A DNA stretch of 64,000 nucleotides from Calditrichia bacterium (GCA_050633245.1 JBOEGD010000024.1:96001-160000); one strand, 5' to 3'. Positions 1-64,000 are shown, counted from the stretch's first letter. Notes: generated by a model not told the origin, from the sequence alone. Translations and numbers: made by a program.

Positions 1-3000
1 GCTGCCGCAAGTGTATCGCTATCCAGACGCCATGTATTTTGCAGAAGTAGCTCAACGCGAACCATTAAGGCTTTCGGTTTCGATTCTAAATTTTTGTGCT
101 GTGTAAGCAGGGTGCAAAATGAACTATACAGATCGATTGTGCGATTAATTGTATTTTCGCTTGCAGGCTGCTCTTCTTCAGTGTCTGTCGACTTGATATC
201 TGAAGCGAACCAGGTACGCAGCTGTTCGGCACTACCAAGACTGCGATACGCTTGATGGAGCGGCTGTAGAGTTAATTCGCGCAGCGCCTCTTCAACACTT
301 GGAACTCCCCTGCCGTTTAGATAATCCGTTAATCGCGCGCACTGCTTCGTTTCATCGTCCCGGAGTTCCCGGACTTCCGGATAAACGTGATACTCATATC
401 CTTTTAGCTCAATGAGCAGTCCGCGATCGAGCAGTTCCTGACTCCGATAAATTGTCTCCAGCCCTTTAACGCTATCGCGCAGAATACAAAATCTATCGGG
501 ACCACCTTCTAGCGTTAGTCCCTGCCCGAGCGTTTTTTGGGTAAGTGTTTTAGTGCCGCTTTTGTCGAGAAAGGCCGCGGAGGTGCGAATCCAGCCAACG
601 GTTGGCTCATAGGCATTGTTAAAAACAACTAAGCTGCGCTCGGTGCCGGAACGGTTGGTGTAAGCGAATACATTCTCATTCACGCGTCCATCTGACTGGT
701 AGAAATCATAGAGCAGGAAGTTCTCCACTTCCGCAAACAGATAGCGTTTCTTCATAATGGGAAAAATTTCGCGTTCATGTCGTTTTACCAAATACTCATT
801 TGGTTTCTCATCGAAATAGGCACGCTGATACTCCATGCCGTATTTCTCTTTGAAGCCTTCAACTTGTCCGTGGCCAAACATTGGCAGGCCCGGCATTGTG
901 CACATCAGCATGCAAATGCCAAAATACTTATCGCCATCACCAAATTGATCAATTGCGGTTTCTTCATCCGGGTTGCTCATGAAGTTCACGTAGCGCTTTA
1001 ATATTTCCGGATCAAACTCCAGTGTATTCTTAATGGTGTAGCGATATTTTTTGTTCTCTTCCTTCATTAGCATATGCATGAAAGCGCTATTGTAAACGCG
1101 ATGCATACCCAATGTGCGAACGAAATATCCCTCCATCATCCAAAACGCCTCGGCTAAAAGCAGCGTTTCCGGGGCTTCTTCTGCGACGCGATCGACAACT
1201 TCTCGCCAAAACTCCTGCGGAATAAGGGCATTAAATTGTGCGCGGGTAAGGCCGTGCTCTGCTCGGGAGGGAATATCGCCTCCGCTGCCGGGTTCCGGAA
1301 ACCAAAGCCTGTGGAAGTGCTTTTTGGCAAGCGTCATGGCGGCATCAAAACGAATTACCGGGAATTTTTTTGCAACGGAAAGAATCGTTTGAATGGCAGC
1401 TTCCCGCACCTCCGGGTTTAAGTAGTTTAGCTGAGCAGTATCATTCCACGGCATACTGGTACCGTCGTTACCATGATAGATATAGCGCGTTTCGCCAGTC
1501 GAATGATCTACGCGTTTAAACACGACTGAAGCATCTGTGCGGTCGTAATAGTGATCCTCTAAAAAAATGCCGACATTGGGATCTGTAGAAAGATCTTTGC
1601 CGTTGAAAGTATACGCCGGAAATGGGGGATAGGGGGACTGTACAAACCAGTCTGGATGTTCGTGAATCCACTTTGAATCAACTCCGGTATGGTTTGGAAC
1701 CATGTCGCTGCCGAGACGAATGCCGCGTTTCCAACAGCGTTCTTTTAGATCTTTATAAGCAGCCTCACCGCCAAGCTGGTCGGCAATTTGATAGTCGAAT
1801 AACGAATAGGCTGATGATGCCGCGTCAGGATTTCCGCAAAGATGTTTAATCTCACGTGATGCCGTGCTGCGTTCCCAAATGCCGATTAGCCAGAGTCCGG
1901 TAAATCCCCATTGAGATAGCTTGTCGAGCTCCTCGTCCGGAATCTGATCGAGAGTCTTTACCTCAAGATCATACGCTCTGCCAAGCTGATCCAGCCATAC
2001 CAGCGTGCTTTTTGCCATTAGAACCAGCTGTGGCATCCAGTGTAAGTCCATGCTGAATTGCTCGACCTCTTCATCCTGTCCCCAAAAATCCGGAACATGG
2101 GTTGGTGCAGGGCCAAGGCCGGGATTAAAGCGTACTTTTGTTTCTTCTGTAATAAAATCTATGTTGCGTAATACCCGGGTCTCATAGGTTGTCGGTGGTG
2201 CTCCCCATTTAGTGATGAACTCTTTACCAAGTCGAGACTCCCAATCTATTTGCAGGTCGGATTTCAAAAATGCCGGCCACTCTGCTCGCATAAAGTTGAG
2301 TTGATCTATCAAAGAATGTGGGTTCTGTTTAGCCGGATTTAGAAGCATTTGGAAAAGGCTTATGCCACTTCCTTCTTCACCAAAAAGCGGTTGATCATCG
2401 AAGAATACTTCAAGCTGCCCCATTGCCTGAAGATAGGCCGTCTCTTCGCGCAAGCTATTGTCATCAAAAAGCTCTTGATACTTTGTAAAAGCCGGGTTGG
2501 CATTGGTAATCCATAGGAGAAGCATTTCTTCAAGAGCAACTTGCCGATTAGAGCGTTCTGCTGTTTTGCCCGCGAGGTAAGTTTCGAGAGTGATGGTACC
2601 GCGATAAACCGGAAGTGGCGGGAATTCCTCAAGGAAGCGGTTTAGCATGGTGTTGATCTCCGCATCCCCAAAACGATTGCCCAGCCATTCAAGAGCCTCG
2701 TCGAATACATTGCTGTTTTTCTCTTCACGATACTGCATCAGCATTTTGTGCAGGATCTCGTGAATCAAACCCATTGCGTTAATCTCGGCGGCACTAATGG
2801 CCTGTTCAGGGAAATTCAGTAAATCCCGCTGTTCATTCATTTTTTGAGCGAATAGTCGAGCGGCATGAAAATTGGCGAAAATGACATTGCCGGAAATCGA
2901 AAACATACTGAGGTCGAATTGATACCGATCGCGTGCACTGCGCGACACGTGAAACTCTAATCGATCTGATGAAAAGGAGTGCTGTAATTTGTGGTCGGTT

Positions 3001-3032
3001 TTATTGATTCCGGAACAGGAAAATTCTATCAT
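1..3032 (-). CDS. Large alpha-amylase family (GH13) glycoside hydrolase; 3' end runs off the window
   Basis: Absent from the ORF track because no stop falls in the window. Manual translation from ATG 3032 gives MIEFSCSG...LEFHVSRSARDRYQFD; the same frame carries GH13-type motifs FPVIRFDAAMTLAKKHF (nucleophile region), LLAEAFWMMEG (acid/base) and VNFMSNPDEE. Confidence 0.85.
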   Translation of the reverse strand, partial: MIEFSCSGINKTDHKLQHSFSSDRLEFHVSRSARDRYQFDLSMFSISGNVIFANFHAARLFAQKMNEQRDLLNFPEQAISAAEINAMGLIHEILHKMLMQYREEKNSNVFDEALEWLGNRFGDAEINTMLNRFLEEFPPLPVYRGTITLETYLAGKTAERSNRQVALEEMLLLWITNANPAFTKYQELFDDNSLREETAYLQAMGQLEVFFDDQPLFGEEGSGISLFQMLLNPAKQNPHSLIDQLNFMRAEWPAFLKSDLQIDWESRLGKEFITKWGAPPTTYETRVLRNIDFITEETKVRFNPGLGPAPTHVPDFWGQDEEVEQFSMDLHWMPQLVLMAKSTLVWLDQLGRAYDLEVKTLDQIPDEELDKLSQWGFTGLWLIGIWERSTASREIKHLCGNPDAASSAYSLFDYQIADQLGGEAAYKDLKERCWKRGIRLGSDMVPNHTGVDSKWIHEHPDWFVQSPYPPFPAYTFNGKDLSTDPNVGIFLEDHYYDRTDASVVFKRVDHSTGETRYIYHGNDGTSMPWNDTAQLNYLNPEVREAAIQTILSVAKKFPVIRFDAAMTLAKKHFHRLWFPEPGSGGDIPSRAEHGLTRAQFNALIPQEFWREVVDRVAEEAPETLLLAEAFWMMEGYFVRTLGMHRVYNSAFMHMLMKEENKKYRYTIKNTLEFDPEILKRYVNFMSNPDEETAIDQFGDGDKYFGICMLMCTMPGLPMFGHGQVEGFKEKYGMEYQRAYFDEKPNEYLVKRHEREIFPIMKKRYLFAEVENFLLYDFYQSDGRVNENVFAYTNRSGTERSLVVFNNAYEPTVGWIRTSAAFLDKSGTKTLTQKTLGQGLTLEGGPDRFCILRDSVKGLETIYRSQELLDRGLLIELKGYEYHVYPEVRELRDDETKQCARLTDYLNGRGVPSVEEALRELTLQPLHQAYRSLGSAEQLRTWFASDIKSTDTEEEQPASENTINRTIDLYSSFCTLLTQHKNLESKPKALMVRVELLLQNTWRLDSDTLAA

Positions 3033-3165
3033 AGTGCCTTCGAACTCAATCATTATATGTCGATTCATGGGATGTAAGGGTGCACGAAGTTATCAACAGC
3101 AACCCGATCATACAAGCAAAATTAGGCAATGCGTTCATTAAAAATGGTTAGTGGATTAGAAAAAC

Positions 3166-3194
3166 TTGACATTCTAAAGCCAGTTTTGTATGTT
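3166..3194 (+). promoter_or_regulatory. Sigma70-type promoter of the aromatic amino acid operon
   Basis: TTGACA (3166-3171), 17-nt spacer, TATGTT (3189-3194), just upstream of the leader peptide. Confidence 0.7.
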
Positions 3195-3222
3195 TTGCAA
3201 AACATTACAGGAATACAGAAGC

Positions 3223-3288
3223 ATGAAACGTTACAGCCACCTATTTTTCTTTTTTGGTTATTACTACTGGCCTAAATCCGGGACCTGA
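3223..3288 (+). CDS. Attenuator leader peptide (pheL-like), 21 aa, MKRYSHLFFFFGYYYWPKSGT
   Basis: ATG 3223 to TGA 3288, AGGA upstream; 9 of 21 codons are Phe/Tyr/Trp; directly upstream of a terminator and pheA. Confidence 0.88.
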   Translation: MKRYSHLFFFFGYYYWPKSGT

Positions 3289-3333
3289 GCGGCTGTATAT
3301 TTAAAAAGACATATACTTAGATAATAATCGCAT

Positions 3334-3365
3334 AAAGGTTCTGAATATTCAGGACCTTTTTTTTT
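3334..3365 (+). terminator. Attenuator (intrinsic terminator) hairpin
   Basis: AAAGGTTCTGAAT/ATTCAGGACCTTT inverted repeat (one G-U pair) running into a T9 tract, 20 nt before the pheA ATG. Confidence 0.85.
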
Positions 3366-3384
3366 GCCTAAAAATGGAGCAGTA

Positions 3385-4233
3385 ATGAACGTAGCTATTC
3401 AGGGGGGAAGGGCGTCTTTCCACGATATGGCAGCGAGAAAATACTTCGCAGGAGAAACTCTGGAGCTGTTGGAATGTGCATCGTTCAGGGAGCTGTGTCG
3501 GGCAGTAGTGAAAGACCGGGTAGATTTTGCACTGATGGCAATTGAAAATACGCTTGTTGGAAGCATTTTACCGAACTATTCGTTGTTGAGGGAATACCCG
3601 CTTTCAATTCAGGGTGAGGTTTATTTACCAATCAGCCATCATTTAATGGCTCTTCCCGGGCAACGTTTTACGGAAATAAAAAGTGTGCGTTCGCATCCGA
3701 TGGCCCTGCTGCAATGTAGTGAGTTTTTGGATCGATATCCGCAAATACACATTGTCGAGGGAAGCGATACCGCAGATAGTGCACGCGATATTCGTGAGAA
3801 CAGTCTATCCGGCGTGGCTGCGATTGCCAGCCGCTTGGCTGCTGAAACGTATGAGCTGGATGTGCTTGCAGATCATATTGAAAACCTCCAGCACAATTAT
3901 ACCCGTTTTCTGATTCTTTCTGCCAGCAATATCCAAAACTCACATGGTAATAAGGCCGCACTTAACTTTCGAGTCGATCATTCAACCGGCTCATTAGTAA
4001 AAGCACTGGGAGTTATGAGCGCGCATGAAATTAATCTTACACAGATTCAGTCTATTGCCCTACCAGACCACCCCCATGAATATGCTTTCCATGTTGATGT
4101 AGAATGGGACACGGCCGCTGATTTTGAAAAGGCGATGCAGGAAATGCAGAAATATACCCGACGTTTAACTATTCTGGGTAGATACAGCAAAGGAGAGCGG
4201 CCTTATGATCGTACCACCAGCCAGCCGACTTGA
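3385..4233 (+). CDS. pheA: Prephenate dehydratase with C-terminal ACT domain
   Basis: AIQGGRASFH, AIENTLVG, SHPMALLQC, NYTRFL motifs; start set at ATG 3385 after GGAG. Confidence 0.93.
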   Translation: MNVAIQGGRASFHDMAARKYFAGETLELLECASFRELCRAVVKDRVDFALMAIENTLVGSILPNYSLLREYPLSIQGEVYLPISHHLMALPGQRFTEIKSVRSHPMALLQCSEFLDRYPQIHIVEGSDTADSARDIRENSLSGVAAIASRLAAETYELDVLADHIENLQHNYTRFLILSASNIQNSHGNKAALNFRVDHSTGSLVKALGVMSAHEINLTQIQSIALPDHPHEYAFHVDVEWDTAADFEKAMQEMQKYTRRLTILGRYSKGERPYDRTTSQPT

Positions 4234-5353
4234 TGTTGTGGAGGAATATTACTTTGCGCATAAACTTAGAGAAGTGCGTGCGCTTATAGCTGCCGGGAAT
4301 GATGTGGTAAATCTTGGAATTGGTAATCCTGACCTGCCGCCGGCAGAAGATGTTGTTTCGCGCTTGCAAAAGGAAGCGAAGCGTACCGATGTGCATGGAT
4401 ATCAGCCGTATATGGGCATCGCTTCGCTGCGTGCTTCGATGGCAGGATATTATCAGAATACTTATGGTGTTACGCTCGATCCGGAGTTGGAGATTTTACC
4501 GTTAATGGGATCGAAAGAGGGCATCTTCCATTTGTCGATGGCTTTTCTAAATCCCGGTGATCACGTACTGGTGCCGAATCCGGGTTATTTGGGTTATACG
4601 GCGGCAAGCCGCTTGGCAGGCGCGACAACGCGCTTGTATAATCTTACCGCTGATAAGAAGTGGCTGCCTGACTTTGCTGCTCTTGAGGCGGCTGATTTGT
4701 CCGGCGTGAAAATGATGTGGATAAACTATCCGCACATGCCAACTGGTGCAACTGCCAGTCGAGAGTTTTTTCAGCAGGTGAGTCGATTTGGTGAGCGTCA
4801 CAGCATTTTAATCTGCCATGATAACCCTTATTCGCGAATAGATAATGCCGAACCTCTGAGTATTTTTAATGGTGGTAGCAAGGAATGTTGTATTGAACTG
4901 AACTCTCTTAGTAAGAGCCATAATATGGCCGGATGGAGAATCGGTATGTTGATTGGAGCCACTGAATACTTACAGACGGCACTTGCTGTTAAAAGTAATC
5001 TGGATTCAGGAATGTTTCAACCCATCCAGCAGGCAGCGTCGGAAGCCCTGGCCTTACAGAGCAACTGGTTGAATAAACAATCGGAGATTTATCGACGTCG
5101 TAAGCAGTTGGCGTATCACTTGCTTGATGCACTTGGATGTTCCTATGTGAAGGATACTGCCGGAATGTTTGTTTGGGCGCAGGTAGCAAATAGCGTTGAA
5201 AATGTAGAAACCTTTGTCGACAGGCTGTTGTTTGAAAAGCATGTATTTATTGCGCCGGGATTTATTTTCGGTAGCAATGGAATGCGCTACGTTCGCATTT
5301 CTGTATGTGCACCGGAAGAGCGGATTCAGGAAGCAATTAATCGTTTAAACTAA
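4205..5353 (+). CDS. PLP-dependent aminotransferase class I/II (probable aromatic/prephenate aminotransferase)
   Basis: NLGIGNPD, GSKEGI, NYPHMPTG, DNPY, SLSKSHNMAGWRIG (PLP lysine); overlaps the pheA end. Confidence 0.9.
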   Translation: MIVPPASRLDVVEEYYFAHKLREVRALIAAGNDVVNLGIGNPDLPPAEDVVSRLQKEAKRTDVHGYQPYMGIASLRASMAGYYQNTYGVTLDPELEILPLMGSKEGIFHLSMAFLNPGDHVLVPNPGYLGYTAASRLAGATTRLYNLTADKKWLPDFAALEAADLSGVKMMWINYPHMPTGATASREFFQQVSRFGERHSILICHDNPYSRIDNAEPLSIFNGGSKECCIELNSLSKSHNMAGWRIGMLIGATEYLQTALAVKSNLDSGMFQPIQQAASEALALQSNWLNKQSEIYRRRKQLAYHLLDALGCSYVKDTAGMFVWAQVANSVENVETFVDRLLFEKHVFIAPGFIFGSNGMRYVRISVCAPEERIQEAINRLN

Positions 5354-5370
5354 TATATCTGAGGTGTACT

Positions 5371-6480
5371 ATGAGTATTGGAAAGCTTAATCTTGAACTG
5401 CCGGAATGGATGCCATCTGATCGCCCGTTACTAATCTCCGGCCCATGTAGTGCTGAAACCGAAGAGCAGGTTCTGGAAACAGCCCGAGCTTTGAAGGAAG
5501 TCGGAAATGTAGACCTGTTTCGTGCTGGAATCTGGAAACCACGAACCCGTCCAAATACATTTGCCGGCGTTGGTATTAAAGGACTTGGCTGGCTGCAGAA
5601 AGTAAAAAAGGAAACAGGGTTACGCACAGCAGTTGAAATTGCTAATGCGAATCATGCTTATGAGGCGCTGAAGCATGGGATCGATGTGCTGTGGATTGGG
5701 GCTAGAACGACGGTAAGTCCATTCGCCGTGCAGGAAATAGCGGATGCCTTAAAGGGAGCGGATGTCCCGGTATTGGTAAAGAACCCAATTAATCCTGATC
5801 TCCAGCTATGGATCGGTGCCTTAGAACGCCTGAACCAGGCTGGAATTACCAAGCTTGCTGCAATCCATCGGGGTTTTTCCTCGAGCGTTACTGCTCCATA
5901 TCGCAATACTCCCAAGTGGCGCATTCCAATTGAACTAAAACGTCTGATCCCGGAAATTCCGATGATCTGCGATCCCAGTCATATTGCGGGAAAACGCGAG
6001 TTTCTGGAGCCGCTTTCTCAGCGCGCTTTGGACCTGGCTATGCAGGGTCTTATGATTGAGACGCATCCCGATCCGGCAAATGCGCTCAGTGATTCTGCAC
6101 AGCAAATCCGACCATCGGAGCTGCCCACCCTTATGGAGAATTTGACGTATCGCAAGCCATCCGGAGATGAAAAGCAACAGGCGAATATGCTGGAGGTCTT
6201 GCGAGGTGAAATTGACAACCTCGATCAACAGCTTTTGGATGTTTTGGCACGCCGTTCTCAAATTTCAACTCGCATTGGTGAGTACAAAGATGAAAATAAT
6301 ATGACAATTTTTCAGGTCCGTCGCTGGGAGAAAGTGCTCGGTAGCCGTTTAGATGACGCTACGAACATGGGTGTTGAGGAAAGATTTGTTAAAGAAATCT
6401 TCCAGATTATTCACCACCATTCCATCGAGCTTCAGGAAAAGGTAATGAACCAAAAAAAGACGAAAAAGCCGGTATCTTAA
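5371..6480 (+). CDS. Bifunctional DAHP synthase (type I-beta) / chorismate mutase
   Basis: GPCSAE, RAGIWKPRTRP, WIGART, DPSH motifs; C-terminal AroQ-like LRGEIDNLDQQLLDVLARR. Confidence 0.93.
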   Translation: MSIGKLNLELPEWMPSDRPLLISGPCSAETEEQVLETARALKEVGNVDLFRAGIWKPRTRPNTFAGVGIKGLGWLQKVKKETGLRTAVEIANANHAYEALKHGIDVLWIGARTTVSPFAVQEIADALKGADVPVLVKNPINPDLQLWIGALERLNQAGITKLAAIHRGFSSSVTAPYRNTPKWRIPIELKRLIPEIPMICDPSHIAGKREFLEPLSQRALDLAMQGLMIETHPDPANALSDSAQQIRPSELPTLMENLTYRKPSGDEKQQANMLEVLRGEIDNLDQQLLDVLARRSQISTRIGEYKDENNMTIFQVRRWEKVLGSRLDDATNMGVEERFVKEIFQIIHHHSIELQEKVMNQKKTKKPVS

Positions 6481-6511
6481 AAAGCGACTTGTGAAGTTTT
6501 TTGTGAGGCTC

Positions 6512-7177
6512 TTAATAATTGATGATGAGTGGAATCTGTGGCCGGAAATCCATGCGGCCGTGGGTTCCGCTATCAAGAGTAAGCTCAAGCGTTGGTGAGG
6601 AGCCTTGCTTCAATTCGATAATATTATGTTTTGCCAGTTCAGCTAAGGCCAGGCTTGAGTCGGGAAACTGACCATGCAGAGTCGTTTTGGTTAAATATTC
6701 CCCACCAAATTGATGCTTCAGCGGCTGTTGTCTCTTTGGTGGATAATCTTCTTGTCTCTCGGGGAATGGCAGCATGAAAACTTCCGGTGACAATAGACTA
6801 TCAGGCTCATCAGACATTTGGATCCCCGCAATATCGGGAAAATATTCGGGTTTGTAGAGCCATGTGGGAAAGGGCAATGCCTGTGGTGGCAAAGAGGTAG
6901 GGCGCAGGCAGATTCCAAAAGGAGACGATTTATTGTTGCGCCACTTCGAACGATCGTAAAGTTTTAAGCGACCTGCTTCCCCGGTGGTTGCTTCAACCTT
7001 ATCAGTTATCCAGAGAAACTCCAGCATAGCGTTGCGGCAGTAAAACCTCCTGTTCGCACTACCCTGACCGGGATGCGTATTTCTGCTGCCCTCAGTCCAG
7101 CCAAACTTAACCAGCTCTTCGGCTTGCGGTGCTTCAAATTCAGACAAGATAAACAGATGGTCTATTTCGTAATTCAT
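6512..7177 (-). CDS. VOC/glyoxalase-like family protein
   Basis: EIDHLFI, HPGQGSANRRF and MLEFLW motifs typical of glyoxalase-like proteins. Confidence 0.75.
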   Translation of the reverse strand: MNYEIDHLFILSEFEAPQAEELVKFGWTEGSRNTHPGQGSANRRFYCRNAMLEFLWITDKVEATTGEAGRLKLYDRSKWRNNKSSPFGICLRPTSLPPQALPFPTWLYKPEYFPDIAGIQMSDEPDSLLSPEVFMLPFPERQEDYPPKRQQPLKHQFGGEYLTKTTLHGQFPDSSLALAELAKHNIIELKQGSSPTLELTLDSGTHGRMDFRPQIPLIINY

Positions 7178-7188
7178 AGAGGTAGTGT

Positions 7189-7782
7189 CTACCGTCTCCA
7201 GGTTAAAATATATGCTGGCGGAAGATTTTTTAAAACCGCCTTGCTGCGATGATGACTACCAAAGCGATTGCACATTTGATTGCGAAATTTGATTGCGGAG
7301 GGGAGGGGGTAAGCGTGGACATATTGAAAGGTTCTAAATATACTTCCGGGCGTCATTAGATGATCAATACTATCAATAATTCCCGCTCTTACCTGGCTTG
7401 GAAGACTGGAAAAGGGTAGTCCTGAAATAATTGCTTTAGCCGGCGGGCAGTTGGCATCATGGCAATGCTTTTCTGCATGCTCTGCATTGCCGGTAACGAA
7501 CTGCATATCGGGGAAACGCTTATCCAGCAACTTGACAAATTTGGGTTCGCGTTCAATGCCCAAATAAATCGATTCTGCCGGAATTACATCTTTAATTAGT
7601 CGTGTTACGGAGCCGGTGCCCGGGCCGAGTTCCAAAATTGTTTCACCAGCTTTGAGATCCAGATTATGAACCATTCGACTGGCAAGAGCGCGAGAGCTTG
7701 GAGTTAATGCCCCCACTTGAGCAGGATTTTTTAAGAAAACTTTTACAAAGGAGAGCGCAGCAGCTAGATCAGCATTTAACAT
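7189..7782 (-). CDS. SAM-dependent methyltransferase, phospholipid/ornithine-lipid N-methyltransferase (PmtA-like)
   Basis: VGALTPSSRALA, LELGPGTG, IISGLP, FQY, NLPPA motifs. Confidence 0.85.
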   Translation of the reverse strand: MLNADLAAALSFVKVFLKNPAQVGALTPSSRALASRMVHNLDLKAGETILELGPGTGSVTRLIKDVIPAESIYLGIEREPKFVKLLDKRFPDMQFVTGNAEHAEKHCHDANCPPAKAIISGLPFSSLPSQVRAGIIDSIDHLMTPGSIFRTFQYVHAYPLPSAIKFRNQMCNRFGSHHRSKAVLKNLPPAYILTWRR

Positions 7783-8040
7783 TTTAGGCCACCTGAATAT
7801 TAGAGTTGGTGCCTGGAAATACCACGCTCAGCGAAGGGTACAACTTCAGATTATTTTAGAACCCGTGATATTAGGCCAGCGACTAAAAAGATAAAACTTC
7901 CTGTGAGAAAAGCAAATAAACTTTGCGATTCTCTTATTTGTCGCCCTAAGGACTAATTTGCGAATGGCACTATTTTAAGCAGCCAATAACCCACACCGGA
8001 TTAACAAAGGAGTATGTGAATTATTGGCTGCTATATTGTT

Positions 8041-8400
8041 TTACAGAATCTCCAAATCGAAAATCTGATTATAGATATCCTGTTGAAACCCTACAACGAG
8101 CGTACTGCCGATACGTAACGTTGGTGCTCTCAGGTTTCCGGTTGGTCCCAGCAAAAGAGAAAGGATCGTCTCCTGATTTGCCTCCTCTTTGCTCAAGTTC
8201 AGATAATTGACTTTCTTTCCCTTCACGGAATAAATTTCTTTTACCTGACTAACAAGCTCTAAAATGTCGTTGCGACTCATTTTGTTTTTCCCTGAATTTT
8301 GGAGCAAGTCGACTTCAATACTTTTCTGCGCAAGAAACTCCTGCGTTTTTTTACAGGTATTTCAGCCGCTGCGATGATAATACCAGTGAACTTTTTTCAT
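8041..8400 (-). CDS. ArsC/Spx-family selenoprotein (UxxC), 119 aa, UGA recoded as Sec at codon 13
   Basis: GGAGG RBS, ATG 8400, MKKVHWYYHRSG-UGA-NTCKKTQEFL, continuing in frame into the track ORF 8041..8307 (LLGPTGNLRAPTL...VVGF). Confidence 0.85.
8317..8361 (-). promoter_or_regulatory. Candidate bacterial SECIS element
   Basis: After the UGA: CGCAGGA-GTT-TCTTGCG hairpin (8345-8329) with a G-containing loop about 23 nt downstream; outer AATAC/GTATT pairing. Confidence 0.6.
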
Positions 8401-8518
8401 TTGGCCTCCAGAACCAGTTTGTCAAAACGAAATTGTGAGCGTTTTGAGCGTTATTCTTTTTTAATAATAAAATAGCTATTGGCAAATGTCAACTGTTTTT
8501 CTGGAATTACGTAAGAAT

Positions 8519-9484
8519 TCAGCGTATCAGTATTAACTTGCGGTTAAATTGTGCCTTGTCTGTCTGAAGCCGATAGAAATAGATGCCACTTGCCAGATTG
8601 ACTCCAATAGCATTTTTTCCGTCCCAACGAAAGCAATAGCTACCCGGTTCAAGCTCTTTGTCCACAAGAGTCTTTACGGGTTTTCCTACGATATTGAAGA
8701 TTTCTAATCTTACATTCGATTTACTCGCCAGCTTTAGTGGAATTGAGGTGTGGGGATTGAATGGATTGGGATGGTTCTGCCCGAGAATTGATCTGCCGTC
8801 TTGTGCAACATGATTGCCAGATGCATCATTGGGTAGAACAGATAAAGAGAAGGTGTCTGAGCTTTGAACCTGGAATTCACCGTCTGTAACTGAAGCATAC
8901 CAGAGATACCTCCCGGGACGCGATGCAAACTCCGATGGAAAAAGCTCTATCCAGGTTCTTCCGATATCTTCAAACGTTAGCAGAGATTTTCCATTGTCTA
9001 TATGTAGAGAATAGAACAGCTCTTGTTGGTCTACATCTTTTGCTTCATCCCAGGAAAAGCGCAGCGGCACATCGGTACTTGTTACACTGTCTTCATCGGC
9101 AGGAGTAAGTAGAACAAATGGATGTGGCGAGTCGTTAATGGGGGCAATCTTTACCCAGATCGATAAACTGTCTACTATAGTAGAGCCAAGGTGGGCCGAG
9201 ACATTGATAAACGTGTCCCCATTAGAATCAGGGACAGAATGGAAAAAAAGTTTGCGGGAATCTACCTGGGCGGTGAGCTTCGATGTTGATGTCGCCCGAA
9301 GTTGATATTTGCCCTCAGGATCGTAAAATACGGTATCTAAAGAGGCAATAAGATGCGAGCCAAAGTCTTCCTTCAGCAGTAGAAATGGCTTCTGGTGTTC
9401 AATTGTCTTGTGCTGTGCCAACAAGACATTGCATGAAACAGAGATTAAGAGCAGCAGTACAAAATAGTGGATGTTCCGATCCAT
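8519..9484 (-). CDS. Secreted protein with FlgD-Ig / T9SS type-A-like C-terminal sorting domain
   Basis: Signal peptide; QNHPNPFNP...WDGKN...SGIYFYRL...KLILIR C-terminus. Confidence 0.8.
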   Translation of the reverse strand: MDRNIHYFVLLLLISVSCNVLLAQHKTIEHQKPFLLLKEDFGSHLIASLDTVFYDPEGKYQLRATSTSKLTAQVDSRKLFFHSVPDSNGDTFINVSAHLGSTIVDSLSIWVKIAPINDSPHPFVLLTPADEDSVTSTDVPLRFSWDEAKDVDQQELFYSLHIDNGKSLLTFEDIGRTWIELFPSEFASRPGRYLWYASVTDGEFQVQSSDTFSLSVLPNDASGNHVAQDGRSILGQNHPNPFNPHTSIPLKLASKSNVRLEIFNIVGKPVKTLVDKELEPGSYCFRWDGKNAIGVNLASGIYFYRLQTDKAQFNRKLILIR

Positions 9485-9578
9485 AGGTCATCCTTTCCGA
9501 CGGGGAGGGAGACGCCTGCACTATTTACTTATGTAAATTCCGCTCTTTTTTGAATTCTTTCTAAAATTGTTGTCCAGA

Positions 9579-10568
9579 TTATCTGGTAACGACTACTGGT
9601 TCGACTGTGCGATAAACAAGACCATTTTTGCCGGCAGCTAACAAGTGGTTGTCGCTTGCAAACTCTAGTGCATTAACTGTCTGTACGGCAAGGCTGTCGC
9701 TTGCGTTTTCCCAGGTGTCGCCATCTTTTGAACGCCAGACGCCTCGTTCATCTGAGGCTACAAAGAGTGTGCTGTCTGGAAGGACAATAATATCATAGAT
9801 AATCGCCGCAAGCAGTTGTGGATTAAACTGATTCCAGTTATCGCCCTGGTCTGCCGATTTATAGAGTCCACCGCCCAGAGTGCCCGCATATATATTGCCT
9901 ACACTATCAACAGCCATTGTAAGAACAACCTGGTTTTGCAATCCAGTTTGCTGCCAGGTTTCGCCAATATTTGCAGATTTGAAGACGCCGTCACGATTCG
10001 TTCCTGCAAAAAGCAGCCCATTGGAACTCTCACAAAAAGATAGTGCACTGACGTCTCCAATCCCCGAGTCTGCTTTTACCCAATTGCGACCCGTTTCATC
10101 GGAACGATACAGGGCAGAAATACTACCAACGAATACCTGTCCGGAAGAGTGTTCAAATATTTCCCAAACGCTACCGGTCGTAAGCGTTTGTCTTCCCCAG
10201 CTTGCATTGATATTAACAGTTCGATAAAGACCGGTTGCCGTTCCGGCGTAAATACGTCCGAATTGATCCTCTGCCATAGAGATTACCGAGATATCTTGAA
10301 GTCCGGCATTAAACGGCTGCCAGACAGCACCACTATCGAAAGATAAAAATAGGCCATTATCGCTACCAGCAAGAACTGCGGAGTTCAAACTTAATAGGGA
10401 GCGTGCCTGCGATACACCCGGCCCGCTTGTAACCTGCCATGAAACGTCGGCAGCTGCAGGTGTCGGTTCACCGCTATCTCCACCCGTGCTCATATCCCGG
10501 CCACAAGATAACAGGAAGACAAAAATGAGTAATACAAACAGAGAGAGAGAGTAACAATTGTGATGCAT
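9579..10568 (-). CDS. Lipoprotein with BNR/Asp-box beta-propeller repeats
   Basis: Start at ATG 10568 (GGAG RBS); lipobox FLLSC; repeated SxDxGxxW motifs. Confidence 0.8.
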   Translation of the reverse strand: MHHNCYSLSLFVLLIFVFLLSCGRDMSTGGDSGEPTPAAADVSWQVTSGPGVSQARSLLSLNSAVLAGSDNGLFLSFDSGAVWQPFNAGLQDISVISMAEDQFGRIYAGTATGLYRTVNINASWGRQTLTTGSVWEIFEHSSGQVFVGSISALYRSDETGRNWVKADSGIGDVSALSFCESSNGLLFAGTNRDGVFKSANIGETWQQTGLQNQVVLTMAVDSVGNIYAGTLGGGLYKSADQGDNWNQFNPQLLAAIIYDIIVLPDSTLFVASDERGVWRSKDGDTWENASDSLAVQTVNALEFASDNHLLAAGKNGLVYRTVEPVVVTR

Positions 10569-10953
10569 ATAATTCTCCGATAGGCAAAGTAAATGTGGGT
10601 TTTCTTCTAAACGAATTGCAGGCAGTAAGGTTCCTGCTTGTGATTCTAAACCCAGCATCATTTTTGTCGACGATTGTGGGATGTGCCATGCAGCCCTAAT
10701 TTATGCATTTACTGGACTGATATCACTGTAGTTGTGGTGAAAAAATATTTATGCCGTTTTGTAGTTTCTGTTAATTAAGTGTTTCCGTTTTTAGTGTTTT
10801 TAATTAATAATTAAATTTAATTTGCATTTTGAGTTAATTAATTTAAATTTACACTTGATTTCTGCACCTGCTGTTGAAAAACCGGGTGCTTTCAATAAGA
10901 TTTCTACGTTTTCAGATAGAATTATTAACCATACATACCAGGAGGTTATAGCA

Positions 10954-12372
10954 ATGGCAAAGTCAATTGCCGATGTTTTAAAGCTTGCGAAGGAAAAGAA
11001 TGCCAAGATTATTGATGTTAAATTCATGGACTTTATTGGAACCTGGCAGCATTTCTCCGCGCCGGTTTCTCAATTGGATGAAGGCACGTTTGAAGAAGGT
11101 TTCGGTTTCGATGGATCCAGTATTCGTGGTTGGAAGGCAATAAACGAAAGCGATATGGTCGTTATTCCGGATCCTGCAACTGCTGCTATCGATCCATTCA
11201 TGACACCAACAACGCTTAGCCTTATTGGAAATATCTACGATCCGTTAACCAAGGAATCGTATTCCCGTTGCCCACGTTCGATTGCACAAAAAGCTGAGGC
11301 ATATCTCAACTCGACCGGTCTTGCAGACACTGCTTTCTTCGGCCCGGAAGCTGAGTTCTTTATTTTTGATGATGTTCGTTACGATCAAACCAGTAATTCT
11401 GGATTTTATAAGGTAGACTCTGTTGAGGGTGCCTGGAATACCGGACGCGATGAAGGCCCAAACCTGGGATACAAGCCGCGTCACAAGGAAGGTTATTTCC
11501 CGCTACCGCCGGTCGACCGTTCTCATGACCTGCGTTCCGAGATGGTCATGGTTATGGATGCTATGGGACTTGAAGTTGAAGCACACCACCATGAAGTTGC
11601 TACTGGTGGACAAGCTGAAATCGATCTTAAGTACGGTCCGCTATTGAATACTGCTGATCGCATGATGTGGTATAAGTATATTGTGAAGAACGTAGCATTT
11701 AGGAATGGAAAATCGGTAACGTTTATGCCGAAGCCACTATATGGCGACAACGGCTCAGGAATGCATTGCCATATGAGTCTGTGGAGAGATGGAAATCCAC
11801 TTTTTGCCGGTTCCAAATACGCTGGCCTTTCCGAGATGGCGCTGTATTTCATCGGTGGAATCCTGCGGCATGCCAAAGCATTAATAGCCCTCACCAATCC
11901 GACTACAAATTCGTTTAAACGTTTGGTGCCGGGATATGAGGCTCCGGTAAACCTGGCGTATTCACAGAGTAATCGAAGTGCGGCTTGCCGTATTCCGGTT
12001 TATAGCAGCAGCCCAAAGGCCAAGCGCATTGAATTCCGCTGCCCCGACCCGACCTGTAATCCTTACCTCGCATTCAGTGCAATGTTAATGGCCGGGCTTG
12101 ATGGCATTCAGAACAAGATCCATCCAGGCGAGCCGCTGGACAAGGATATTTACGATCTCTCACCAGAGGAGTTGGCCGAAGTGCCGTCAACACCAGCTTC
12201 TTTGGCCGATGCGATGGACGCACTTGAGAAAAACCACGACTTCTTGTTAAAAGGTGATGTGTTTACCAAGGATGTTATTGAAACGTGGATTGAATATAAG
12301 CGTGAGAACGAAGTTGATGCGCTGCGTTTACGTCCTCATCCGTATGAGTTCATGCTGTATTATGATATTTAA
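10954..12372 (+). CDS. glnA: Glutamine synthetase type I
   Basis: AGGAGG RBS before ATG 10954; FDGSSI, HHEVA, FMPKP, NGSGMH, RIEFR and adenylylation site DKDIYDL. Confidence 0.97.
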
Positions 12373-12397
12373 TGGAAGCGTAGCTTTGTATTAAAGC

Positions 12398-12432
12398 GAA
12401 ACGCCCGGAACCATCCAGGTCCCGGGCGTTTC
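12398..12432. terminator. Hairpin terminator between convergent glnA and recombinase-like gene
   Basis: GAAACGCCCGG...CCGGGCGTTTC 11-bp perfect inverted repeat. Confidence 0.7.
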
Positions 12433-12453
12433 TGGTTCTGGGGAAGAACACTT

Positions 12454-13353
12454 TTATGCTGCTCGCGAATTCGCAAGATACGCGATATTCATTCGTGACT
12501 TTGGTGTAAACGCGAGTGAAAGCTGCTGCTGCCGCGTTTTTTGTTTTTCCTGCTGTCTGCTTTCAGCCGTTGCTTTTAATACGTCCAACAGACGGCCACG
12601 CGGTACGCTAATATCCAGCTGCTTGAAAAAGCGCGTTAGAACTCGAAGTGCTGATGGCACAGGCCAGGTTCCGGCTGCGTGGCGTCCACTTCCCTTTACG
12701 AAGAGGCGACGCGTCTGATGACGACGATTTTCCAGATAAAAGTTTATGTAGTGAATCAGATTTGCTGACAAGGTGATTTTGCGAATGCCGTCGGGACACA
12801 AAATAAATTGTCCTTCTTTCTCACGAAAGCTTCCTGAGCGACCGGCTCGAGCAATATTGCCATTGCGGCCCACTTCGAGTTGCAGTGCTTCTTCAAGTGA
12901 TAAACCGGTTTCGCAAAGCAAAAAGATGAGCGCCGTTTCGCGTCGTTGATTACACGTGCCGGTATTGTGAATCAGTAAAGAACGCAGCTGCTCAAATTCT
13001 TCTGCCGTTAGTCCGCCAAGCCGCTCGGGAACAGTTTCTTCCACCTGGATAATAGAGTGGACACCATCCGGCAGGGCACGACACTCTTTTTCCAGATAGC
13101 GTAAAAAAGAGCGTAGTGCCATCAGCTTCGGACTTCGAGACACATCACGTGCCCGAATCCCGCTGCTGGTTTCTTCCCAGCGCTGCTGCTGCCAGATTCG
13201 TGAAACCTCTTCCCTCGTTAACTCCGCAGGAGACGCCAGACAACGACGATGAAGCAACTCTGGTAATGCAGTGACATAGCGATTTACCAACTCCGGATGA
13301 AATCGCAATTCACTCTCAAGATGGCTCTGATATGCTGCTAGAAAATCCGTCAT
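12454..13353 (-). CDS. Tyrosine-recombinase (XerC/D)-fold protein lacking catalytic residues
   Basis: GGAGG RBS; SAM-like N-terminus, KLMALRSFLRYL, LTAEEFEQL, RRETALIFLLCETGLSLEEALQL (catalytic Arg position is Ser); no HxxR box. Confidence 0.65.
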   Translation of the reverse strand: MTDFLAAYQSHLESELRFHPELVNRYVTALPELLHRRCLASPAELTREEVSRIWQQQRWEETSSGIRARDVSRSPKLMALRSFLRYLEKECRALPDGVHSIIQVEETVPERLGGLTAEEFEQLRSLLIHNTGTCNQRRETALIFLLCETGLSLEEALQLEVGRNGNIARAGRSGSFREKEGQFILCPDGIRKITLSANLIHYINFYLENRRHQTRRLFVKGSGRHAAGTWPVPSALRVLTRFFKQLDISVPRGRLLDVLKATAESRQQEKQKTRQQQLSLAFTPKSRMNIAYLANSRAA

Positions 13354-13507
13354 TGTCTACCTCCGGGCGTTTTAAATTGAATAGTGAACAAAAGAACACT
13401 ATCATAATAATCTTTGAATGTTTTATTGTCAAGCAATTAATTCGTATAGCTGAATTTGTCGCGTATATTGCATAAAAAGTTGACCTCAGTAACCGATAAT
13501 CTGAACT

Positions 13508-16500
13508 ATGACAAAAAATCGATTTACCCGCCTGACAGCTGAGCTTTGCGCCAAAACGCCCGACAATCAACGCATTGCCAAGTACCTGCAAACAATGGGA
13601 TTTGAAGACTGGCGGGCAGCCTCGGCTTCTCTAAACAGGCTTATGGCGCTGGAAACGGGACGCAGTCGGTTAAAAAAGCTGTTGCCCACGATATTGGGGC
13701 TGCTGGAAGTTTCTGCCAGTCCGGATCGATCGTTGATTAACGTGGAACATCTGCTGGGCTCTTCAAAGGAACGAAGTGCACTCTTAGAGCTGCTTCAAAA
13801 CTCTCCCCGTACGCTGGACATGCTATTTACCATTTTTGCCGGCAGCCAATTCCTAACCGATATCGTTTTTCGCAATCCCGACTATGTAAAACAACTGGCC
13901 GATGCCCGGGCACTTTCCCGCCCGAAAAGCCGCGATCAGTTCTTCCGCGAAGCCATGGCGCTTCAACAGGAAGCAACTGGCTTCCACGGCCGGCTGGATG
14001 CCCTCAGGCGATATCAACGGCAACAGCTCTGGCGGATTGGAGCCAGCGACCTTTGCAATCTATCTGCACTGCAAACCGTGACGTCCCAGCTTTCTTTCCT
14101 GGCCATGGGGCTTATTCGTGCCTGTCTGAACATTGCCTCGAATGAGGTTCAGATTCAGCCCGATGGGTTCTGTGTTCTGGCATTGGGAAAGCTTGGCGGT
14201 CGTGAACTGAACTACAGCTCCGATATTGATCTGATTTTTATTAGCACTGGTGAAAAGGAGTTTCAACGCCTTGGGCAAAAGCTTATCGAAGCGCTGAATA
14301 AATTTACCGGTGAGGGGTTTCTCTATAGAACAGATATGCGACTCCGTCCATGGGGGACAACCGGAGCGTTGGTGCCAAGTGTCGATGACAATCTGCAATA
14401 TCTGCGTGATAATGCCCGCCTTTGGGAAAAACAGGCGATGTTAAAAGCGCGAATAGTCGCAGGAGACCGCAAGCCGGGTGAGCTTTTTTATCGCGGCGTT
14501 CGTGAACTGATCTTCGATTTACCTGCAAAAGAGGTGCGTGCTTCGGTGATAGAAATGAAGGAGAAAATTGAAAAGAAGCTCAATAAAAAAGAATGGGGAG
14601 AAGTAAAAAACGGCAAAGGCTCTATTCGCGATATCGAATTCTCGGTGCAATTTTTACAGCTGCTAAATGGAGGCAACTCGGCAGACATTCGCAGTCGCAA
14701 TACGCTTGATGCGCTCGGTAGACTGGCAGCCAACAGTTATTTGTCGATGAGAGACTATCGAACTCTTTCTGAAGGCTATGTCTTTCTGCGAACGATTGAG
14801 CATCACCTGCAAATCATGCACTATCTGCAAACTCATCAACTTCCTTCCCAAAATCGCGAAATCGCATTTCTGGCGCGTCGATTAGGGTTTGAAGGCAGTG
14901 AAAGCGGGGCGCAATTTCTGGAGCGATACCGGCAACATCGCCAGGCTATACGAGAAACGTATGAGCGGCTCGTCCGGAAGGAAGGCGACACTGAGTATAT
15001 TGTCGAAGAAGATGAGGTTTTACTTACGATTGCCGACTTAAAAACGGATGATTTGCAGAATTCACTGATGTTGGAGCTCTCTGATTCCCAACCGGTAAAA
15101 GTAGACGCGCGGCTTCTTAAGGAGGGAATTTGGCAAGTGACAATTGTGGGGTACGATTACCCCGGTGAACTCTCACTGATTTGTGGTTTGCTCTCCGGCT
15201 TTGGCCTGAATATTCTGGAAGGGCGCATTCAAACTTTCGAAGATAAACAGCCGCGTCAGCCGGCACTGCGATCAATTCGCCGTCGGCGTCCAAACAGAGT
15301 CTCCGCTGCCGGCAGGAAAAAGATAGCTGACGTTTTTCTGGTAAGGCAAATGAATAGTGATGTCTCGCCCGATTGGTTGTCCTACCAAAATGAGCTATTG
15401 GAACTGGTGCAGCTGTTGCGCGAGCGTGAAACAAACAAAACGCATGGTAAGCTGGCCAGTCGTCTTGCCGCCACGCTGGAACATTCCGAGCTGCCGGATG
15501 TTCAGCAGCTACCGGTTTTTATCGGGATTGACAATGCCGCGTCTGAAAGCTTTACCGTATTACGAATAGATGCAGAAGATTCATTTGGCTTTCTCTATGA
15601 ATTGACCAACGCGCTGGCGCTGCATGGATTGAATATTTCCCGTATGCAGATTACCTCTCTCGGTAGCAGGGTTCATGACACGCTATACGTAACGGATTTG
15701 CAAAAACAAAAGCTGCTCGACCCGGTAAAGCAGCTGCAGGTGCGTGCAGTTGTGGCGCTGGTAAAGCACTTTACTCAAATGTTACCGCTTACGCCCAACC
15801 CGGAAGCTGCAATGTTGCATTTCAGAGAATTTCTTACACATTTTTTTGCGCTGCCGAATTGGCTTGCCGAATTGTCTTCTCTGGAGCGACCTGAGGTATT
15901 TGATGCGCTGATAAAATTGCTTGGCATCAGCGATTTTCTCTGGAGCGATTTTTTACGCACCCAACATGATAATCTTTTTCCGGTTGTAAGAGATATTCAG
16001 GGATTGCACCATGCCAAGTCTGCATTGGAATTGCAGGTTGAACTGGATGTATTACTGGCGGATGCAGGCACATATGCTGAAAAGCGCAGCGTGCTAAACG
16101 CCTTTAAGGATCGCGAGATGTTTCGCATTGATATGCGCTATATTCAAGGGTTTATACCTGAGTTTTGGCAGTTCTCAGAAGAATTAACGGATCTCTCCGG
16201 TGTTGTGTTATGTCGTGGATTAGACATGTGCAATGTCCATTTAACAGCGCTGCATGGAGAACCGCTAAAGGCAGACGGCGCACCTGCACGTGCCTGCGTT
16301 GTTGCGCTTGGAAAATTCGGCGGTCGGGAGTTGGGATTTGCATCGGATATCGAGTTGATGGTCGTGTATGAAGGGGATGGAGAAACCAGGGGGAACAAGG
16401 TGATTACGACGCCAGAGTATTATGACCGTTTGGTGTTGGAAATAAAGCAAACAATTAAGGCGAAACGCGAGGGGATCTTTGAAATTGATCTGCGGCTACG

Positions 16501-17143
16501 TCCTTATGGCAAAGCCGGGCGAATGGCAGTAGAGCTGCAGGAATTCAGCTCATACTTTGCTTCCGATGGTCCGGCATGGAATTATGAGCGCCAGGCTTTG
16601 GTGAAATTGCGACCGATTTGGCAGGATCAACCGGAAACGCTTTTTGATATAGCAGTTCTGGAAGCCAGGGATGAGTGCCTGTTCGTCTCTGGTGCATTCG
16701 ATATTGCAGCCATGCATGCAATTCGTGAAAAACATGTTCGCCAATTGGTCGCAGGCGGAACGTTGAACGCCAAATATAGCCCCGGCGGGCTGGTTGATGT
16801 CGAATATTTGGTGCAGGGATTGCAGATTCTGCATGGTGTTAACGAACCGGAACTACGCCATCCAAACACCGGCAAGGCAATGAAACGCCTGGCTAAATAC
16901 GGTTGTTTTACTGACGAGCAGTATGCCGGTCTCAAGGCTGCTCACACCTTCTTGAGAACATTGATAGATGCGCTTCGAATGGTGCGTGGTAACGCACGCG
17001 ACCTTACTGTTCCGTCGGTCAATACCAAGGCATATACTTTTTTAGCGCGCCGATTGAACATGGAGGAAACAGTCTTGCAGGACGATATACAGCGGCATAC
17101 TACCTGGTTAAGAGATGTGGTAAAAACGCTACTCATATCATAA
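13508..17143 (+). CDS. glnE: Glutamine synthetase adenylyltransferase/adenylyl-removing enzyme with two internal ACT domains
   Basis: Two nucleotidyltransferase motifs (LGKLGGRELNYSSDIDL...DMRLRPWG and LGKFGGRELGFASDIEL...DLRLRPYG) flanking two GlnD-like ACT segments. Confidence 0.92.
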   Translation: MTKNRFTRLTAELCAKTPDNQRIAKYLQTMGFEDWRAASASLNRLMALETGRSRLKKLLPTILGLLEVSASPDRSLINVEHLLGSSKERSALLELLQNSPRTLDMLFTIFAGSQFLTDIVFRNPDYVKQLADARALSRPKSRDQFFREAMALQQEATGFHGRLDALRRYQRQQLWRIGASDLCNLSALQTVTSQLSFLAMGLIRACLNIASNEVQIQPDGFCVLALGKLGGRELNYSSDIDLIFISTGEKEFQRLGQKLIEALNKFTGEGFLYRTDMRLRPWGTTGALVPSVDDNLQYLRDNARLWEKQAMLKARIVAGDRKPGELFYRGVRELIFDLPAKEVRASVIEMKEKIEKKLNKKEWGEVKNGKGSIRDIEFSVQFLQLLNGGNSADIRSRNTLDALGRLAANSYLSMRDYRTLSEGYVFLRTIEHHLQIMHYLQTHQLPSQNREIAFLARRLGFEGSESGAQFLERYRQHRQAIRETYERLVRKEGDTEYIVEEDEVLLTIADLKTDDLQNSLMLELSDSQPVKVDARLLKEGIWQVTIVGYDYPGELSLICGLLSGFGLNILEGRIQTFEDKQPRQPALRSIRRRRPNRVSAAGRKKIADVFLVRQMNSDVSPDWLSYQNELLELVQLLRERETNKTHGKLASRLAATLEHSELPDVQQLPVFIGIDNAASESFTVLRIDAEDSFGFLYELTNALALHGLNISRMQITSLGSRVHDTLYVTDLQKQKLLDPVKQLQVRAVVALVKHFTQMLPLTPNPEAAMLHFREFLTHFFALPNWLAELSSLERPEVFDALIKLLGISDFLWSDFLRTQHDNLFPVVRDIQGLHHAKSALELQVELDVLLADAGTYAEKRSVLNAFKDREMFRIDMRYIQGFIPEFWQFSEELTDLSGVVLCRGLDMCNVHLTALHGEPLKADGAPARACVVALGKFGGRELGFASDIELMVVYEGDGETRGNKVITTPEYYDRLVLEIKQTIKAKREGIFEIDLRLRPYGKAGRMAVELQEFSSYFASDGPAWNYERQALVKLRPIWQDQPETLFDIAVLEARDECLFVSGAFDIAAMHAIREKHVRQLVAGGTLNAKYSPGGLVDVEYLVQGLQILHGVNEPELRHPNTGKAMKRLAKYGCFTDEQYAGLKAAHTFLRTLIDALRMVRGNARDLTVPSVNTKAYTFLARRLNMEETVLQDDIQRHTTWLRDVVKTLLIS

Positions 17144-17258
17144 AAAAGGTCTCCAGACCGATTCCTGTTGAAAACACTTGTTTTAATGCCTATACTAAAA
17201 TAAGAGACATATAAGTGAGGGGGAATTTGCACAAAAAAAGCGTTTCTGAGGATCATAA

Positions 17259-18083
17259 ATGAGACGATTTAGCTTTCTCTCTGTGGTGTTTTGTCTCTTC
17301 GCATTCCATATAGCAGCAGGACAAGAAAATTCTTCCAGCCTGCACATTACCTACCTCGCCAATGAAGGCGTTTATCTGGAATCCGGAGAAACATCGATTG
17401 TTATTGATGGCCTTTTTCGCGATGGTGTTAGTAGTTACATGACGCTTCCTCCAGAGCTGCTTGAAAGGCTTGAGACCGCAACAGGTCGTTTTGCCGATAC
17501 AGATTTAGTTTTAGTTACGCATCTTCACCCCGATCATTATGATGCGGCCTCGGTGTTTCGGCATCTGAGCAATAATTCGAAGGCCAACCTGGTTGCAGGT
17601 TCGGACGTGGTAGATTTGTTGAAAACCGAATCTGGTGATGGACTCAAGTCGAATCTGGATCGTGTTCATGCCATCGAGTTGGACTGGAAACAGGATAGCA
17701 GCTTCACTGTGGCTGGTGTGCAGCTGACGGCACTGCGAACGCGACATGGCTGGTGGAAGAACTATGGTCTGGATCATTTTGGTTATGTAATTGAACTAAA
17801 CGGTATGCGTGTATTGCATTTGGGTGATCTTGAAATGACAGAGGAAAATTTGTCTCAGTTTACCGAACAGTTAGCCGTAGACGTTGCGATTTTGCCGCAC
17901 TGGTTATTGACATACGACAACGGGATAGAATTGATGAACCAGTATATTAAGACCAGAAACATCATTGCGGTGCACATCGAACCGGCAAAGCTCGAAGAAA
18001 TTACCAAAAATGTGCACAAGACCTTTCCTCATGCGATAATTGCCGGAAAAGCATTGCAAAAAGCTTCATTTACAAAACCGTAA
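17259..18083 (+). CDS. Secreted MBL-fold metallo-hydrolase
   Basis: Signal peptide; ITYLANEG, THLHPDH, LHLGD motifs. Confidence 0.85.
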   Translation: MRRFSFLSVVFCLFAFHIAAGQENSSSLHITYLANEGVYLESGETSIVIDGLFRDGVSSYMTLPPELLERLETATGRFADTDLVLVTHLHPDHYDAASVFRHLSNNSKANLVAGSDVVDLLKTESGDGLKSNLDRVHAIELDWKQDSSFTVAGVQLTALRTRHGWWKNYGLDHFGYVIELNGMRVLHLGDLEMTEENLSQFTEQLAVDVAILPHWLLTYDNGIELMNQYIKTRNIIAVHIEPAKLEEITKNVHKTFPHAIIAGKALQKASFTKP

Positions 18084-18149
18084 CAGTATCGAACTTTAAT
18101 GGCGCATCTGCGTATCTTTATATAGACACATTGGCTACTGGAGATTGCT

Positions 18150-18437
18150 ATGATCTACCTTAAAATAAATGCGGCTCTGCGCAAATGGTTAAGTGCAATT
18201 TGTTGCTGGTTGGACGACTTTTTCAATCGTTCCGACTCATCCCGCCCCATGCAGATGATTGAAATACGCCGTGATGGAAAAAAAACGGTGCGCAACGTAA
18301 AACAGGAACCGGAAAACCGTTTGTTAAAGCTGGTCTTTCTGTGGACGCTGTTTTTCCTGTTTCTGCTGGCGGCCTTTAATATTGCGAACGCGAATACGTT
18401 TCGAACACCAGCGCTATCCGGGATGTCCGTTCACTAG
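18150..18437 (+). CDS. Small hypothetical membrane protein
   Basis: GGAG RBS, one hydrophobic segment, followed by a terminator. Confidence 0.55.
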   Translation: MIYLKINAALRKWLSAICCWLDDFFNRSDSSRPMQMIEIRRDGKKTVRNVKQEPENRLLKLVFLWTLFFLFLLAAFNIANANTFRTPALSGMSVH

Positions 18438-18460
18438 GATTTTGTTTTAAAATCAGTCCT

Positions 18461-18490
18461 GCAAACCGGCTAACCTCCGGTTTGCTTTAT
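18461..18490 (+). terminator. Intrinsic terminator
   Basis: GCAAACCGG...CCGGTTTGC followed by a T-rich run. Confidence 0.65.
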
Positions 18491-18629
18491 ATTTATCCCC
18501 CCAAACTTTGATTCAGCGCACAGAATTTATTCATAATAATGCGACTTTATGCTCGCACCCCTTACTTTTTATCATTGAATTCCAGCCTTAACGCATTTAT
18601 TGACATCAACTTTCACCCGGAGAGGGATT

Positions 18630-19403
18630 ATGAAGGCAGACTTTAATCAGTTGCTCTTGGCAGCTATTGTCCTGCAATTATTGGGGTATTTGATTTTTAG
18701 TTGGCTTAAAGCCAAGAAGAATGAACAGCGGTTCGCGGAATTGCACAAGCTGAACCAGGATCAACATACGCAGCTCGATCGTTTAAATGAGACCGTTGCG
18801 CAACAACAGCAGCATCTGGCCAATTTCAATGAAACAGCCGTGTTGCAGCAAAAAACCATGCAGGCGATCAGCGATAGCGCGGCGACTCAGCAGACGAATC
18901 TCGAATCGCTAAGTGAAGCCGCAATCACGCAGCAGCGCAATCTGTCTGCTATGGAAAAACGCATCGTAGAGATCGAAAAAGCAGGTGATCTATACAAGAG
19001 CCTTTTTGATGAAATTCCTTCTGCAATAAGCAAATACCGTGAATACATGTCGCGTGTCCGCGATAAATCGTTGGCCGAATTACAGCGTTCAGCATCATCT
19101 ATGGACGATAAGCTGCGTACGTATAAGGAAAAGGAGCTTGAGAGTATCGAGACGCGTGAGCGCCTGATGGCTGAGTTGCCGCAGCTGATGGTCCGACTGC
19201 ATGACATTCTCGACCCGGTGAATGAACGGCTGAAGCTATTCTCTGACCGCGATAAATATCCCACAGGTTCACTGCTGTCGGTATCGGCACGACGCGGCAA
19301 GTCGTTGCTGGCTGCTATTGGTGAGCAGTCTGTCTTTACTTCTGAGCGTTATGGTGAAGCGCAGCGTAATGGTAAGGTAGAGGAAGCGTTAGTCGAGGAG
19401 TAA
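18630..19403 (+). CDS. Membrane-anchored coiled-coil hypothetical protein
   Basis: GAGGG RBS; N-terminal TM helix; 14-residue Q-rich repeats (LNETVAQQQQHLAN/FNETAVLQQKTMQA/ISDSAATQQTNLES/LSEAAITQQRNLSA). Confidence 0.7.
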   Translation: MKADFNQLLLAAIVLQLLGYLIFSWLKAKKNEQRFAELHKLNQDQHTQLDRLNETVAQQQQHLANFNETAVLQQKTMQAISDSAATQQTNLESLSEAAITQQRNLSAMEKRIVEIEKAGDLYKSLFDEIPSAISKYREYMSRVRDKSLAELQRSASSMDDKLRTYKEKELESIETRERLMAELPQLMVRLHDILDPVNERLKLFSDRDKYPTGSLLSVSARRGKSLLAAIGEQSVFTSERYGEAQRNGKVEEALVEE

Positions 19404-19669
19404 AAGAACCAGCAAATCCCACGTTTAATTCATATCAATTTTCCGAATCGAGCCCGGCACTCAGGGTGTCAGGCTTCACACGTCGACCTGCGTACCTGAA
19501 CTTCAAATAGCTTTTTGAGGAGCATTTTCTTTCAAGTCTCAGGTATAATGCATATACTAATTTATACCCACCCCATTTGACAAAAACAACCCACTCAATG
19601 TAGGTGCTTTCGTGCGCTTTTTTGCTCTGTGATAATATGATAACCTTAAAATCAGGTGAGGATTAGCAT

Positions 19670-19918
19670 ATGAAGGAATATCTTGTATTTAAGAAATTCA
19701 TTACTCCGATTGCGTTACAAGTTTTGTTTTGGGGCGGTATGGGTGGCGTATTCTATGGAACCTGGTGGCTCTACACTCACGGCAATTGGGCATGGATTAT
19801 GTCGCTTGTCTTCGGTTCTTTAGTTACAAGACTCATTTTTGAAAATCTAATTATTAGATATCAATCCCATTTGCTGCTTAAGGAAATCAGAGACAACTTA
19901 GTTAAAGGGAAACCGTAG
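19670..19918 (+). CDS. Small two-TM protein, DUF4282-like
   Basis: GAGG RBS; F-KKFITP..LQVLFW and RLIFE...L.EIRD pattern. Confidence 0.7.
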   Translation: MKEYLVFKKFITPIALQVLFWGGMGGVFYGTWWLYTHGNWAWIMSLVFGSLVTRLIFENLIIRYQSHLLLKEIRDNLVKGKP

Positions 19919-20068
19919 CATTCTGGAAAGAGAGATGTGTTCCATAGGTGCAGTCGATGAGCCATCCCCTGCACTGGAAATGGTATCGGCCTTGTCATTA
20001 GAAGAGGGGGGTGATGTCTTGTTTAGTAATTTAAATTGGGTGAATTCTTTTGCTCATCGGGAAGGCAT

Positions 20069-22165
20069 ATGAAACAAGTGATGCAGTTTCTAATCCTCTG
20101 GCTGTGCCTGTTACCACTTCCAGACTTATTTGCACAAACCATCGATAGTACTACTTTTCTGGATGATAGCCTGTACAATGAAGATAATTTTATCAACCTG
20201 CACCACAATTGGCGGTTTCATGCGGGAGATAATATGGCTTGGGCAAACCCTGCTTTTGATGACGGAGATTGGGAACAAGTCGCTGCGACCGGTTTACTCT
20301 CTACACAGTTGCCCAAAAACGGCTGGAATGGAATTGGTTGGTTTCGCCTTCGTCTTGAAGTCGATTCGTCATTGCGAGGCGTTCCGCTTGCACTGCTGTA
20401 TCGGCAAACTGGTGCGGCTGAGATTTATCTGAACGGCAAGTTGATTCATTCTGTTGGGCGTGTTTCCACTACCCAAGAGAACGAAGAGTCACTTCTCGCT
20501 ACCGAAATCCAGCGACCGTTAAGAATTGTGTTTGATGATAAAACGAATCACCTCCTGGCTATTCGCTATTCCAATTTTCGCAGTGAAACAATTTTTAGAG
20601 AGGGGTTCCCGGCAGGGTTTGAAGTATCGATTGGGGAGTGGCAGTCTGCTTTTACCTATTTGTCTTCGAGAATTAGAATCTGGACGATAAACCAGATGTT
20701 TTTTTCCGGTTTAGCATTAGCATTTTCGCTGTTGTATTTACTATTGTTCTACTTCTATCCCAACATTAGAGCCAACTTGTATTATGCAATATTCACGGGT
20801 AGTGTAGCGATGTTTACCTACCTTGCATTCGAATTGTCCTTCATTTCGAATCCTGATTCCTATCTTTTAAAGCTACAGTTGGTTAAAATTGCTCTGATGT
20901 TGTTTATGATCTCCGGATTACGGTTTTTATACGAGCTTTATTACCCATACCCGCCCCCTCAGTTTCGCATTCTTGTTGTTGGTGCGATGATCGTTTGTAT
21001 TGGTGTTTTATATGTCCAGTTAGCATATGCGTATCTTTACTCAATTCTGATATCGGTAGAAATGTTGCGGGTTGCAATCTACGCAATTTACCGAAAGCAA
21101 GAGGGTGCCTGGATAATTGGAGTTGGATTTTTACTTTTTGTCTGCGCTTGCATCTATCAGATACTGATGTCAATTGATATATTGAGCGCTTTAAGCGACT
21201 GGTTTGAAGTAATCTTTTTGTATGGACTTGCCGGACTTCTTGTCTCGATGTCTGTGTATCTGGCGAGAGTTTTTGCCCGGACAAACAAAGATCTGGAAGA
21301 CTCCAATAGGACGCTGGAACAAAAAGTCATAATCCGCACGGAGGAATTGAATAGTAGAAACACTGAGCTTGAAGAAACCCTGAAGCAGCTTGCTCAGACT
21401 CAGAATCAACTCATCCTGCAGGCAAAGATGGCCTCTTTGGGAAATCTTGTAGCAGGTGTTACCCATGAGCTGAATACGCCGTTGGGCGCAATCAAGAGTA
21501 TGAATGACACATTAGGCCGGGCAATGTTGAAATTACAGAGGGTACTTGGTCTTACTATTTCTGCGGACAGTGAAGACCAGCAGAAAATTCAGTCAATTTT
21601 TACCGTATTAGGTAAGATTAACCGAGAGATGACGACTGGTGTAGAGCGGGTAGCGTCTGTGGTGAGCAATCTAAAAGATTTTGCCCGACTGGACGAAGCA
21701 AAGTATCAAGTAACCGACATTCACGAGAGTATTGAAACTGCTCTGACTCTGCTTGCAACTCAGGTTGGGGATAATATTACGATTATTAGGGACTATGATG
21801 CGGATCTACAGCCTATTAACTGTTCAGCAGGGCAGATAAACCAACTATTTATGCACCTGATAAAGAATGCTTTACAGGCAATAGAGGGTGTTGGAGAAGT
21901 TCGAATCCACACTCATCAAAATCGCGAAGCCGTGTCCATAAAAATTAGTGACAGTGGCAGAGGAATTGAACCGAAGCAGCTTGAGCAGGTTTTTGACTTC
22001 AACTTTAACTCGAGTGACTCAAGGGTGAAGATGGGGTTTGGTTTACCCACAGCATATCAAATTGTTAAAGACCATAAGGGTGAGATTCACATTGATAGCG
22101 AACCGGGAAAAGGCACTGATGTTATGGTTACTCTGAGGGATTCTCTAATGCAGGAGCCGGCTTAA
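20069..22165 (+). CDS. Sensor histidine kinase with periplasmic sugar-binding-like domain and 7TM-DISM-like membrane domain
   Basis: WRFHAGDN...GIGWFR periplasmic domain, about 7 TM helices, H-box AGVTHELNTPL, N-box NALQA, DSGRGI, SEPGKGT. Confidence 0.88.
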   Translation: MKQVMQFLILWLCLLPLPDLFAQTIDSTTFLDDSLYNEDNFINLHHNWRFHAGDNMAWANPAFDDGDWEQVAATGLLSTQLPKNGWNGIGWFRLRLEVDSSLRGVPLALLYRQTGAAEIYLNGKLIHSVGRVSTTQENEESLLATEIQRPLRIVFDDKTNHLLAIRYSNFRSETIFREGFPAGFEVSIGEWQSAFTYLSSRIRIWTINQMFFSGLALAFSLLYLLLFYFYPNIRANLYYAIFTGSVAMFTYLAFELSFISNPDSYLLKLQLVKIALMLFMISGLRFLYELYYPYPPPQFRILVVGAMIVCIGVLYVQLAYAYLYSILISVEMLRVAIYAIYRKQEGAWIIGVGFLLFVCACIYQILMSIDILSALSDWFEVIFLYGLAGLLVSMSVYLARVFARTNKDLEDSNRTLEQKVIIRTEELNSRNTELEETLKQLAQTQNQLILQAKMASLGNLVAGVTHELNTPLGAIKSMNDTLGRAMLKLQRVLGLTISADSEDQQKIQSIFTVLGKINREMTTGVERVASVVSNLKDFARLDEAKYQVTDIHESIETALTLLATQVGDNITIIRDYDADLQPINCSAGQINQLFMHLIKNALQAIEGVGEVRIHTHQNREAVSIKISDSGRGIEPKQLEQVFDFNFNSSDSRVKMGFGLPTAYQIVKDHKGEIHIDSEPGKGTDVMVTLRDSLMQEPA

Positions 22166-22245
22166 ACAGACGTGAATAGCGGATAAATAAATATCTTTTG
22201 GGGTGTTTTTAGGACAGTCGACTTATCTAACGGGAATTGTGAAAG

Positions 22246-23655
22246 ATGAACATATACTTGCAAATTTTCTTTAGTACGCTATGTGCTGCATATGGTGTGA
22301 TTCACGCTATTTTATTTTTTTTTAACCGCCAGTTAAAAAGTCATCTCTATTTTGCACTGTGCTCATTTTTTTATGCAATTAGTGTCTTTTTTGACTTTCA
22401 GGAAGCCCTGACTACCGACCCTGCAGATAAACTGTTTTATCTGAGAATACATCGGGCTAGTATGGCGCCGGTTCTGATTTTTGCTCTCCTGTATAATTAC
22501 TCTTTCCTGAGTATTCAACTTCCAAAACAATTTTGGGTAGTCGCGCTACTGCTGATAGCTGCATCAACTGTTGCGGTATTTGAACCGCGCGGCAATTTTA
22601 TTTATTTGCAGCTGGTCATGATTGTCGTATTAATTGAAATATTCAGAGTAATTCGTTTTGGGATTAAGAGCAATATTTCCGGCGCATGGATATTTGCAAT
22701 CGGCTTTTTCTTTCTTTGTTTTTTTGTTTCTTATGATTTATTAGTCGATCTGGGACTGATAAATATGTTCTACAGCTTCCATTACGGCTCTACCGTAGGC
22801 TTTGTCGGCCTGATCATTTCCATGTCGGTATATTTGGCTCAAGACTTTGCGAAGACAAATAAACGCATATTAGAAGAGCAGCGCCATTCTGCCAGCATTG
22901 AACTGAAGCAGCGCGTACTTGAAGTAGAGGATGCACGAAAATCGCAAGAGCTTGATGAAGCCCGTAAGCTACAGCTTTCCATGTTGCCTCTTTGCATTGA
23001 TGAAGTGGAAGGGTTCGATATTTGTTTTGAGATGAATCCTGCCACAGAGGTCGGTGGCGATTACTATGACTATCGTGTTACAGACGATGGTACATTGACC
23101 TTGGTCGTTGGAGATGCCACCGGGCATGGGATGAAAGCAGGCATTATGGTCTCGGTTATGAAAAGCTTGTTCATAGCGCTTGATAGTCAGGATGATATCC
23201 CTACCTTTTTTCAAAGATGCTCTCGCATCATCAAGCGAATGAATCTGGGGAATTTATATATGGCTCTCATGGTTGTTCGGATCAAAGACGGCAACTTAAT
23301 CTGTTCGTCAGCGGGCATGCCGCCTCTTTGGATATATAGAGCTTTAACAGATACGGTGGAAGAATTTGTTATTAAAGGTATGCCTTTGGGGGCATTCGAT
23401 TCATTCTCTTATAAAATAATCGAAACAGAATTAGCCTCCGGAGATGTGGTGCTATTAATGTCTGACGGCTTATCTGAAATGTTCAATAAAAGAAATGAGA
23501 TGCTTGATGATCCGCGAATTATGCAGGCATTTAAAGAAGCTGCCAAGATGCCTGCCGATCAGATAGCTCAGAGGTTGATTTCAACCGGAGAAAGCTGGAG
23601 GGATGGGCGAAGTCAGGAAGATGACGTTACAATTGGTGTCTTAAGGATAAACTAA
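22246..23655 (+). CDS. PP2C/SpoIIE-family (RsbU-like) phosphatase with 7TM domain
   Basis: EVGGDYYD, VGDATGHG, SAGMPP, SDGL, DDVT motifs. Confidence 0.88.
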   Translation: MNIYLQIFFSTLCAAYGVIHAILFFFNRQLKSHLYFALCSFFYAISVFFDFQEALTTDPADKLFYLRIHRASMAPVLIFALLYNYSFLSIQLPKQFWVVALLLIAASTVAVFEPRGNFIYLQLVMIVVLIEIFRVIRFGIKSNISGAWIFAIGFFFLCFFVSYDLLVDLGLINMFYSFHYGSTVGFVGLIISMSVYLAQDFAKTNKRILEEQRHSASIELKQRVLEVEDARKSQELDEARKLQLSMLPLCIDEVEGFDICFEMNPATEVGGDYYDYRVTDDGTLTLVVGDATGHGMKAGIMVSVMKSLFIALDSQDDIPTFFQRCSRIIKRMNLGNLYMALMVVRIKDGNLICSSAGMPPLWIYRALTDTVEEFVIKGMPLGAFDSFSYKIIETELASGDVVLLMSDGLSEMFNKRNEMLDDPRIMQAFKEAAKMPADQIAQRLISTGESWRDGRSQEDDVTIGVLRIN

Positions 23656-23706
23656 AGAGGTTTTACAAGTGCTTTTTTAAAATTACCAGGTTTGCAGGAG
23701 AACCAA

Positions 23707-24228
23707 ATGAGATCTCAATTTACTCTTAAAGTAGCAATGTATGGGTTGTTTTACTTATGTACTTGCGGAATTGCCCAGGATTCAACGTTGATCAATTTTA
23801 AGCTAAAGGACCAGTTTGATAAGAAATATACAAAGGCAACCTGGGAAGGCCAGATACTGGTCATAATTGGCAGTGATAGAGAAGGCAGCAAATATAGCAG
23901 CTCCTGGGGCAGTGCCATTTCCGATTCCATGTCAGGTGATCCCAACTATAGTAACATACAAATAGCTGGGCTGTCGGACCTTCGAGGGGTGCCGTTTTTT
24001 CTAAAAAGCTATGTCCGCGGAAAATTTCCCAAGGAGAAACATCAGTGGGTACTAATGGACTGGAAGGGTCTTTTTCCCAAAACCTACCAATTTAGGGAGA
24101 AACTGAGTAATATTCTCATTTTTGGAACAGATGGGAGACTCATTTATCAGACATCAGTAGCTGAAATGGATCTTTCAAAATTGAAAATGATAGTCAGTAT
24201 ACTTACAAATGAACTTAACCATAAATGA
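23707..24228 (+). CDS. Secreted hypothetical protein, possible thioredoxin-like fold without CxxC
   Basis: AGGAG RBS; signal peptide; FKLKDQF motif and terminal ILIFGTDGRLIY. Confidence 0.6.
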   Translation: MRSQFTLKVAMYGLFYLCTCGIAQDSTLINFKLKDQFDKKYTKATWEGQILVIIGSDREGSKYSSSWGSAISDSMSGDPNYSNIQIAGLSDLRGVPFFLKSYVRGKFPKEKHQWVLMDWKGLFPKTYQFREKLSNILIFGTDGRLIYQTSVAEMDLSKLKMIVSILTNELNHK

Positions 24229-24373
24229 TGCGAATTTCTTTGGCTTTTCCTGGTTCAATTGCCTTTGCCTAAATATGGTCTTGATAAATATTTCTTTTCT
24301 GCACAACCAAAAAGCCGTAGTTTTCTACGGCTTTTTTCTTTTAGAACATACTTTAACAAATGAGGAATACATT

Positions 24374-25138
24374 ATGCAACGTTTATCGCTGCTCCTTGCC
24401 ACCCTGGTATTAATGTTTGGGATTACGACAGTCTCGGCCCAGGATAACAAGAACCCGGCAATGGAAGGTTTTAACGCTGAAGGATCGGACGCCAAGGCAA
24501 TTGCAATTGCCGATGAGGTTGTCGCCGCACATGGTGGCCGCGCCAATTGGGACAATACCCGTTATGTCAGCTGGAAGTTTATGGGCGGGCGCATGCACGT
24601 TTGGGACAAATGGACCGGCAACATTCGTGTAGAAGGAAAGACTACTACAGTTTTAATGAATTTGCATACCATGAAAGGCAAGGCCTGGAAACAGGGCGAA
24701 GAAGTTGTGCAGCCAGACTCGCTGGAAAAGCTAATGAAGTGGGGAGAGGCCGTTTGGATTAACGACGGTTACTGGATGTTTCTACCGTTCAAGCTAAAGG
24801 ATTCTGGTGTAACGCTGAAATATCATGCCGAAGGTACAACTGCCGATGGACGAAAAGCAGACGTGCTGCAGTTGACCTTTGAAGAGGTTGGCAGAACCCC
24901 TGAAAACAAATATCTGGTCTATGTGGATGCCGAGACGCGCCTGCTGACACAGTGGGATTTCTACACCAAATTCGATGACCCGGAGCCGCGATTTACAACG
25001 CCTTGGGCAAACTGGCAGCCGTATGGTAAAATCCTTTTATCTGCAGATCGCGGTAAATACCAACACAGCAATATAAAAGTGTTCGATACGCTTCCGGAGA
25101 GTGTTTTTACAACGCCGGATGCCGTTACGCTCCCTTAA
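24374..25138 (+). CDS. Secreted hypothetical protein (DUF6503-like)
   Basis: GAGG RBS before ATG 24374; signal peptide; AHGG..NW, NDGYWMFLPFKL.D.G, TPENKY motifs. Confidence 0.7.
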   Translation: MQRLSLLLATLVLMFGITTVSAQDNKNPAMEGFNAEGSDAKAIAIADEVVAAHGGRANWDNTRYVSWKFMGGRMHVWDKWTGNIRVEGKTTTVLMNLHTMKGKAWKQGEEVVQPDSLEKLMKWGEAVWINDGYWMFLPFKLKDSGVTLKYHAEGTTADGRKADVLQLTFEEVGRTPENKYLVYVDAETRLLTQWDFYTKFDDPEPRFTTPWANWQPYGKILLSADRGKYQHSNIKVFDTLPESVFTTPDAVTLP

Positions 25139-25151
25139 GTTATCTCTTTTG

Positions 25152-25182
25152 CGATATCCCGGCGCACTGCGTCGGGATATCG
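25152..25182 (+). terminator. Hairpin terminator
   Basis: CGATATCCCGGCGC...GCGTCGGGATATCG inverted repeat just after the stop. Confidence 0.65.
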
Positions 25183-25323
25183 GTTTATGTGTGCAAATAT
25201 TTTACACTGCTACCTGTTTTAGCTGTAAAAAGTCTTAACACTCTCCCTCTTCTGACACCTATCTGGTTTACAATACTTACGCAAATAGTCGAGAAATCGA
25301 CACGTTGACGCATTTTTCGTGTT

Positions 25324-25339
25324 TGGTACGCATATTGCA
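25324..25339 (+). promoter_or_regulatory. Candidate sigma54 (-24/-12) promoter
   Basis: TGGTAC-GCATA-TTGCA matches TGGCAC-N5-TTGC spacing. Confidence 0.55.
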
Positions 25340-25480
25340 AAATAAAAGGCGTGTCATTGCCGGGAAGCTAGCAGGCTTCCACCCGAATTACGTTTTTCAA
25401 TTGCAAGAATGGATTCTTGAGTTCATACGGCAGACGGAGCTAGTGCAGTAGTTAAAATGTAATGTGGAGAGCCCGCTAAT

Positions 25481-25999
25481 ATGCGATTTATAACGCTATT
25501 TCTGATGATGTTTTTGGCCATCGCAACCTTTCTGATGTATTCAATTGTAACCGGAAGAGAAGCGGTGATGGAGAAGCCGGAAACGCTAACGCTCGTTAAG
25601 AACGTGCAATACACGCCTGAATCACCTCCAGGCCCTGTGGCAGAAGAAGTAGAATTCCGAGGAGTTCGGAAGGAAGTTAGACGAGAGGATCTGAAAACAT
25701 TCTTTATTGGCGTTACCGGTTATGGTGATGTAGAAAAGCTAATTACCATGGACATTGACGTGAACAGAGGAATACCGGATTCGCTTGAGAATACCATCGA
25801 GTTTTATTATGTTCTCAACACAAAACGCTTTCGTGAAGAGGGTTATGGAATTGTGTTTACAGACATCGACTCGGTGGCTTTTATAGAAAAAACTACCGGA
25901 AAGACGATTTTCGGTAAACTGTATCGCGAGGGAGAAGAACTCGTGTTTGAATCAAACAATCAGGATTCCAATCTGATGTGGAAAATGAAGGAGAAGTAG
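25481..25999 (+). CDS. Hypothetical protein with N-terminal membrane anchor
   Basis: GGAG RBS; hydrophobic N-terminus; 1 nt from the next gene. Confidence 0.65.
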   Translation: MRFITLFLMMFLAIATFLMYSIVTGREAVMEKPETLTLVKNVQYTPESPPGPVAEEVEFRGVRKEVRREDLKTFFIGVTGYGDVEKLITMDIDVNRGIPDSLENTIEFYYVLNTKRFREEGYGIVFTDIDSVAFIEKTTGKTIFGKLYREGEELVFESNNQDSNLMWKMKEK

Positions 26000-26000
26000 T

Positions 26001-26858
26001 ATGAGGTATACCATTCTTATGTTGGCCGTGTTGGCATTTGCCGGATGTGCCGACAAGGAAAAACTGGCGGATGTTGAGATGCAAAACGCCGAGCTGAAAG
26101 TTCAGCTGGATTCTCTCACAACCGATATGAGCCTCAAGGAAGAGTATGTAAAAGAGTTTACGCAGACGATTAACGAGGTTTACGATAACCTTGAGAATAT
26201 TCGTAAGCGTGAAAATCTTATTACAAAGTATTCAAAGGATATTGAAAAGCAGGACAATACTAAGCCGCGTGAGCGAATGCTTGCTAATATTAAGAGTATA
26301 GACGACATGTTGCAAAAGAGTAAGAAGCAGATCAGAACGCTGAAGAGCAAGAGCTACTCCGCAGGGAAAAGCTCCGTTGCGCTTCAGGAAACCGTTGATC
26401 GCCTGCAGAAGACTCTTGAAGAGAAAGAGCAGTATATCGCCGAGATCAAGCTGGAAATTGACGATCTGAACAATCGTGTTGCTCAGGTTGAAGAAGAACT
26501 GCTTACCAAAAATGCCATGCTCGAGCAGCAATCTGAAGTTCTTAACAAAGCGTTCTATATTGTTGGAACAGAAGACGAACTGAAAGAAAAGGGTATTATT
26601 AAAGAAGAAGGTGGTCTTTTTGGTCTGCGCAAGGCAAAGAAGGTTGCTGAAAACTTTCCATCCGATGAATTTGTTTCTGCAGATAAGATCAACACAAATA
26701 TTATTCCGATCTCTGCTTCCAGCGTTAAGCTGATCTCACCGCACAACACCGACTCATATCATCTGGTGAAGCGCGAAGACAACAGCACACATCTGGAAAT
26801 TATTGATGCAGATGAGTTCTGGAAGATTCAGTACTGTGTTATTATGACCAAAGGTTAA
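26001..26858 (+). CDS. Coiled-coil lipoprotein (resembles Cbp1-like Bacteroidota proteins)
   Basis: Lipobox FAGC; long heptad region; C-terminal AFYIVGT..ELKEKGII..EGGLFG and I.D..EFW pattern. Confidence 0.75.
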   Translation: MRYTILMLAVLAFAGCADKEKLADVEMQNAELKVQLDSLTTDMSLKEEYVKEFTQTINEVYDNLENIRKRENLITKYSKDIEKQDNTKPRERMLANIKSIDDMLQKSKKQIRTLKSKSYSAGKSSVALQETVDRLQKTLEEKEQYIAEIKLEIDDLNNRVAQVEEELLTKNAMLEQQSEVLNKAFYIVGTEDELKEKGIIKEEGGLFGLRKAKKVAENFPSDEFVSADKINTNIIPISASSVKLISPHNTDSYHLVKREDNSTHLEIIDADEFWKIQYCVIMTKG

Positions 26859-26873
26859 CCCCCTTTGTGCCTC

Positions 26874-26906
26874 AGCGGAGCGGTTCTACCGCTCCGCTAT
26901 TTTTTT
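26874..26906 (+). terminator. Intrinsic terminator
   Basis: AGCGGAGCGGT/ACCGCTCCGCT stem followed by a T tract. Confidence 0.75.
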
Positions 26907-26996
26907 CCTCTGCTTATAACATCCGAAATATTGCCGATCAACGTATGTATAACACCAGTGTTCATTCTAATCAACATCTTTACAAGGGAGTTACCG

Positions 26997-27155
26997 ATGA
27001 ATCGGTTTTCTCAATCAACTATTTCTAAAGCGAAGTATTATCGCGAAGTAATTAAGCGAGATCAATTCTGTGGTTTGAAAGGGATTTTTTGGGGAACGGC
27101 GCTTTCGCTGCCGCTTTGGGGGGCCTTACTGAGCCTGTTTAAATGGCTTTTATAG
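26997..27155 (+). CDS. Possible 52-aa small membrane protein
   Basis: GGGAG RBS, ATG 26997, C-terminal hydrophobic helix GIFWGTALSLPLWGALL. Confidence 0.45.
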   Translation: MNRFSQSTISKAKYYREVIKRDQFCGLKGIFWGTALSLPLWGALLSLFKWLL

Positions 27156-28068
27156 TGCTTGAAACATTCGTTCTCGAATAGGCAATTAGGCGGTGTTGCT
27201 TCGTTGCCGTCGGCTCTGCCTTATTGCATCCTGACCATTCTTTTGGCCCGCTTTTCGTTTCAATTGTAATCTCATAGCTTTCTTCATCCACCTTGAATAC
27301 AGCCGTTGTCCTGGAATCGCTACCCATTGTGAAATGGACTAAAGTAACTGATTTGGCGCGAAAGTTATTTAGTTCAGTGCGCAGTAAATGCTCTGCAGCC
27401 TGAACCGACTTTGCACGACCGGTGCATCCGCGATAAATCAAGGGTAGAATCTCTCCATTTAATATTGCTTCTGCTGCCTGGAGCGTATCACTTATTGTAA
27501 CCCGACCATAGCATGCTCCGGAAGGAAAATGCATGAATGTTGGTGCGTATTTATGCCCGCCAAAGTGGGAGCACTGCCACACGTCTTTGCCATAATAATT
27601 GCAAAGAGAGTTGTAAACGGGGATGCCGAACTTTGCGCAACAGCGATCTCGCTTGCCATTGGTACACACCAGAAAAAGATTGCCGGAATTAACATCCGAT
27701 GCCGACTCATTCTCATAAAACGATGCTAAATCGAGATTCAACAGATCTTCATGTGTCGCGAGATTGTACTGCCTCATACGCGCTGTTTCTCTATTGGAAA
27801 AAAGAAACAGTTTTAGGTTGGGCTCCTGTCTACGCTCCGGCTTTTTAATAAATAACACCTTCAGTCCGGCTATACTCTCGGTAAGATGTTGCAGTGTATC
27901 TTTTACCTCACGCGGAAGGGAGCTATATGGCAATACCTTCGGGCCCCACGGGCCACGATATTCCAGCAGGAGCCAGCGGGTTGCTTCGGGGGCACTACCG
28001 AACAGCGCCCCTTTACCAGCCTGCGAACAGTATAAAATGTCTTGTATGTTTTTTTCAGAACTATCCAT
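27139..28068 (-). CDS. Sucrase/ferredoxin-like (Apd1/Aim32-type) [2Fe-2S] protein
   Basis: WLLLEY.GPW, VCTNGKRDRCCAKFG, WQCSHFGGHKYAP motifs. Confidence 0.88.
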   Translation of the reverse strand: MDSSEKNIQDILYCSQAGKGALFGSAPEATRWLLLEYRGPWGPKVLPYSSLPREVKDTLQHLTESIAGLKVLFIKKPERRQEPNLKLFLFSNRETARMRQYNLATHEDLLNLDLASFYENESASDVNSGNLFLVCTNGKRDRCCAKFGIPVYNSLCNYYGKDVWQCSHFGGHKYAPTFMHFPSGACYGRVTISDTLQAAEAILNGEILPLIYRGCTGRAKSVQAAEHLLRTELNNFRAKSVTLVHFTMGSDSRTTAVFKVDEESYEITIETKSGPKEWSGCNKAEPTATKQHRLIAYSRTNVSSTIKAI

Positions 28069-28203
28069 TTTTACACGCCATTATTTTTCACGGTCTAAAA
28101 AAGGCAGGAAGTTCTGTTAAATCAAGGTTTTTTGAAACGGAGAATCATTATGAAAGGACGCTTCGCTGTAAGATGCTGCGTTTGCAGGATGCTTTAACTT
28201 CGG

Positions 28204-28776
28204 TTAAAACGGATCAAAGATTTCTACTCTCTGCTCAACGATCGGCGTTGCGGTAAACTCCAGAAGCAGTGTGAATCGTGTTACTTCGGGAAATGCTTCG
28301 CCGGTTACATGGACGGTTACCAGACTGCCGCTGTTGCCCTCGACAATGTCTTCCAGTGCGAGGTTGAGTAGGTCAACTCCATTGCTATTTAAGGATATCT
28401 CTTTGCGCTCACCGATTGAATCTCCCAGCAGAAGTCCGTCTACAGAGAAAAGAACTTCTTCCGCAGATCCGTCATAGCTTAAACCGAATGAAGCATTCGC
28501 AGCCGAATGGGCATTGTCTGTATCCAGAATCGCAAAGCTCATTCCTTCAATTTTCGTCTCGCGAATCTCTTCAAAGCCAAATTCTCCTTGAAGCTGATTG
28601 CGAATTTCTTCTGCGATATCGAGTCCATTTACTGTTTCTGTAACGTCAAAAGTATTGTTGTTCTGTACATTTATATTCAGGACTACCGCAAAGCTGGTAG
28701 GGAAAGGCAGATAAACTATTTTTTCTACACAGCTACTGCTGAACAGGCAGATAAAAAGCAGGATTGATAAACGCAT
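28204..28776 (-). CDS. Hypothetical lipoprotein
   Basis: Start at ATG 28776 (GGAG RBS); lipobox FSSSC. Confidence 0.7.
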   Translation of the reverse strand: MRLSILLFICLFSSSCVEKIVYLPFPTSFAVVLNINVQNNNTFDVTETVNGLDIAEEIRNQLQGEFGFEEIRETKIEGMSFAILDTDNAHSAANASFGLSYDGSAEEVLFSVDGLLLGDSIGERKEISLNSNGVDLLNLALEDIVEGNSGSLVTVHVTGEAFPEVTRFTLLLEFTATPIVEQRVEIFDPF

Positions 28777-28816
28777 ATATTTTTCTCCAATATTGTCTTT
28801 ACTCTTTCGTATTTTC

Positions 28817-28901
28817 CACCCAGTCACCCAGTCACCCAGTCACCCAGTCACCCAGTCACCCAGTCACCCAGTCACCCAGTCACCCAGTCACCCAGTCACC
28901 C
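28817..28901. repeat. Perfect 8-bp tandem repeat (CACCCAGT) x10.6
   Basis: Read directly; abuts the stop codon of the upstream minus-strand gene at 28902. Confidence 0.97.
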
Positions 28902-29780
28902 TTAAAGGCCAAAGCTGACACCGGTATTCAACACCTGTTGGCTTCCCATACTGTAATCCATGCTGATGTGAAGTATGTAGAGATCGAAGGCAAAGCCTGC
29001 GAAAACCCGAAACTTGTTATCGCCTGTTAACTCGAGTTTTATTTCTTCCGTGCCGTTATTCGGTGTATACTCAATGTCTGTTGAATTTGACTCTATACCC
29101 AGTCCTCCAAACACCTGAAAGAATGGCACTCGTTTACCAACCTCGGCATGAAAATAGGTCTGATTAATATCAATTATCGAGCCCAACTTCAAATCGGTAT
29201 AGGCGAAGCCTGCTGCCAAATCGACCGGGCTATTCGGAATATATTGGCTAATGCTATGGCGTAGCCCCAGTCCAAATAAACGCAGTTCACCGACATCATC
29301 TGATGGTGTTACAGACAAATAGCGAATAGCTGCATCAGTACCCAAAACACTTCCTATAGTTAGCGTTGGGGTGATTGTGGCGAGGGCGCTTAGGTCGTAG
29401 CCGCCTGGAAAGGTATAGCTGGTATTTCCATCACCATTCACGGTTGTGCCGGTTCCGTCCCCAACGATTGTGCTGGTTTCAGCGGTCTGCACGGGTACAA
29501 AAAAGCCTTCTGTTGAAGCCATGAACGTGCGCTGCTCATCCGAAAAGAATGCCGCCATCGCGTTTACCCGCAGATCGAGATGAAATCCTGTCTTTGGCAC
29601 ATATGCACCAACAAAGTATCCGCTGTTTAAGTTCGCGCCCAATCCGGTAATCAGTGGATTCACATAACCGTCTACATTGTCGCCGGTGTAGCGCTGAATC
29701 AGCTCGTCCAGGTTTTGAGCGTTTAATGGTAAAGCTGATGCAATTAAAAATAGCAGAAATAATTTGCGAAAAAATATCAT
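28902..29780 (-). CDS. Outer-membrane beta-barrel protein (DUF6588-like)
   Basis: Signal peptide; Y..PL..G.GANLNSG, FGLGLRHSISQY; amphipathic beta strands ending GVSFGL. Confidence 0.72.
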   Translation of the reverse strand: MIFFRKLFLLFLIASALPLNAQNLDELIQRYTGDNVDGYVNPLITGLGANLNSGYFVGAYVPKTGFHLDLRVNAMAAFFSDEQRTFMASTEGFFVPVQTAETSTIVGDGTGTTVNGDGNTSYTFPGGYDLSALATITPTLTIGSVLGTDAAIRYLSVTPSDDVGELRLFGLGLRHSISQYIPNSPVDLAAGFAYTDLKLGSIIDINQTYFHAEVGKRVPFFQVFGGLGIESNSTDIEYTPNNGTEEIKLELTGDNKFRVFAGFAFDLYILHISMDYSMGSQQVLNTGVSFGL

Positions 29781-29819
29781 TGTAGTCTCACGATTTTGTT
29801 TCTAATTCCAGCGTGATCT

Positions 29820-31460
29820 TTAGCGAACCAGCATCATTTTACGGGTGGCGGTAAATTCATCCGCGGTAAGGCGATAAAGATAAACGCCGCTCGATACCGG
29901 ATAGCCATTGCTATCGCGACCATCCCAGCGCACGCTGTGTTCTCCAACGTCCTGAGAACCGGCAACCAGTGTTTTAACCATCTGTCCCAGTAAATTATAA
30001 ACCTGAAGAGAGACTTCTGTTTGCTGATTAAGGCGATATCGAATAACCGTCTCAGGATTAAATGGATTCGGGTAGTTCTGAGCAAGACTGTAATCTACGG
30101 GCAATAGCGGAATACCTTCACTGTGTTTGTCGGACCATTCTTTATCTCCGATTAACAGTAGTAATTCTCTACTTTCATTTGCCTGTAGCTCAACCGTAAA
30201 GCGCATCTCACCTTTACTTAAAAGAGCTTGTCTGCGCGAACGATCGAGAATGAAAATATCTGAATCCGCAGGCAGTTCACCCTCTTCGGTCAGATCTATG
30301 CTGACTGTAAGTGCTTTCGGCGGCGCCTTAAGCATCAGTTTCCAGCTGCCCTGAAACGATTGCTCAGCGCTGATCTTTTCCATGTAGTGAATGTCATTAT
30401 CCAGTATGGAGAGCTGAATATTTTCGCTGATTGCCGGTGGCTCGCGCAGCTCCGTGTCAACTCCGCTTAAATTCCAGCCAATGCGATTGTGGCTGTCGCG
30501 ATAACGCCCTTCTGCCGAAGCACTAAGGTTTAATGCGTAAACAGGTGCCTCAGTGGCGCGTTTAACGAATTCGCCTTCCCCACCTCCGCCATCTCGTGTG
30601 CGAAAGTTTAGATTAACAGCATTACCTGAATTGAATACAAAATAACCGTTCCATGGTTCCAGGGTGTCTGCAATTGTGAACTCTGTACCGTCGTAGAAAT
30701 AGGGACCTTGTAAATTGCCTTCAGAAGCTACATCAGACCATGCAAAATTAAATGCGAAGGGATTTCCAATCTGATTCCAGCCGGTTTGCAAAAATACATT
30801 TTGCGTTACAGAAGCATCAAGAGTCAGCCCCGAATCGACGTCAAAAAAACCACCGTCTTCGCTAATTAACCAGAATGCGTTGCCGGGAACAAAACGCGCC
30901 GGTATAAGTGGAAATTCCTGATAACCTGTCTGCTTTTCCTCTTGAATATTCGACCAGCGAAACAGGCGCCACTTTTCAATGTCGTACTGTCCAAGATCGT
31001 CAAACAAAACGTCCTCAATGTCTGACGAGCGCAGCTGTAAGGGAACCGAAACCATGCGATAGGTGTTTACCGGAAGTGAGATTCGATTTGTAATATAGTT
31101 GTCTGCGTTTATTCTTACAATTGCAGGGTTGTTATCGTTTGTTCCTGCCGGGACATTGATTGTATTGACGAGATCTGAAAAAGACACGAAGAACTCCAGG
31201 CCTCTTTCAGTCATAAACTCTGATGGAACTGTTGCGCGAAATGTACTTCCGGACTCAACCAGATTTACAATGGTGTAGGTCTGTTCGCCGCCCTGCCGAT
31301 AACAGATGAGGTTGAACGACCAGTCTCCGCTTGTTGGTGGCGTAATGGTAAGGGAATAGGGCTGGTTAATGCGCGGTGGATTATCTTCAATAATCGTTTG
31401 CGCAAAACTCAATTGCAAAAAGAGTAGTAAAAGAAACAATGTCGGGGCAAGTTTCATCAC
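29820..31460 (-). CDS. Secreted protein with FlgD-Ig / T9SS-like C-terminal domain
   Basis: Signal peptide; YRMVSVPL, GWNQIGNPF; LAQNYPNPFNP...SGVYLYRL...KMMLVR. Confidence 0.82.
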   Translation of the reverse strand: MMKLAPTLFLLLLFLQLSFAQTIIEDNPPRINQPYSLTITPPTSGDWSFNLICYRQGGEQTYTIVNLVESGSTFRATVPSEFMTERGLEFFVSFSDLVNTINVPAGTNDNNPAIVRINADNYITNRISLPVNTYRMVSVPLQLRSSDIEDVLFDDLGQYDIEKWRLFRWSNIQEEKQTGYQEFPLIPARFVPGNAFWLISEDGGFFDVDSGLTLDASVTQNVFLQTGWNQIGNPFAFNFAWSDVASEGNLQGPYFYDGTEFTIADTLEPWNGYFVFNSGNAVNLNFRTRDGGGGEGEFVKRATEAPVYALNLSASAEGRYRDSHNRIGWNLSGVDTELREPPAISENIQLSILDNDIHYMEKISAEQSFQGSWKLMLKAPPKALTVSIDLTEEGELPADSDIFILDRSRRQALLSKGEMRFTVELQANESRELLLLIGDKEWSDKHSEGIPLLPVDYSLAQNYPNPFNPETVIRYRLNQQTEVSLQVYNLLGQMVKTLVAGSQDVGEHSVRWDGRDSNGYPVSSGVYLYRLTADEFTATRKMMLVR

Positions 31461-31778
31461 CGATCCTCAATATGGCGTTTGTAAAAATAATGTTATTCTA
31501 TAGCGACTGCTTGGTTTTTACTATCGCTGCTTCTAATATGCTGAAGCTGGTTTTGCAAAGATGTGATGGCCGATAATTGCTAACATAGGCGTGTTGCCCG
31601 TCACCTTTGCCGGGCATTGCATGGGGAGGAAGACTGGCAGGACGCTATTTATATTGCCTTTGCAAAATAGTACGGATATATTTTTTTGAACGCAAACGGG
31701 AATTTGAACGGTGAACGGTGAACGGAGAATAAAAGAAGTATTTTCCTTCTGCCTTCTGTCTTCTAAAAAGGAAAACGA

Positions 31779-34082
31779 ATGCCAAAGAACAAAGGTCTGT
31801 TGCTTTTTATCCTCTTGATTATACTGGGTACGATCATTTTTCATATTCCCCAGTCGATACACGGTGAGGACCGGGTTGTAACCGAGCTTTCTGCCACTGC
31901 AGATGATCTGCGTAGCGCAATATATGAAAAGCGACGGGTTTTATTGGTCTATGGAGATCATGATGACTATAAAAATGCTGCTGAGAAAAAGGTCACGCAA
32001 AGCCGGTGGGTGACAATCGAGCCGCGGACGGCTGAGTCGGTTACCGAAGAGGAACTTCGAAATGAGATCCTTATTCTAATAGGTACACCGGCTGTAAATC
32101 CGCTTCTTGCGGCCTTTTTAGAACATTTGCCGGTTCGCTTCATCCCTTCAGCGTTTTTTTTCCAGGAAGAAGAGTTTACCGGTGAGAGCGATGTGCTCAC
32201 TATGATTTACCCCAACCCCTACCAATCGTCATTGCCCCTGCAAATAATTACCGGTAATTCAGATACAGCAATTTCCAGCGCATTGAAAGCCAGCAGAAAT
32301 CTGTTTCGTCCAAGTGGTGACTATAATGTGTCTCGCGATGGCAAATTGGCGATGATGGGTTTTTTTGAAGTGACTGCCGATGGTTGGGTGCCGGATAAAG
32401 CACGTCAGCGCGATTTTCGTCAGGGAGCAGCAGCGTCTGTACGAAATGGTGATATTACGCTGCATCAGCACGGCATGGCCTTGACGGTAGATTCGCTGCA
32501 AGTTTTGGGAAAGCACTGCGAGGCAGTGTTACGGCAAGTTGCCGCATTTACCGGAAAGCCGACCGGCGAAATTAACCTTCATCTTTATGCGACCGCCGAG
32601 CGTAAGGGATTAATGACTCATAATACGCAACTCTTTCACATTGATCGCTCTTCCGAAAAAGCGGCTCATCTGGTTCATCAGCGTGGGTTGACTGCAGCAG
32701 ATGGTGTGGCAGAGGCCACACTTGCTCTACGGACTGCAATGGGCAAGCCGCGCTTTAGCGCGTTACTTGACGGACTGGCATTAAGTTTTAGCAAAGGGTG
32801 GGGTAATGGAAGGGGAGTGGCTTTTTGGGCACAGCGCCTGCACGATGCCGGAATGATGCCGGAGCTAAGTGAGTTGGTCAATGGAGCGTTTTATCAAAAG
32901 AGTTCGCCATTGGTAATGCCCGTTGCGGCTTTCAGCTTCGTAGCTTTTCTGCGTGCTGAAAAGGGTGATAGCTGGTTGAAAAAAAACTTTGCCGACTGGT
33001 TGCCCGCGGCAGATGAGCTGCTGGTGCTGCAAAGGCAGTGGAAGAGCTATTTGAATTCGCAGTCATCTCATAATAAAAAGACCATTTCGCCAACCAAAGC
33101 CGCCGGAGCCGATCTCAACAGTTTTCATCGTGGATTCTGCTTCGCACATGAAGGCTACTCGATTTATAATGGCTATGGTTCTCAGCTTGCCGATGATGCT
33201 CTTGCCGCAATGGCATCGCTACAAAGCAATGCAACTTCCATAACCCCATTTAGCTATATGAGAAATCCTCAAAAGCCCAGTTTCCTTGATTATTCTGATC
33301 GTGCGGGATCTGAAACGGATGAAAGTGTCATTCATTCGGCGCTTGAAGCACAGCGCCTTGGGATGTCTGTTATGTTGAAGCCGCATATTTGGCTGGGGCG
33401 AGGTAGCTGGCCCGGCGCCATTGAAATGCAAAATGAGGAAGACTGGCAGCGATTTTTTCAGTATTACCGCCGCTGGATGCGTCATTTCGCATTGATGGCC
33501 GAAATGTATGAGATGGAAATGCTATGCGTTGGGGTCGAACTGGGTAAAACGACGCTACAGCGTCCACAAGACTGGCAGCGCTTAATTGCTGAGCTACGTT
33601 TATTGTATCGCGGGAAAATAGTGTACGCCGCAAATTGGGGCGAGGAATTTGAGCAGCTAACCTTTTGGAGCGATCTGGACTACATTGGTCTGAACAGCTA
33701 TTATCCACTAAGTGAAGATCCTGCGGCAAGTGATGAGGTATTGGAAGCAGGAATGAAGAGCATTCTGGAAAAGATAGAGCGTATAGGCAAGCAATACAAC
33801 CGCCCAATTTTGCTCACGGAGATTGGGTTCACGGCAACGCGTTCCAGCTGGCTGCAGCCTCATGAGGTTGCAGGAGGCAAAGAACTTGCACCGGAAGACC
33901 AGCGTCGTGCTTATGCGGCAGTGTTTAATGCGCTGGGTGATAATCCGGCAATTGCCGGTATGTATTGGTGGAAGTGGCCAACCTATTTATCGTATGGAGG
34001 GGTGCGGGATAATGACTTTACCCCAAACGCAAAACCGGCTGAACAGGAAGTCCGGAGCTATTATCGCAAATTTGCGCGTTAG
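31779..34082 (+). CDS. GH113-like glycoside hydrolase with large N-terminal extension
   Basis: C-terminal half has SVMLKPHIW, GVEL, YAANW, TEIGF, GMYWWKW, FTPNAKPAE. Confidence 0.75.
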   Translation: MPKNKGLLLFILLIILGTIIFHIPQSIHGEDRVVTELSATADDLRSAIYEKRRVLLVYGDHDDYKNAAEKKVTQSRWVTIEPRTAESVTEEELRNEILILIGTPAVNPLLAAFLEHLPVRFIPSAFFFQEEEFTGESDVLTMIYPNPYQSSLPLQIITGNSDTAISSALKASRNLFRPSGDYNVSRDGKLAMMGFFEVTADGWVPDKARQRDFRQGAAASVRNGDITLHQHGMALTVDSLQVLGKHCEAVLRQVAAFTGKPTGEINLHLYATAERKGLMTHNTQLFHIDRSSEKAAHLVHQRGLTAADGVAEATLALRTAMGKPRFSALLDGLALSFSKGWGNGRGVAFWAQRLHDAGMMPELSELVNGAFYQKSSPLVMPVAAFSFVAFLRAEKGDSWLKKNFADWLPAADELLVLQRQWKSYLNSQSSHNKKTISPTKAAGADLNSFHRGFCFAHEGYSIYNGYGSQLADDALAAMASLQSNATSITPFSYMRNPQKPSFLDYSDRAGSETDESVIHSALEAQRLGMSVMLKPHIWLGRGSWPGAIEMQNEEDWQRFFQYYRRWMRHFALMAEMYEMEMLCVGVELGKTTLQRPQDWQRLIAELRLLYRGKIVYAANWGEEFEQLTFWSDLDYIGLNSYYPLSEDPAASDEVLEAGMKSILEKIERIGKQYNRPILLTEIGFTATRSSWLQPHEVAGGKELAPEDQRRAYAAVFNALGDNPAIAGMYWWKWPTYLSYGGVRDNDFTPNAKPAEQEVRSYYRKFAR

Positions 34083-34802
34083 TGCGCTATTTTACAATCT
34101 GTTCGTGTTGAACTGAATTTTGAGTGAATCATTCGTTTCTGCACTGCCAAATAGACATGACTTTGGTCACTCGGTATCCCTTCCAACAACCGTTTTACAG
34201 CCTTAAATCCGGCAAAATTTTCTTGCATATTTGTTGTTTTCCAAGTATACTATGCGGTGTCTTATGGCAGAAAAACAAAGCTAACTACTTAAAAAACAAC
34301 ATCAAAAGCGTTTTTTGCCTGAAGCTATACTGCGTCAAAAGGAAATAATTTTCCTACTTTCATAGGAAATTTTGATCTGAAACACATTGGCATGGCAGTA
34401 TTGTTGCGCTGGATAAGTTTATAATAAACAAGGGTTAAAGGTGTTTTTGCCTTGTTTTTAGCACGGTTTTTGTATATCAGTAGGATTATCTAACTAACTT
34501 GCGGAGAGCAATTATCGACCTGATGGATACTGTTTACTACGCATTAACAACGCAAAAAGTTGCGTTGCAATCTACCCAATCATCTTTTTTGATTCCCAAA
34601 CAGTGTGCATTGCATTCTTAAGCTGGATGCGAGTTACTAATCAATTGTTATTATTTAGAATTGATTGAAATTCATTCATGTATAAATAGAGAGACAAATT
34701 AAACAAAAACGTAAACCAGTTGAGGAGGAATCGAATGAGATAACCCCTGGCTGACGTTTGAGCCATCTAATTCACTCTAAGTATAACGGTATGGAGAAAA
34801 AA

Positions 34803-37800
34803 ATGAGTAGAAAACTACTGTTACTATTCATCGTTTTGTCTTTTGCACCGATGGTGCTTTTCGGTCAGTCGACCGGTAAGATTATTGGTGTAATCAAGGA
34901 CAAGGCAAGCGGTGACCCGCTTCCCGGCGTAAACATTGGTCTTGAAGGTACGACCATGGGTGCTGCCTCAGATGCGGACGGGTATTTTGTAATTCTTAAC
35001 GTGCCCGTAGGCGTTTATAACGTTTCCGCTAGTTTTATCGGATACAAAGAAGTAACCCAAACGGGTCTTCGTGTATCTGCATCGATCACGACAGATGTTA
35101 ACTTCACTATGGAAGAAGCAGCTGTTGAAGGTGAAGAAGTTATTATTGTCGGTTCTCGACCGTTGGTAGAGAAAAACGTGACGTCTGGCGTTTCTCTGGT
35201 AACATCGGAAGAGCTGGAGAACATTCCGGTTCGTGGCTTTAATGACATCGTTGCTACGCAGAAGTCCGTTGTTGTTCAGGACAACTTGGTCTATATCCGC
35301 GGTGGTCGTGCTGATGAAGTTGGTTACTATATTGATGGTGCCTCTTCTGTCAACCCGCTGACAAACACACAGTCTATTTATGTAATTCGCGAAGCTGTTG
35401 AAGAATTCCAGGTTCTTGCAGGTGGTTTTACTGCTGAATTTGGTGGTGCTAACGCTGGTATTATTCGTACAGAATTAAAAACCGGTGGAAGCAACTATAG
35501 TTTTTCTGCAGACTTCCAAACAGATAAGTTTGCTGATGAAGGTGAAACGTTCCTTGGAACGAATTCCTTCCGTCATCACAACTTGATTCTCTCCGCCAGT
35601 GGTCCGCTGCTGTCGAATAAAGTGCGCTTTTTTGCCGCTTTTGAGAATGCCTATCAAGGCGACCGTGCCGTTCGTTTTGGCGAAGGTTTTACGTTTACAA
35701 ATCTGACCGACCAAAATCCGAGTGCAGTTGGCACGCCCGAAACGATTGACGAGTATACTTATCCTGATGGTTTTACTCCGCAACGCGAAGAAGAGCAGCT
35801 TGCTTTTCAGAGCACATTGCTTTTTGATCTGTCACCGCTGCAGGTTCGCCTGAGTGGATCCTGGAGTGATCGTTCACGTCAGTTTAACTCTGTATTCTTT
35901 CAGAACCAGGGTGGTTCAAGCCCGGATACTCCGGTGCTGAATCAGTTGAACGATCGTACGTATGACGATACATTCCAGAATCTCTTGCTTTCTGGTAAGC
36001 TTACTTATGTTCTGTCCCCGACCTCGTTGCTCGAAGCGAATTTCAACTACTTCGACTCTAAGCTTGATCGCGAAGACAGCTACTTTGGTAACGACTGGCG
36101 CAAGTGGAATGATAGTACTGCCGTTGCTCAACACACCGGTGGAGAAGTAACGTATGCTTCTCGCTACCGTGCGCAGCCTAACTACCTGTTCAATGGTATT
36201 TATTTTGCACGTAACGGTGCACCTACTTCAGCTTACCGTGTTCAGGATCAGCAGTATATTGGTGGAGCGATTAACTTCCTTACACAGGCTGGCCGTCACC
36301 ACGAGCTGAAAATTGGTGGAGACGTTCGAATGTATAAGCTGCGTCGTTTTGCCGTTGCTACCCGAGCTATCAGTCAGCTTGATGTAGATCAAACTGCCGG
36401 TACTATTGAAAATCTGGACCCGAATGCTTGGGTTAATGCTTCTGCTGTTAATAACTACGGTTATGACATCTTTGGCAACGAGTCTGACTCTGATGAATTC
36501 ACAGCAAGTGGTTTTCAGACTTCTCAGGCACCGAATGAGCCGGTATTTGGCGCATTCTTTATTCAGGACAAGATTGAGTACAATGACCTGATTATTAATG
36601 CTGGTCTGCGTCTCGATTATTTTGACAGCAAAAGCCGCACACTAGTAGACGAGTTAGACCCTGCATTCGATCCGGTACAGCGTATCTTTGATGAAGATGC
36701 TGCCTGGCAGGATAAAGACGCCGCCGTTCAGGTTAGTCCGCGTCTTGGTTTCTCTTTCCCGGTTAGCGAGCGCACGGTATTCTATGCCAACTATGGCAAG
36801 TTCCTTCAGATGCCGGAACTCGAAACTATGTATGCTGGTGTTCATATTTTCAACGATGCTATTTTGGTCGGTGGAACTTCAAATCAGAACCCGGTTGGTT
36901 ATGGTTTGGACCCAATTAAGACGACCTCTTATGAAATCGGTTTCCGTCAGCAGCTTGGTAATGTAGCTGCGTTGGATATCGGTGGTTTTTATCGCAATGT
37001 TAAAGGACAAATTCAGGTTGATAAGATTTTCCCGACCAACTCTGCATTGGGTCCATTTAACGTCCTTACAAATGGCGACTTTGCCACGACAAAGGGTGTT
37101 GAGCTGGGAATTACATTGCGTCGCGTCAACCGTCTGCAAGGGCAGTTCAACTATACGCTCAGTTCCGCACAGGGTACTAACTCTACACGTAACTCTGACG
37201 TAGCTGTTCTTGAGCTGAACTCAACGAACCGTCCGTCTACGATTAGCCCGCTGGACTTTAATCAGGTTCACCGTGGGTCGATTATTATGGATTACCGTTG
37301 GGGCCGTGATGAAGGTGGTCCGCTACTGTCTAACCTTGGTGTTAATGGTTTGTTTACTTTCAATAGTGGACACGCTTATACATATACCGAGTCTAAAGTT
37401 GGTCAGGCCAGCGCCTATGATTCCGGTGTTGACTACATGAACGATACACGTTCACGTCGTGCTCTCGAGCCGATTGGTGCTTCAACCACGCCTTTTAACT
37501 TCAACTTCGATCTTCAGTTGGATAAAGCGATCAACGTTATCTCCAGCGTAGAGACGAAGCTGTATATGCGTGTAAACAACCTGTTTAATACGAAAAACGT
37601 AATTAACGTATTTAACAACACAGGTTCTGCTACAGATGATGGTTTTATTCAGCCAATTGATCAAGCAGCTTCTGAATCTCGTCAAGCTTATGTAAATGCT
37701 TTTGGTGAAGAGTATATCAACACCTACAATGCTGTTAATATTGACAATGGTCAGGCATACTGGGACGTTTTGGGTCTTCAGCTTTTTGATAGCCCGCGTC

Positions 37801-37832
37801 AGATTTTCTTCGGTATAAAGCTTAGCTACTAA
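34803..37832 (+). CDS. TonB-dependent transporter with N-terminal carboxypeptidase-regulatory-like domain
   Basis: GGAG RBS; GKIIG.IKD..SGDPLPGVN, IRGGR, GGFTAEFG, QDKIE, SPRLGFSFP, C-terminal PRQIFFGIKLSY. Confidence 0.93.
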   Translation: MSRKLLLLFIVLSFAPMVLFGQSTGKIIGVIKDKASGDPLPGVNIGLEGTTMGAASDADGYFVILNVPVGVYNVSASFIGYKEVTQTGLRVSASITTDVNFTMEEAAVEGEEVIIVGSRPLVEKNVTSGVSLVTSEELENIPVRGFNDIVATQKSVVVQDNLVYIRGGRADEVGYYIDGASSVNPLTNTQSIYVIREAVEEFQVLAGGFTAEFGGANAGIIRTELKTGGSNYSFSADFQTDKFADEGETFLGTNSFRHHNLILSASGPLLSNKVRFFAAFENAYQGDRAVRFGEGFTFTNLTDQNPSAVGTPETIDEYTYPDGFTPQREEEQLAFQSTLLFDLSPLQVRLSGSWSDRSRQFNSVFFQNQGGSSPDTPVLNQLNDRTYDDTFQNLLLSGKLTYVLSPTSLLEANFNYFDSKLDREDSYFGNDWRKWNDSTAVAQHTGGEVTYASRYRAQPNYLFNGIYFARNGAPTSAYRVQDQQYIGGAINFLTQAGRHHELKIGGDVRMYKLRRFAVATRAISQLDVDQTAGTIENLDPNAWVNASAVNNYGYDIFGNESDSDEFTASGFQTSQAPNEPVFGAFFIQDKIEYNDLIINAGLRLDYFDSKSRTLVDELDPAFDPVQRIFDEDAAWQDKDAAVQVSPRLGFSFPVSERTVFYANYGKFLQMPELETMYAGVHIFNDAILVGGTSNQNPVGYGLDPIKTTSYEIGFRQQLGNVAALDIGGFYRNVKGQIQVDKIFPTNSALGPFNVLTNGDFATTKGVELGITLRRVNRLQGQFNYTLSSAQGTNSTRNSDVAVLELNSTNRPSTISPLDFNQVHRGSIIMDYRWGRDEGGPLLSNLGVNGLFTFNSGHAYTYTESKVGQASAYDSGVDYMNDTRSRRALEPIGASTTPFNFNFDLQLDKAINVISSVETKLYMRVNNLFNTKNVINVFNNTGSATDDGFIQPIDQAASESRQAYVNAFGEEYINTYNAVNIDNGQAYWDVLGLQLFDSPRQIFFGIKLSY

Positions 37833-37871
37833 AAGCATTGGTGATTTAGAACTTAATGCAAGGAGTAATAA

Positions 37872-40800
37872 ATGTTAAACAAATATGCTGCAATTATCGC
37901 CGGGATCATGCTGATTCTGTCCGGTATGCTGTTTGCCAAGGGACCGGAAGGTTCTAAAAGCCAGCAATACAACAAGGGACAGGACGTTCGTGCCAGAACG
38001 CTGATCACGGTTAACAACTGGGAATACTGGCTGCGTAATGACGGTCAGTCCGCCCACACGCCTGATGGAAACTCAGGTGGTATTTATCCTGGTGGAACGG
38101 CTTCTACAATCTATCAGGACGGTATTGTCTGGGGTGCTCGTGTAAATGATAACGATCCTTCCAAGCCGGAAATCCGCGTTGGTGGACAAACCTACAACGT
38201 TGGAACAACTGCCGGGTATGTTGTATCACCCGGACCGAATCCTACACCATCTGAGACTCAGCCTATCTGGCGTATTCGCAGCGATTGGCGTACATTTTTT
38301 GATGGTGCTGACGGAACCGGGGCTCCTGTAATGGGCATTCCTTCAGTTATTTCCGAAGCTTCCGCTCGTTTTCAGGTATCTCCTACAGCTGTATCGGAAG
38401 ACCAGCAGACCGAGATTATCGAGCAGTATAGAACTGACTGGCAAACCTGGCCTACTACATTAGGTGCCCCGTTTTATGATGTGAACGGAAATGGTGCTTA
38501 TGACGAAGGTCTTCAGGAAGATCTGAACGGTAACGGAATTTTTGATCTTGGTGAAACTGAAGAACCTGGTATTGCCAATGCCGATCAGATTATCTGGTAT
38601 GTAAACCATGACCTTGACGAAGGAACTACGGTTTCTCTTTATGGTTCACCTCCGATTGGTCTTGAAATTCGTAATACCATCTGGGCTTATAATCAGCCGG
38701 GTGCCACGCTTGGACAGCTTCTGTTTAAGCAGTATACCCTTATCAACAAGTCTGGATTTCTATTAGACTCTATGTATCTGGCTCAATGGTCCGATCCGGA
38801 CGTTGGTACATTTGGTGATGACCTTGTTGGTTCAGACAGTGTTCGTAGTCTTGGTTTTGCATATTCAGGCTTCTTAACAGATAGTGATTTTGACGCCTTC
38901 GGTCTGCCGCCAGCAGCTGGTGGGTATGACTTCTTCCAGGGACCTCTGGTTGATGGTGTTGCCGGTGAAGACCGCAACCGCAATGGTGTTGACGATGCTG
39001 ATGATTTTGGTATCTTCGACCTTCAGCGTGTAGGCCCGGGTAAAATTAACCTGCCGCAGCTTTCATTTGGTTACTTTGCTGCCGGTAGTGCAATTAGTGA
39101 TCCTGGTCCGTTCGGTGACTATGAAGCGACTGAAGAGTGGTATAATCTTCTGAACGGTTTCTTGCCGAATGACTTCTCTACTCCTTCTGCACCTTTCCTC
39201 GTTGGCTTCGGCCCGCGTCGTGGACAGGCTACAAGATTCCCTGCAGGTGGCGACCCGGTTTCACAAACGGGTGATATTGACGCATTTGGTGACAACCTTG
39301 CACCTGGTGACCGTCGTTTATCCATGTCTGCCGGTCCTTTCGAAATGCAGCCTGGTGATGTGCAGCAGATGACTGTTGCTCTTATCGGTGGTATTGTTAC
39401 CGAAGTTGGTGGAAACAACCGTAATGCCGTTGCTCAGCTTAAGCTGAATGACGACTTTGCTCAGTTTGTTTTCGACAACCTGTTCCAGGGAATTCCGTCA
39501 CCTCCGGCAGATCCGGTTGTAACGGCTGTTCCGTTTGAAAACAGTATTATGCTGGACTTTGGTTCGAATGCTGAGGCTGTAACTGCTACTGAAGCACCGG
39601 ATGCGTTGCTTGGTTTTGACTTCGAAGGCTATAATATTTATCAGCTTCCGACAGCTACATCTACTAAAAGCCAGGCTACCAAAGTTGCTACTATCGACGT
39701 AAACAATACAATTAGCAGCATCAATGCAGCTCAATTTGTGCCGAGTTTTGGTGACATTGTAACCGTTCCGGTTCAGGTTGGTACCAACACTGGTATTAAG
39801 CGCTTTTTCGTAATTGAGCGTGACTATATCAATGGTACACCGCTGTATGCCGGTAATGAGTATTACTTTGCTGTTACTGCTTATAATGCAAAAGATACTA
39901 ACAAAGATGGTCTTGTTGATACAGACGTTCCGGAGCCTTCTCTGGAAAGTGGTATTAACCTGATTACGGTTGTTCCTCAAGGCGATAAGCCGGGTGAGCG
40001 TCGTGCTGTTGCCGGTAGCTTTGCTGATATCGATGTTAGCAGTGTTGCATCGGATGGTGCTATTTCGGTTCAAATTATCGACCCGACCGCACTTACCGGT
40101 GACACCTATGCTATTAGTTTCTTTACTCAGACTGATACGACTTCACCGAATTCTGGTGCAGATGTATGGCAGATGACGAATGAGACGAAAGGTGAAGTTG
40201 TAATCACCGATCAACCTCAGCTTGCCTCTCTTGTTGGAAACGATGACCTGCCGTTCTATGACGGTTTTCAGTTGAAGGTCTCTGGTCCTCCGACTGGTAT
40301 CAACACTACTGCACCGGGCCCGTTTGGCGACATTCCTGCTGACAACAATGGCTGGAACTGGACGAACGGTGACCGCTGGATCTCCGGTACTAACTGGGGT
40401 GGCGTTGCACTATTTGGTGGAATGCACAATGGTACGGAATTCTTTGGAAGTACTATTACTGCTGGTGCAGACTTCGATGATGTTGAACTGCGCTGGGCTG
40501 GTGCTGACCAAGCTACTCAGCCTGATCGCTGGCAGGAAGCTTATGCATACGAGCGTAGCAATGGCTATGCCTTAACCGGAATTGGTTCTGTGCCGTTTAC
40601 TGCATGGAATACCGAGACGGGCGAGCAGCTTACTGTAGCCTTCGTAGAAGATGCAGGCGCTGGTAGCGTAAACAGTCAGTGGGACATGGGCTGGGACGGA
40701 TCTGCTTTCCCTGCACTTGGTGGACGTGAGTATATCTTTATTATGTCTGATCCTTATGGAACAGGCCCATCTGTAACAGATCCATTGTATTCACAGACTG

Positions 40801-41300
40801 GTATTCTGTTTGGTGGCGTTCCGTGCCTGTATGCCATCTGGCCGGCATCCCGTGGAAGCCGTCCGTATCTGCATGAGTCTTTTGACCTGCAGGTTATTGC
40901 TTCTAACGTGAATACAGATGCTGACGTATTCCGCTTCACTACATCAGCTATTACCTTTAGCGAAGAGACCGCTCGTAGAGATCTCGATCTGGTTAATGTA
41001 TTCCCGAATCCTTATTATGCTTACAATCCGGAAGAAACCTCACGTTTCAACCGTTTCGTAACCTTTACGCACTTGCCGCAAGAAGCTGTTGTTCGCATCT
41101 TTTCGATTGCAGGTACTCAGGTTCGTAAGCTGGATAAAAATGACGATTCACAGTTCCTCCAGTGGGATCTGCGTAATCAGGCTAACCTGCCAGTGGCAAG
41201 TGGCTTCTACGTAGCTCACATTGAACTGCCGAGTCTGAATGCTGAGAAAACAGTCAAGCTGTTTATCGTACAGGGTGACGAAATCCTGGATGCCTTCTAA
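37872..41300 (+). CDS. Large secreted protein with T9SS-like C-terminal domain and Ca-binding-like loops
   Basis: AGGAG RBS; signal peptide; DxNxxG loops; FEGYNIY and YYFAVTAY (Fn3-like); VNVFPNPY...WDLRN...VASGFY. Confidence 0.85.
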   Translation: MLNKYAAIIAGIMLILSGMLFAKGPEGSKSQQYNKGQDVRARTLITVNNWEYWLRNDGQSAHTPDGNSGGIYPGGTASTIYQDGIVWGARVNDNDPSKPEIRVGGQTYNVGTTAGYVVSPGPNPTPSETQPIWRIRSDWRTFFDGADGTGAPVMGIPSVISEASARFQVSPTAVSEDQQTEIIEQYRTDWQTWPTTLGAPFYDVNGNGAYDEGLQEDLNGNGIFDLGETEEPGIANADQIIWYVNHDLDEGTTVSLYGSPPIGLEIRNTIWAYNQPGATLGQLLFKQYTLINKSGFLLDSMYLAQWSDPDVGTFGDDLVGSDSVRSLGFAYSGFLTDSDFDAFGLPPAAGGYDFFQGPLVDGVAGEDRNRNGVDDADDFGIFDLQRVGPGKINLPQLSFGYFAAGSAISDPGPFGDYEATEEWYNLLNGFLPNDFSTPSAPFLVGFGPRRGQATRFPAGGDPVSQTGDIDAFGDNLAPGDRRLSMSAGPFEMQPGDVQQMTVALIGGIVTEVGGNNRNAVAQLKLNDDFAQFVFDNLFQGIPSPPADPVVTAVPFENSIMLDFGSNAEAVTATEAPDALLGFDFEGYNIYQLPTATSTKSQATKVATIDVNNTISSINAAQFVPSFGDIVTVPVQVGTNTGIKRFFVIERDYINGTPLYAGNEYYFAVTAYNAKDTNKDGLVDTDVPEPSLESGINLITVVPQGDKPGERRAVAGSFADIDVSSVASDGAISVQIIDPTALTGDTYAISFFTQTDTTSPNSGADVWQMTNETKGEVVITDQPQLASLVGNDDLPFYDGFQLKVSGPPTGINTTAPGPFGDIPADNNGWNWTNGDRWISGTNWGGVALFGGMHNGTEFFGSTITAGADFDDVELRWAGADQATQPDRWQEAYAYERSNGYALTGIGSVPFTAWNTETGEQLTVAFVEDAGAGSVNSQWDMGWDGSAFPALGGREYIFIMSDPYGTGPSVTDPLYSQTGILFGGVPCLYAIWPASRGSRPYLHESFDLQVIASNVNTDADVFRFTTSAITFSEETARRDLDLVNVFPNPYYAYNPEETSRFNRFVTFTHLPQEAVVRIFSIAGTQVRKLDKNDDSQFLQWDLRNQANLPVASGFYVAHIELPSLNAEKTVKLFIVQGDEILDAF

Positions 41301-41365
41301 GCATGGTTGATTTAAGATTTATCAATCTTTTGGAAGGAAACGTGAGACAAAATAAGGAGTATGTA

Positions 41366-42406
41366 ATGAAACATAAAAGATTAATTGGGACTTTGGCACT
41401 AATCGCCATCACTGTCCTGTTCGGCATAATGCCTGTTCAGGCCGGTGACCCAGCTCGTACAGGTACCGCTGCCGGTGAGCAGCTGCTTGTGCCGGTAGGT
41501 GCACGCGGTTTCGCCATGGGCGGTTCCGACGTTGCGTTTACCAACGGGATCGATGCTCTGTACTGGAACCCGGCTGGATTTGGTAAAATGCAGCGCGACG
41601 CTGTTGGTACCTTCTCCACCATGCAGGTTTTTAACGATATTAACGTTAATTACTTGGCTATTGGTATAAAGGCTGGCAATCTGGGTAATCTCGCTTTTAG
41701 CCTAAAGGCTTTTGATTTTGGCGATATCCCGGTAACCACCAATAATGACCTTGATGGAAGCTCTGGCGCTACATTCTCGCCTACTTACATCACTGGTGCA
41801 CTTACCTTTGCTCGTCAGCTTACCGATGGTATCTCCTTTGGTTTGACTGGTAAGGTGATCTCGGAAAGCGTGCCGCGTGCAAGCGCAAGCGCTGTTGCTT
41901 TCGATATCGGTGTTCAGTATGCTGGTCTTGGTGGCATCAATGGTCTTGCTCTTGGTGTGTCTGTGAAGAACATCGGAACCAATATGCAGTATTCTGGTTC
42001 CGCGTTTACCATTCGCGCAACGGACCAGGGTTCATCCTCTGCTGATTTCCGTAATCGTCCGACGGCAACTCATGAGCTGCCATCTACGATTCAGATCGGT
42101 CTTGGATATGCTTACAATGTAAACGAAGAGAATACCTTGATGCTGAACGGTAACTTCGAAAACCAAAACTTTGGTGACGATCAGTTCCTGCTAGGTGTTG
42201 AGTATTCTTATGACAGCCTGTTTATGCTACGTGGTGGCTATCGTCTGGTCGATAATGTCGATCCTGACAATCAGCTTTACACTTGGACAATGGGTGTTGG
42301 TCTGAACTATGACTTTGGTGGAACCAATCTCATGTTCGACTATGGATTCCGTGATTCTCAGTATTTCGACGGCAACAATCTGTTTCAGTTGACTGTTGGA
42401 TTCTAA
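41366..42406 (+). CDS. PorV/PorQ-family outer-membrane barrel
   Basis: L.VPVGARGFAMG...ALYWNPAG motif; AFDIGVQY, KNIG, LRGGY; C-terminal Phe. Confidence 0.85.
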   Translation: MKHKRLIGTLALIAITVLFGIMPVQAGDPARTGTAAGEQLLVPVGARGFAMGGSDVAFTNGIDALYWNPAGFGKMQRDAVGTFSTMQVFNDINVNYLAIGIKAGNLGNLAFSLKAFDFGDIPVTTNNDLDGSSGATFSPTYITGALTFARQLTDGISFGLTGKVISESVPRASASAVAFDIGVQYAGLGGINGLALGVSVKNIGTNMQYSGSAFTIRATDQGSSSADFRNRPTATHELPSTIQIGLGYAYNVNEENTLMLNGNFENQNFGDDQFLLGVEYSYDSLFMLRGGYRLVDNVDPDNQLYTWTMGVGLNYDFGGTNLMFDYGFRDSQYFDGNNLFQLTVGF

Positions 42407-42426
42407 GGAAGTCCACATATCTTTCC

Positions 42427-42468
42427 AGAAAGGCCGTTCCGATTTTTCGGGACGGCCTTTCTCTTTTT
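42427..42468 (+). terminator. Intrinsic terminator ending the TBDT-cargo-PorV operon
   Basis: AGAAAGGCCGTTCCGA/TCGGGACGGCCTTTCT stem plus T tract. Confidence 0.8.
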
Positions 42469-42651
42469 ATAGAGACGTTTGAAATTTTCCCCAATGTTCG
42501 TACATTCCATTGCGTGGTTACCATAAAAAACCAAAGCCTTCCCTAGTCATTGGGGAATAACCTGTTATATTGCACTTTTTATGAAACATTCTTTCATCTA
42601 AAGGATTAAAGATGCATTGGTATTACGGGTTCACATATTAAAGGAAAATCT

Positions 42652-43998
42652 ATGAGAAGGTTGTTACAAACTATTTGCCTTGTGCTGGTGCTTGTTCCCA
42701 TGATGCTTCAGGCTGCACCGCCCAACGAAAACATTAAAATGTTTTTAGATTATGCTCGCTTTCGCTATGACGAAAACGATACCTACCTGGAAATGTATTA
42801 TATGTTGTACTACCAGGATCGCGCCGCCGCAACCGAAATGGAAGATGTGTGGTTGGGATTCTACTTCACCGATACCGAAGCCGATACCTTACTGTCGAGT
42901 AAAATGATGAAAGTCAATATGGCGGGATCGCCTCTATCCGGAAAGGTAGGACTTATTAAAACGCATATCCCTCCTGGTAGCTATCGAATTAAGATGATGA
43001 AATTTGATGATACCGGAAAGGTTGCTGTCGATTCGGTACTATATGATTTTGCCGCTTCGCCCTTTAAGAGTGAGCGCGTAACGATGAGTGACCTCGAACT
43101 CTGCTCAAACGTGATTGCTAAATCGAAGAACAGTAAGAGCACGTTTTATAAAAACACGATGGAAGTTATACCGAACCCGAGCAAAATCTTTGGCATCAAC
43201 AACCCTTTTGTCAATTACTATATCGAGCTGTACAATATTACTCCTTCCGAATCTCAACCGGAGCTCGGAATTCAAGTTGCCGTGCAGGATAATGATGGAA
43301 AAATCTTTCAACAAAAAAGTTATAGTATGAGCCGTAAGTATGAATCCCGCGTAGAACAAGGTGCTTTTGATATTCGCGGTCTCGAAAGCGGATGGTACAA
43401 TATTTTATATGCTGTTGTTGATTCCGCTGCGGAATACTCGGTCTTTAAGTTTAACAAGTTTTATGTGCTCAGCGAAAACAAAAGCGATCTCCTTGGCCAA
43501 CCACTCGTCTCCTTCGAAAAGAGCCAATACTTTGGTATGCCTTTGGAAGAGGTTGAAGAAAAATTTGAGCAGGTACGATACATTGCGACCAAGGATGAAG
43601 TTGTTGTTTACAAAACGCTAAGTACTGTAGACGAGAAGCGTAAATACGTTTACGACTTTTGGAATCGTCGGGAAAAGTCTTCCCCTGGTTTACAGGCAGA
43701 ATACTATGGTCGAGTCAAGGAAGCCAATCAACAATTTAGTTTTAGCGGCCTTCGCGGCTGGAAAAGCGATATGGGACGTGTTCATATTGTATACGGACCA
43801 CCCAGTCAGCGTGAACGCATACCCAGTGATATGCGAACCAGACCCTACGAGATTTGGTATTACTATGAGATGGAAGGTGGAACCCAGTTTGTTTTTGTAG
43901 ATGTAAACGGATATGATGACTATCGTCTTGTGACTTCTACGGTCCGCGATGAAATTTATGACCCGAACTGGAAAGAAAACTATCTACTTGTAGACTAA
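42652..43998 (+). CDS. GWxTD domain-containing protein
   Basis: Signal peptide; FW..R, EYY.RV..AN..F, GWKSDMGRVHIVYGPP, YEIWYY, FVFVD. Confidence 0.88.
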   Translation: MRRLLQTICLVLVLVPMMLQAAPPNENIKMFLDYARFRYDENDTYLEMYYMLYYQDRAAATEMEDVWLGFYFTDTEADTLLSSKMMKVNMAGSPLSGKVGLIKTHIPPGSYRIKMMKFDDTGKVAVDSVLYDFAASPFKSERVTMSDLELCSNVIAKSKNSKSTFYKNTMEVIPNPSKIFGINNPFVNYYIELYNITPSESQPELGIQVAVQDNDGKIFQQKSYSMSRKYESRVEQGAFDIRGLESGWYNILYAVVDSAAEYSVFKFNKFYVLSENKSDLLGQPLVSFEKSQYFGMPLEEVEEKFEQVRYIATKDEVVVYKTLSTVDEKRKYVYDFWNRREKSSPGLQAEYYGRVKEANQQFSFSGLRGWKSDMGRVHIVYGPPSQRERIPSDMRTRPYEIWYYYEMEGGTQFVFVDVNGYDDYRLVTSTVRDEIYDPNWKENYLLVD

Positions 43999-44008
43999 CG
44001 AATACTTT

Positions 44009-44041
44009 AGCCGCAGTGTATTTTGCTCTGCGGCTTTTTTT
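44009..44041 (+). terminator. Intrinsic terminator
   Basis: AGCCGCAG...CTGCGGCT followed by a T run. Confidence 0.7.
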
Positions 44042-44334
44042 AGATCTGGTGCCTCCATATCATAGAGACCTACAGCCTACCTTTAATCTCTACGATCTTC
44101 CTCAAATAGCTAATTCTAAACCTGCAAAATAGAACCCAAGTAGTGCCGTTGTCAGCTATTTTCGGCAATCTGCGTTCATTTTCCCGTCTATTCTTAAGTT
44201 TTTTAGAAAAAATCTGCAAAAATCCAACTGGATCGAAACCTTTTTTTTTTGTATCGTTAAAATAATATGAACTTAATGCCGTTGGTAGTAAGCATACCTG
44301 GCATAGCCACATTGGTTAAACATAGGAAGATAAA

Positions 44335-46356
44335 ATGACATACCGCCTTGTTTTGCTTTTAATCGGTATCTTTTTAATAAATATCGCGGTCGCAGATGAG
44401 ACCGAGATTCCGGATATTGCGTACTCAGATTTAGCCCCCGAGTTACACCACCGGAAGGTAAGCCGTGAGGTTACAAAACTTCTTACCCGTGCCCATTATA
44501 AAAAGCGTCGTCTTGACGACAAGATTTCTTCGGAAACATTCGATCGCTTTCTTGAAAAACTAGACTATTATCGCCTTTATTTTCACGAGTCCGACGTAGC
44601 AGCTTTTGAAGAGCAGCGTTATTCATTCGATAACTATCTCGGCTCCGGTCAGGTAGAACGCGCATATGAAATCTTTAACCTCTATCAAAAACGCTATGCC
44701 GAACGTTTAGACTATGTCTTTCGTCGCTTGGAGGTCGAGTTTGATTACAATATTGATGAGAGCCTTGAAGTAGATCGATCGGATGCGCCATGGGCAAAAA
44801 ATAGTGTTGAGTTAGATGATGTCTGGCGCAAGCGCTTAAAGCATGCTGCGCTAAATCTAAAGCTGGCGGGTAAAGAGTGGCCGGATATCCAAAAGACGCT
44901 GCGCACTCGCTATATTCGCGCTACGAAAAACCTGCAGCAATATCAAAGTGAAGATGTATTTCAGACGCTTATGAATGCATTCTCAGAGTCGTTTGATCCA
45001 CATACAAACTATTTTTCACCAAAAAACTTTGATGACTTTAAGATTCGTATGAGCCAATCTCTGGAAGGTATTGGTGCCAGATTGTTAAGTGAAAACGAAT
45101 ACACCAAGGTTGTTGAAATTGTTGCCGGTGGTCCTGCAGATAAGAGTGAAGATTTGCATCCAAATGATCGCATTATGGCAGTTGGACAGAATGTCGATGG
45201 CGAACTGGTAGATATTGTTGGCTGGAGAATAGACGATGTTGTACAGCTGATTCGTGGAAAAAAGACAACGATTGTAAGGCTGGTTGTTTTGCGAGCCGAC
45301 GACCCCGATGGCAGTGCACCCGATACAGTCTCGCTGGTTCGCGATCGTGTAAAGCTTGAGGATCAGTCGGTAACCAGTAAGGTGATTGAACTTGAGCATC
45401 TTGGAAAAGTTTTGAAGATTGGTGTGGTGGAAGTTCCGACATTTTATTCCGACTTCGATGCTATTCGTCGTCGTGAACCAGATTATAAGAGCACCACGCG
45501 TGACACCAAGCGCGCCATCGAGGCCTTTAAAAAGGAAAACATCGATGGTGTAGTCATCGACTTACGGCGCAATGGAGGTGGATTCCTGAACGAAGCCGTT
45601 GATCTTACCGGCCTTTTTATTGATCGCGGTCCGGTTGTTCAGGTGAAGAGTACTCAGGGAACGGTCGACGTTGAAAGCGATCGTGATCCCAGCGTTACCT
45701 GGGATGGCCCGCTAGCTGTCATGATCGATCGTCTTAGCGCTTCAGCATCTGAAATTTTTGCAGCAGCTATTCAAGATTACAATCGCGGTTTGATTGTTGG
45801 TAGCCAATCTTTTGGCAAAGGAACAGTTCAGCGCCCGGTAGACCTAAACCGTTTGATGCCAGATTCCGGGAACAAGCTCGGCCAGGTTAAGATGACTATC
45901 GCCAAGTTTTATCGAGTAAACGGTAACAGTACCCAACACATTGGCGTTATGCCCGACATTTCGTTGCCGACAAATCTGGATCCGCAGGAATTTGGTGAGA
46001 GTACTCGTGAGAACGCTCTACTTTACGATAAAATTGACGCGCTACAGTACGCTAAAAATGGTTCGATGGGTGCATTAATAAACCGTCTGGATGAGCAACA
46101 CAATCAGCGAATAGCCAACGATCAGGAATTCAATGAAATGATCGCAGACCTTCAGGAGTTTCGCGACAGTCGTAGTCGCAAGTTGTTGTCTTTGCAAGAG
46201 TCTGTTCGCAAGGCGGAACGACAGAAGGAAAAAGAGGAAGCTGAGGCCGAGAAATCGGAGGAAGATGATGATAAAGATCTTCTCCTAACAGAGACGGCGC
46301 ATATTATCGGAGATTTTATTCTTCTCGAAAAAGAAGGGCTTCAGTCACAAAAGTAG
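44335..46356 (+). CDS. prc: Carboxy-terminal processing protease (tail-specific protease, S41A)
   Basis: DPHTNYF, PDZ GIGA, DLRRNGGG, SASASEIFA, FGKGTVQ, STQHIGV. Confidence 0.93.
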   Translation: MTYRLVLLLIGIFLINIAVADETEIPDIAYSDLAPELHHRKVSREVTKLLTRAHYKKRRLDDKISSETFDRFLEKLDYYRLYFHESDVAAFEEQRYSFDNYLGSGQVERAYEIFNLYQKRYAERLDYVFRRLEVEFDYNIDESLEVDRSDAPWAKNSVELDDVWRKRLKHAALNLKLAGKEWPDIQKTLRTRYIRATKNLQQYQSEDVFQTLMNAFSESFDPHTNYFSPKNFDDFKIRMSQSLEGIGARLLSENEYTKVVEIVAGGPADKSEDLHPNDRIMAVGQNVDGELVDIVGWRIDDVVQLIRGKKTTIVRLVVLRADDPDGSAPDTVSLVRDRVKLEDQSVTSKVIELEHLGKVLKIGVVEVPTFYSDFDAIRRREPDYKSTTRDTKRAIEAFKKENIDGVVIDLRRNGGGFLNEAVDLTGLFIDRGPVVQVKSTQGTVDVESDRDPSVTWDGPLAVMIDRLSASASEIFAAAIQDYNRGLIVGSQSFGKGTVQRPVDLNRLMPDSGNKLGQVKMTIAKFYRVNGNSTQHIGVMPDISLPTNLDPQEFGESTRENALLYDKIDALQYAKNGSMGALINRLDEQHNQRIANDQEFNEMIADLQEFRDSRSRKLLSLQESVRKAERQKEKEEAEAEKSEEDDDKDLLLTETAHIIGDFILLEKEGLQSQK

Positions 46357-46371
46357 TCTATAGGCTGTAAA

Positions 46372-46431
46372 TAAAATCTCCGCTGTATAAAGGTGCTTTT
46401 TTTGAAAACCCTTTATGCAGCGTAGATTTTA
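46372..46431. terminator. Long inverted repeat, probable bidirectional terminator
   Basis: TAAAATCTCCGCTGTATAAAGG...CCTTTATGCAGCGTAGATTTTA between convergent genes. Confidence 0.65.
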
Positions 46432-46450
46432 ATTTATAGATGCCAGCCTT

Positions 46451-46882
46451 TTAGCGGTTGGAAAATTGCTTCAGTTTTTGAACCAGTCTTGTTATAAGTT
46501 GCTTAAACAGCCCTTTAGATACATTCTTCTCTTCTGTTAAAGCCCATTCGGGTGCATTTCCCTGAAATGATTGCTTAATAGCGCGTTCAGTAAGAGCCTC
46601 TGCGGACGTTGTTTTAAGTTTATCCAACTGGTATTGTTGTTCTGCCGTGGCAGGCTTTATTAAGGCGGCTTCGAGATTTATGCCGTCGCTGACCAATTGT
46701 TGGATGCGCTGATCTTTTTTTATTAGATCTAAAACAATACTATCTTCTTCCGGGGTAGTTTCCCAGGATAAGTAGCGTGCAACAAGATTTATGGTGTTTG
46801 GTGAGAGGGGGGCTTGTGGAGGTTGAGGATTGGGCTCGGTTATGCGTCCTGGTTGATTGGAATCGGGATGCTTGTGCTGCAT
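46451..46882 (-). CDS. Hypothetical protein, possible soluble anti-sigma factor
   Basis: GAGGAG RBS; downstream of the ECF gene; LVARYLSWETTPEE resembles anti-sigma N-terminal helices. Confidence 0.5.
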   Translation of the reverse strand: MQHKHPDSNQPGRITEPNPQPPQAPLSPNTINLVARYLSWETTPEEDSIVLDLIKKDQRIQQLVSDGINLEAALIKPATAEQQYQLDKLKTTSAEALTERAIKQSFQGNAPEWALTEEKNVSKGLFKQLITRLVQKLKQFSNR

Positions 46883-47048
46883 ATATGCTCCTCTGAAAAT
46901 AATCGTATGTTTGCATTGTCATCTTTTTGTACCTCGCTTAAACCAATTTCCAAACTCAATTTATGGCAATTCTGCTTATTACAATTGACTGCTGTTAAGA
47001 TCTTTTTATGATCTCTTCTTATACAGAGACTTAAAAGAGGTGAGTTTC

Positions 47049-47729
47049 TTATTCGTTTGCTTCTTTTTCTTGATTTAAACAATCTTGAATGGCATTACTT
47101 GCATCGGTAATTATTCGATATATGCTCTGAAAACTTAGGTCTACATTCGGATGTTTTGCAATTTCTTCAGCATCCATGTCGTTAAAGAACTTCAGTTGAA
47201 GAATTAATGCGTTGCGCTGACGATTTTTCTGTAGCGTACGTAAGTACTGAACAATGCAATGTTTGATGTCCATCTTCAGCATAACGGATTCGATGCTGAT
47301 TAATGCTTCCCGATTCTCGATGACTTCATGCAAATTCAGCATCTCACCGCCGCTGCGCTTTGGCTGATCCATTAACGTGACTTTGTTTTTTGGAATTCGC
47401 TTCTGAGCATCACCATAGCGTAAGCTGCTACTTAATACGCTAAGGGCAATAGTCTTTAGATAAGGCAAAAAGGAATTCTCGTACTGTCCCCGGTAGTCGC
47501 GTAAATATTTCGCATCACGCTCAAGCAGTTTGGTAAATGTCGTTTGCACGAAGTCTGGAATTTGCGGGTAGTCTTCCTGATTGCAGCGCTTAACAAACAG
47601 GTTTTCGACCATTCGCTTATGACGTCGAATGAGTTCTGTAAAGAACAGGTTAAATTGGCGTTCCTGATTGCCATAGCAGGTCAGGAGGCGTGTGATTAAC
47701 TCATTTGTTGACAGTTCTGTTGGGTTCAT
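47049..47729 (-). CDS. ECF-type RNA polymerase sigma factor (divergent)
   Basis: Region-2-like DFVQTTFTKLL...FLPYLKTIA; region-4-like ILQLKFFNDMDAEEIA. Confidence 0.72.
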   Translation of the reverse strand: MNPTELSTNELITRLLTCYGNQERQFNLFFTELIRRHKRMVENLFVKRCNQEDYPQIPDFVQTTFTKLLERDAKYLRDYRGQYENSFLPYLKTIALSVLSSSLRYGDAQKRIPKNKVTLMDQPKRSGGEMLNLHEVIENREALISIESVMLKMDIKHCIVQYLRTLQKNRQRNALILQLKFFNDMDAEEIAKHPNVDLSFQSIYRIITDASNAIQDCLNQEKEANE

Positions 47730-47943
47730 TCTGAGGGCCTGCGATCAGGCAAACGTAATAGGTGCGTGAACCGACCGTGTAACATCTTGAATATGGTTTA
47801 AGAGAATACGGTCGATAGTTTTTAGTAATATCAAACGACGGCATTGATGATATATAGAACAAAATGTAAGGCGTTTTCCGAGAATAAGCAAGGTTACAGA
47901 ACTTCTTCATACTTAGTTACTTAACTTTGAGAAGTGAATTCTG

Positions 47944-47970
47944 TGTAACATTATCAGCTGGAGATCGTAA
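47944..47970 (+). promoter_or_regulatory. Candidate ECF promoter for the DUF2207 gene
   Basis: TGTAAC-N16-CGTAA. Confidence 0.5.
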
Positions 47971-48022
47971 TTTATACAAAGGCGTCCGTGAGACAGGCGC
48001 TCAAATTCTATATGTGAGGATA

Positions 48023-49825
48023 ATGATGAGACAAACGTTTCTTACACTGCTATGCTGTGTTTTACTGCTTCCCGCCACACTATCTGCAAAATCCTATGAA
48101 ATAACCAATGTGCAAATTGACGCACAACTGACCCGTAAGGGAAATATGAAGGTACAGGAGCATCGCACCTTTAACTTTAACGGCCAGTTTAGCTATAGCT
48201 TTCGTAGCTTTCCGAAGGATAGAGTGAACTATACCGAGATTCGCGTAAGCGAGAACGGAGTTGACTTTGTTGAATCGAGCGGTGGTTCACCAAATACCTA
48301 TGAGCTTATCGATCGTGGTCGCCGAATGGAAGTGCGGTGGTACTATGATGCTAATGATGAAGAACGCACCTTTACTATTTCCTACAACGTTCGAAAGCTC
48401 GTGGAAAGAGGAAAGGATGCAGCAGTTCTCTATTACAAGTTCATTGGAAATGATTGGACTGAGCCGCAACAGCATGTCGTTATTTCACTGTCACCACCGG
48501 GGGATCTTGCTAAAGAAGACATCAACGCCTGGCTTCATGGCCCGCTCTGGGGTGAATACCGCATTGAAAAAAATGGTGTTATTAGCGCATGGTGCGATAA
48601 CTATCCGGCCAGGACATTCTTTGAAATTCGTGCTCTTTATCCGCTTGAGAGCTTTCCGAATGCCAGGGAAAATCCACGTTTGGTGCGTAGTCAGATCATG
48701 AATGATGAAGGCGTTTGGGTCGAGCAGGCCAATCAACGTCGTTTAGCAGCAATAGAATCTGAGGAAAATAAAAAGGCGCGGTGGAGATATGGTCTTCCCG
48801 TTGCTCTGATTATCAGTTTTCTCGGAATGGGAGGGCTTTACGGCCTCTATAATCGCTATGGTCGTCGTCCGGTTTTGCCGGAAAGGAAGCCTGAATTTCT
48901 CAGCTCGGCACCTTCCAGTGAACCACCAGCGCTCATCGCGTATCTTCTCGGTAATGAAATGATTTCCGGTACTGCGCTGGTATCAACACTCTTTGATCTT
49001 GCAAATCAAGGCTATCTTGAGATGCATGAGGGTATGAAAACAAAACCAAAGTTTTGGGGTGGAACGAAAGAAGTAAAGACCTATTCCTGGAAGCTGGACC
49101 GTTCCAAGTATCGAGAAGAGCCACCCAAATACGAGTTTGAACGCAGCGCGATTGACTTTCTATTCAGCGATATCTCCGGCGGTAGCGATGAACTGGAAGT
49201 CGATGATCTGAAATCGAAACGCAGTGAGATGATCAAGTTTTTTTCCAAATGGAAAGAGGAGGTTATGAATGAGGGACGTAGACTCGAATGGGTGAACCAG
49301 GAGAGCAAGAAGGGACTGTATTACGGACTTGCATTAGTTGGCCTTTTATCTATTCCCGTAATCGTGGGGATCATCTTCCTGGGACCGTGGGTGATACTTG
49401 CTGCCGGAGTTCTTGTCGTGCTTTTAATATTAGCTTTGTTTATTCCGCATAATACGATTGATGGAATGGTTTTGAAGAATCGTTGGAAAGCGTTTAGCAA
49501 GTATTTGAAAAAAGGACGTTTTAAAGGTGCCGGAGAACCGCGATCTGAGCTTGGCAAATACTTCGTATATGGCTCGGTGCTTGGGTTGACAGAAGACAAT
49601 TTCAAGGAAATTGTGCAGCATTTCTCTGCTGATCACGTGCAGCGGCATGTGCTGTGGTATCACTATTATGATGATGTCGGCTTTTCAGGCGAAGCTTTTA
49701 GCGCTGGCTTTTCTACGATGGTAGCTACGGCATCTTCTTCAATGAGCACGGCAACCGGAAGCGGTGGTGGTGCTTCCGGAGGAGGTGGTGGTGGCGCCGG
49801 TGGTGGCGGTGGTGGTGCCGGCTAG
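48023..49825 (+). CDS. DUF2207 family membrane protein
   Basis: Signal peptide; TL.DLA..GYL, TM helices, W.AF..YL, Gly-rich C-terminus GGGGGAGGGGGGAG. Confidence 0.88.
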   Translation: MMRQTFLTLLCCVLLLPATLSAKSYEITNVQIDAQLTRKGNMKVQEHRTFNFNGQFSYSFRSFPKDRVNYTEIRVSENGVDFVESSGGSPNTYELIDRGRRMEVRWYYDANDEERTFTISYNVRKLVERGKDAAVLYYKFIGNDWTEPQQHVVISLSPPGDLAKEDINAWLHGPLWGEYRIEKNGVISAWCDNYPARTFFEIRALYPLESFPNARENPRLVRSQIMNDEGVWVEQANQRRLAAIESEENKKARWRYGLPVALIISFLGMGGLYGLYNRYGRRPVLPERKPEFLSSAPSSEPPALIAYLLGNEMISGTALVSTLFDLANQGYLEMHEGMKTKPKFWGGTKEVKTYSWKLDRSKYREEPPKYEFERSAIDFLFSDISGGSDELEVDDLKSKRSEMIKFFSKWKEEVMNEGRRLEWVNQESKKGLYYGLALVGLLSIPVIVGIIFLGPWVILAAGVLVVLLILALFIPHNTIDGMVLKNRWKAFSKYLKKGRFKGAGEPRSELGKYFVYGSVLGLTEDNFKEIVQHFSADHVQRHVLWYHYYDDVGFSGEAFSAGFSTMVATASSSMSTATGSGGGASGGGGGGAGGGGGGAG

Positions 49826-50751
49826 AGCCCGGGATTATTAAAAATGAACAGCAAAGGGCGTTTATCGTTTTTGTCTACCAGTCGGCTGGTATTGTTGTTA
49901 TCTAAAATGATATAGATATAATCCTTATCAATAGCAAGGCCTTCAGCGTGGCCGTATTTCATGTTGGAGTAGTGATATCGCTCGTTTAATGCTACGTGAC
50001 GATAAGACCATGCATCTCCTTCATTGTAACCTGAATTCGTCGGCTCCATTTCGGAAATAAGGTAGGCATTGCGCTGAAGTGCGAATAGTCTGTTGTTATA
50101 ATAATACAGGCCGGCAAAGTCTACTGCGCCGGCTTTGTTAGATTTAAACTTGCTATAATCCATCTTTACAATTCGGCTGGAGGGTTCATCAAAGCTTAGA
50201 TTAACATCCAACAAACCTCGTGGCTGTCTCTCCATTGCCATTACAAATGTCGACTCTCCGGTTTTGGTAATACCTTCAAAATAGGCATTGTTTACACCGA
50301 AAAAGCCCTCCTCTTTACACATACCATAGTAGCTTGTGCTTGCCCAGCTGGCTTCCGATGTCTTTGCATTGACCTTTAAGATTTGGAATTGGTCTTCGCA
50401 CATCAAATAAAAATTGTCTGCATCATGAGTAATGCCTTCCAAATCGAGATCGTTTTCATGAGCCGGTGGGGTAAAGGTGAGATGCGGAACGACCGCTGCA
50501 TCCTTCTCACCCAGCTCAATTTTATAAAGAACGGTATCGCGTTTGTCTGAAACCGTATAAAGCACGCCGTTTTTTATCGTTAGACCAGACAGCTGTGCGT
50601 CTTCCAGGCCGTTTACGGACAATACTTTATGAAGAGTAAGCGTATCTACTTTAACAGCAGACATTGTTGGTTTCATTGAAATTGCCTTTTTATCCTTTTG
50701 GCAGGAAAATACTGTAATCAATAACAGAAAGAGGAGTGAAAGTGGTTTCAT
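49822..50751 (-). CDS. Lipoprotein, beta-propeller (SdiA-regulated / esterase-like phytase family)
   Basis: Lipobox VFSC; LSGL, DLEGIT, FEGIT, AEGLA, DNN repeats. Confidence 0.72.
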   Translation of the reverse strand: MKPLSLLFLLLITVFSCQKDKKAISMKPTMSAVKVDTLTLHKVLSVNGLEDAQLSGLTIKNGVLYTVSDKRDTVLYKIELGEKDAAVVPHLTFTPPAHENDLDLEGITHDADNFYLMCEDQFQILKVNAKTSEASWASTSYYGMCKEEGFFGVNNAYFEGITKTGESTFVMAMERQPRGLLDVNLSFDEPSSRIVKMDYSKFKSNKAGAVDFAGLYYYNNRLFALQRNAYLISEMEPTNSGYNEGDAWSYRHVALNERYHYSNMKYGHAEGLAIDKDYIYIILDNNNTSRLVDKNDKRPLLFIFNNPGL

Positions 50752-50832
50752 TTGAAAAATGCCTTCGTATATCGTGAATCGAAATTATTAAGATCTGCCC
50801 GCTTATGTCTTAATATATCTTAAATTTCTAAA

Positions 50833-51588
50833 TTATTCAAAATCTTCTGAGCCGAGATAGTTCCGGAGGCTGTCTCCAAGACTATTCACCGTTTTTAAAA
50901 CCTCTGTCAGCTTCGGTTTGCAAAATGGATTGTAACGAAATACATCCAGTAGAATATGATAGTCGTTTCGCGTTGTTTCTTTTACGTCAAGCAGCTCGTC
51001 GAACGATCGCGTATTCATCTCGCTTGATGTAATATCCAATCGCTCCAGGAGAGCTCCAACGAGCAGGCTGAGAAACTGCGAATCGGCCAGGGTTTTATCA
51101 TGGTCTTCGGGAGATTTGCGGACGATGTTCATGCCAGTTGCTTTTAATGCGTCTTCAATTGCAACGAAGCGCTCGTCCGTAATTCGCAGTGGCCAGATAA
51201 CCAGGTTTAAGCCGGTCAGATTCCAGTTTGCCATGCGTAGCGATTCGGGCCCGAACAAAGGATGACTTGCTATCAGATCGACCGATTTTGGTAACAGGCG
51301 TTCCATTACGGTGGCGGGATAATACTTTGTTGTGCAGACATCAATAACGATGCTTCCCGGTTGTACCACTTCGGAAATTTGCTGCGTTACGTTTTCGAAC
51401 TTGGATAGCGGTACCGCGGGGATAACAACCTTGCACGTTTTGATAACATCCAGATCTCCAATCAGCTCAGAATCCGGTAGCTTATCCAGCATGATAATGT
51501 CAAACTGAGGTGCATAGCTATTGAGCAGCTGTTGCAGGCCACGGCCAAAATTCCCCTTTCCAACAATTGCTATTTTCTCTTTGGACAA
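50833..51588 (-). CDS. tyrA: Prephenate/arogenate dehydrogenase
   Basis: Rossmann IVGKGNFG, DVCTTK, SHPLFGP, EDHDKTLA.SQ motifs. Confidence 0.82.
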   Translation of the reverse strand: MSKEKIAIVGKGNFGRGLQQLLNSYAPQFDIIMLDKLPDSELIGDLDVIKTCKVVIPAVPLSKFENVTQQISEVVQPGSIVIDVCTTKYYPATVMERLLPKSVDLIASHPLFGPESLRMANWNLTGLNLVIWPLRITDERFVAIEDALKATGMNIVRKSPEDHDKTLADSQFLSLLVGALLERLDITSSEMNTRSFDELLDVKETTRNDYHILLDVFRYNPFCKPKLTEVLKTVNSLGDSLRNYLGSEDFE

Positions 51589-51774
51589 GCTGTTTCTCCC
51601 TGCGAGTTTAAATAAGCGTTAAACATAATCACACTTTCTGGTAAAGCAAAGTTCCGCTTCATAAACTGACGGGTTTTCTAAAAGAAAAAAAACGCGAAAC
51701 GTGATTATATCCGTCATTATATCTACATTTACGCTGTAGAATTTAGCATTAGCCACCATTCTTATTGAGGCATA

Positions 51775-54762
51775 ATGGATTCAACCCGTTGGAATCAGAT
51801 TCAGGAAGTATTTGGCAAAGCTCTGGACCTTACCGAGCAAGAACGCGAGGCTTTTTTAAAAGAGGCCTGTGCAGACGATGCCGATTTGTTCTCAGAAGTG
51901 CAGTCATTATTGTCTGCTGACTCATCTGGCCACAGTATGCTTGATGGCGTCGCAATGGATACAGTGGGATCACCGGATTTGGTGATGCTGGTGGGGCGCG
52001 AAATCGGACCCTATCGTTTAACCGCTCCTATCGGCGAAGGTGGAATGGGAGCAGTTTATCTTGCAGAACGCGATGACGGGCAATTTGAACAACGCGTCGC
52101 GCTGAAGCTGATTCGCCCGGGAGTTCATTCCAAGGCTGTTCTACGACGTTTTCAGGAAGAGCGTCAAATTCTGGCGCAGCTCCAACACCCCAATATTGCC
52201 AGACTGCTCGATGGCGGGATGACCAGTGACGGTCAACCTTACCTTGTTATGGAATACATTGACGGCATGCCGCTTTTGCAGTATTGCGATAGCCAAAAGC
52301 TTGGTATTAAAGAACGACTGGCTATTTTTCGTGATGTGTGTTCAGCGCTTCAATACGCCCATAAGCGGCTTGTTATTCACCGCGACTTGAAGCCGGGGAA
52401 TATTCTGATAACTCGCGAAGGTGAGGCAAAGCTGCTGGACTTTGGCATTGCCAGAGTAATTGGAGAAGATCTTGATGGAATGGCACTTACCCAAACGGGT
52501 ATGCGATTGATGACTCCGGAGTACGCCAGCCCTGAACAGGTGCGTGGTGAGGTTGTCGGCACTTCTACCGACATTTATTCGATGGGTGTGCTTCTGTACG
52601 AAATGCTCACCGGGGTTCGCCCGCTGATTTTTAATTCACGTTCGCCCCTCGATATCGAAAAAGTCGTAACCGGCGAAATGCCGACTCGGCCCAGCCTTGC
52701 TGTTCAACAAACAACACAGCTTGTTGCGCCGACAGATTTCCTGGCGATGAGAAAGACCAATTTAAGGCAGCTGAAAAACACGTTGAAAGGTGACCTCGAT
52801 ACAATTTGCTTAATGGCTTTGCGTAAAGAGCCAGAACGTCGCTACAGCTCAATTGAGCAATTCTCGGAAGACATTCGTCGTTACCTTGCCGGACTGCCGG
52901 TTATTGCACAAAGTGACACTTTTGGCTATCGCGTCGGAAAATTTCTCAAACGAAATTCCTATGCCATGGTGGCTCTTACGGCTACGATTTGCCTAATCGG
53001 TTTATTGATTACATTTTATACGATTCGATTAACTGAAGAGCGCGATCGCGCTCGTACCGAAGCAAACAAGGCCGAACAGATTTCCGTTTTCCTAAGCAGC
53101 CTGTTTGAAGTTGCTGATCCGCAAAATTCACGTGGTGAAACCATTACTGCGCGTGAACTGCTGGAAGAAGGCGCTCAGCGAATTGAAGGAGAGCTGGCCG
53201 ATCAACCGGAAGTTCAGTCACGTATGATGACGATAATTGGTGAGGTGTATACCGGATTAGGGCTTTATGACAAGGCCGATACCTTACTAGAGCGTTCGCT
53301 GCGCAAGCAACGCAGTTTTCCAAACTCTTCTCGCCTCGAGATGATGAATACGCTGGTTACAGCGGGCATGTCTCGTCGTGCTTCCGGCATAACAGCGAAT
53401 GCCGATACCCTGTTCAAAGAAGCGCTTGCCATTGCTGAAAGAGAAGTTGGCAAAAGCGATCCACAGTATGCCGAAATTCAGCTGAAATACGGCGGACTGC
53501 TTTTGGACAAGGGGGAGATTGCTAAAGCGGAGCCGTTGATGCTCGAAGGCATTAAAGTGCTCAGGAAACATGCTGTCGAGCAGCCGAATGAACTTGCCGA
53601 AGGATTGCATCAGCTTGGAAAGCTTTACCATGATCTGGCGAACTATGATAAATCTGAAGAGATATATCGCGAGTCATTAAAAATTCGCGAGGAAATATTT
53701 GGGAAAACACATTTAAGCTATACGCGTTCGCTGACAGAGCTGGCCTTTCTAATGCAGGATGTCGGTCGTTTCGATGAAGCCGAAACCATGTTTCGCAGCG
53801 CCATCGAGTTGGATAGCACAATCTATAACGGCAAACATCCCAATCTCACCAGCGATTATTTTTATCTCGGTGCACTGTTGCACAATCGTGGAAAGCACAA
53901 AGAGGCAGAACCTATTTATCGCAAGGTCATTGCGCTCGACCACGAACAGTATGGTGACGAGCATCCTTATTTGGCACTAAGTATGAATGACCTCGCCGGT
54001 GTTTTGGTCGATCTCGACAATTATGCTGAAGCAGAATCGTTGTACTCAAAGTCTCTGGCGATGCAAATTAAGCTTCAGGGCCCGGATCATCCAGAAGTCG
54101 CGACAACTAAAAGTAACTTCGGCAACCTGATGAGCAGAACCTATCGCTATGCGGAGGCAGAACGTTTTTATAAGGATGCGCTTAGAATTCGAAAAAAACT
54201 ATATGGCGATTCCCATCCGGTTGTAGCGGTTAGTGTTTTTTCATATGGTAATATTCTCAGAACACTGGGGCAGCTTGAAGATAGCGAAAAATTTCTGCGT
54301 GACGCTCTGGAGATGCGCCGCGAGTTTCGCAAAGAGCCCCACCGTGATATTGCTCTGAACCTCGGTGCAATTGCCGGAACGCTTATCGAAATGGACAGGC
54401 TGGAGGAAGCGGAAGAGCTGACGCTTAAAGCACATGCGATGAATAAGGAAGTTTTGGGTGAACACGACTTGCGTATTGGCAATACCGGGAAGCAGTTGGC
54501 TCGAATAATGTGGCGTCAAAAACGCTACAAAGAAGCGGAAAAACTTTATGGTGAGGCACTCACCCTCTTTCGACGGGAACTGGCCTCAGATCATAAGCTG
54601 ATCGCTTCTACGACTATGCAGCTTGGGGAGATGCTTGTTGAATTGGGACGTGCTGCAGAAGCGAAGCCATTGTTGCAGGAAGCAAAGGCAATTTATGATG
54701 CTGATACATCGCCTTATAATAAGAACAAAGCTCGTATTCGTGAAATTCTGGCCAGAATTTAA
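51775..54762 (+). CDS. Membrane Ser/Thr protein kinase with TPR repeats
   Basis: GEGGMG, VALK, HRDLKPGN, DFG, TPEYASPE; TM helix; many TPR repeats. Confidence 0.93.
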   Translation: MDSTRWNQIQEVFGKALDLTEQEREAFLKEACADDADLFSEVQSLLSADSSGHSMLDGVAMDTVGSPDLVMLVGREIGPYRLTAPIGEGGMGAVYLAERDDGQFEQRVALKLIRPGVHSKAVLRRFQEERQILAQLQHPNIARLLDGGMTSDGQPYLVMEYIDGMPLLQYCDSQKLGIKERLAIFRDVCSALQYAHKRLVIHRDLKPGNILITREGEAKLLDFGIARVIGEDLDGMALTQTGMRLMTPEYASPEQVRGEVVGTSTDIYSMGVLLYEMLTGVRPLIFNSRSPLDIEKVVTGEMPTRPSLAVQQTTQLVAPTDFLAMRKTNLRQLKNTLKGDLDTICLMALRKEPERRYSSIEQFSEDIRRYLAGLPVIAQSDTFGYRVGKFLKRNSYAMVALTATICLIGLLITFYTIRLTEERDRARTEANKAEQISVFLSSLFEVADPQNSRGETITARELLEEGAQRIEGELADQPEVQSRMMTIIGEVYTGLGLYDKADTLLERSLRKQRSFPNSSRLEMMNTLVTAGMSRRASGITANADTLFKEALAIAEREVGKSDPQYAEIQLKYGGLLLDKGEIAKAEPLMLEGIKVLRKHAVEQPNELAEGLHQLGKLYHDLANYDKSEEIYRESLKIREEIFGKTHLSYTRSLTELAFLMQDVGRFDEAETMFRSAIELDSTIYNGKHPNLTSDYFYLGALLHNRGKHKEAEPIYRKVIALDHEQYGDEHPYLALSMNDLAGVLVDLDNYAEAESLYSKSLAMQIKLQGPDHPEVATTKSNFGNLMSRTYRYAEAERFYKDALRIRKKLYGDSHPVVAVSVFSYGNILRTLGQLEDSEKFLRDALEMRREFRKEPHRDIALNLGAIAGTLIEMDRLEEAEELTLKAHAMNKEVLGEHDLRIGNTGKQLARIMWRQKRYKEAEKLYGEALTLFRRELASDHKLIASTTMQLGEMLVELGRAAEAKPLLQEAKAIYDADTSPYNKNKARIREILARI

Positions 54763-54765
54763 GCG

Positions 54766-55260
54766 CTACGGTTTATCTGCAATCAGCACGTAGCGCCGTG
54801 CCTCGGAATAAAGCTCCTCACCCTCATCATTTAATATGCTTACCTGATAAAAATAAATACTGTTCGGAAGCGGATTATTCTGATCATCTTTACCATCCCA
54901 CTGAAGCTTATATACTCCGATTGCCTGCTTTTCGTCTACGAGTACCCGCAGTGGGTTGCCAAGAAAATTGAAAATTGTAAGCCGGACATGTGAAGGAAGC
55001 CGCAATTCGTAAACAATTGTCTGATTGGGCTCAGGGGATTCAGAGGTTTCAGGAAGAACTACCGGCGTAAATTGCAACTTTTTGGTTAACTGCTGTAGCT
55101 CTTTGTTGGCAGAATGTTTTTCGGACGCTGCAACGGTTATTGTGGAAGAGGTATCTTCTGCAACAGGTGATAGTCGCTTGCCGCTACTGCAATGACTCAA
55201 CAGTAGTGTGGCAAACACCAACATTGCTAATTTGCTGGTTATAGTAAGCAGTCGATTCAT
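54766..55260 (-). CDS. Lipoprotein with FlgD-Ig-like domain
   Basis: Lipobox LSHC; V.LTIFN.LG..LR.LVD, WDGKD, IYFYQ. Confidence 0.72.
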   Translation of the reverse strand: MNRLLTITSKLAMLVFATLLLSHCSSGKRLSPVAEDTSSTITVAASEKHSANKELQQLTKKLQFTPVVLPETSESPEPNQTIVYELRLPSHVRLTIFNFLGNPLRVLVDEKQAIGVYKLQWDGKDDQNNPLPNSIYFYQVSILNDEGEELYSEARRYVLIADKP

Positions 55261-55367
55261 AAATCTCCGTAAGATGGCGTGTATATTGGAAAACGTTATT
55301 CAGCGAAAGATGTTTCCACAAAGCTGATATTAAGTACTATTACAGGATCACTTCACATTTTGAGTTT

Positions 55368-55481
55368 GTCACCTCGAGCCCTTCGACTTCGCTCAGGACA
55401 GGCTCCGCCGAGAGGCTAAGAAGCTCTCAATAGGGCTTCGACGGGGTTTATCCTGAGCAGCGTCGAAGGACTCAGCCTGAC
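55368..55481. repeat. REP/MITE-like nested palindromic element
   Basis: CCTTCGAC (55380-87)/GTCGAAGG (55462-69) and GCTCAGGA (55391-98)/TCCTGAGC (55451-58) inverted pairs within GTCA...TGAC ends. Confidence 0.7.
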
Positions 55482-55533
55482 CAAATTCAATTATGAAGTA
55501 TATTTCAAATACTTATGTTAGACTACTTATTCG

Positions 55534-56052
55534 CTAAAGATAACGTTCTCGCATAATTCTAAAGTGATGCGCCACATGACCAGCAGTAACGTATATAAGT
55601 GCGCGTACGCTCATGGCATTATCGCTGGCAATTCCCTGTAGCTCTTCTTGCTCTTTATTCAAATTCGCAAACAGCATCAGATTGCTATTGCGCAATAACT
55701 TGAATTCCTCAACCAGGTTGGTCAAGGACCGTGAGTCGGCGTGGGCGGCTGTAATATAGGAATTTTCCTCAAAACCGGGGAGAGGTGTTTGGTCATTTCG
55801 GGAAAACCGCAATACGCGATAGCCAAAAACACGCTCCGCATCAGACATGTGACAAATTAATTCCTTAATGCTCCACTTTCCTTCCGCATAACGAAACAGT
55901 CCTTTTTCTTCATCTACTCCGGCCAAAACGGCGTCCAGGTCTTCAAGCTGTTGTTCCAATAGTGTCAGGACATTTGCTGATTCCGGTACTGCTGCAACAT
56001 AACCTGCATAAAAAGGTGCGTATTCAGTAGAATCGGGACGTGAAATGGACAT
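55534..56052 (-). CDS. DinB family protein
   Basis: YAEGKWSIKE..CHMSDAER, LPGFEE, AGH..HH. Confidence 0.88.
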   Translation of the reverse strand: MSISRPDSTEYAPFYAGYVAAVPESANVLTLLEQQLEDLDAVLAGVDEEKGLFRYAEGKWSIKELICHMSDAERVFGYRVLRFSRNDQTPLPGFEENSYITAAHADSRSLTNLVEEFKLLRNSNLMLFANLNKEQEELQGIASDNAMSVRALIYVTAGHVAHHFRIMRERYL

Positions 56053-56064
56053 TGCACTGCCTCC

Positions 56065-56766
56065 TCAGAGTAATCTATAATCGTTGAATATACTGATGAT
56101 TTTTTCGGTGTCGTTTAAGTCGGGCAGAATTACATCTGCCCCCTGTAGTGCTTTTTCATCATAGATGCCGGTTGCCACTGCAAGGCAGCGCATACCATTT
56201 ACTTTAGCGCATTCTACATCATGCGGCGTATCGCCGATAACCCAGCTGCGCTGTCTCTCAAAGCGCTTGCTAAAATGCTTCTCTGCGCGTTCTGCTGCGA
56301 TAGGAGGTAGCAGGTTTCGATTCTCAGCATCACTGCCGAATGCGCCAATGGGAAAAAATGTATTGAACTTCGGTGGTCTCAGTTTCAAACGGGCTCCGCG
56401 CTCAACATTGCCAGTGACCAACCCCATAGCGAAACCGAGATCTTCAGTCTCCTGAAGCAGGTTGGTAACACCGGGCAGAAGAGTGACGACCTCTTCGTTT
56501 GCCAAGGTTGTTTCCAGTCGCGATAAATACGCGTCCAGCAGTTTATCGATGGTTGCTTCAATATCAGAAACCTGAAGGTTGTTTTTTGTTATCAACGTGC
56601 GAAGAATTTTTCGATCGGTAGAACCGGCAAAATCTTTGGGGGACCAATCGATATCGCTATCGAAGGCTTCAGCGACAACACTTTGCACAATTTTTAGCGG
56701 AATGCGATTGGTACGCATCAGCGTGCCATCGATATCAAATAGCAGGAGAGTAGAGGAGGTTTTCAT
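56065..56766 (-). CDS. HAD-family hydrolase (phosphoglycolate phosphatase-like)
   Basis: FDIDGTL, LVTGN, IGDTPHD motifs. Confidence 0.9.
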   Translation of the reverse strand: MKTSSTLLLFDIDGTLMRTNRIPLKIVQSVVAEAFDSDIDWSPKDFAGSTDRKILRTLITKNNLQVSDIEATIDKLLDAYLSRLETTLANEEVVTLLPGVTNLLQETEDLGFAMGLVTGNVERGARLKLRPPKFNTFFPIGAFGSDAENRNLLPPIAAERAEKHFSKRFERQRSWVIGDTPHDVECAKVNGMRCLAVATGIYDEKALQGADVILPDLNDTEKIISIFNDYRLL

Positions 56767-56767
56767 C

Positions 56768-57673
56768 TTAATAACCCAGCTTGCGCAGCTGGCTTTCCTT
56801 CTTACGCCAGTCTGCTGCTACTTTAACGTATAACTTTAGAAATACATTGGTGTCGAGGAACTCCTCAATATCACGTCGGGCATTTTGCCCCACTCGCTTA
56901 ATCGCTTCGCCACCCTTGCCAATAATAATTCCCTTTTGAGAGTCTTTTTCAACGAGAACCACTGCTTCGATGTAAACCTGACCGGTCTTACGAACCTTAT
57001 ACTGTTCGATTTCAACGTGAGAAGAGTACGGAATTTCATCGCTGTAAAGTTCAAAGATCTTTTCGCGAATAAGCTCTGCAACGAAAAACCGCTCTTGCTG
57101 ATTGCTAATCTCATCGGTAGGATAATAGGGCGGGCTGAAGGGCAAACAGCTTGCGAGTTCTTTGGTTAATTCCTCGATGCCGTTGCGTTTTAAGGCGGAC
57201 AGCGGAACGATTGCTTTAAACGGGTAGAGCTTTTGTAGCGACTCTATCATTGGAAGCAGATAGTTGGTGTCGAGCAAGTCGATTTTATTAAGCGCGAGAA
57301 CGACCGGCTTTTTTACATTCTTTAGCTGCTCTTTCAGCACTTCCCAGGAATCGCGGCTCTTTACGGCATCGAGAAGATAGAGAAGCACATCCGCATCCTT
57401 TACCGCACTTTCCACGTAGCGCATCATTGCTTTTTGTAGATGATATTGTGGGTCGAGAATTCCCGGTGTGTCGATAAAGATCATCTGAAGCTCCGGTTCA
57501 TTCAGGATGCCTAACACGCTGCGGCGGGTTGTTTGCGGCTTACGTGTGACAATGGACAGCTTTTGATCCAGAAACTGATTCATCAGCGTAGATTTACCCA
57601 CATTCGGCATACCGATTACGGCAACATAGCCGGCGCGGAAGTTCTTGGGAAGTGGTTTAAGGAGATCTGTCAT
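56768..57673 (-). CDS. era: GTPase Era
   Basis: GMPNVGKST, KPQTTR, DTPG, NKID, KH-domain SQKGIIIGKGG; start set at ATG 57673. Confidence 0.96.
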   Translation of the reverse strand: MTDLLKPLPKNFRAGYVAVIGMPNVGKSTLMNQFLDQKLSIVTRKPQTTRRSVLGILNEPELQMIFIDTPGILDPQYHLQKAMMRYVESAVKDADVLLYLLDAVKSRDSWEVLKEQLKNVKKPVVLALNKIDLLDTNYLLPMIESLQKLYPFKAIVPLSALKRNGIEELTKELASCLPFSPPYYPTDEISNQQERFFVAELIREKIFELYSDEIPYSSHVEIEQYKVRKTGQVYIEAVVLVEKDSQKGIIIGKGGEAIKRVGQNARRDIEEFLDTNVFLKLYVKVAADWRKKESQLRKLGY

Positions 57674-57692
57674 ACCATCTCTTTCATTAAGG

Positions 57693-58280
57693 CTATTCGA
57701 CCAGCTTACCAAGACGCAGCATAGTTTCGAGCAGCTCACGCATTTCTTTTGGTCGGGTATCGTGTTTTAAGTTTTTGGAACTGCGCTCCAGAATCATTCC
57801 GGTTTGTGATGCCAGAATATAAACAAACGGATCAAGATCGGGGAGCAGCTTCTCGAGCTTGGGAATTTGTAGATGATGTAGTTTCGCCGGGTTCGTCGGG
57901 CGCAGGAGATAGCTTCCATCCAATAAATCGATCATTTGAGGAGCGCCATCTTCTACGTTCTCCTTATCCACCCACTGGCTGGATAACAAAGAGAAATTCG
58001 CTTTCGACTCGGCATGCATGGTTACATTAATGTAGTAACTGCGTTCTTCACCCGGCTTTTTCTCGGAGCTGATTGAGATAGTTGCATTGCGCTCTTTGTA
58101 AATTGTCTTAAAGCTTGGGCGATTGGCGAAGCCGGCGCGATTTACTTTGCCGCCGATTTCATCTTCCAGCTCCATAAAGTTGTCGTGCACTGCATCGAAA
58201 CGCAGCTTACGCATATAGATCATACCGTAGTAAACCAGTAGAACCAGGGCCATCAGGCCGGAAACTATCCAGAGAGACAT
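57693..58280 (-). CDS. Hypothetical membrane-anchored protein
   Basis: N-terminal TM helix; in an operon-like run with era. Confidence 0.7.
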   Translation of the reverse strand: MSLWIVSGLMALVLLVYYGMIYMRKLRFDAVHDNFMELEDEIGGKVNRAGFANRPSFKTIYKERNATISISSEKKPGEERSYYINVTMHAESKANFSLLSSQWVDKENVEDGAPQMIDLLDGSYLLRPTNPAKLHHLQIPKLEKLLPDLDPFVYILASQTGMILERSSKNLKHDTRPKEMRELLETMLRLGKLVE

Positions 58281-58296
58281 TTCTTTTCCCTTCGCG

Positions 58297-59241
58297 TTAG
58301 ATCATAAACGGAATTGGAATAAAGCACAGTATAAAAATTAAGATGCATAACCACCCGAGAAACTTTCGGGTCTTGTCCAGATGCACGCTGTTATCGCCTG
58401 TCGGTGGATGCACCAGACCAATCAACAGTAAAATAATAATCCACGGTCCCCAAATCAGGCCGTTTAATCCTCGGGAATAAAATAGCCAGCCGGTAAGCAG
58501 AAGAATTCCTACAAAGGCCGCGTAATTAACATATCGTGCTTGCGATCCGATAAGCGAATAAACGACATGCCCACCATCCAGCTGACCGATGGGGATGAGA
58601 TTCAGCGCGGTAATAAAAAAACCTATCCATCCGCAATAGATAAACGGGAAGTGATAAATTTCCGACATCGGAATAAGCCCACCGCCCAGAACCATATTAA
58701 AGGCGTAAAAGAGGGCCGAGTTACCCAGTGTTAATCCAGCTGCATCAGGATCCCACGGGTGAATGCGTTCGACAAATGCAATAACGCCATTCGCATCCGG
58801 CAGAGTTGCGTAACCGTAAAACAAAAAGCCCAGACTAATTACAAATCCGGCTATTGGGCCGGAGACGGCCACATCCATAAGCACTTTACGATCTGGAATT
58901 AGAGCGCGAATACGAATAAAGGCTCCCATCGTTCCAAAGTGAAAAAAGTAGGGAATTGGAACCGGAATATAAAAAGGAAGAGAGACATTTAACCCATGAT
59001 AGCGTGCCGCCAGATAATGTCCCATTTCATGTGCCGTTAAGATCGTTAAAATCGCAAAGGCATATCGCCAACCTGCCGTAAGAAGCAGCATTGGGTTTTC
59101 CAGCATTTGCTCTGGAGCGATGCCGTGATTTTGAGCCCCCATGAGCATTGTTGTTAGTATGGAAGAGAAGAAAAGCAGCGCATGTAGCCACAGTTTTTCG
59201 CGAGGAGGAGACGTTACTGGTGTACTGTAGGGTTCGTTCAA
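58297..59241 (-). CDS. Site-2 protease (M50 family)
   Basis: HEMGH, GTMGAFI, SGPIAG, NLIPIGQLDGGH. Confidence 0.92.
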   Translation of the reverse strand: MNEPYSTPVTSPPREKLWLHALLFFSSILTTMLMGAQNHGIAPEQMLENPMLLLTAGWRYAFAILTILTAHEMGHYLAARYHGLNVSLPFYIPVPIPYFFHFGTMGAFIRIRALIPDRKVLMDVAVSGPIAGFVISLGFLFYGYATLPDANGVIAFVERIHPWDPDAAGLTLGNSALFYAFNMVLGGGLIPMSEIYHFPFIYCGWIGFFITALNLIPIGQLDGGHVVYSLIGSQARYVNYAAFVGILLLTGWLFYSRGLNGLIWGPWIIILLLIGLVHPPTGDNSVHLDKTRKFLGWLCILIFILCFIPIPFMI

Positions 59242-59577
59242 GTAGATGCCTGATTCACAGATGAATATTTAGCGTAATGTCTGCTATGCAGATTGGTTCA
59301 ATTACTGAACGCTAAACATACAAAAAATATCCTTCCTTCTCAACCATATTCAATTCCCATAGCCTATAACCCGGATATCGCATGATCCGTGTATTTCTCT
59401 TCATCTGCCTCAAAAATATCACACGTTCAGGGGATAGTCATTTTCGGCCTCCGGCAATACGTTTCACTATACACAATTTAATAGAATGATGAACTTGCCG
59501 GTCGGCCCGTGGTTGGAAGCCCGCAAGGTTGAGACGTCATCATTCTGAAATTTTTTTCACAAGAGGAGGTAAGCAGA

Positions 59578-60783
59578 ATGAGGTATTCTTTACGCGTTGT
59601 ATTCGTAGCCTTAGGTGTTTTAAGCTTTTCATTATTGGCGCAGGTGCAGGTTGAAACCGTTACGCCAAACGCTTTTAACGGAAGTGGCGGGGTGGTGGTG
59701 AATGCGGCCGGTGAAGTTTTTGTTGGTGACTTTGGTCAGACACTTGGCGGTAACCCTTATGGTACTACGGTAAAACAGGTTGATCTGACTGATGGTTCTG
59801 TTTCTGTATTTGCCACTGGCTTGAACGGTGCCTCAGGCAATGCGTTCGACAGTCAGGGTAATCTATATCAGTCCAATATCGGCGGGAGTTTTATTAGCAA
59901 AATCGACCCGGCTGGTAATGTAACCACCTTTACCAGCACCGGAATTGCCGGGCCGGTTGGTATTGCTGTGGGGGCCAACGATACGGTTTATGTGGCAAAT
60001 TGTGGCAACAGCACAATTCGCAAAATTGCTCCGGACGGGTCCTCAATGGCCTTTGCATCAGGAGGTCTGTTTAACTGCCCAAATGGCCTGACCATCGATG
60101 AAAACGGCATCTTATATACGGCCAACTTCAGCAATGGAAACGTAATTAAAATTGAACCCGACGGAACGGCAAGTATACTTGCAACTATCCCGGGGAATAA
60201 TAACGGGCATTTGACCTATGCAAATGGTCGCCTGTATGTTGTTGGGCGCTGTACAAATCGCATCTATGAAGTAAGTCTTAGTGGTGATGTCACCTGGCTT
60301 GCCGGTAGTGGGCAACGCGGTAACGCGGATGGCCCTGCAGCTTCGGCGAGCTTCTCGATTCCCAACGGCATTGCCGCCAGCCCGGATGGCAGCGCATTGT
60401 ATATTAATGATGCGGTTCCGACTTCCGGCGGATGCTTTAATGGTCTGTTGAACCAGGTGGTACTGCGTAAGATTACGCTAACTACGACCGGTGTCGAGCC
60501 GATAGCCGGTAGCGTTGCTACAGATTTTCAGCTTGACCAAAATTATCCAAACCCGTTTAATCCATCCACGTCGATCCGCTTTGAACTACCGCACGCCACG
60601 GATGTACGCCTGACCGTGTTCGACGTATCGGGTAGGGAAGTGGCAACGCTGGTAGATGAACCGAAAAATGCTGGAGTCTACCTTGCCACATTTGAAGGTC
60701 ACCAATTGCCGTCCGGCGTTTATTTCTATCGTCTGCAAACAAGCGAACGTACACTGGTGCGCAAAATGACCTTGAATAAATAA
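59578..60783 (+). CDS. Secreted NHL/Vgb-like beta-propeller protein with T9SS-like C-terminal domain
   Basis: GAGGAGG RBS; signal peptide; repeated P.G.A.D..G.LY motifs; QNYPNPFNP...SGVYFYRL...KMTLNK. Confidence 0.85.
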   Translation: MRYSLRVVFVALGVLSFSLLAQVQVETVTPNAFNGSGGVVVNAAGEVFVGDFGQTLGGNPYGTTVKQVDLTDGSVSVFATGLNGASGNAFDSQGNLYQSNIGGSFISKIDPAGNVTTFTSTGIAGPVGIAVGANDTVYVANCGNSTIRKIAPDGSSMAFASGGLFNCPNGLTIDENGILYTANFSNGNVIKIEPDGTASILATIPGNNNGHLTYANGRLYVVGRCTNRIYEVSLSGDVTWLAGSGQRGNADGPAASASFSIPNGIAASPDGSALYINDAVPTSGGCFNGLLNQVVLRKITLTTTGVEPIAGSVATDFQLDQNYPNPFNPSTSIRFELPHATDVRLTVFDVSGREVATLVDEPKNAGVYLATFEGHQLPSGVYFYRLQTSERTLVRKMTLNK

Positions 60784-60788
60784 GGCTG

Positions 60789-60920
60789 GACTGGAGCAGT
60801 TTTCAAAAGACTGGAGCAGTTTTCAAAAGACTGGAGCAGTTTTCAAAAGACTGGAGCAGTTTTTAAAAGACTGGAGCAGTTTTCAAAAGACTGGAGCAGT
60901 TTTTAAAACTGCTCCAGTCT
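60789..60920. repeat. Six tandem 20-bp repeats GACTGGAGCAGTTTT(C/T)AAAA ending in an inverted copy
   Basis: Units start at 60789, 60809, 60829, 60849, 60869, 60889; the last forms the hairpin AGACTGGAGCAGTTTT-T-AAAACTGCTCCAGTCT. Confidence 0.95.
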
Positions 60921-61018
60921 AATTCCCTCACCTATTTTGATATTTTCCGCTAAAGCGGTATCTTTTTTTTGACCATGCGTTAGAATTTCAAACGCTTGTC
61001 GAAAAAAAGAGGCGGATA

Positions 61019-61651
61019 ATGTCCAAGCCAACCACAGGAACAGGCAGAGTCGCGCGAAAGCGACAACAGCGCATTTTGAAGATCTATGATGAGGCTGCAA
61101 AGCTCTTTGCGAATAAGGGCTATCATGCAACCAGTATGGAAGACATTGCCGCAGCAATGGATCTTCAAAAAGGCAGCCTTTATTATTACTTTTCCTCAAA
61201 AGAAGCTCTTCTCTGCGAACTGGTTGAGAGGCAGATCGATGCAGCGGTAGATATTTTACACGACATCCATGCAGCGGCCGAGCAGCCAACTGAAAAGTTT
61301 CGTCGGGCAGTTCAGGCTCACCTCGAATTATTTAATCGACACGCAGACATTCATTCCATCTTCCTATTTGAAAATCTCGGAACCATTAATCGTGAGCTTG
61401 CTACGTCCGTCGAGGACCTGGCAAAGCGCTATCGCGACGCCTGGCGACATTTATTTGAAAGCGGCGTCGCTGCCGGTGAGTTTCGTCAGGATTTGGATGT
61501 TTCCCTTACGATAATGGCTTTTGAAGGCATGATGAACTTTACAGTAATGTGGTTTCGACGCGATGGGAGGCTGACAATTGAACAGGCTACAGACAGCTTT
61601 ATTAAGCTTATGCTCAATGGAGTTTTAAGTAGTCCAATACATGATAAATAA
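61019..61651 (+). CDS. TetR/AcrR family regulator (KstR2/FadR-like C-terminal domain)
   Basis: AAKLFANKGYHATSMEDIA...KGSLYYYFSSKE; GEFR, MNFTVMWFRRDG. Confidence 0.92.
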   Translation: MSKPTTGTGRVARKRQQRILKIYDEAAKLFANKGYHATSMEDIAAAMDLQKGSLYYYFSSKEALLCELVERQIDAAVDILHDIHAAAEQPTEKFRRAVQAHLELFNRHADIHSIFLFENLGTINRELATSVEDLAKRYRDAWRHLFESGVAAGEFRQDLDVSLTIMAFEGMMNFTVMWFRRDGRLTIEQATDSFIKLMLNGVLSSPIHDK

Positions 61652-61916
61652 AAATCTAACGACGGTTTGAATTTTGACTGAAAATTTGATGTTAAGTTCA
61701 CATTCGCTATATTCTTTAGAGATTTTTAACATAAATGACGTTTAATTTTAATACTAATAAATATGTTCTTATCTGCGTAACGCTAAATGAAGTGTCGCTG
61801 ATTATTCTGGAATCAGCAATTGCCAAACAGATATGAGCACTATGTGAAGGTTTATTCTAACCCAATAAGCCTTTTCGCATGATTCCCAAATCCTATCTAT
61901 CACTTATGGAGGTGTT

Positions 61917-64000
61917 ATGATACGAACACTACAATTAAGCCTATTGCTTCTGTGCTTTCTGGGAGCACAAGCTTTAGCTACCGGAGTTCTCAAAGGAAAA
62001 GTAACAAGCCTTACCGGTGAGGAAATCGTTGGAGCAAATGTTGTTGTTGAGGGCTCTGAAATGGGTGCGGCAACGAATGCCACCGGCGAATACATGATCG
62101 ACAATGTTCCCGCAGGCACGTATGTTGTCAGCGTTAGCTATATCGGTTACAAAGATGATCAGCGCAATGTAACAATTGCCGACGGACAAACGGCGATGAT
62201 TGATTTTCGACTTGCAGAAGAGTCTGTCGCAATCGGTGGTGTGCTGGTTTATGGTGCTTCCCGTAAGCTTGAGCGTATTACCGACGCTCCTGCAGCGGTA
62301 AGCGTTATTCCTGAAATCGAGCTAAAGCGTTATTCTGCAACCGGACAAGCTCCGCTTCTATTCGATAGTGAGCCCGGTGTTGATCTGGTTCAAAACGGAA
62401 TGTCTGACTTCAACCTGAACACGCGTGGATTTAACAGTTCGCTGAATCGCCGCGTTTTGGTACTGGTTGACAACCGTCAGCCTGCTACTGCCTTTCTGGG
62501 AAATCAGGAGTGGAACGGTCTTAGTAAGCCGCTTGATGATCTTGGCAGTATTGAAATGATTCGTGGTCCCGGCTCTGCTCTATATGGTGCAAATGCCTAT
62601 ACCGGTGTTGTGAATATTACAACGCCTTCTCCGCGTGATATAGTAGGAACCCGGGTTTCATTTAGCGCAGGTGAGAAAAACTCTTTTGGTAATGACTTCC
62701 GCACCGCCGAAGTCCTTGGCAACTGGAGCTATAAGTTTAACATTGGTTACAAGCAAAGCGGAACCTGGTCTCAGTCGCGTAATCTTTCTTCAAGCACAAT
62801 TGCCGCAAATGAAGTAGAGGAATATTCTACGCTAAGTCCGGAAGCTGTTCCGCTCGATGAAAGCAAGCTTCGTAACTACTACGGCTCAGCTCGTTTGGAT
62901 TACGATTTCCAAAACAGCAGCTATCTGTCGTTTGAAACGGGTATGGCTCAAGGCGAAAATGAAGTTGCTGTTACCGGTCTTGGCCGCGTTCAAATTACCG
63001 AATCTTTCCGCCCATTCTGGCGCACTGCATATACCGCTGAGAATCTGTTTTTTCAGGTAGATTATACCGGTCGCACAACCGGTGGACCAACGCATCAGCG
63101 TTCACTCTCTTCCGGCGCCAGCTTTGAAGAAGATTCCGATACCTATAATCTGCAGGCTCAGACAAACTTTGATGTAATGGACGAGAAAGTTCGCTTCGTT
63201 GCCGGAGTTTCTCAGCGTTTTCAGAGTGTCGATACCCGCGAAACTCTTACGCCAGACGATTACTTTGACAATCAGACCGGTATTTATGGCCAGGTCGATA
63301 TCAAACTCGGCGAAATGATTAGTCTTGTTGGTGCTGCTCGTGTAGATCGCAGTACGCTGCACGATACTGAGTTCTCTCCGAAAGCAGCTATTGTATTCTC
63401 TCCATCCAAATCGCATTCATTCCGTGGAACGTTTAATAAGGCTTTCCAGACACCGAACTATTCCGAGCTTTATCTGCGCGCTCCTGCCGGTCTGCCGGTA
63501 AACCTGGCACCGCTTGAAGCAGGAATTGAAGCGGGAATCGAAAATGCATTAGGACTTCCTCCGGGATCAATCGACCTGCCGTTGAACTTTGGTGTAACAC
63601 CTGTTTTAGCACTGGGTAATGAGGATCTTGAAGTTGAGAAAGTAACGGGTTTTGAGTTTGGTTATAAGGGTATCATCAGTAATAAGTTCTTCCTGACAGC
63701 TGATGTGTATTTCAATCAACTGGATAACTTTGTTACTGACCTTCTGCCGGGTGTAAATCCAACGTATCCGACTTATACTGTTCCTGCAGGAATTAATCCT
63801 GCATTTATCCCTTCAATTGAAGCCGGTATTGCCGCTGCACTCGGTCCTAATGCACCGTTGTTCTCTACACTTCCTGATGGATCACAGGCATTAGTTGTTT
63901 CCTATGCTAATGAAGGTGAAGTGGAAGAGCGTGGTGTAGAGATTGGCGCAAATTTTTATGTCACTGACGAATTATTACTTAGCGGGAACATGACGTATTT
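61917..64000 (+). CDS. TonB-dependent transporter; 3' end runs off the window
   Basis: Absent from the ORF track. GGAGG RBS, ATG 61917; MIRTLQLSLLLL...GVLKGKV; APAAVSVI, NTRGFN, IEMIRGPGSALYGANA plug motif. Confidence 0.92.
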   Translation, partial: MIRTLQLSLLLLCFLGAQALATGVLKGKVTSLTGEEIVGANVVVEGSEMGAATNATGEYMIDNVPAGTYVVSVSYIGYKDDQRNVTIADGQTAMIDFRLAEESVAIGGVLVYGASRKLERITDAPAAVSVIPEIELKRYSATGQAPLLFDSEPGVDLVQNGMSDFNLNTRGFNSSLNRRVLVLVDNRQPATAFLGNQEWNGLSKPLDDLGSIEMIRGPGSALYGANAYTGVVNITTPSPRDIVGTRVSFSAGEKNSFGNDFRTAEVLGNWSYKFNIGYKQSGTWSQSRNLSSSTIAANEVEEYSTLSPEAVPLDESKLRNYYGSARLDYDFQNSSYLSFETGMAQGENEVAVTGLGRVQITESFRPFWRTAYTAENLFFQVDYTGRTTGGPTHQRSLSSGASFEEDSDTYNLQAQTNFDVMDEKVRFVAGVSQRFQSVDTRETLTPDDYFDNQTGIYGQVDIKLGEMISLVGAARVDRSTLHDTEFSPKAAIVFSPSKSHSFRGTFNKAFQTPNYSELYLRAPAGLPVNLAPLEAGIEAGIENALGLPPGSIDLPLNFGVTPVLALGNEDLEVEKVTGFEFGYKGIISNKFFLTADVYFNQLDNFVTDLLPGVNPTYPTYTVPAGINPAFIPSIEAGIAAALGPNAPLFSTLPDGSQALVVSYANEGEVEERGVEIGANFYVTDELLLSGNMTY

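Follow-up and report, generated by a model that had tools for sequence, protein, structure and literature searches.

A predicted leader-peptide attenuator with Phe, Tyr and Trp codons upstream of pheA in a Calditrichota-like bacterium

Upstream of pheA in the window (the whole 64-kb stretch of DNA analysed here) lies an element that is very probably a classical ribosome-mediated, leader-peptide transcription attenuator of a pheA - aminotransferase - DAHP synthase/chorismate mutase operon. It combines the features by which attenuators are recognized, namely clustered end-product codons in a leader, an intrinsic terminator before the first structural gene and an antiterminator that shares a strand with this terminator and can be masked; that the attenuator responds to amino acids is what we infer from the sequence. 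An earlier examination of the same DNA, the sequence-only reading, had proposed a ribosome-mediated attenuator, and this is supported by the recurrence of leader, terminator and antiterminator in related loci and by a match to a covariance model, R1. The element is a real but ordinary attenuator of a type common to most Bacteroidota and related phyla; it is already known in kind, and what is new is the extension to a Calditrichota-like lineage.

The pheA locus of the window

Judged by its proteins, the window appears to come from a poorly sampled, Calditrichota-like member of the FCB group. This placement draws on its Era GTPase, whose named homologues are almost all Calditrichota (52-62% identity), on its PheA, whose named homologues are Calditrichota, Balneolales and KSB1 (identity no higher than 59%), and on sorting domains for type IX secretion. 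Genes for proteins with C-terminal FlgD-Ig and/or Por_Secre_tail (type IX secretion) domains lie at 8519-9484, 29820-31460 and 59578-60783, and also at 54766-55260, while TonB-dependent receptors with CarboxypepD_reg domains are encoded at 34758-37832 and 61917-63998, a combination consistent with an FCB-group organism. Elsewhere in the window, genes for a glutamine synthetase and a 1211-aa GlnE-like adenylyltransferase adjoin (10822-12372 and 13508-17143), the latter also matching GlnD_UR_UTase and ACT domains, which is an unusual domain mix. The genes that concern us are as follows.

3-3068, minus strand: alpha-amylase-family gene, divergent from the pheA operon
3069-3384: intergenic region between the divergent alpha-amylase-family gene and the plus-strand operon
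3385-4233, plus strand: pheA, prephenate dehydratase without a chorismate mutase domain (Pfam PF00800, E 3.8e-57)
4205-5353, plus strand: class I/II aminotransferase (Pfam PF00155)
5371-6480, plus strand: DAHP synthase-chorismate mutase (CM_2) fusion, last gene of the operon (PF00793 and PF01817)
50833-51588, minus strand: gene for a 251-aa prephenate-dehydrogenase-like protein with PDH_N only, 44 kb distant from the pheA operon

The sequence-only reading was right to include DAHP synthase in the operon and wrong to assign chorismate mutase to PheA, the CM_2 domain being fused to the DAHP synthase instead. The prephenate-dehydrogenase-like gene is divergent from a Ser/Thr kinase-TPR gene (51775-54762), and no aromatic leader was seen in its upstream region. 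G+C content dips to 0.39 in 3001-3500, compared to 0.46-0.49 in the flanks. The pheA gene begins with ATG at 3385, preceded by GGAG at 3375-3378, and the following elements lie ahead of it, all on the plus strand.

3166-3171, plus strand: -35 hexamer TTGACA (promoter scan)
3189-3194, plus strand: -10 hexamer TATGTT (promoter scan, 17-nt spacer)
3223-3288, plus strand: leader ORF of 21 codons and TGA, translating to MKRYSHLFFFFGYYYWPKSGT (ATG 3223, TGA 3286-3288)
3232-3238, plus strand: segment 1 (TACAGCC), 5' strand of a predicted anti-antiterminator or pause helix
3244-3255, plus strand: four Phe sensor codons, TTT TTC TTT TTT (sequence, translation)
3259-3267, plus strand: three Tyr sensor codons, TAT TAC TAC (sequence, translation)
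3268-3270, plus strand: single Trp codon, TGG, the last aromatic codon of the leader (translation)
3279-3286, plus strand: antiterminator 5' arm CGGGACCT, running from the final leader codons into the first base of TGA (fold)
3289-3331, plus strand: inner part of the antiterminator, GCGG 3289-3292 with TCGC 3328-3331 plus an A/U-rich hairpin (fold of 3270-3345)
3291-3297, plus strand: segment 2 (GGCTGTA), partner of segment 1, overlapping the inner antiterminator helix
3334-3359, plus strand: terminator hairpin, 11 bp with loop AUAU (terminator scan, -13.2 kcal/mol)
3357-3365, plus strand: run of nine T, the first three within the terminator stem (sequence)

Promoter, leader and terminator were all found where the sequence-only reading had put them. 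The promoter agrees with the consensus at 10 of 12 positions and ranks first among five promoter-like sites in 2900-3600 (shuffle mean 2.0), and transcription would start near 3201, about 20 nt before the leader ATG. Among the 21 leader codons are 4 Phe, 4 Tyr and 1 Trp, with eight aromatics falling in one stretch of ten residues. When both strands of the window were scanned for short ORFs (ATG start, 6-45 codons, at least six aromatic residues in any ten), the leader was the sole hit, and its aromatic score of 8 compares to 5 for the next best of 554 window tiles. An in-frame ATG at 3190 was rejected as the leader start; it falls within the -10 hexamer and so would not be transcribed. The Shine-Dalgarno-like element of the leader is weak (AGGA 3209-3212, 10 nt upstream of the ATG), and the leader is presumably translated.

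The terminator, predicted by the sequence-only reading to lie ~20 nt before pheA, is the only terminator-like site in 2900-3600, with 19 nt between its U-run and the pheA ATG. Its 5' arm AGGTTCTG (3336-3343) is common to terminator and antiterminator. The end of the leader had been proposed to mimic the 3' arm of the terminator, and this is what we observed: CGGGACCT is one base away from the 3' arm CAGGACCT (3350-3357) and pairs with AGGTTCTG over 8 bp, including two G-U pairs. Folding of 3270-3345 yields the antiterminator helix together with its inner helix, at -17.7 kcal/mol and a z of -2.48, a stability that 4 of 200 shuffles equal, and the arm at 3279-3286 is the best complement to the terminator 5' arm (-11.9 kcal/mol, z -3.1, p 0.01). 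Folding of the full leader instead gives, as its minimum-energy structure, the terminator plus the helix between segments 1 and 2 that the sequence-only reading had also described, although the stability of the region as a whole is unremarkable (z -1.10; 26 of 200 shuffles fold as well). On these predicted structures, terminator and antiterminator are mutually exclusive in the window.

Recurrence of the element in related pheA loci

We collected 80 related loci from reference genomes via PheA homologues, comprising one from KSB1, one from Calditrichaceae, one from Melioribacteraceae, two from unclassified 'bacterium' MAGs and 75 from Bacteroidota. The set contained neither the genome of the window nor its two closest relatives (PheA 78% and 76% identical), the best PheA identity to the window within the set being 54%; the PheA alignment held 45 sequences, the window's own among them. 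Most relatives have an aminotransferase gene after pheA and keep a DAHP synthase/chorismate mutase gene downstream of it, and a leader followed by this same set of genes is the arrangement in most of them, as in the window.

The sequence-only reading had suggested a search for conserved F/Y/W-rich uORFs upstream of pheA in related genomes. An aromatic-rich short ORF within ~250 nt upstream of pheA was present in 69 of the 75 loci for which 300 nt or more upstream were available, compared to 48 of 2361 control tiles from the same loci (2.0%), making such ORFs about 45 times commoner upstream of pheA than in controls. Raising the threshold to seven aromatics in ten left 63/75 upstream regions and 11/2361 control tiles. 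From these counts, together with the antiterminator and covariance-model results given below, we judge that the arrangement upstream of pheA is not due to chance. As for the misses, L001 has a homologous leader with four Phe, the leaders of L038 and L070 start with GTG, and L003, a Calditrichaceae MAG, has a terminator and only a weak candidate leader, with one Tyr and two Phe; a perfect TTGACA-17-TATAAT promoter also lies upstream of pheA in L003, before position 4001. In L042 the leader lies 3.7 kb upstream and heads a rearranged operon; in this locus, from Echinicola shivajiensis, pheA has no leader of its own, and an F/Y leader with terminator (279-374) precedes the DAHP synthase/chorismate mutase gene. 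No leader was found in the inspected region upstream of pheA in L080, from the cockroach endosymbiont Blattabacterium cuenoti, which appears to have lost it.

The promoters of the window's nearest relatives are likewise of sigma-70 type and lie at the equivalent place before the leader. TTGAC(A/T) is invariant at this place in the alignment of the window's relatives L001, L002 and L004, with sigma-70-like pairs 47 and 52 nt upstream of the leader ATG in L001 and L004. The motif TAnnTTTG, a mark of the Bacteroidota promoter type, occurs no more than 90 nt upstream in 28 of 69 Bacteroidota leaders.

A terminator lies between leader and pheA in 72 of the 73 loci with a called leader, as well as in the window; that of L002 has an interrupted T-run, was missed by the scan and was recognized by eye. 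Across an alignment of 68 family sequences the terminator is 96.3% paired, with changes on both sides at 8 of 8 pairs, a result matched by none of 500 shuffles.

We assessed the antiterminator locus by locus and free of alignment, taking the best complement to the terminator 5' arm between leader start and terminator and comparing it to 200 shuffles. This complement beats 95% of shuffles in 56 of 73 cases (mean z -2.9), and the arm sits close to the leader stop (median -12 to -2; 5th-95th percentile -24 to +13). Two loci, L070 (wrong ORF picked) and L079 (poor hairpin), were retained in this 73-case test and excluded from the statistics on 71 leaders. Within those 71, measured from where the last sensor codon begins, the antiterminator arm lies 13 nt downstream in the median (interquartile range 11-14), a spacing that fits the leading edge of a stalled ribosome. 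The window follows this ruler, its arm lying 10-11 nt from the Trp codon and 14 nt from the last Tyr codon.

Counting in fixed columns of a MAFFT alignment gave a weak and noisy signal for the antiterminator, owing to shifts in arm register between lineages. By this count the helix is 66.0% paired compared to 63.2% in shuffles, both-side changes occur at only 3 pairs (reached by 483 of 500 shuffles), and covariation scores 0.222 where shuffles score 0.196, with 7 of 500 shuffles attaining the observed value. A single pair shows clear compensation, with 27 G-C and 25 A-U. Pairing of segments 1 and 2 reaches -17.6 kcal/mol (p 0.0) in L001 and -18.2 (p 0.015) in L004, a strong helix in both; it is significant in only 31% of the 71 loci. 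RNAalifold, run on the window with L001, L002 and L004, returned the equivalent of this helix alone, at -3.5 kcal/mol with a covariation term of 0 and with the terminators misaligned.

In Chitinophaga and Hymenobacter, F/Y(W) leaders stand in tandem before pheA. Those at L013 3651-3710, L018 3677-3736, L019 3655-3714, L022 3664-3726 and L055 3640-3705 each lie ~320-360 nt before pheA, and each tandem leader is followed by its own hairpin and T-run, which looks like a duplicated, serial attenuator.

Finally, covariance model R1 was built from 68 relatives with the window left out, and its top match in the 64-kb window is the element itself, at full length (3221-3366, 40.6 bits, E 2.9e-5). By this measure the window element resembles the pheA leader elements of Bacteroidota and allied FCB-group phyla. 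A weak second match at 24216-24342 on the plus strand (23.3 bits, E 0.043) consists mainly of a strong hairpin with T-run near 24311-24342, where ORF 23692-24228 meets ORF 24209-25138, suggesting that the latter ORF may start later than listed. Rfam recognized no family at gathering score in the window, nor in 8 related loci, and a search of 3050-3450 at E of 10 or below gave nothing relevant, with Phe_leader, ctRNA, AbsR25 and mir-2 at chance level. We rejected Phe_leader (RF01859) as an assignment, its 21.2 bits comparing to a gathering score of 55 (E 0.33) and the terminator part alone aligning, and likewise a T-box leader or any other Rfam cis-regulatory family, no curated model having matched at gathering score. 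For Bacteroid-trp (RF01692), neither the gathering nor the permissive threshold brought a match in the window. Rfam is thus without a family for the pheA leader element, whose F/Y-rich leader, terminator and antiterminator arm at the leader end recur upstream of pheA across several FCB-group phyla.

Ribosome position, sensed amino acids and competing explanations

To relate ribosome position to RNA structure, we modelled the nascent RNA just before the terminator 3' arm emerges and allowed folding only downstream of the ribosome's leading edge. The antiterminator pairs permitted in this occupancy model depend on the codon in the A site.

Any Phe codon or Tyr 13-14: all 8 pairs of the antiterminator possible
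Tyr 15: 6-8 of 8 pairs possible
Trp 16: only 3-7 of 8 pairs possible
Pro 17: 0-4 of 8 pairs possible
Lys 18 to stop: 0 of 8 pairs possible

In the mechanism we propose, the 21 leader codons would be translated while RNA polymerase transcribes the next ~80 nt, and the outcome would be set by the supply of charged tRNA. With plentiful Phe-tRNA and Tyr-tRNA, the ribosome would reach the stop codon (3286-3288) and mask the antiterminator arm at 3279-3286, leaving the terminator 5' arm free, such that the hairpin at 3334-3359 would form and the transcript be released at the U-run before pheA. With scarce Phe-tRNA or Tyr-tRNA, the ribosome would stall at Phe codons 8-11 or Tyr codons 13-15, still 11-35 nt short of that arm, which could then pair with 3336-3343 as soon as this is made, preventing the terminator and allowing the operon to be transcribed. 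A stall on the single Trp codon would leave the antiterminator arm half-covered, as the sequence-only reading had anticipated, and Trp would therefore contribute weakly at best. When no ribosome translates the leader, pairing of 3232-3238 with 3291-3297 probably provides a pause or anti-antiterminator helix.

Equilibrium folding of the full transcript favoured the terminator wherever the ribosome was placed, in a calculation where the ribosome was represented by a masked footprint that let a helix close around it. With the terminator always the equilibrium winner, the switch must be kinetic, as in classical attenuators. Ribosome-free nascent RNA ending at 3344-3349 adopts the antiterminator rather than the helix between segments 1 and 2, from which untranslated transcripts might read through.

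Phe and Tyr are the probable signals, as the sequence-only reading also had it; this rests on codon counts and on operon enzymes that serve both amino acids. The 71 leaders hold 357 Phe, 229 Tyr and 33 Trp sensor codons. Every one has at least two Phe codons, 69 have at least two Tyr codons inside the cluster, and Trp occurs exactly once in 33 and more than once in none. Tyr makes up 14.1% of leader residues, several times the typical proteome value. DAHP synthase, chorismate mutase and the aminotransferase are common to Phe and Tyr, and the operon of L011 (Lutimonas vermicola) also holds a prephenate dehydrogenase, which fits the Tyr codons. In the occupancy model, Trp would be at most a weak, marginal third input.

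Could the same attenuator in effect sense Phe alone, as E. coli pheL does, with Tyr and Trp codons that are tolerated as filler and cause no regulatory stalls? Phe is the commonest sensor codon, the first gene encodes the Phe-specific prephenate dehydratase, and the window's operon is without a prephenate dehydrogenase, the related gene lying at 50833-51588. We nevertheless regard this as improbable: two or more Tyr codons are retained in the cluster of nearly all leaders, the Tyr content is high, the operon encodes steps common to both amino acids and includes prephenate dehydrogenase in L011, and the three Tyr codons of the window lie at a distance that still permits the antiterminator in the occupancy model.

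An action of the leader ORF on translation, by coupling, re-initiation or access to the pheA ribosome-binding site, has a precedent in that leader genes near structural genes have been proposed to boost translation by re-initiation in many phyla including Bacteroidetes, in the passage concerned of PMC4833913. We consider it very unlikely here, given the 96 nt that separate the leader stop from the pheA ATG, the position of the pheA GGAG outside every predicted helix and the canonical hairpin with U-run that stands between leader and gene in the window and 72 relatives. Least credible, to the point that we set it aside, is that the short ORF either arose by chance or encodes a hydrophobic micro-protein with a function of its own, next to a hairpin that serves independently of it as terminator or insulator; the peptide is hydrophobic and annotation often misses small proteins, but what is conserved is composition (F/Y runs) and RNA complementarity rather than residue position, the C-terminal part of the peptide changes together with the terminator sequence, such ORFs are strongly enriched upstream of pheA, and the upstream gene at 3-3068 is divergent, so the hairpin cannot be its terminator.

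Relation to known attenuators and significance

The closest known counterpart is in Flavobacterium psychrophilum, where a mapped structured 5' region carries the annotation of a leader-peptide attenuation element for pheA (Guerin et al. 2021, PMC9723704), which lends the attenuator reading independent support from the transcriptome of a relative. As presented there, it resembles the window element in standing upstream of a pheA-aminotransferase operon, in a leader that mixes F, Y and one W (27 aa compared to 21 aa in the window), in a leader ORF end that resembles the terminator 3' arm and is followed by terminator and U-run, and in having no Rfam match (PMC9723704). Our literature search found no fuller account of the pheA leader element than the passage in that paper, and no paper joining Calditrichota with leader-peptide attenuation. 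The sequence-only reading was aware of no description in this lineage; the element has been described in a related phylum. Leaders clearly related to the window's occur in Flavobacterium loci L052, L059, L063-L066, L071, L074 and L077, and R1, built from such loci, finds the window element. Several features nonetheless set the window apart from Flavobacteriaceae. It belongs to a Calditrichota-like lineage outside Bacteroidota, has a sigma-70-type promoter and GGAG before pheA, arranges its sensor codons in separate blocks (FFFF-G-YYY-W) whereas F and Y are interleaved in the Flavobacteriaceae leader as published, lacks prephenate dehydrogenase in the operon, and has the extra helix between segments 1 and 2, common only to its nearest relatives.

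The pheL leader contains Phe codons only, and its pheA encodes a chorismate mutase-prephenate dehydratase fusion. Compared to pheL-pheA, the window leader adds Tyr and Trp codons and the window operon includes DAHP synthase. What the two share, according to the excerpted description of the E. coli and gamma-proteobacterial pheL-pheA attenuator (Rfam Phe_leader RF01859), is a short leader with a Phe run, alternative hairpins and an intrinsic terminator before pheA (PMC3082878). Comparative genomics has also revealed aromatic-pathway uORFs elsewhere: uORFs mixing F and Y adjoin shikimate genes in other bacteria (PMC6429828, Fig. 6b), and uORFC-13-1 is a Phe uORF upstream of aroF in Acholeplasma (PMC8632094). 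In the descriptions that these two papers give, leader codons match products of the shikimate pathway and a terminator is adjacent, as in the window; phyla and genes are others, and the likeness is one of description alone. Bacteroid-trp (RF01692), listed among cis-regulatory elements in Table 1 of PMC2864571, is on that listing also a cis-regulatory leader of an aromatic (Trp) operon in the neighbouring phylum Bacteroidetes. It differs from the window element in operon and in family. Attenuators in Bacteroidetes/Chlorobi were reportedly predicted by Vitreschak and colleagues (FEMS Microbiol Lett, 2004).

On balance, we lean somewhat toward a joint reading in which the window element belongs to one ancient, uncurated family of Phe and Tyr (sometimes Trp) attenuators inherited across the FCB superphylum, spanning Bacteroidota, Ignavibacteriota (Melioribacteraceae), KSB1 and Calditrichota-like lineages, with a fixed ~13-nt ruler that survived changes of promoter and RBS and with graded read-through in the window, where the FFFF-YYY-W order and the ruler would give full read-through for Phe and Tyr and partial read-through for Trp.

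The understanding of attenuation itself is unchanged by this finding. With no Rfam family for the class, our alignment and R1 could seed one, and the tight sensor-codon spacing together with the tandem leaders of Chitinophaga and Hymenobacter offers a convenient natural series for attenuator tuning. Reports of the pheA leader in Flavobacterium understate its spread by far, since it was found at nearly every related locus examined and in several phyla. In an uncultured and poorly sampled lineage, the operon for aromatic amino acids gains a confident regulatory annotation.
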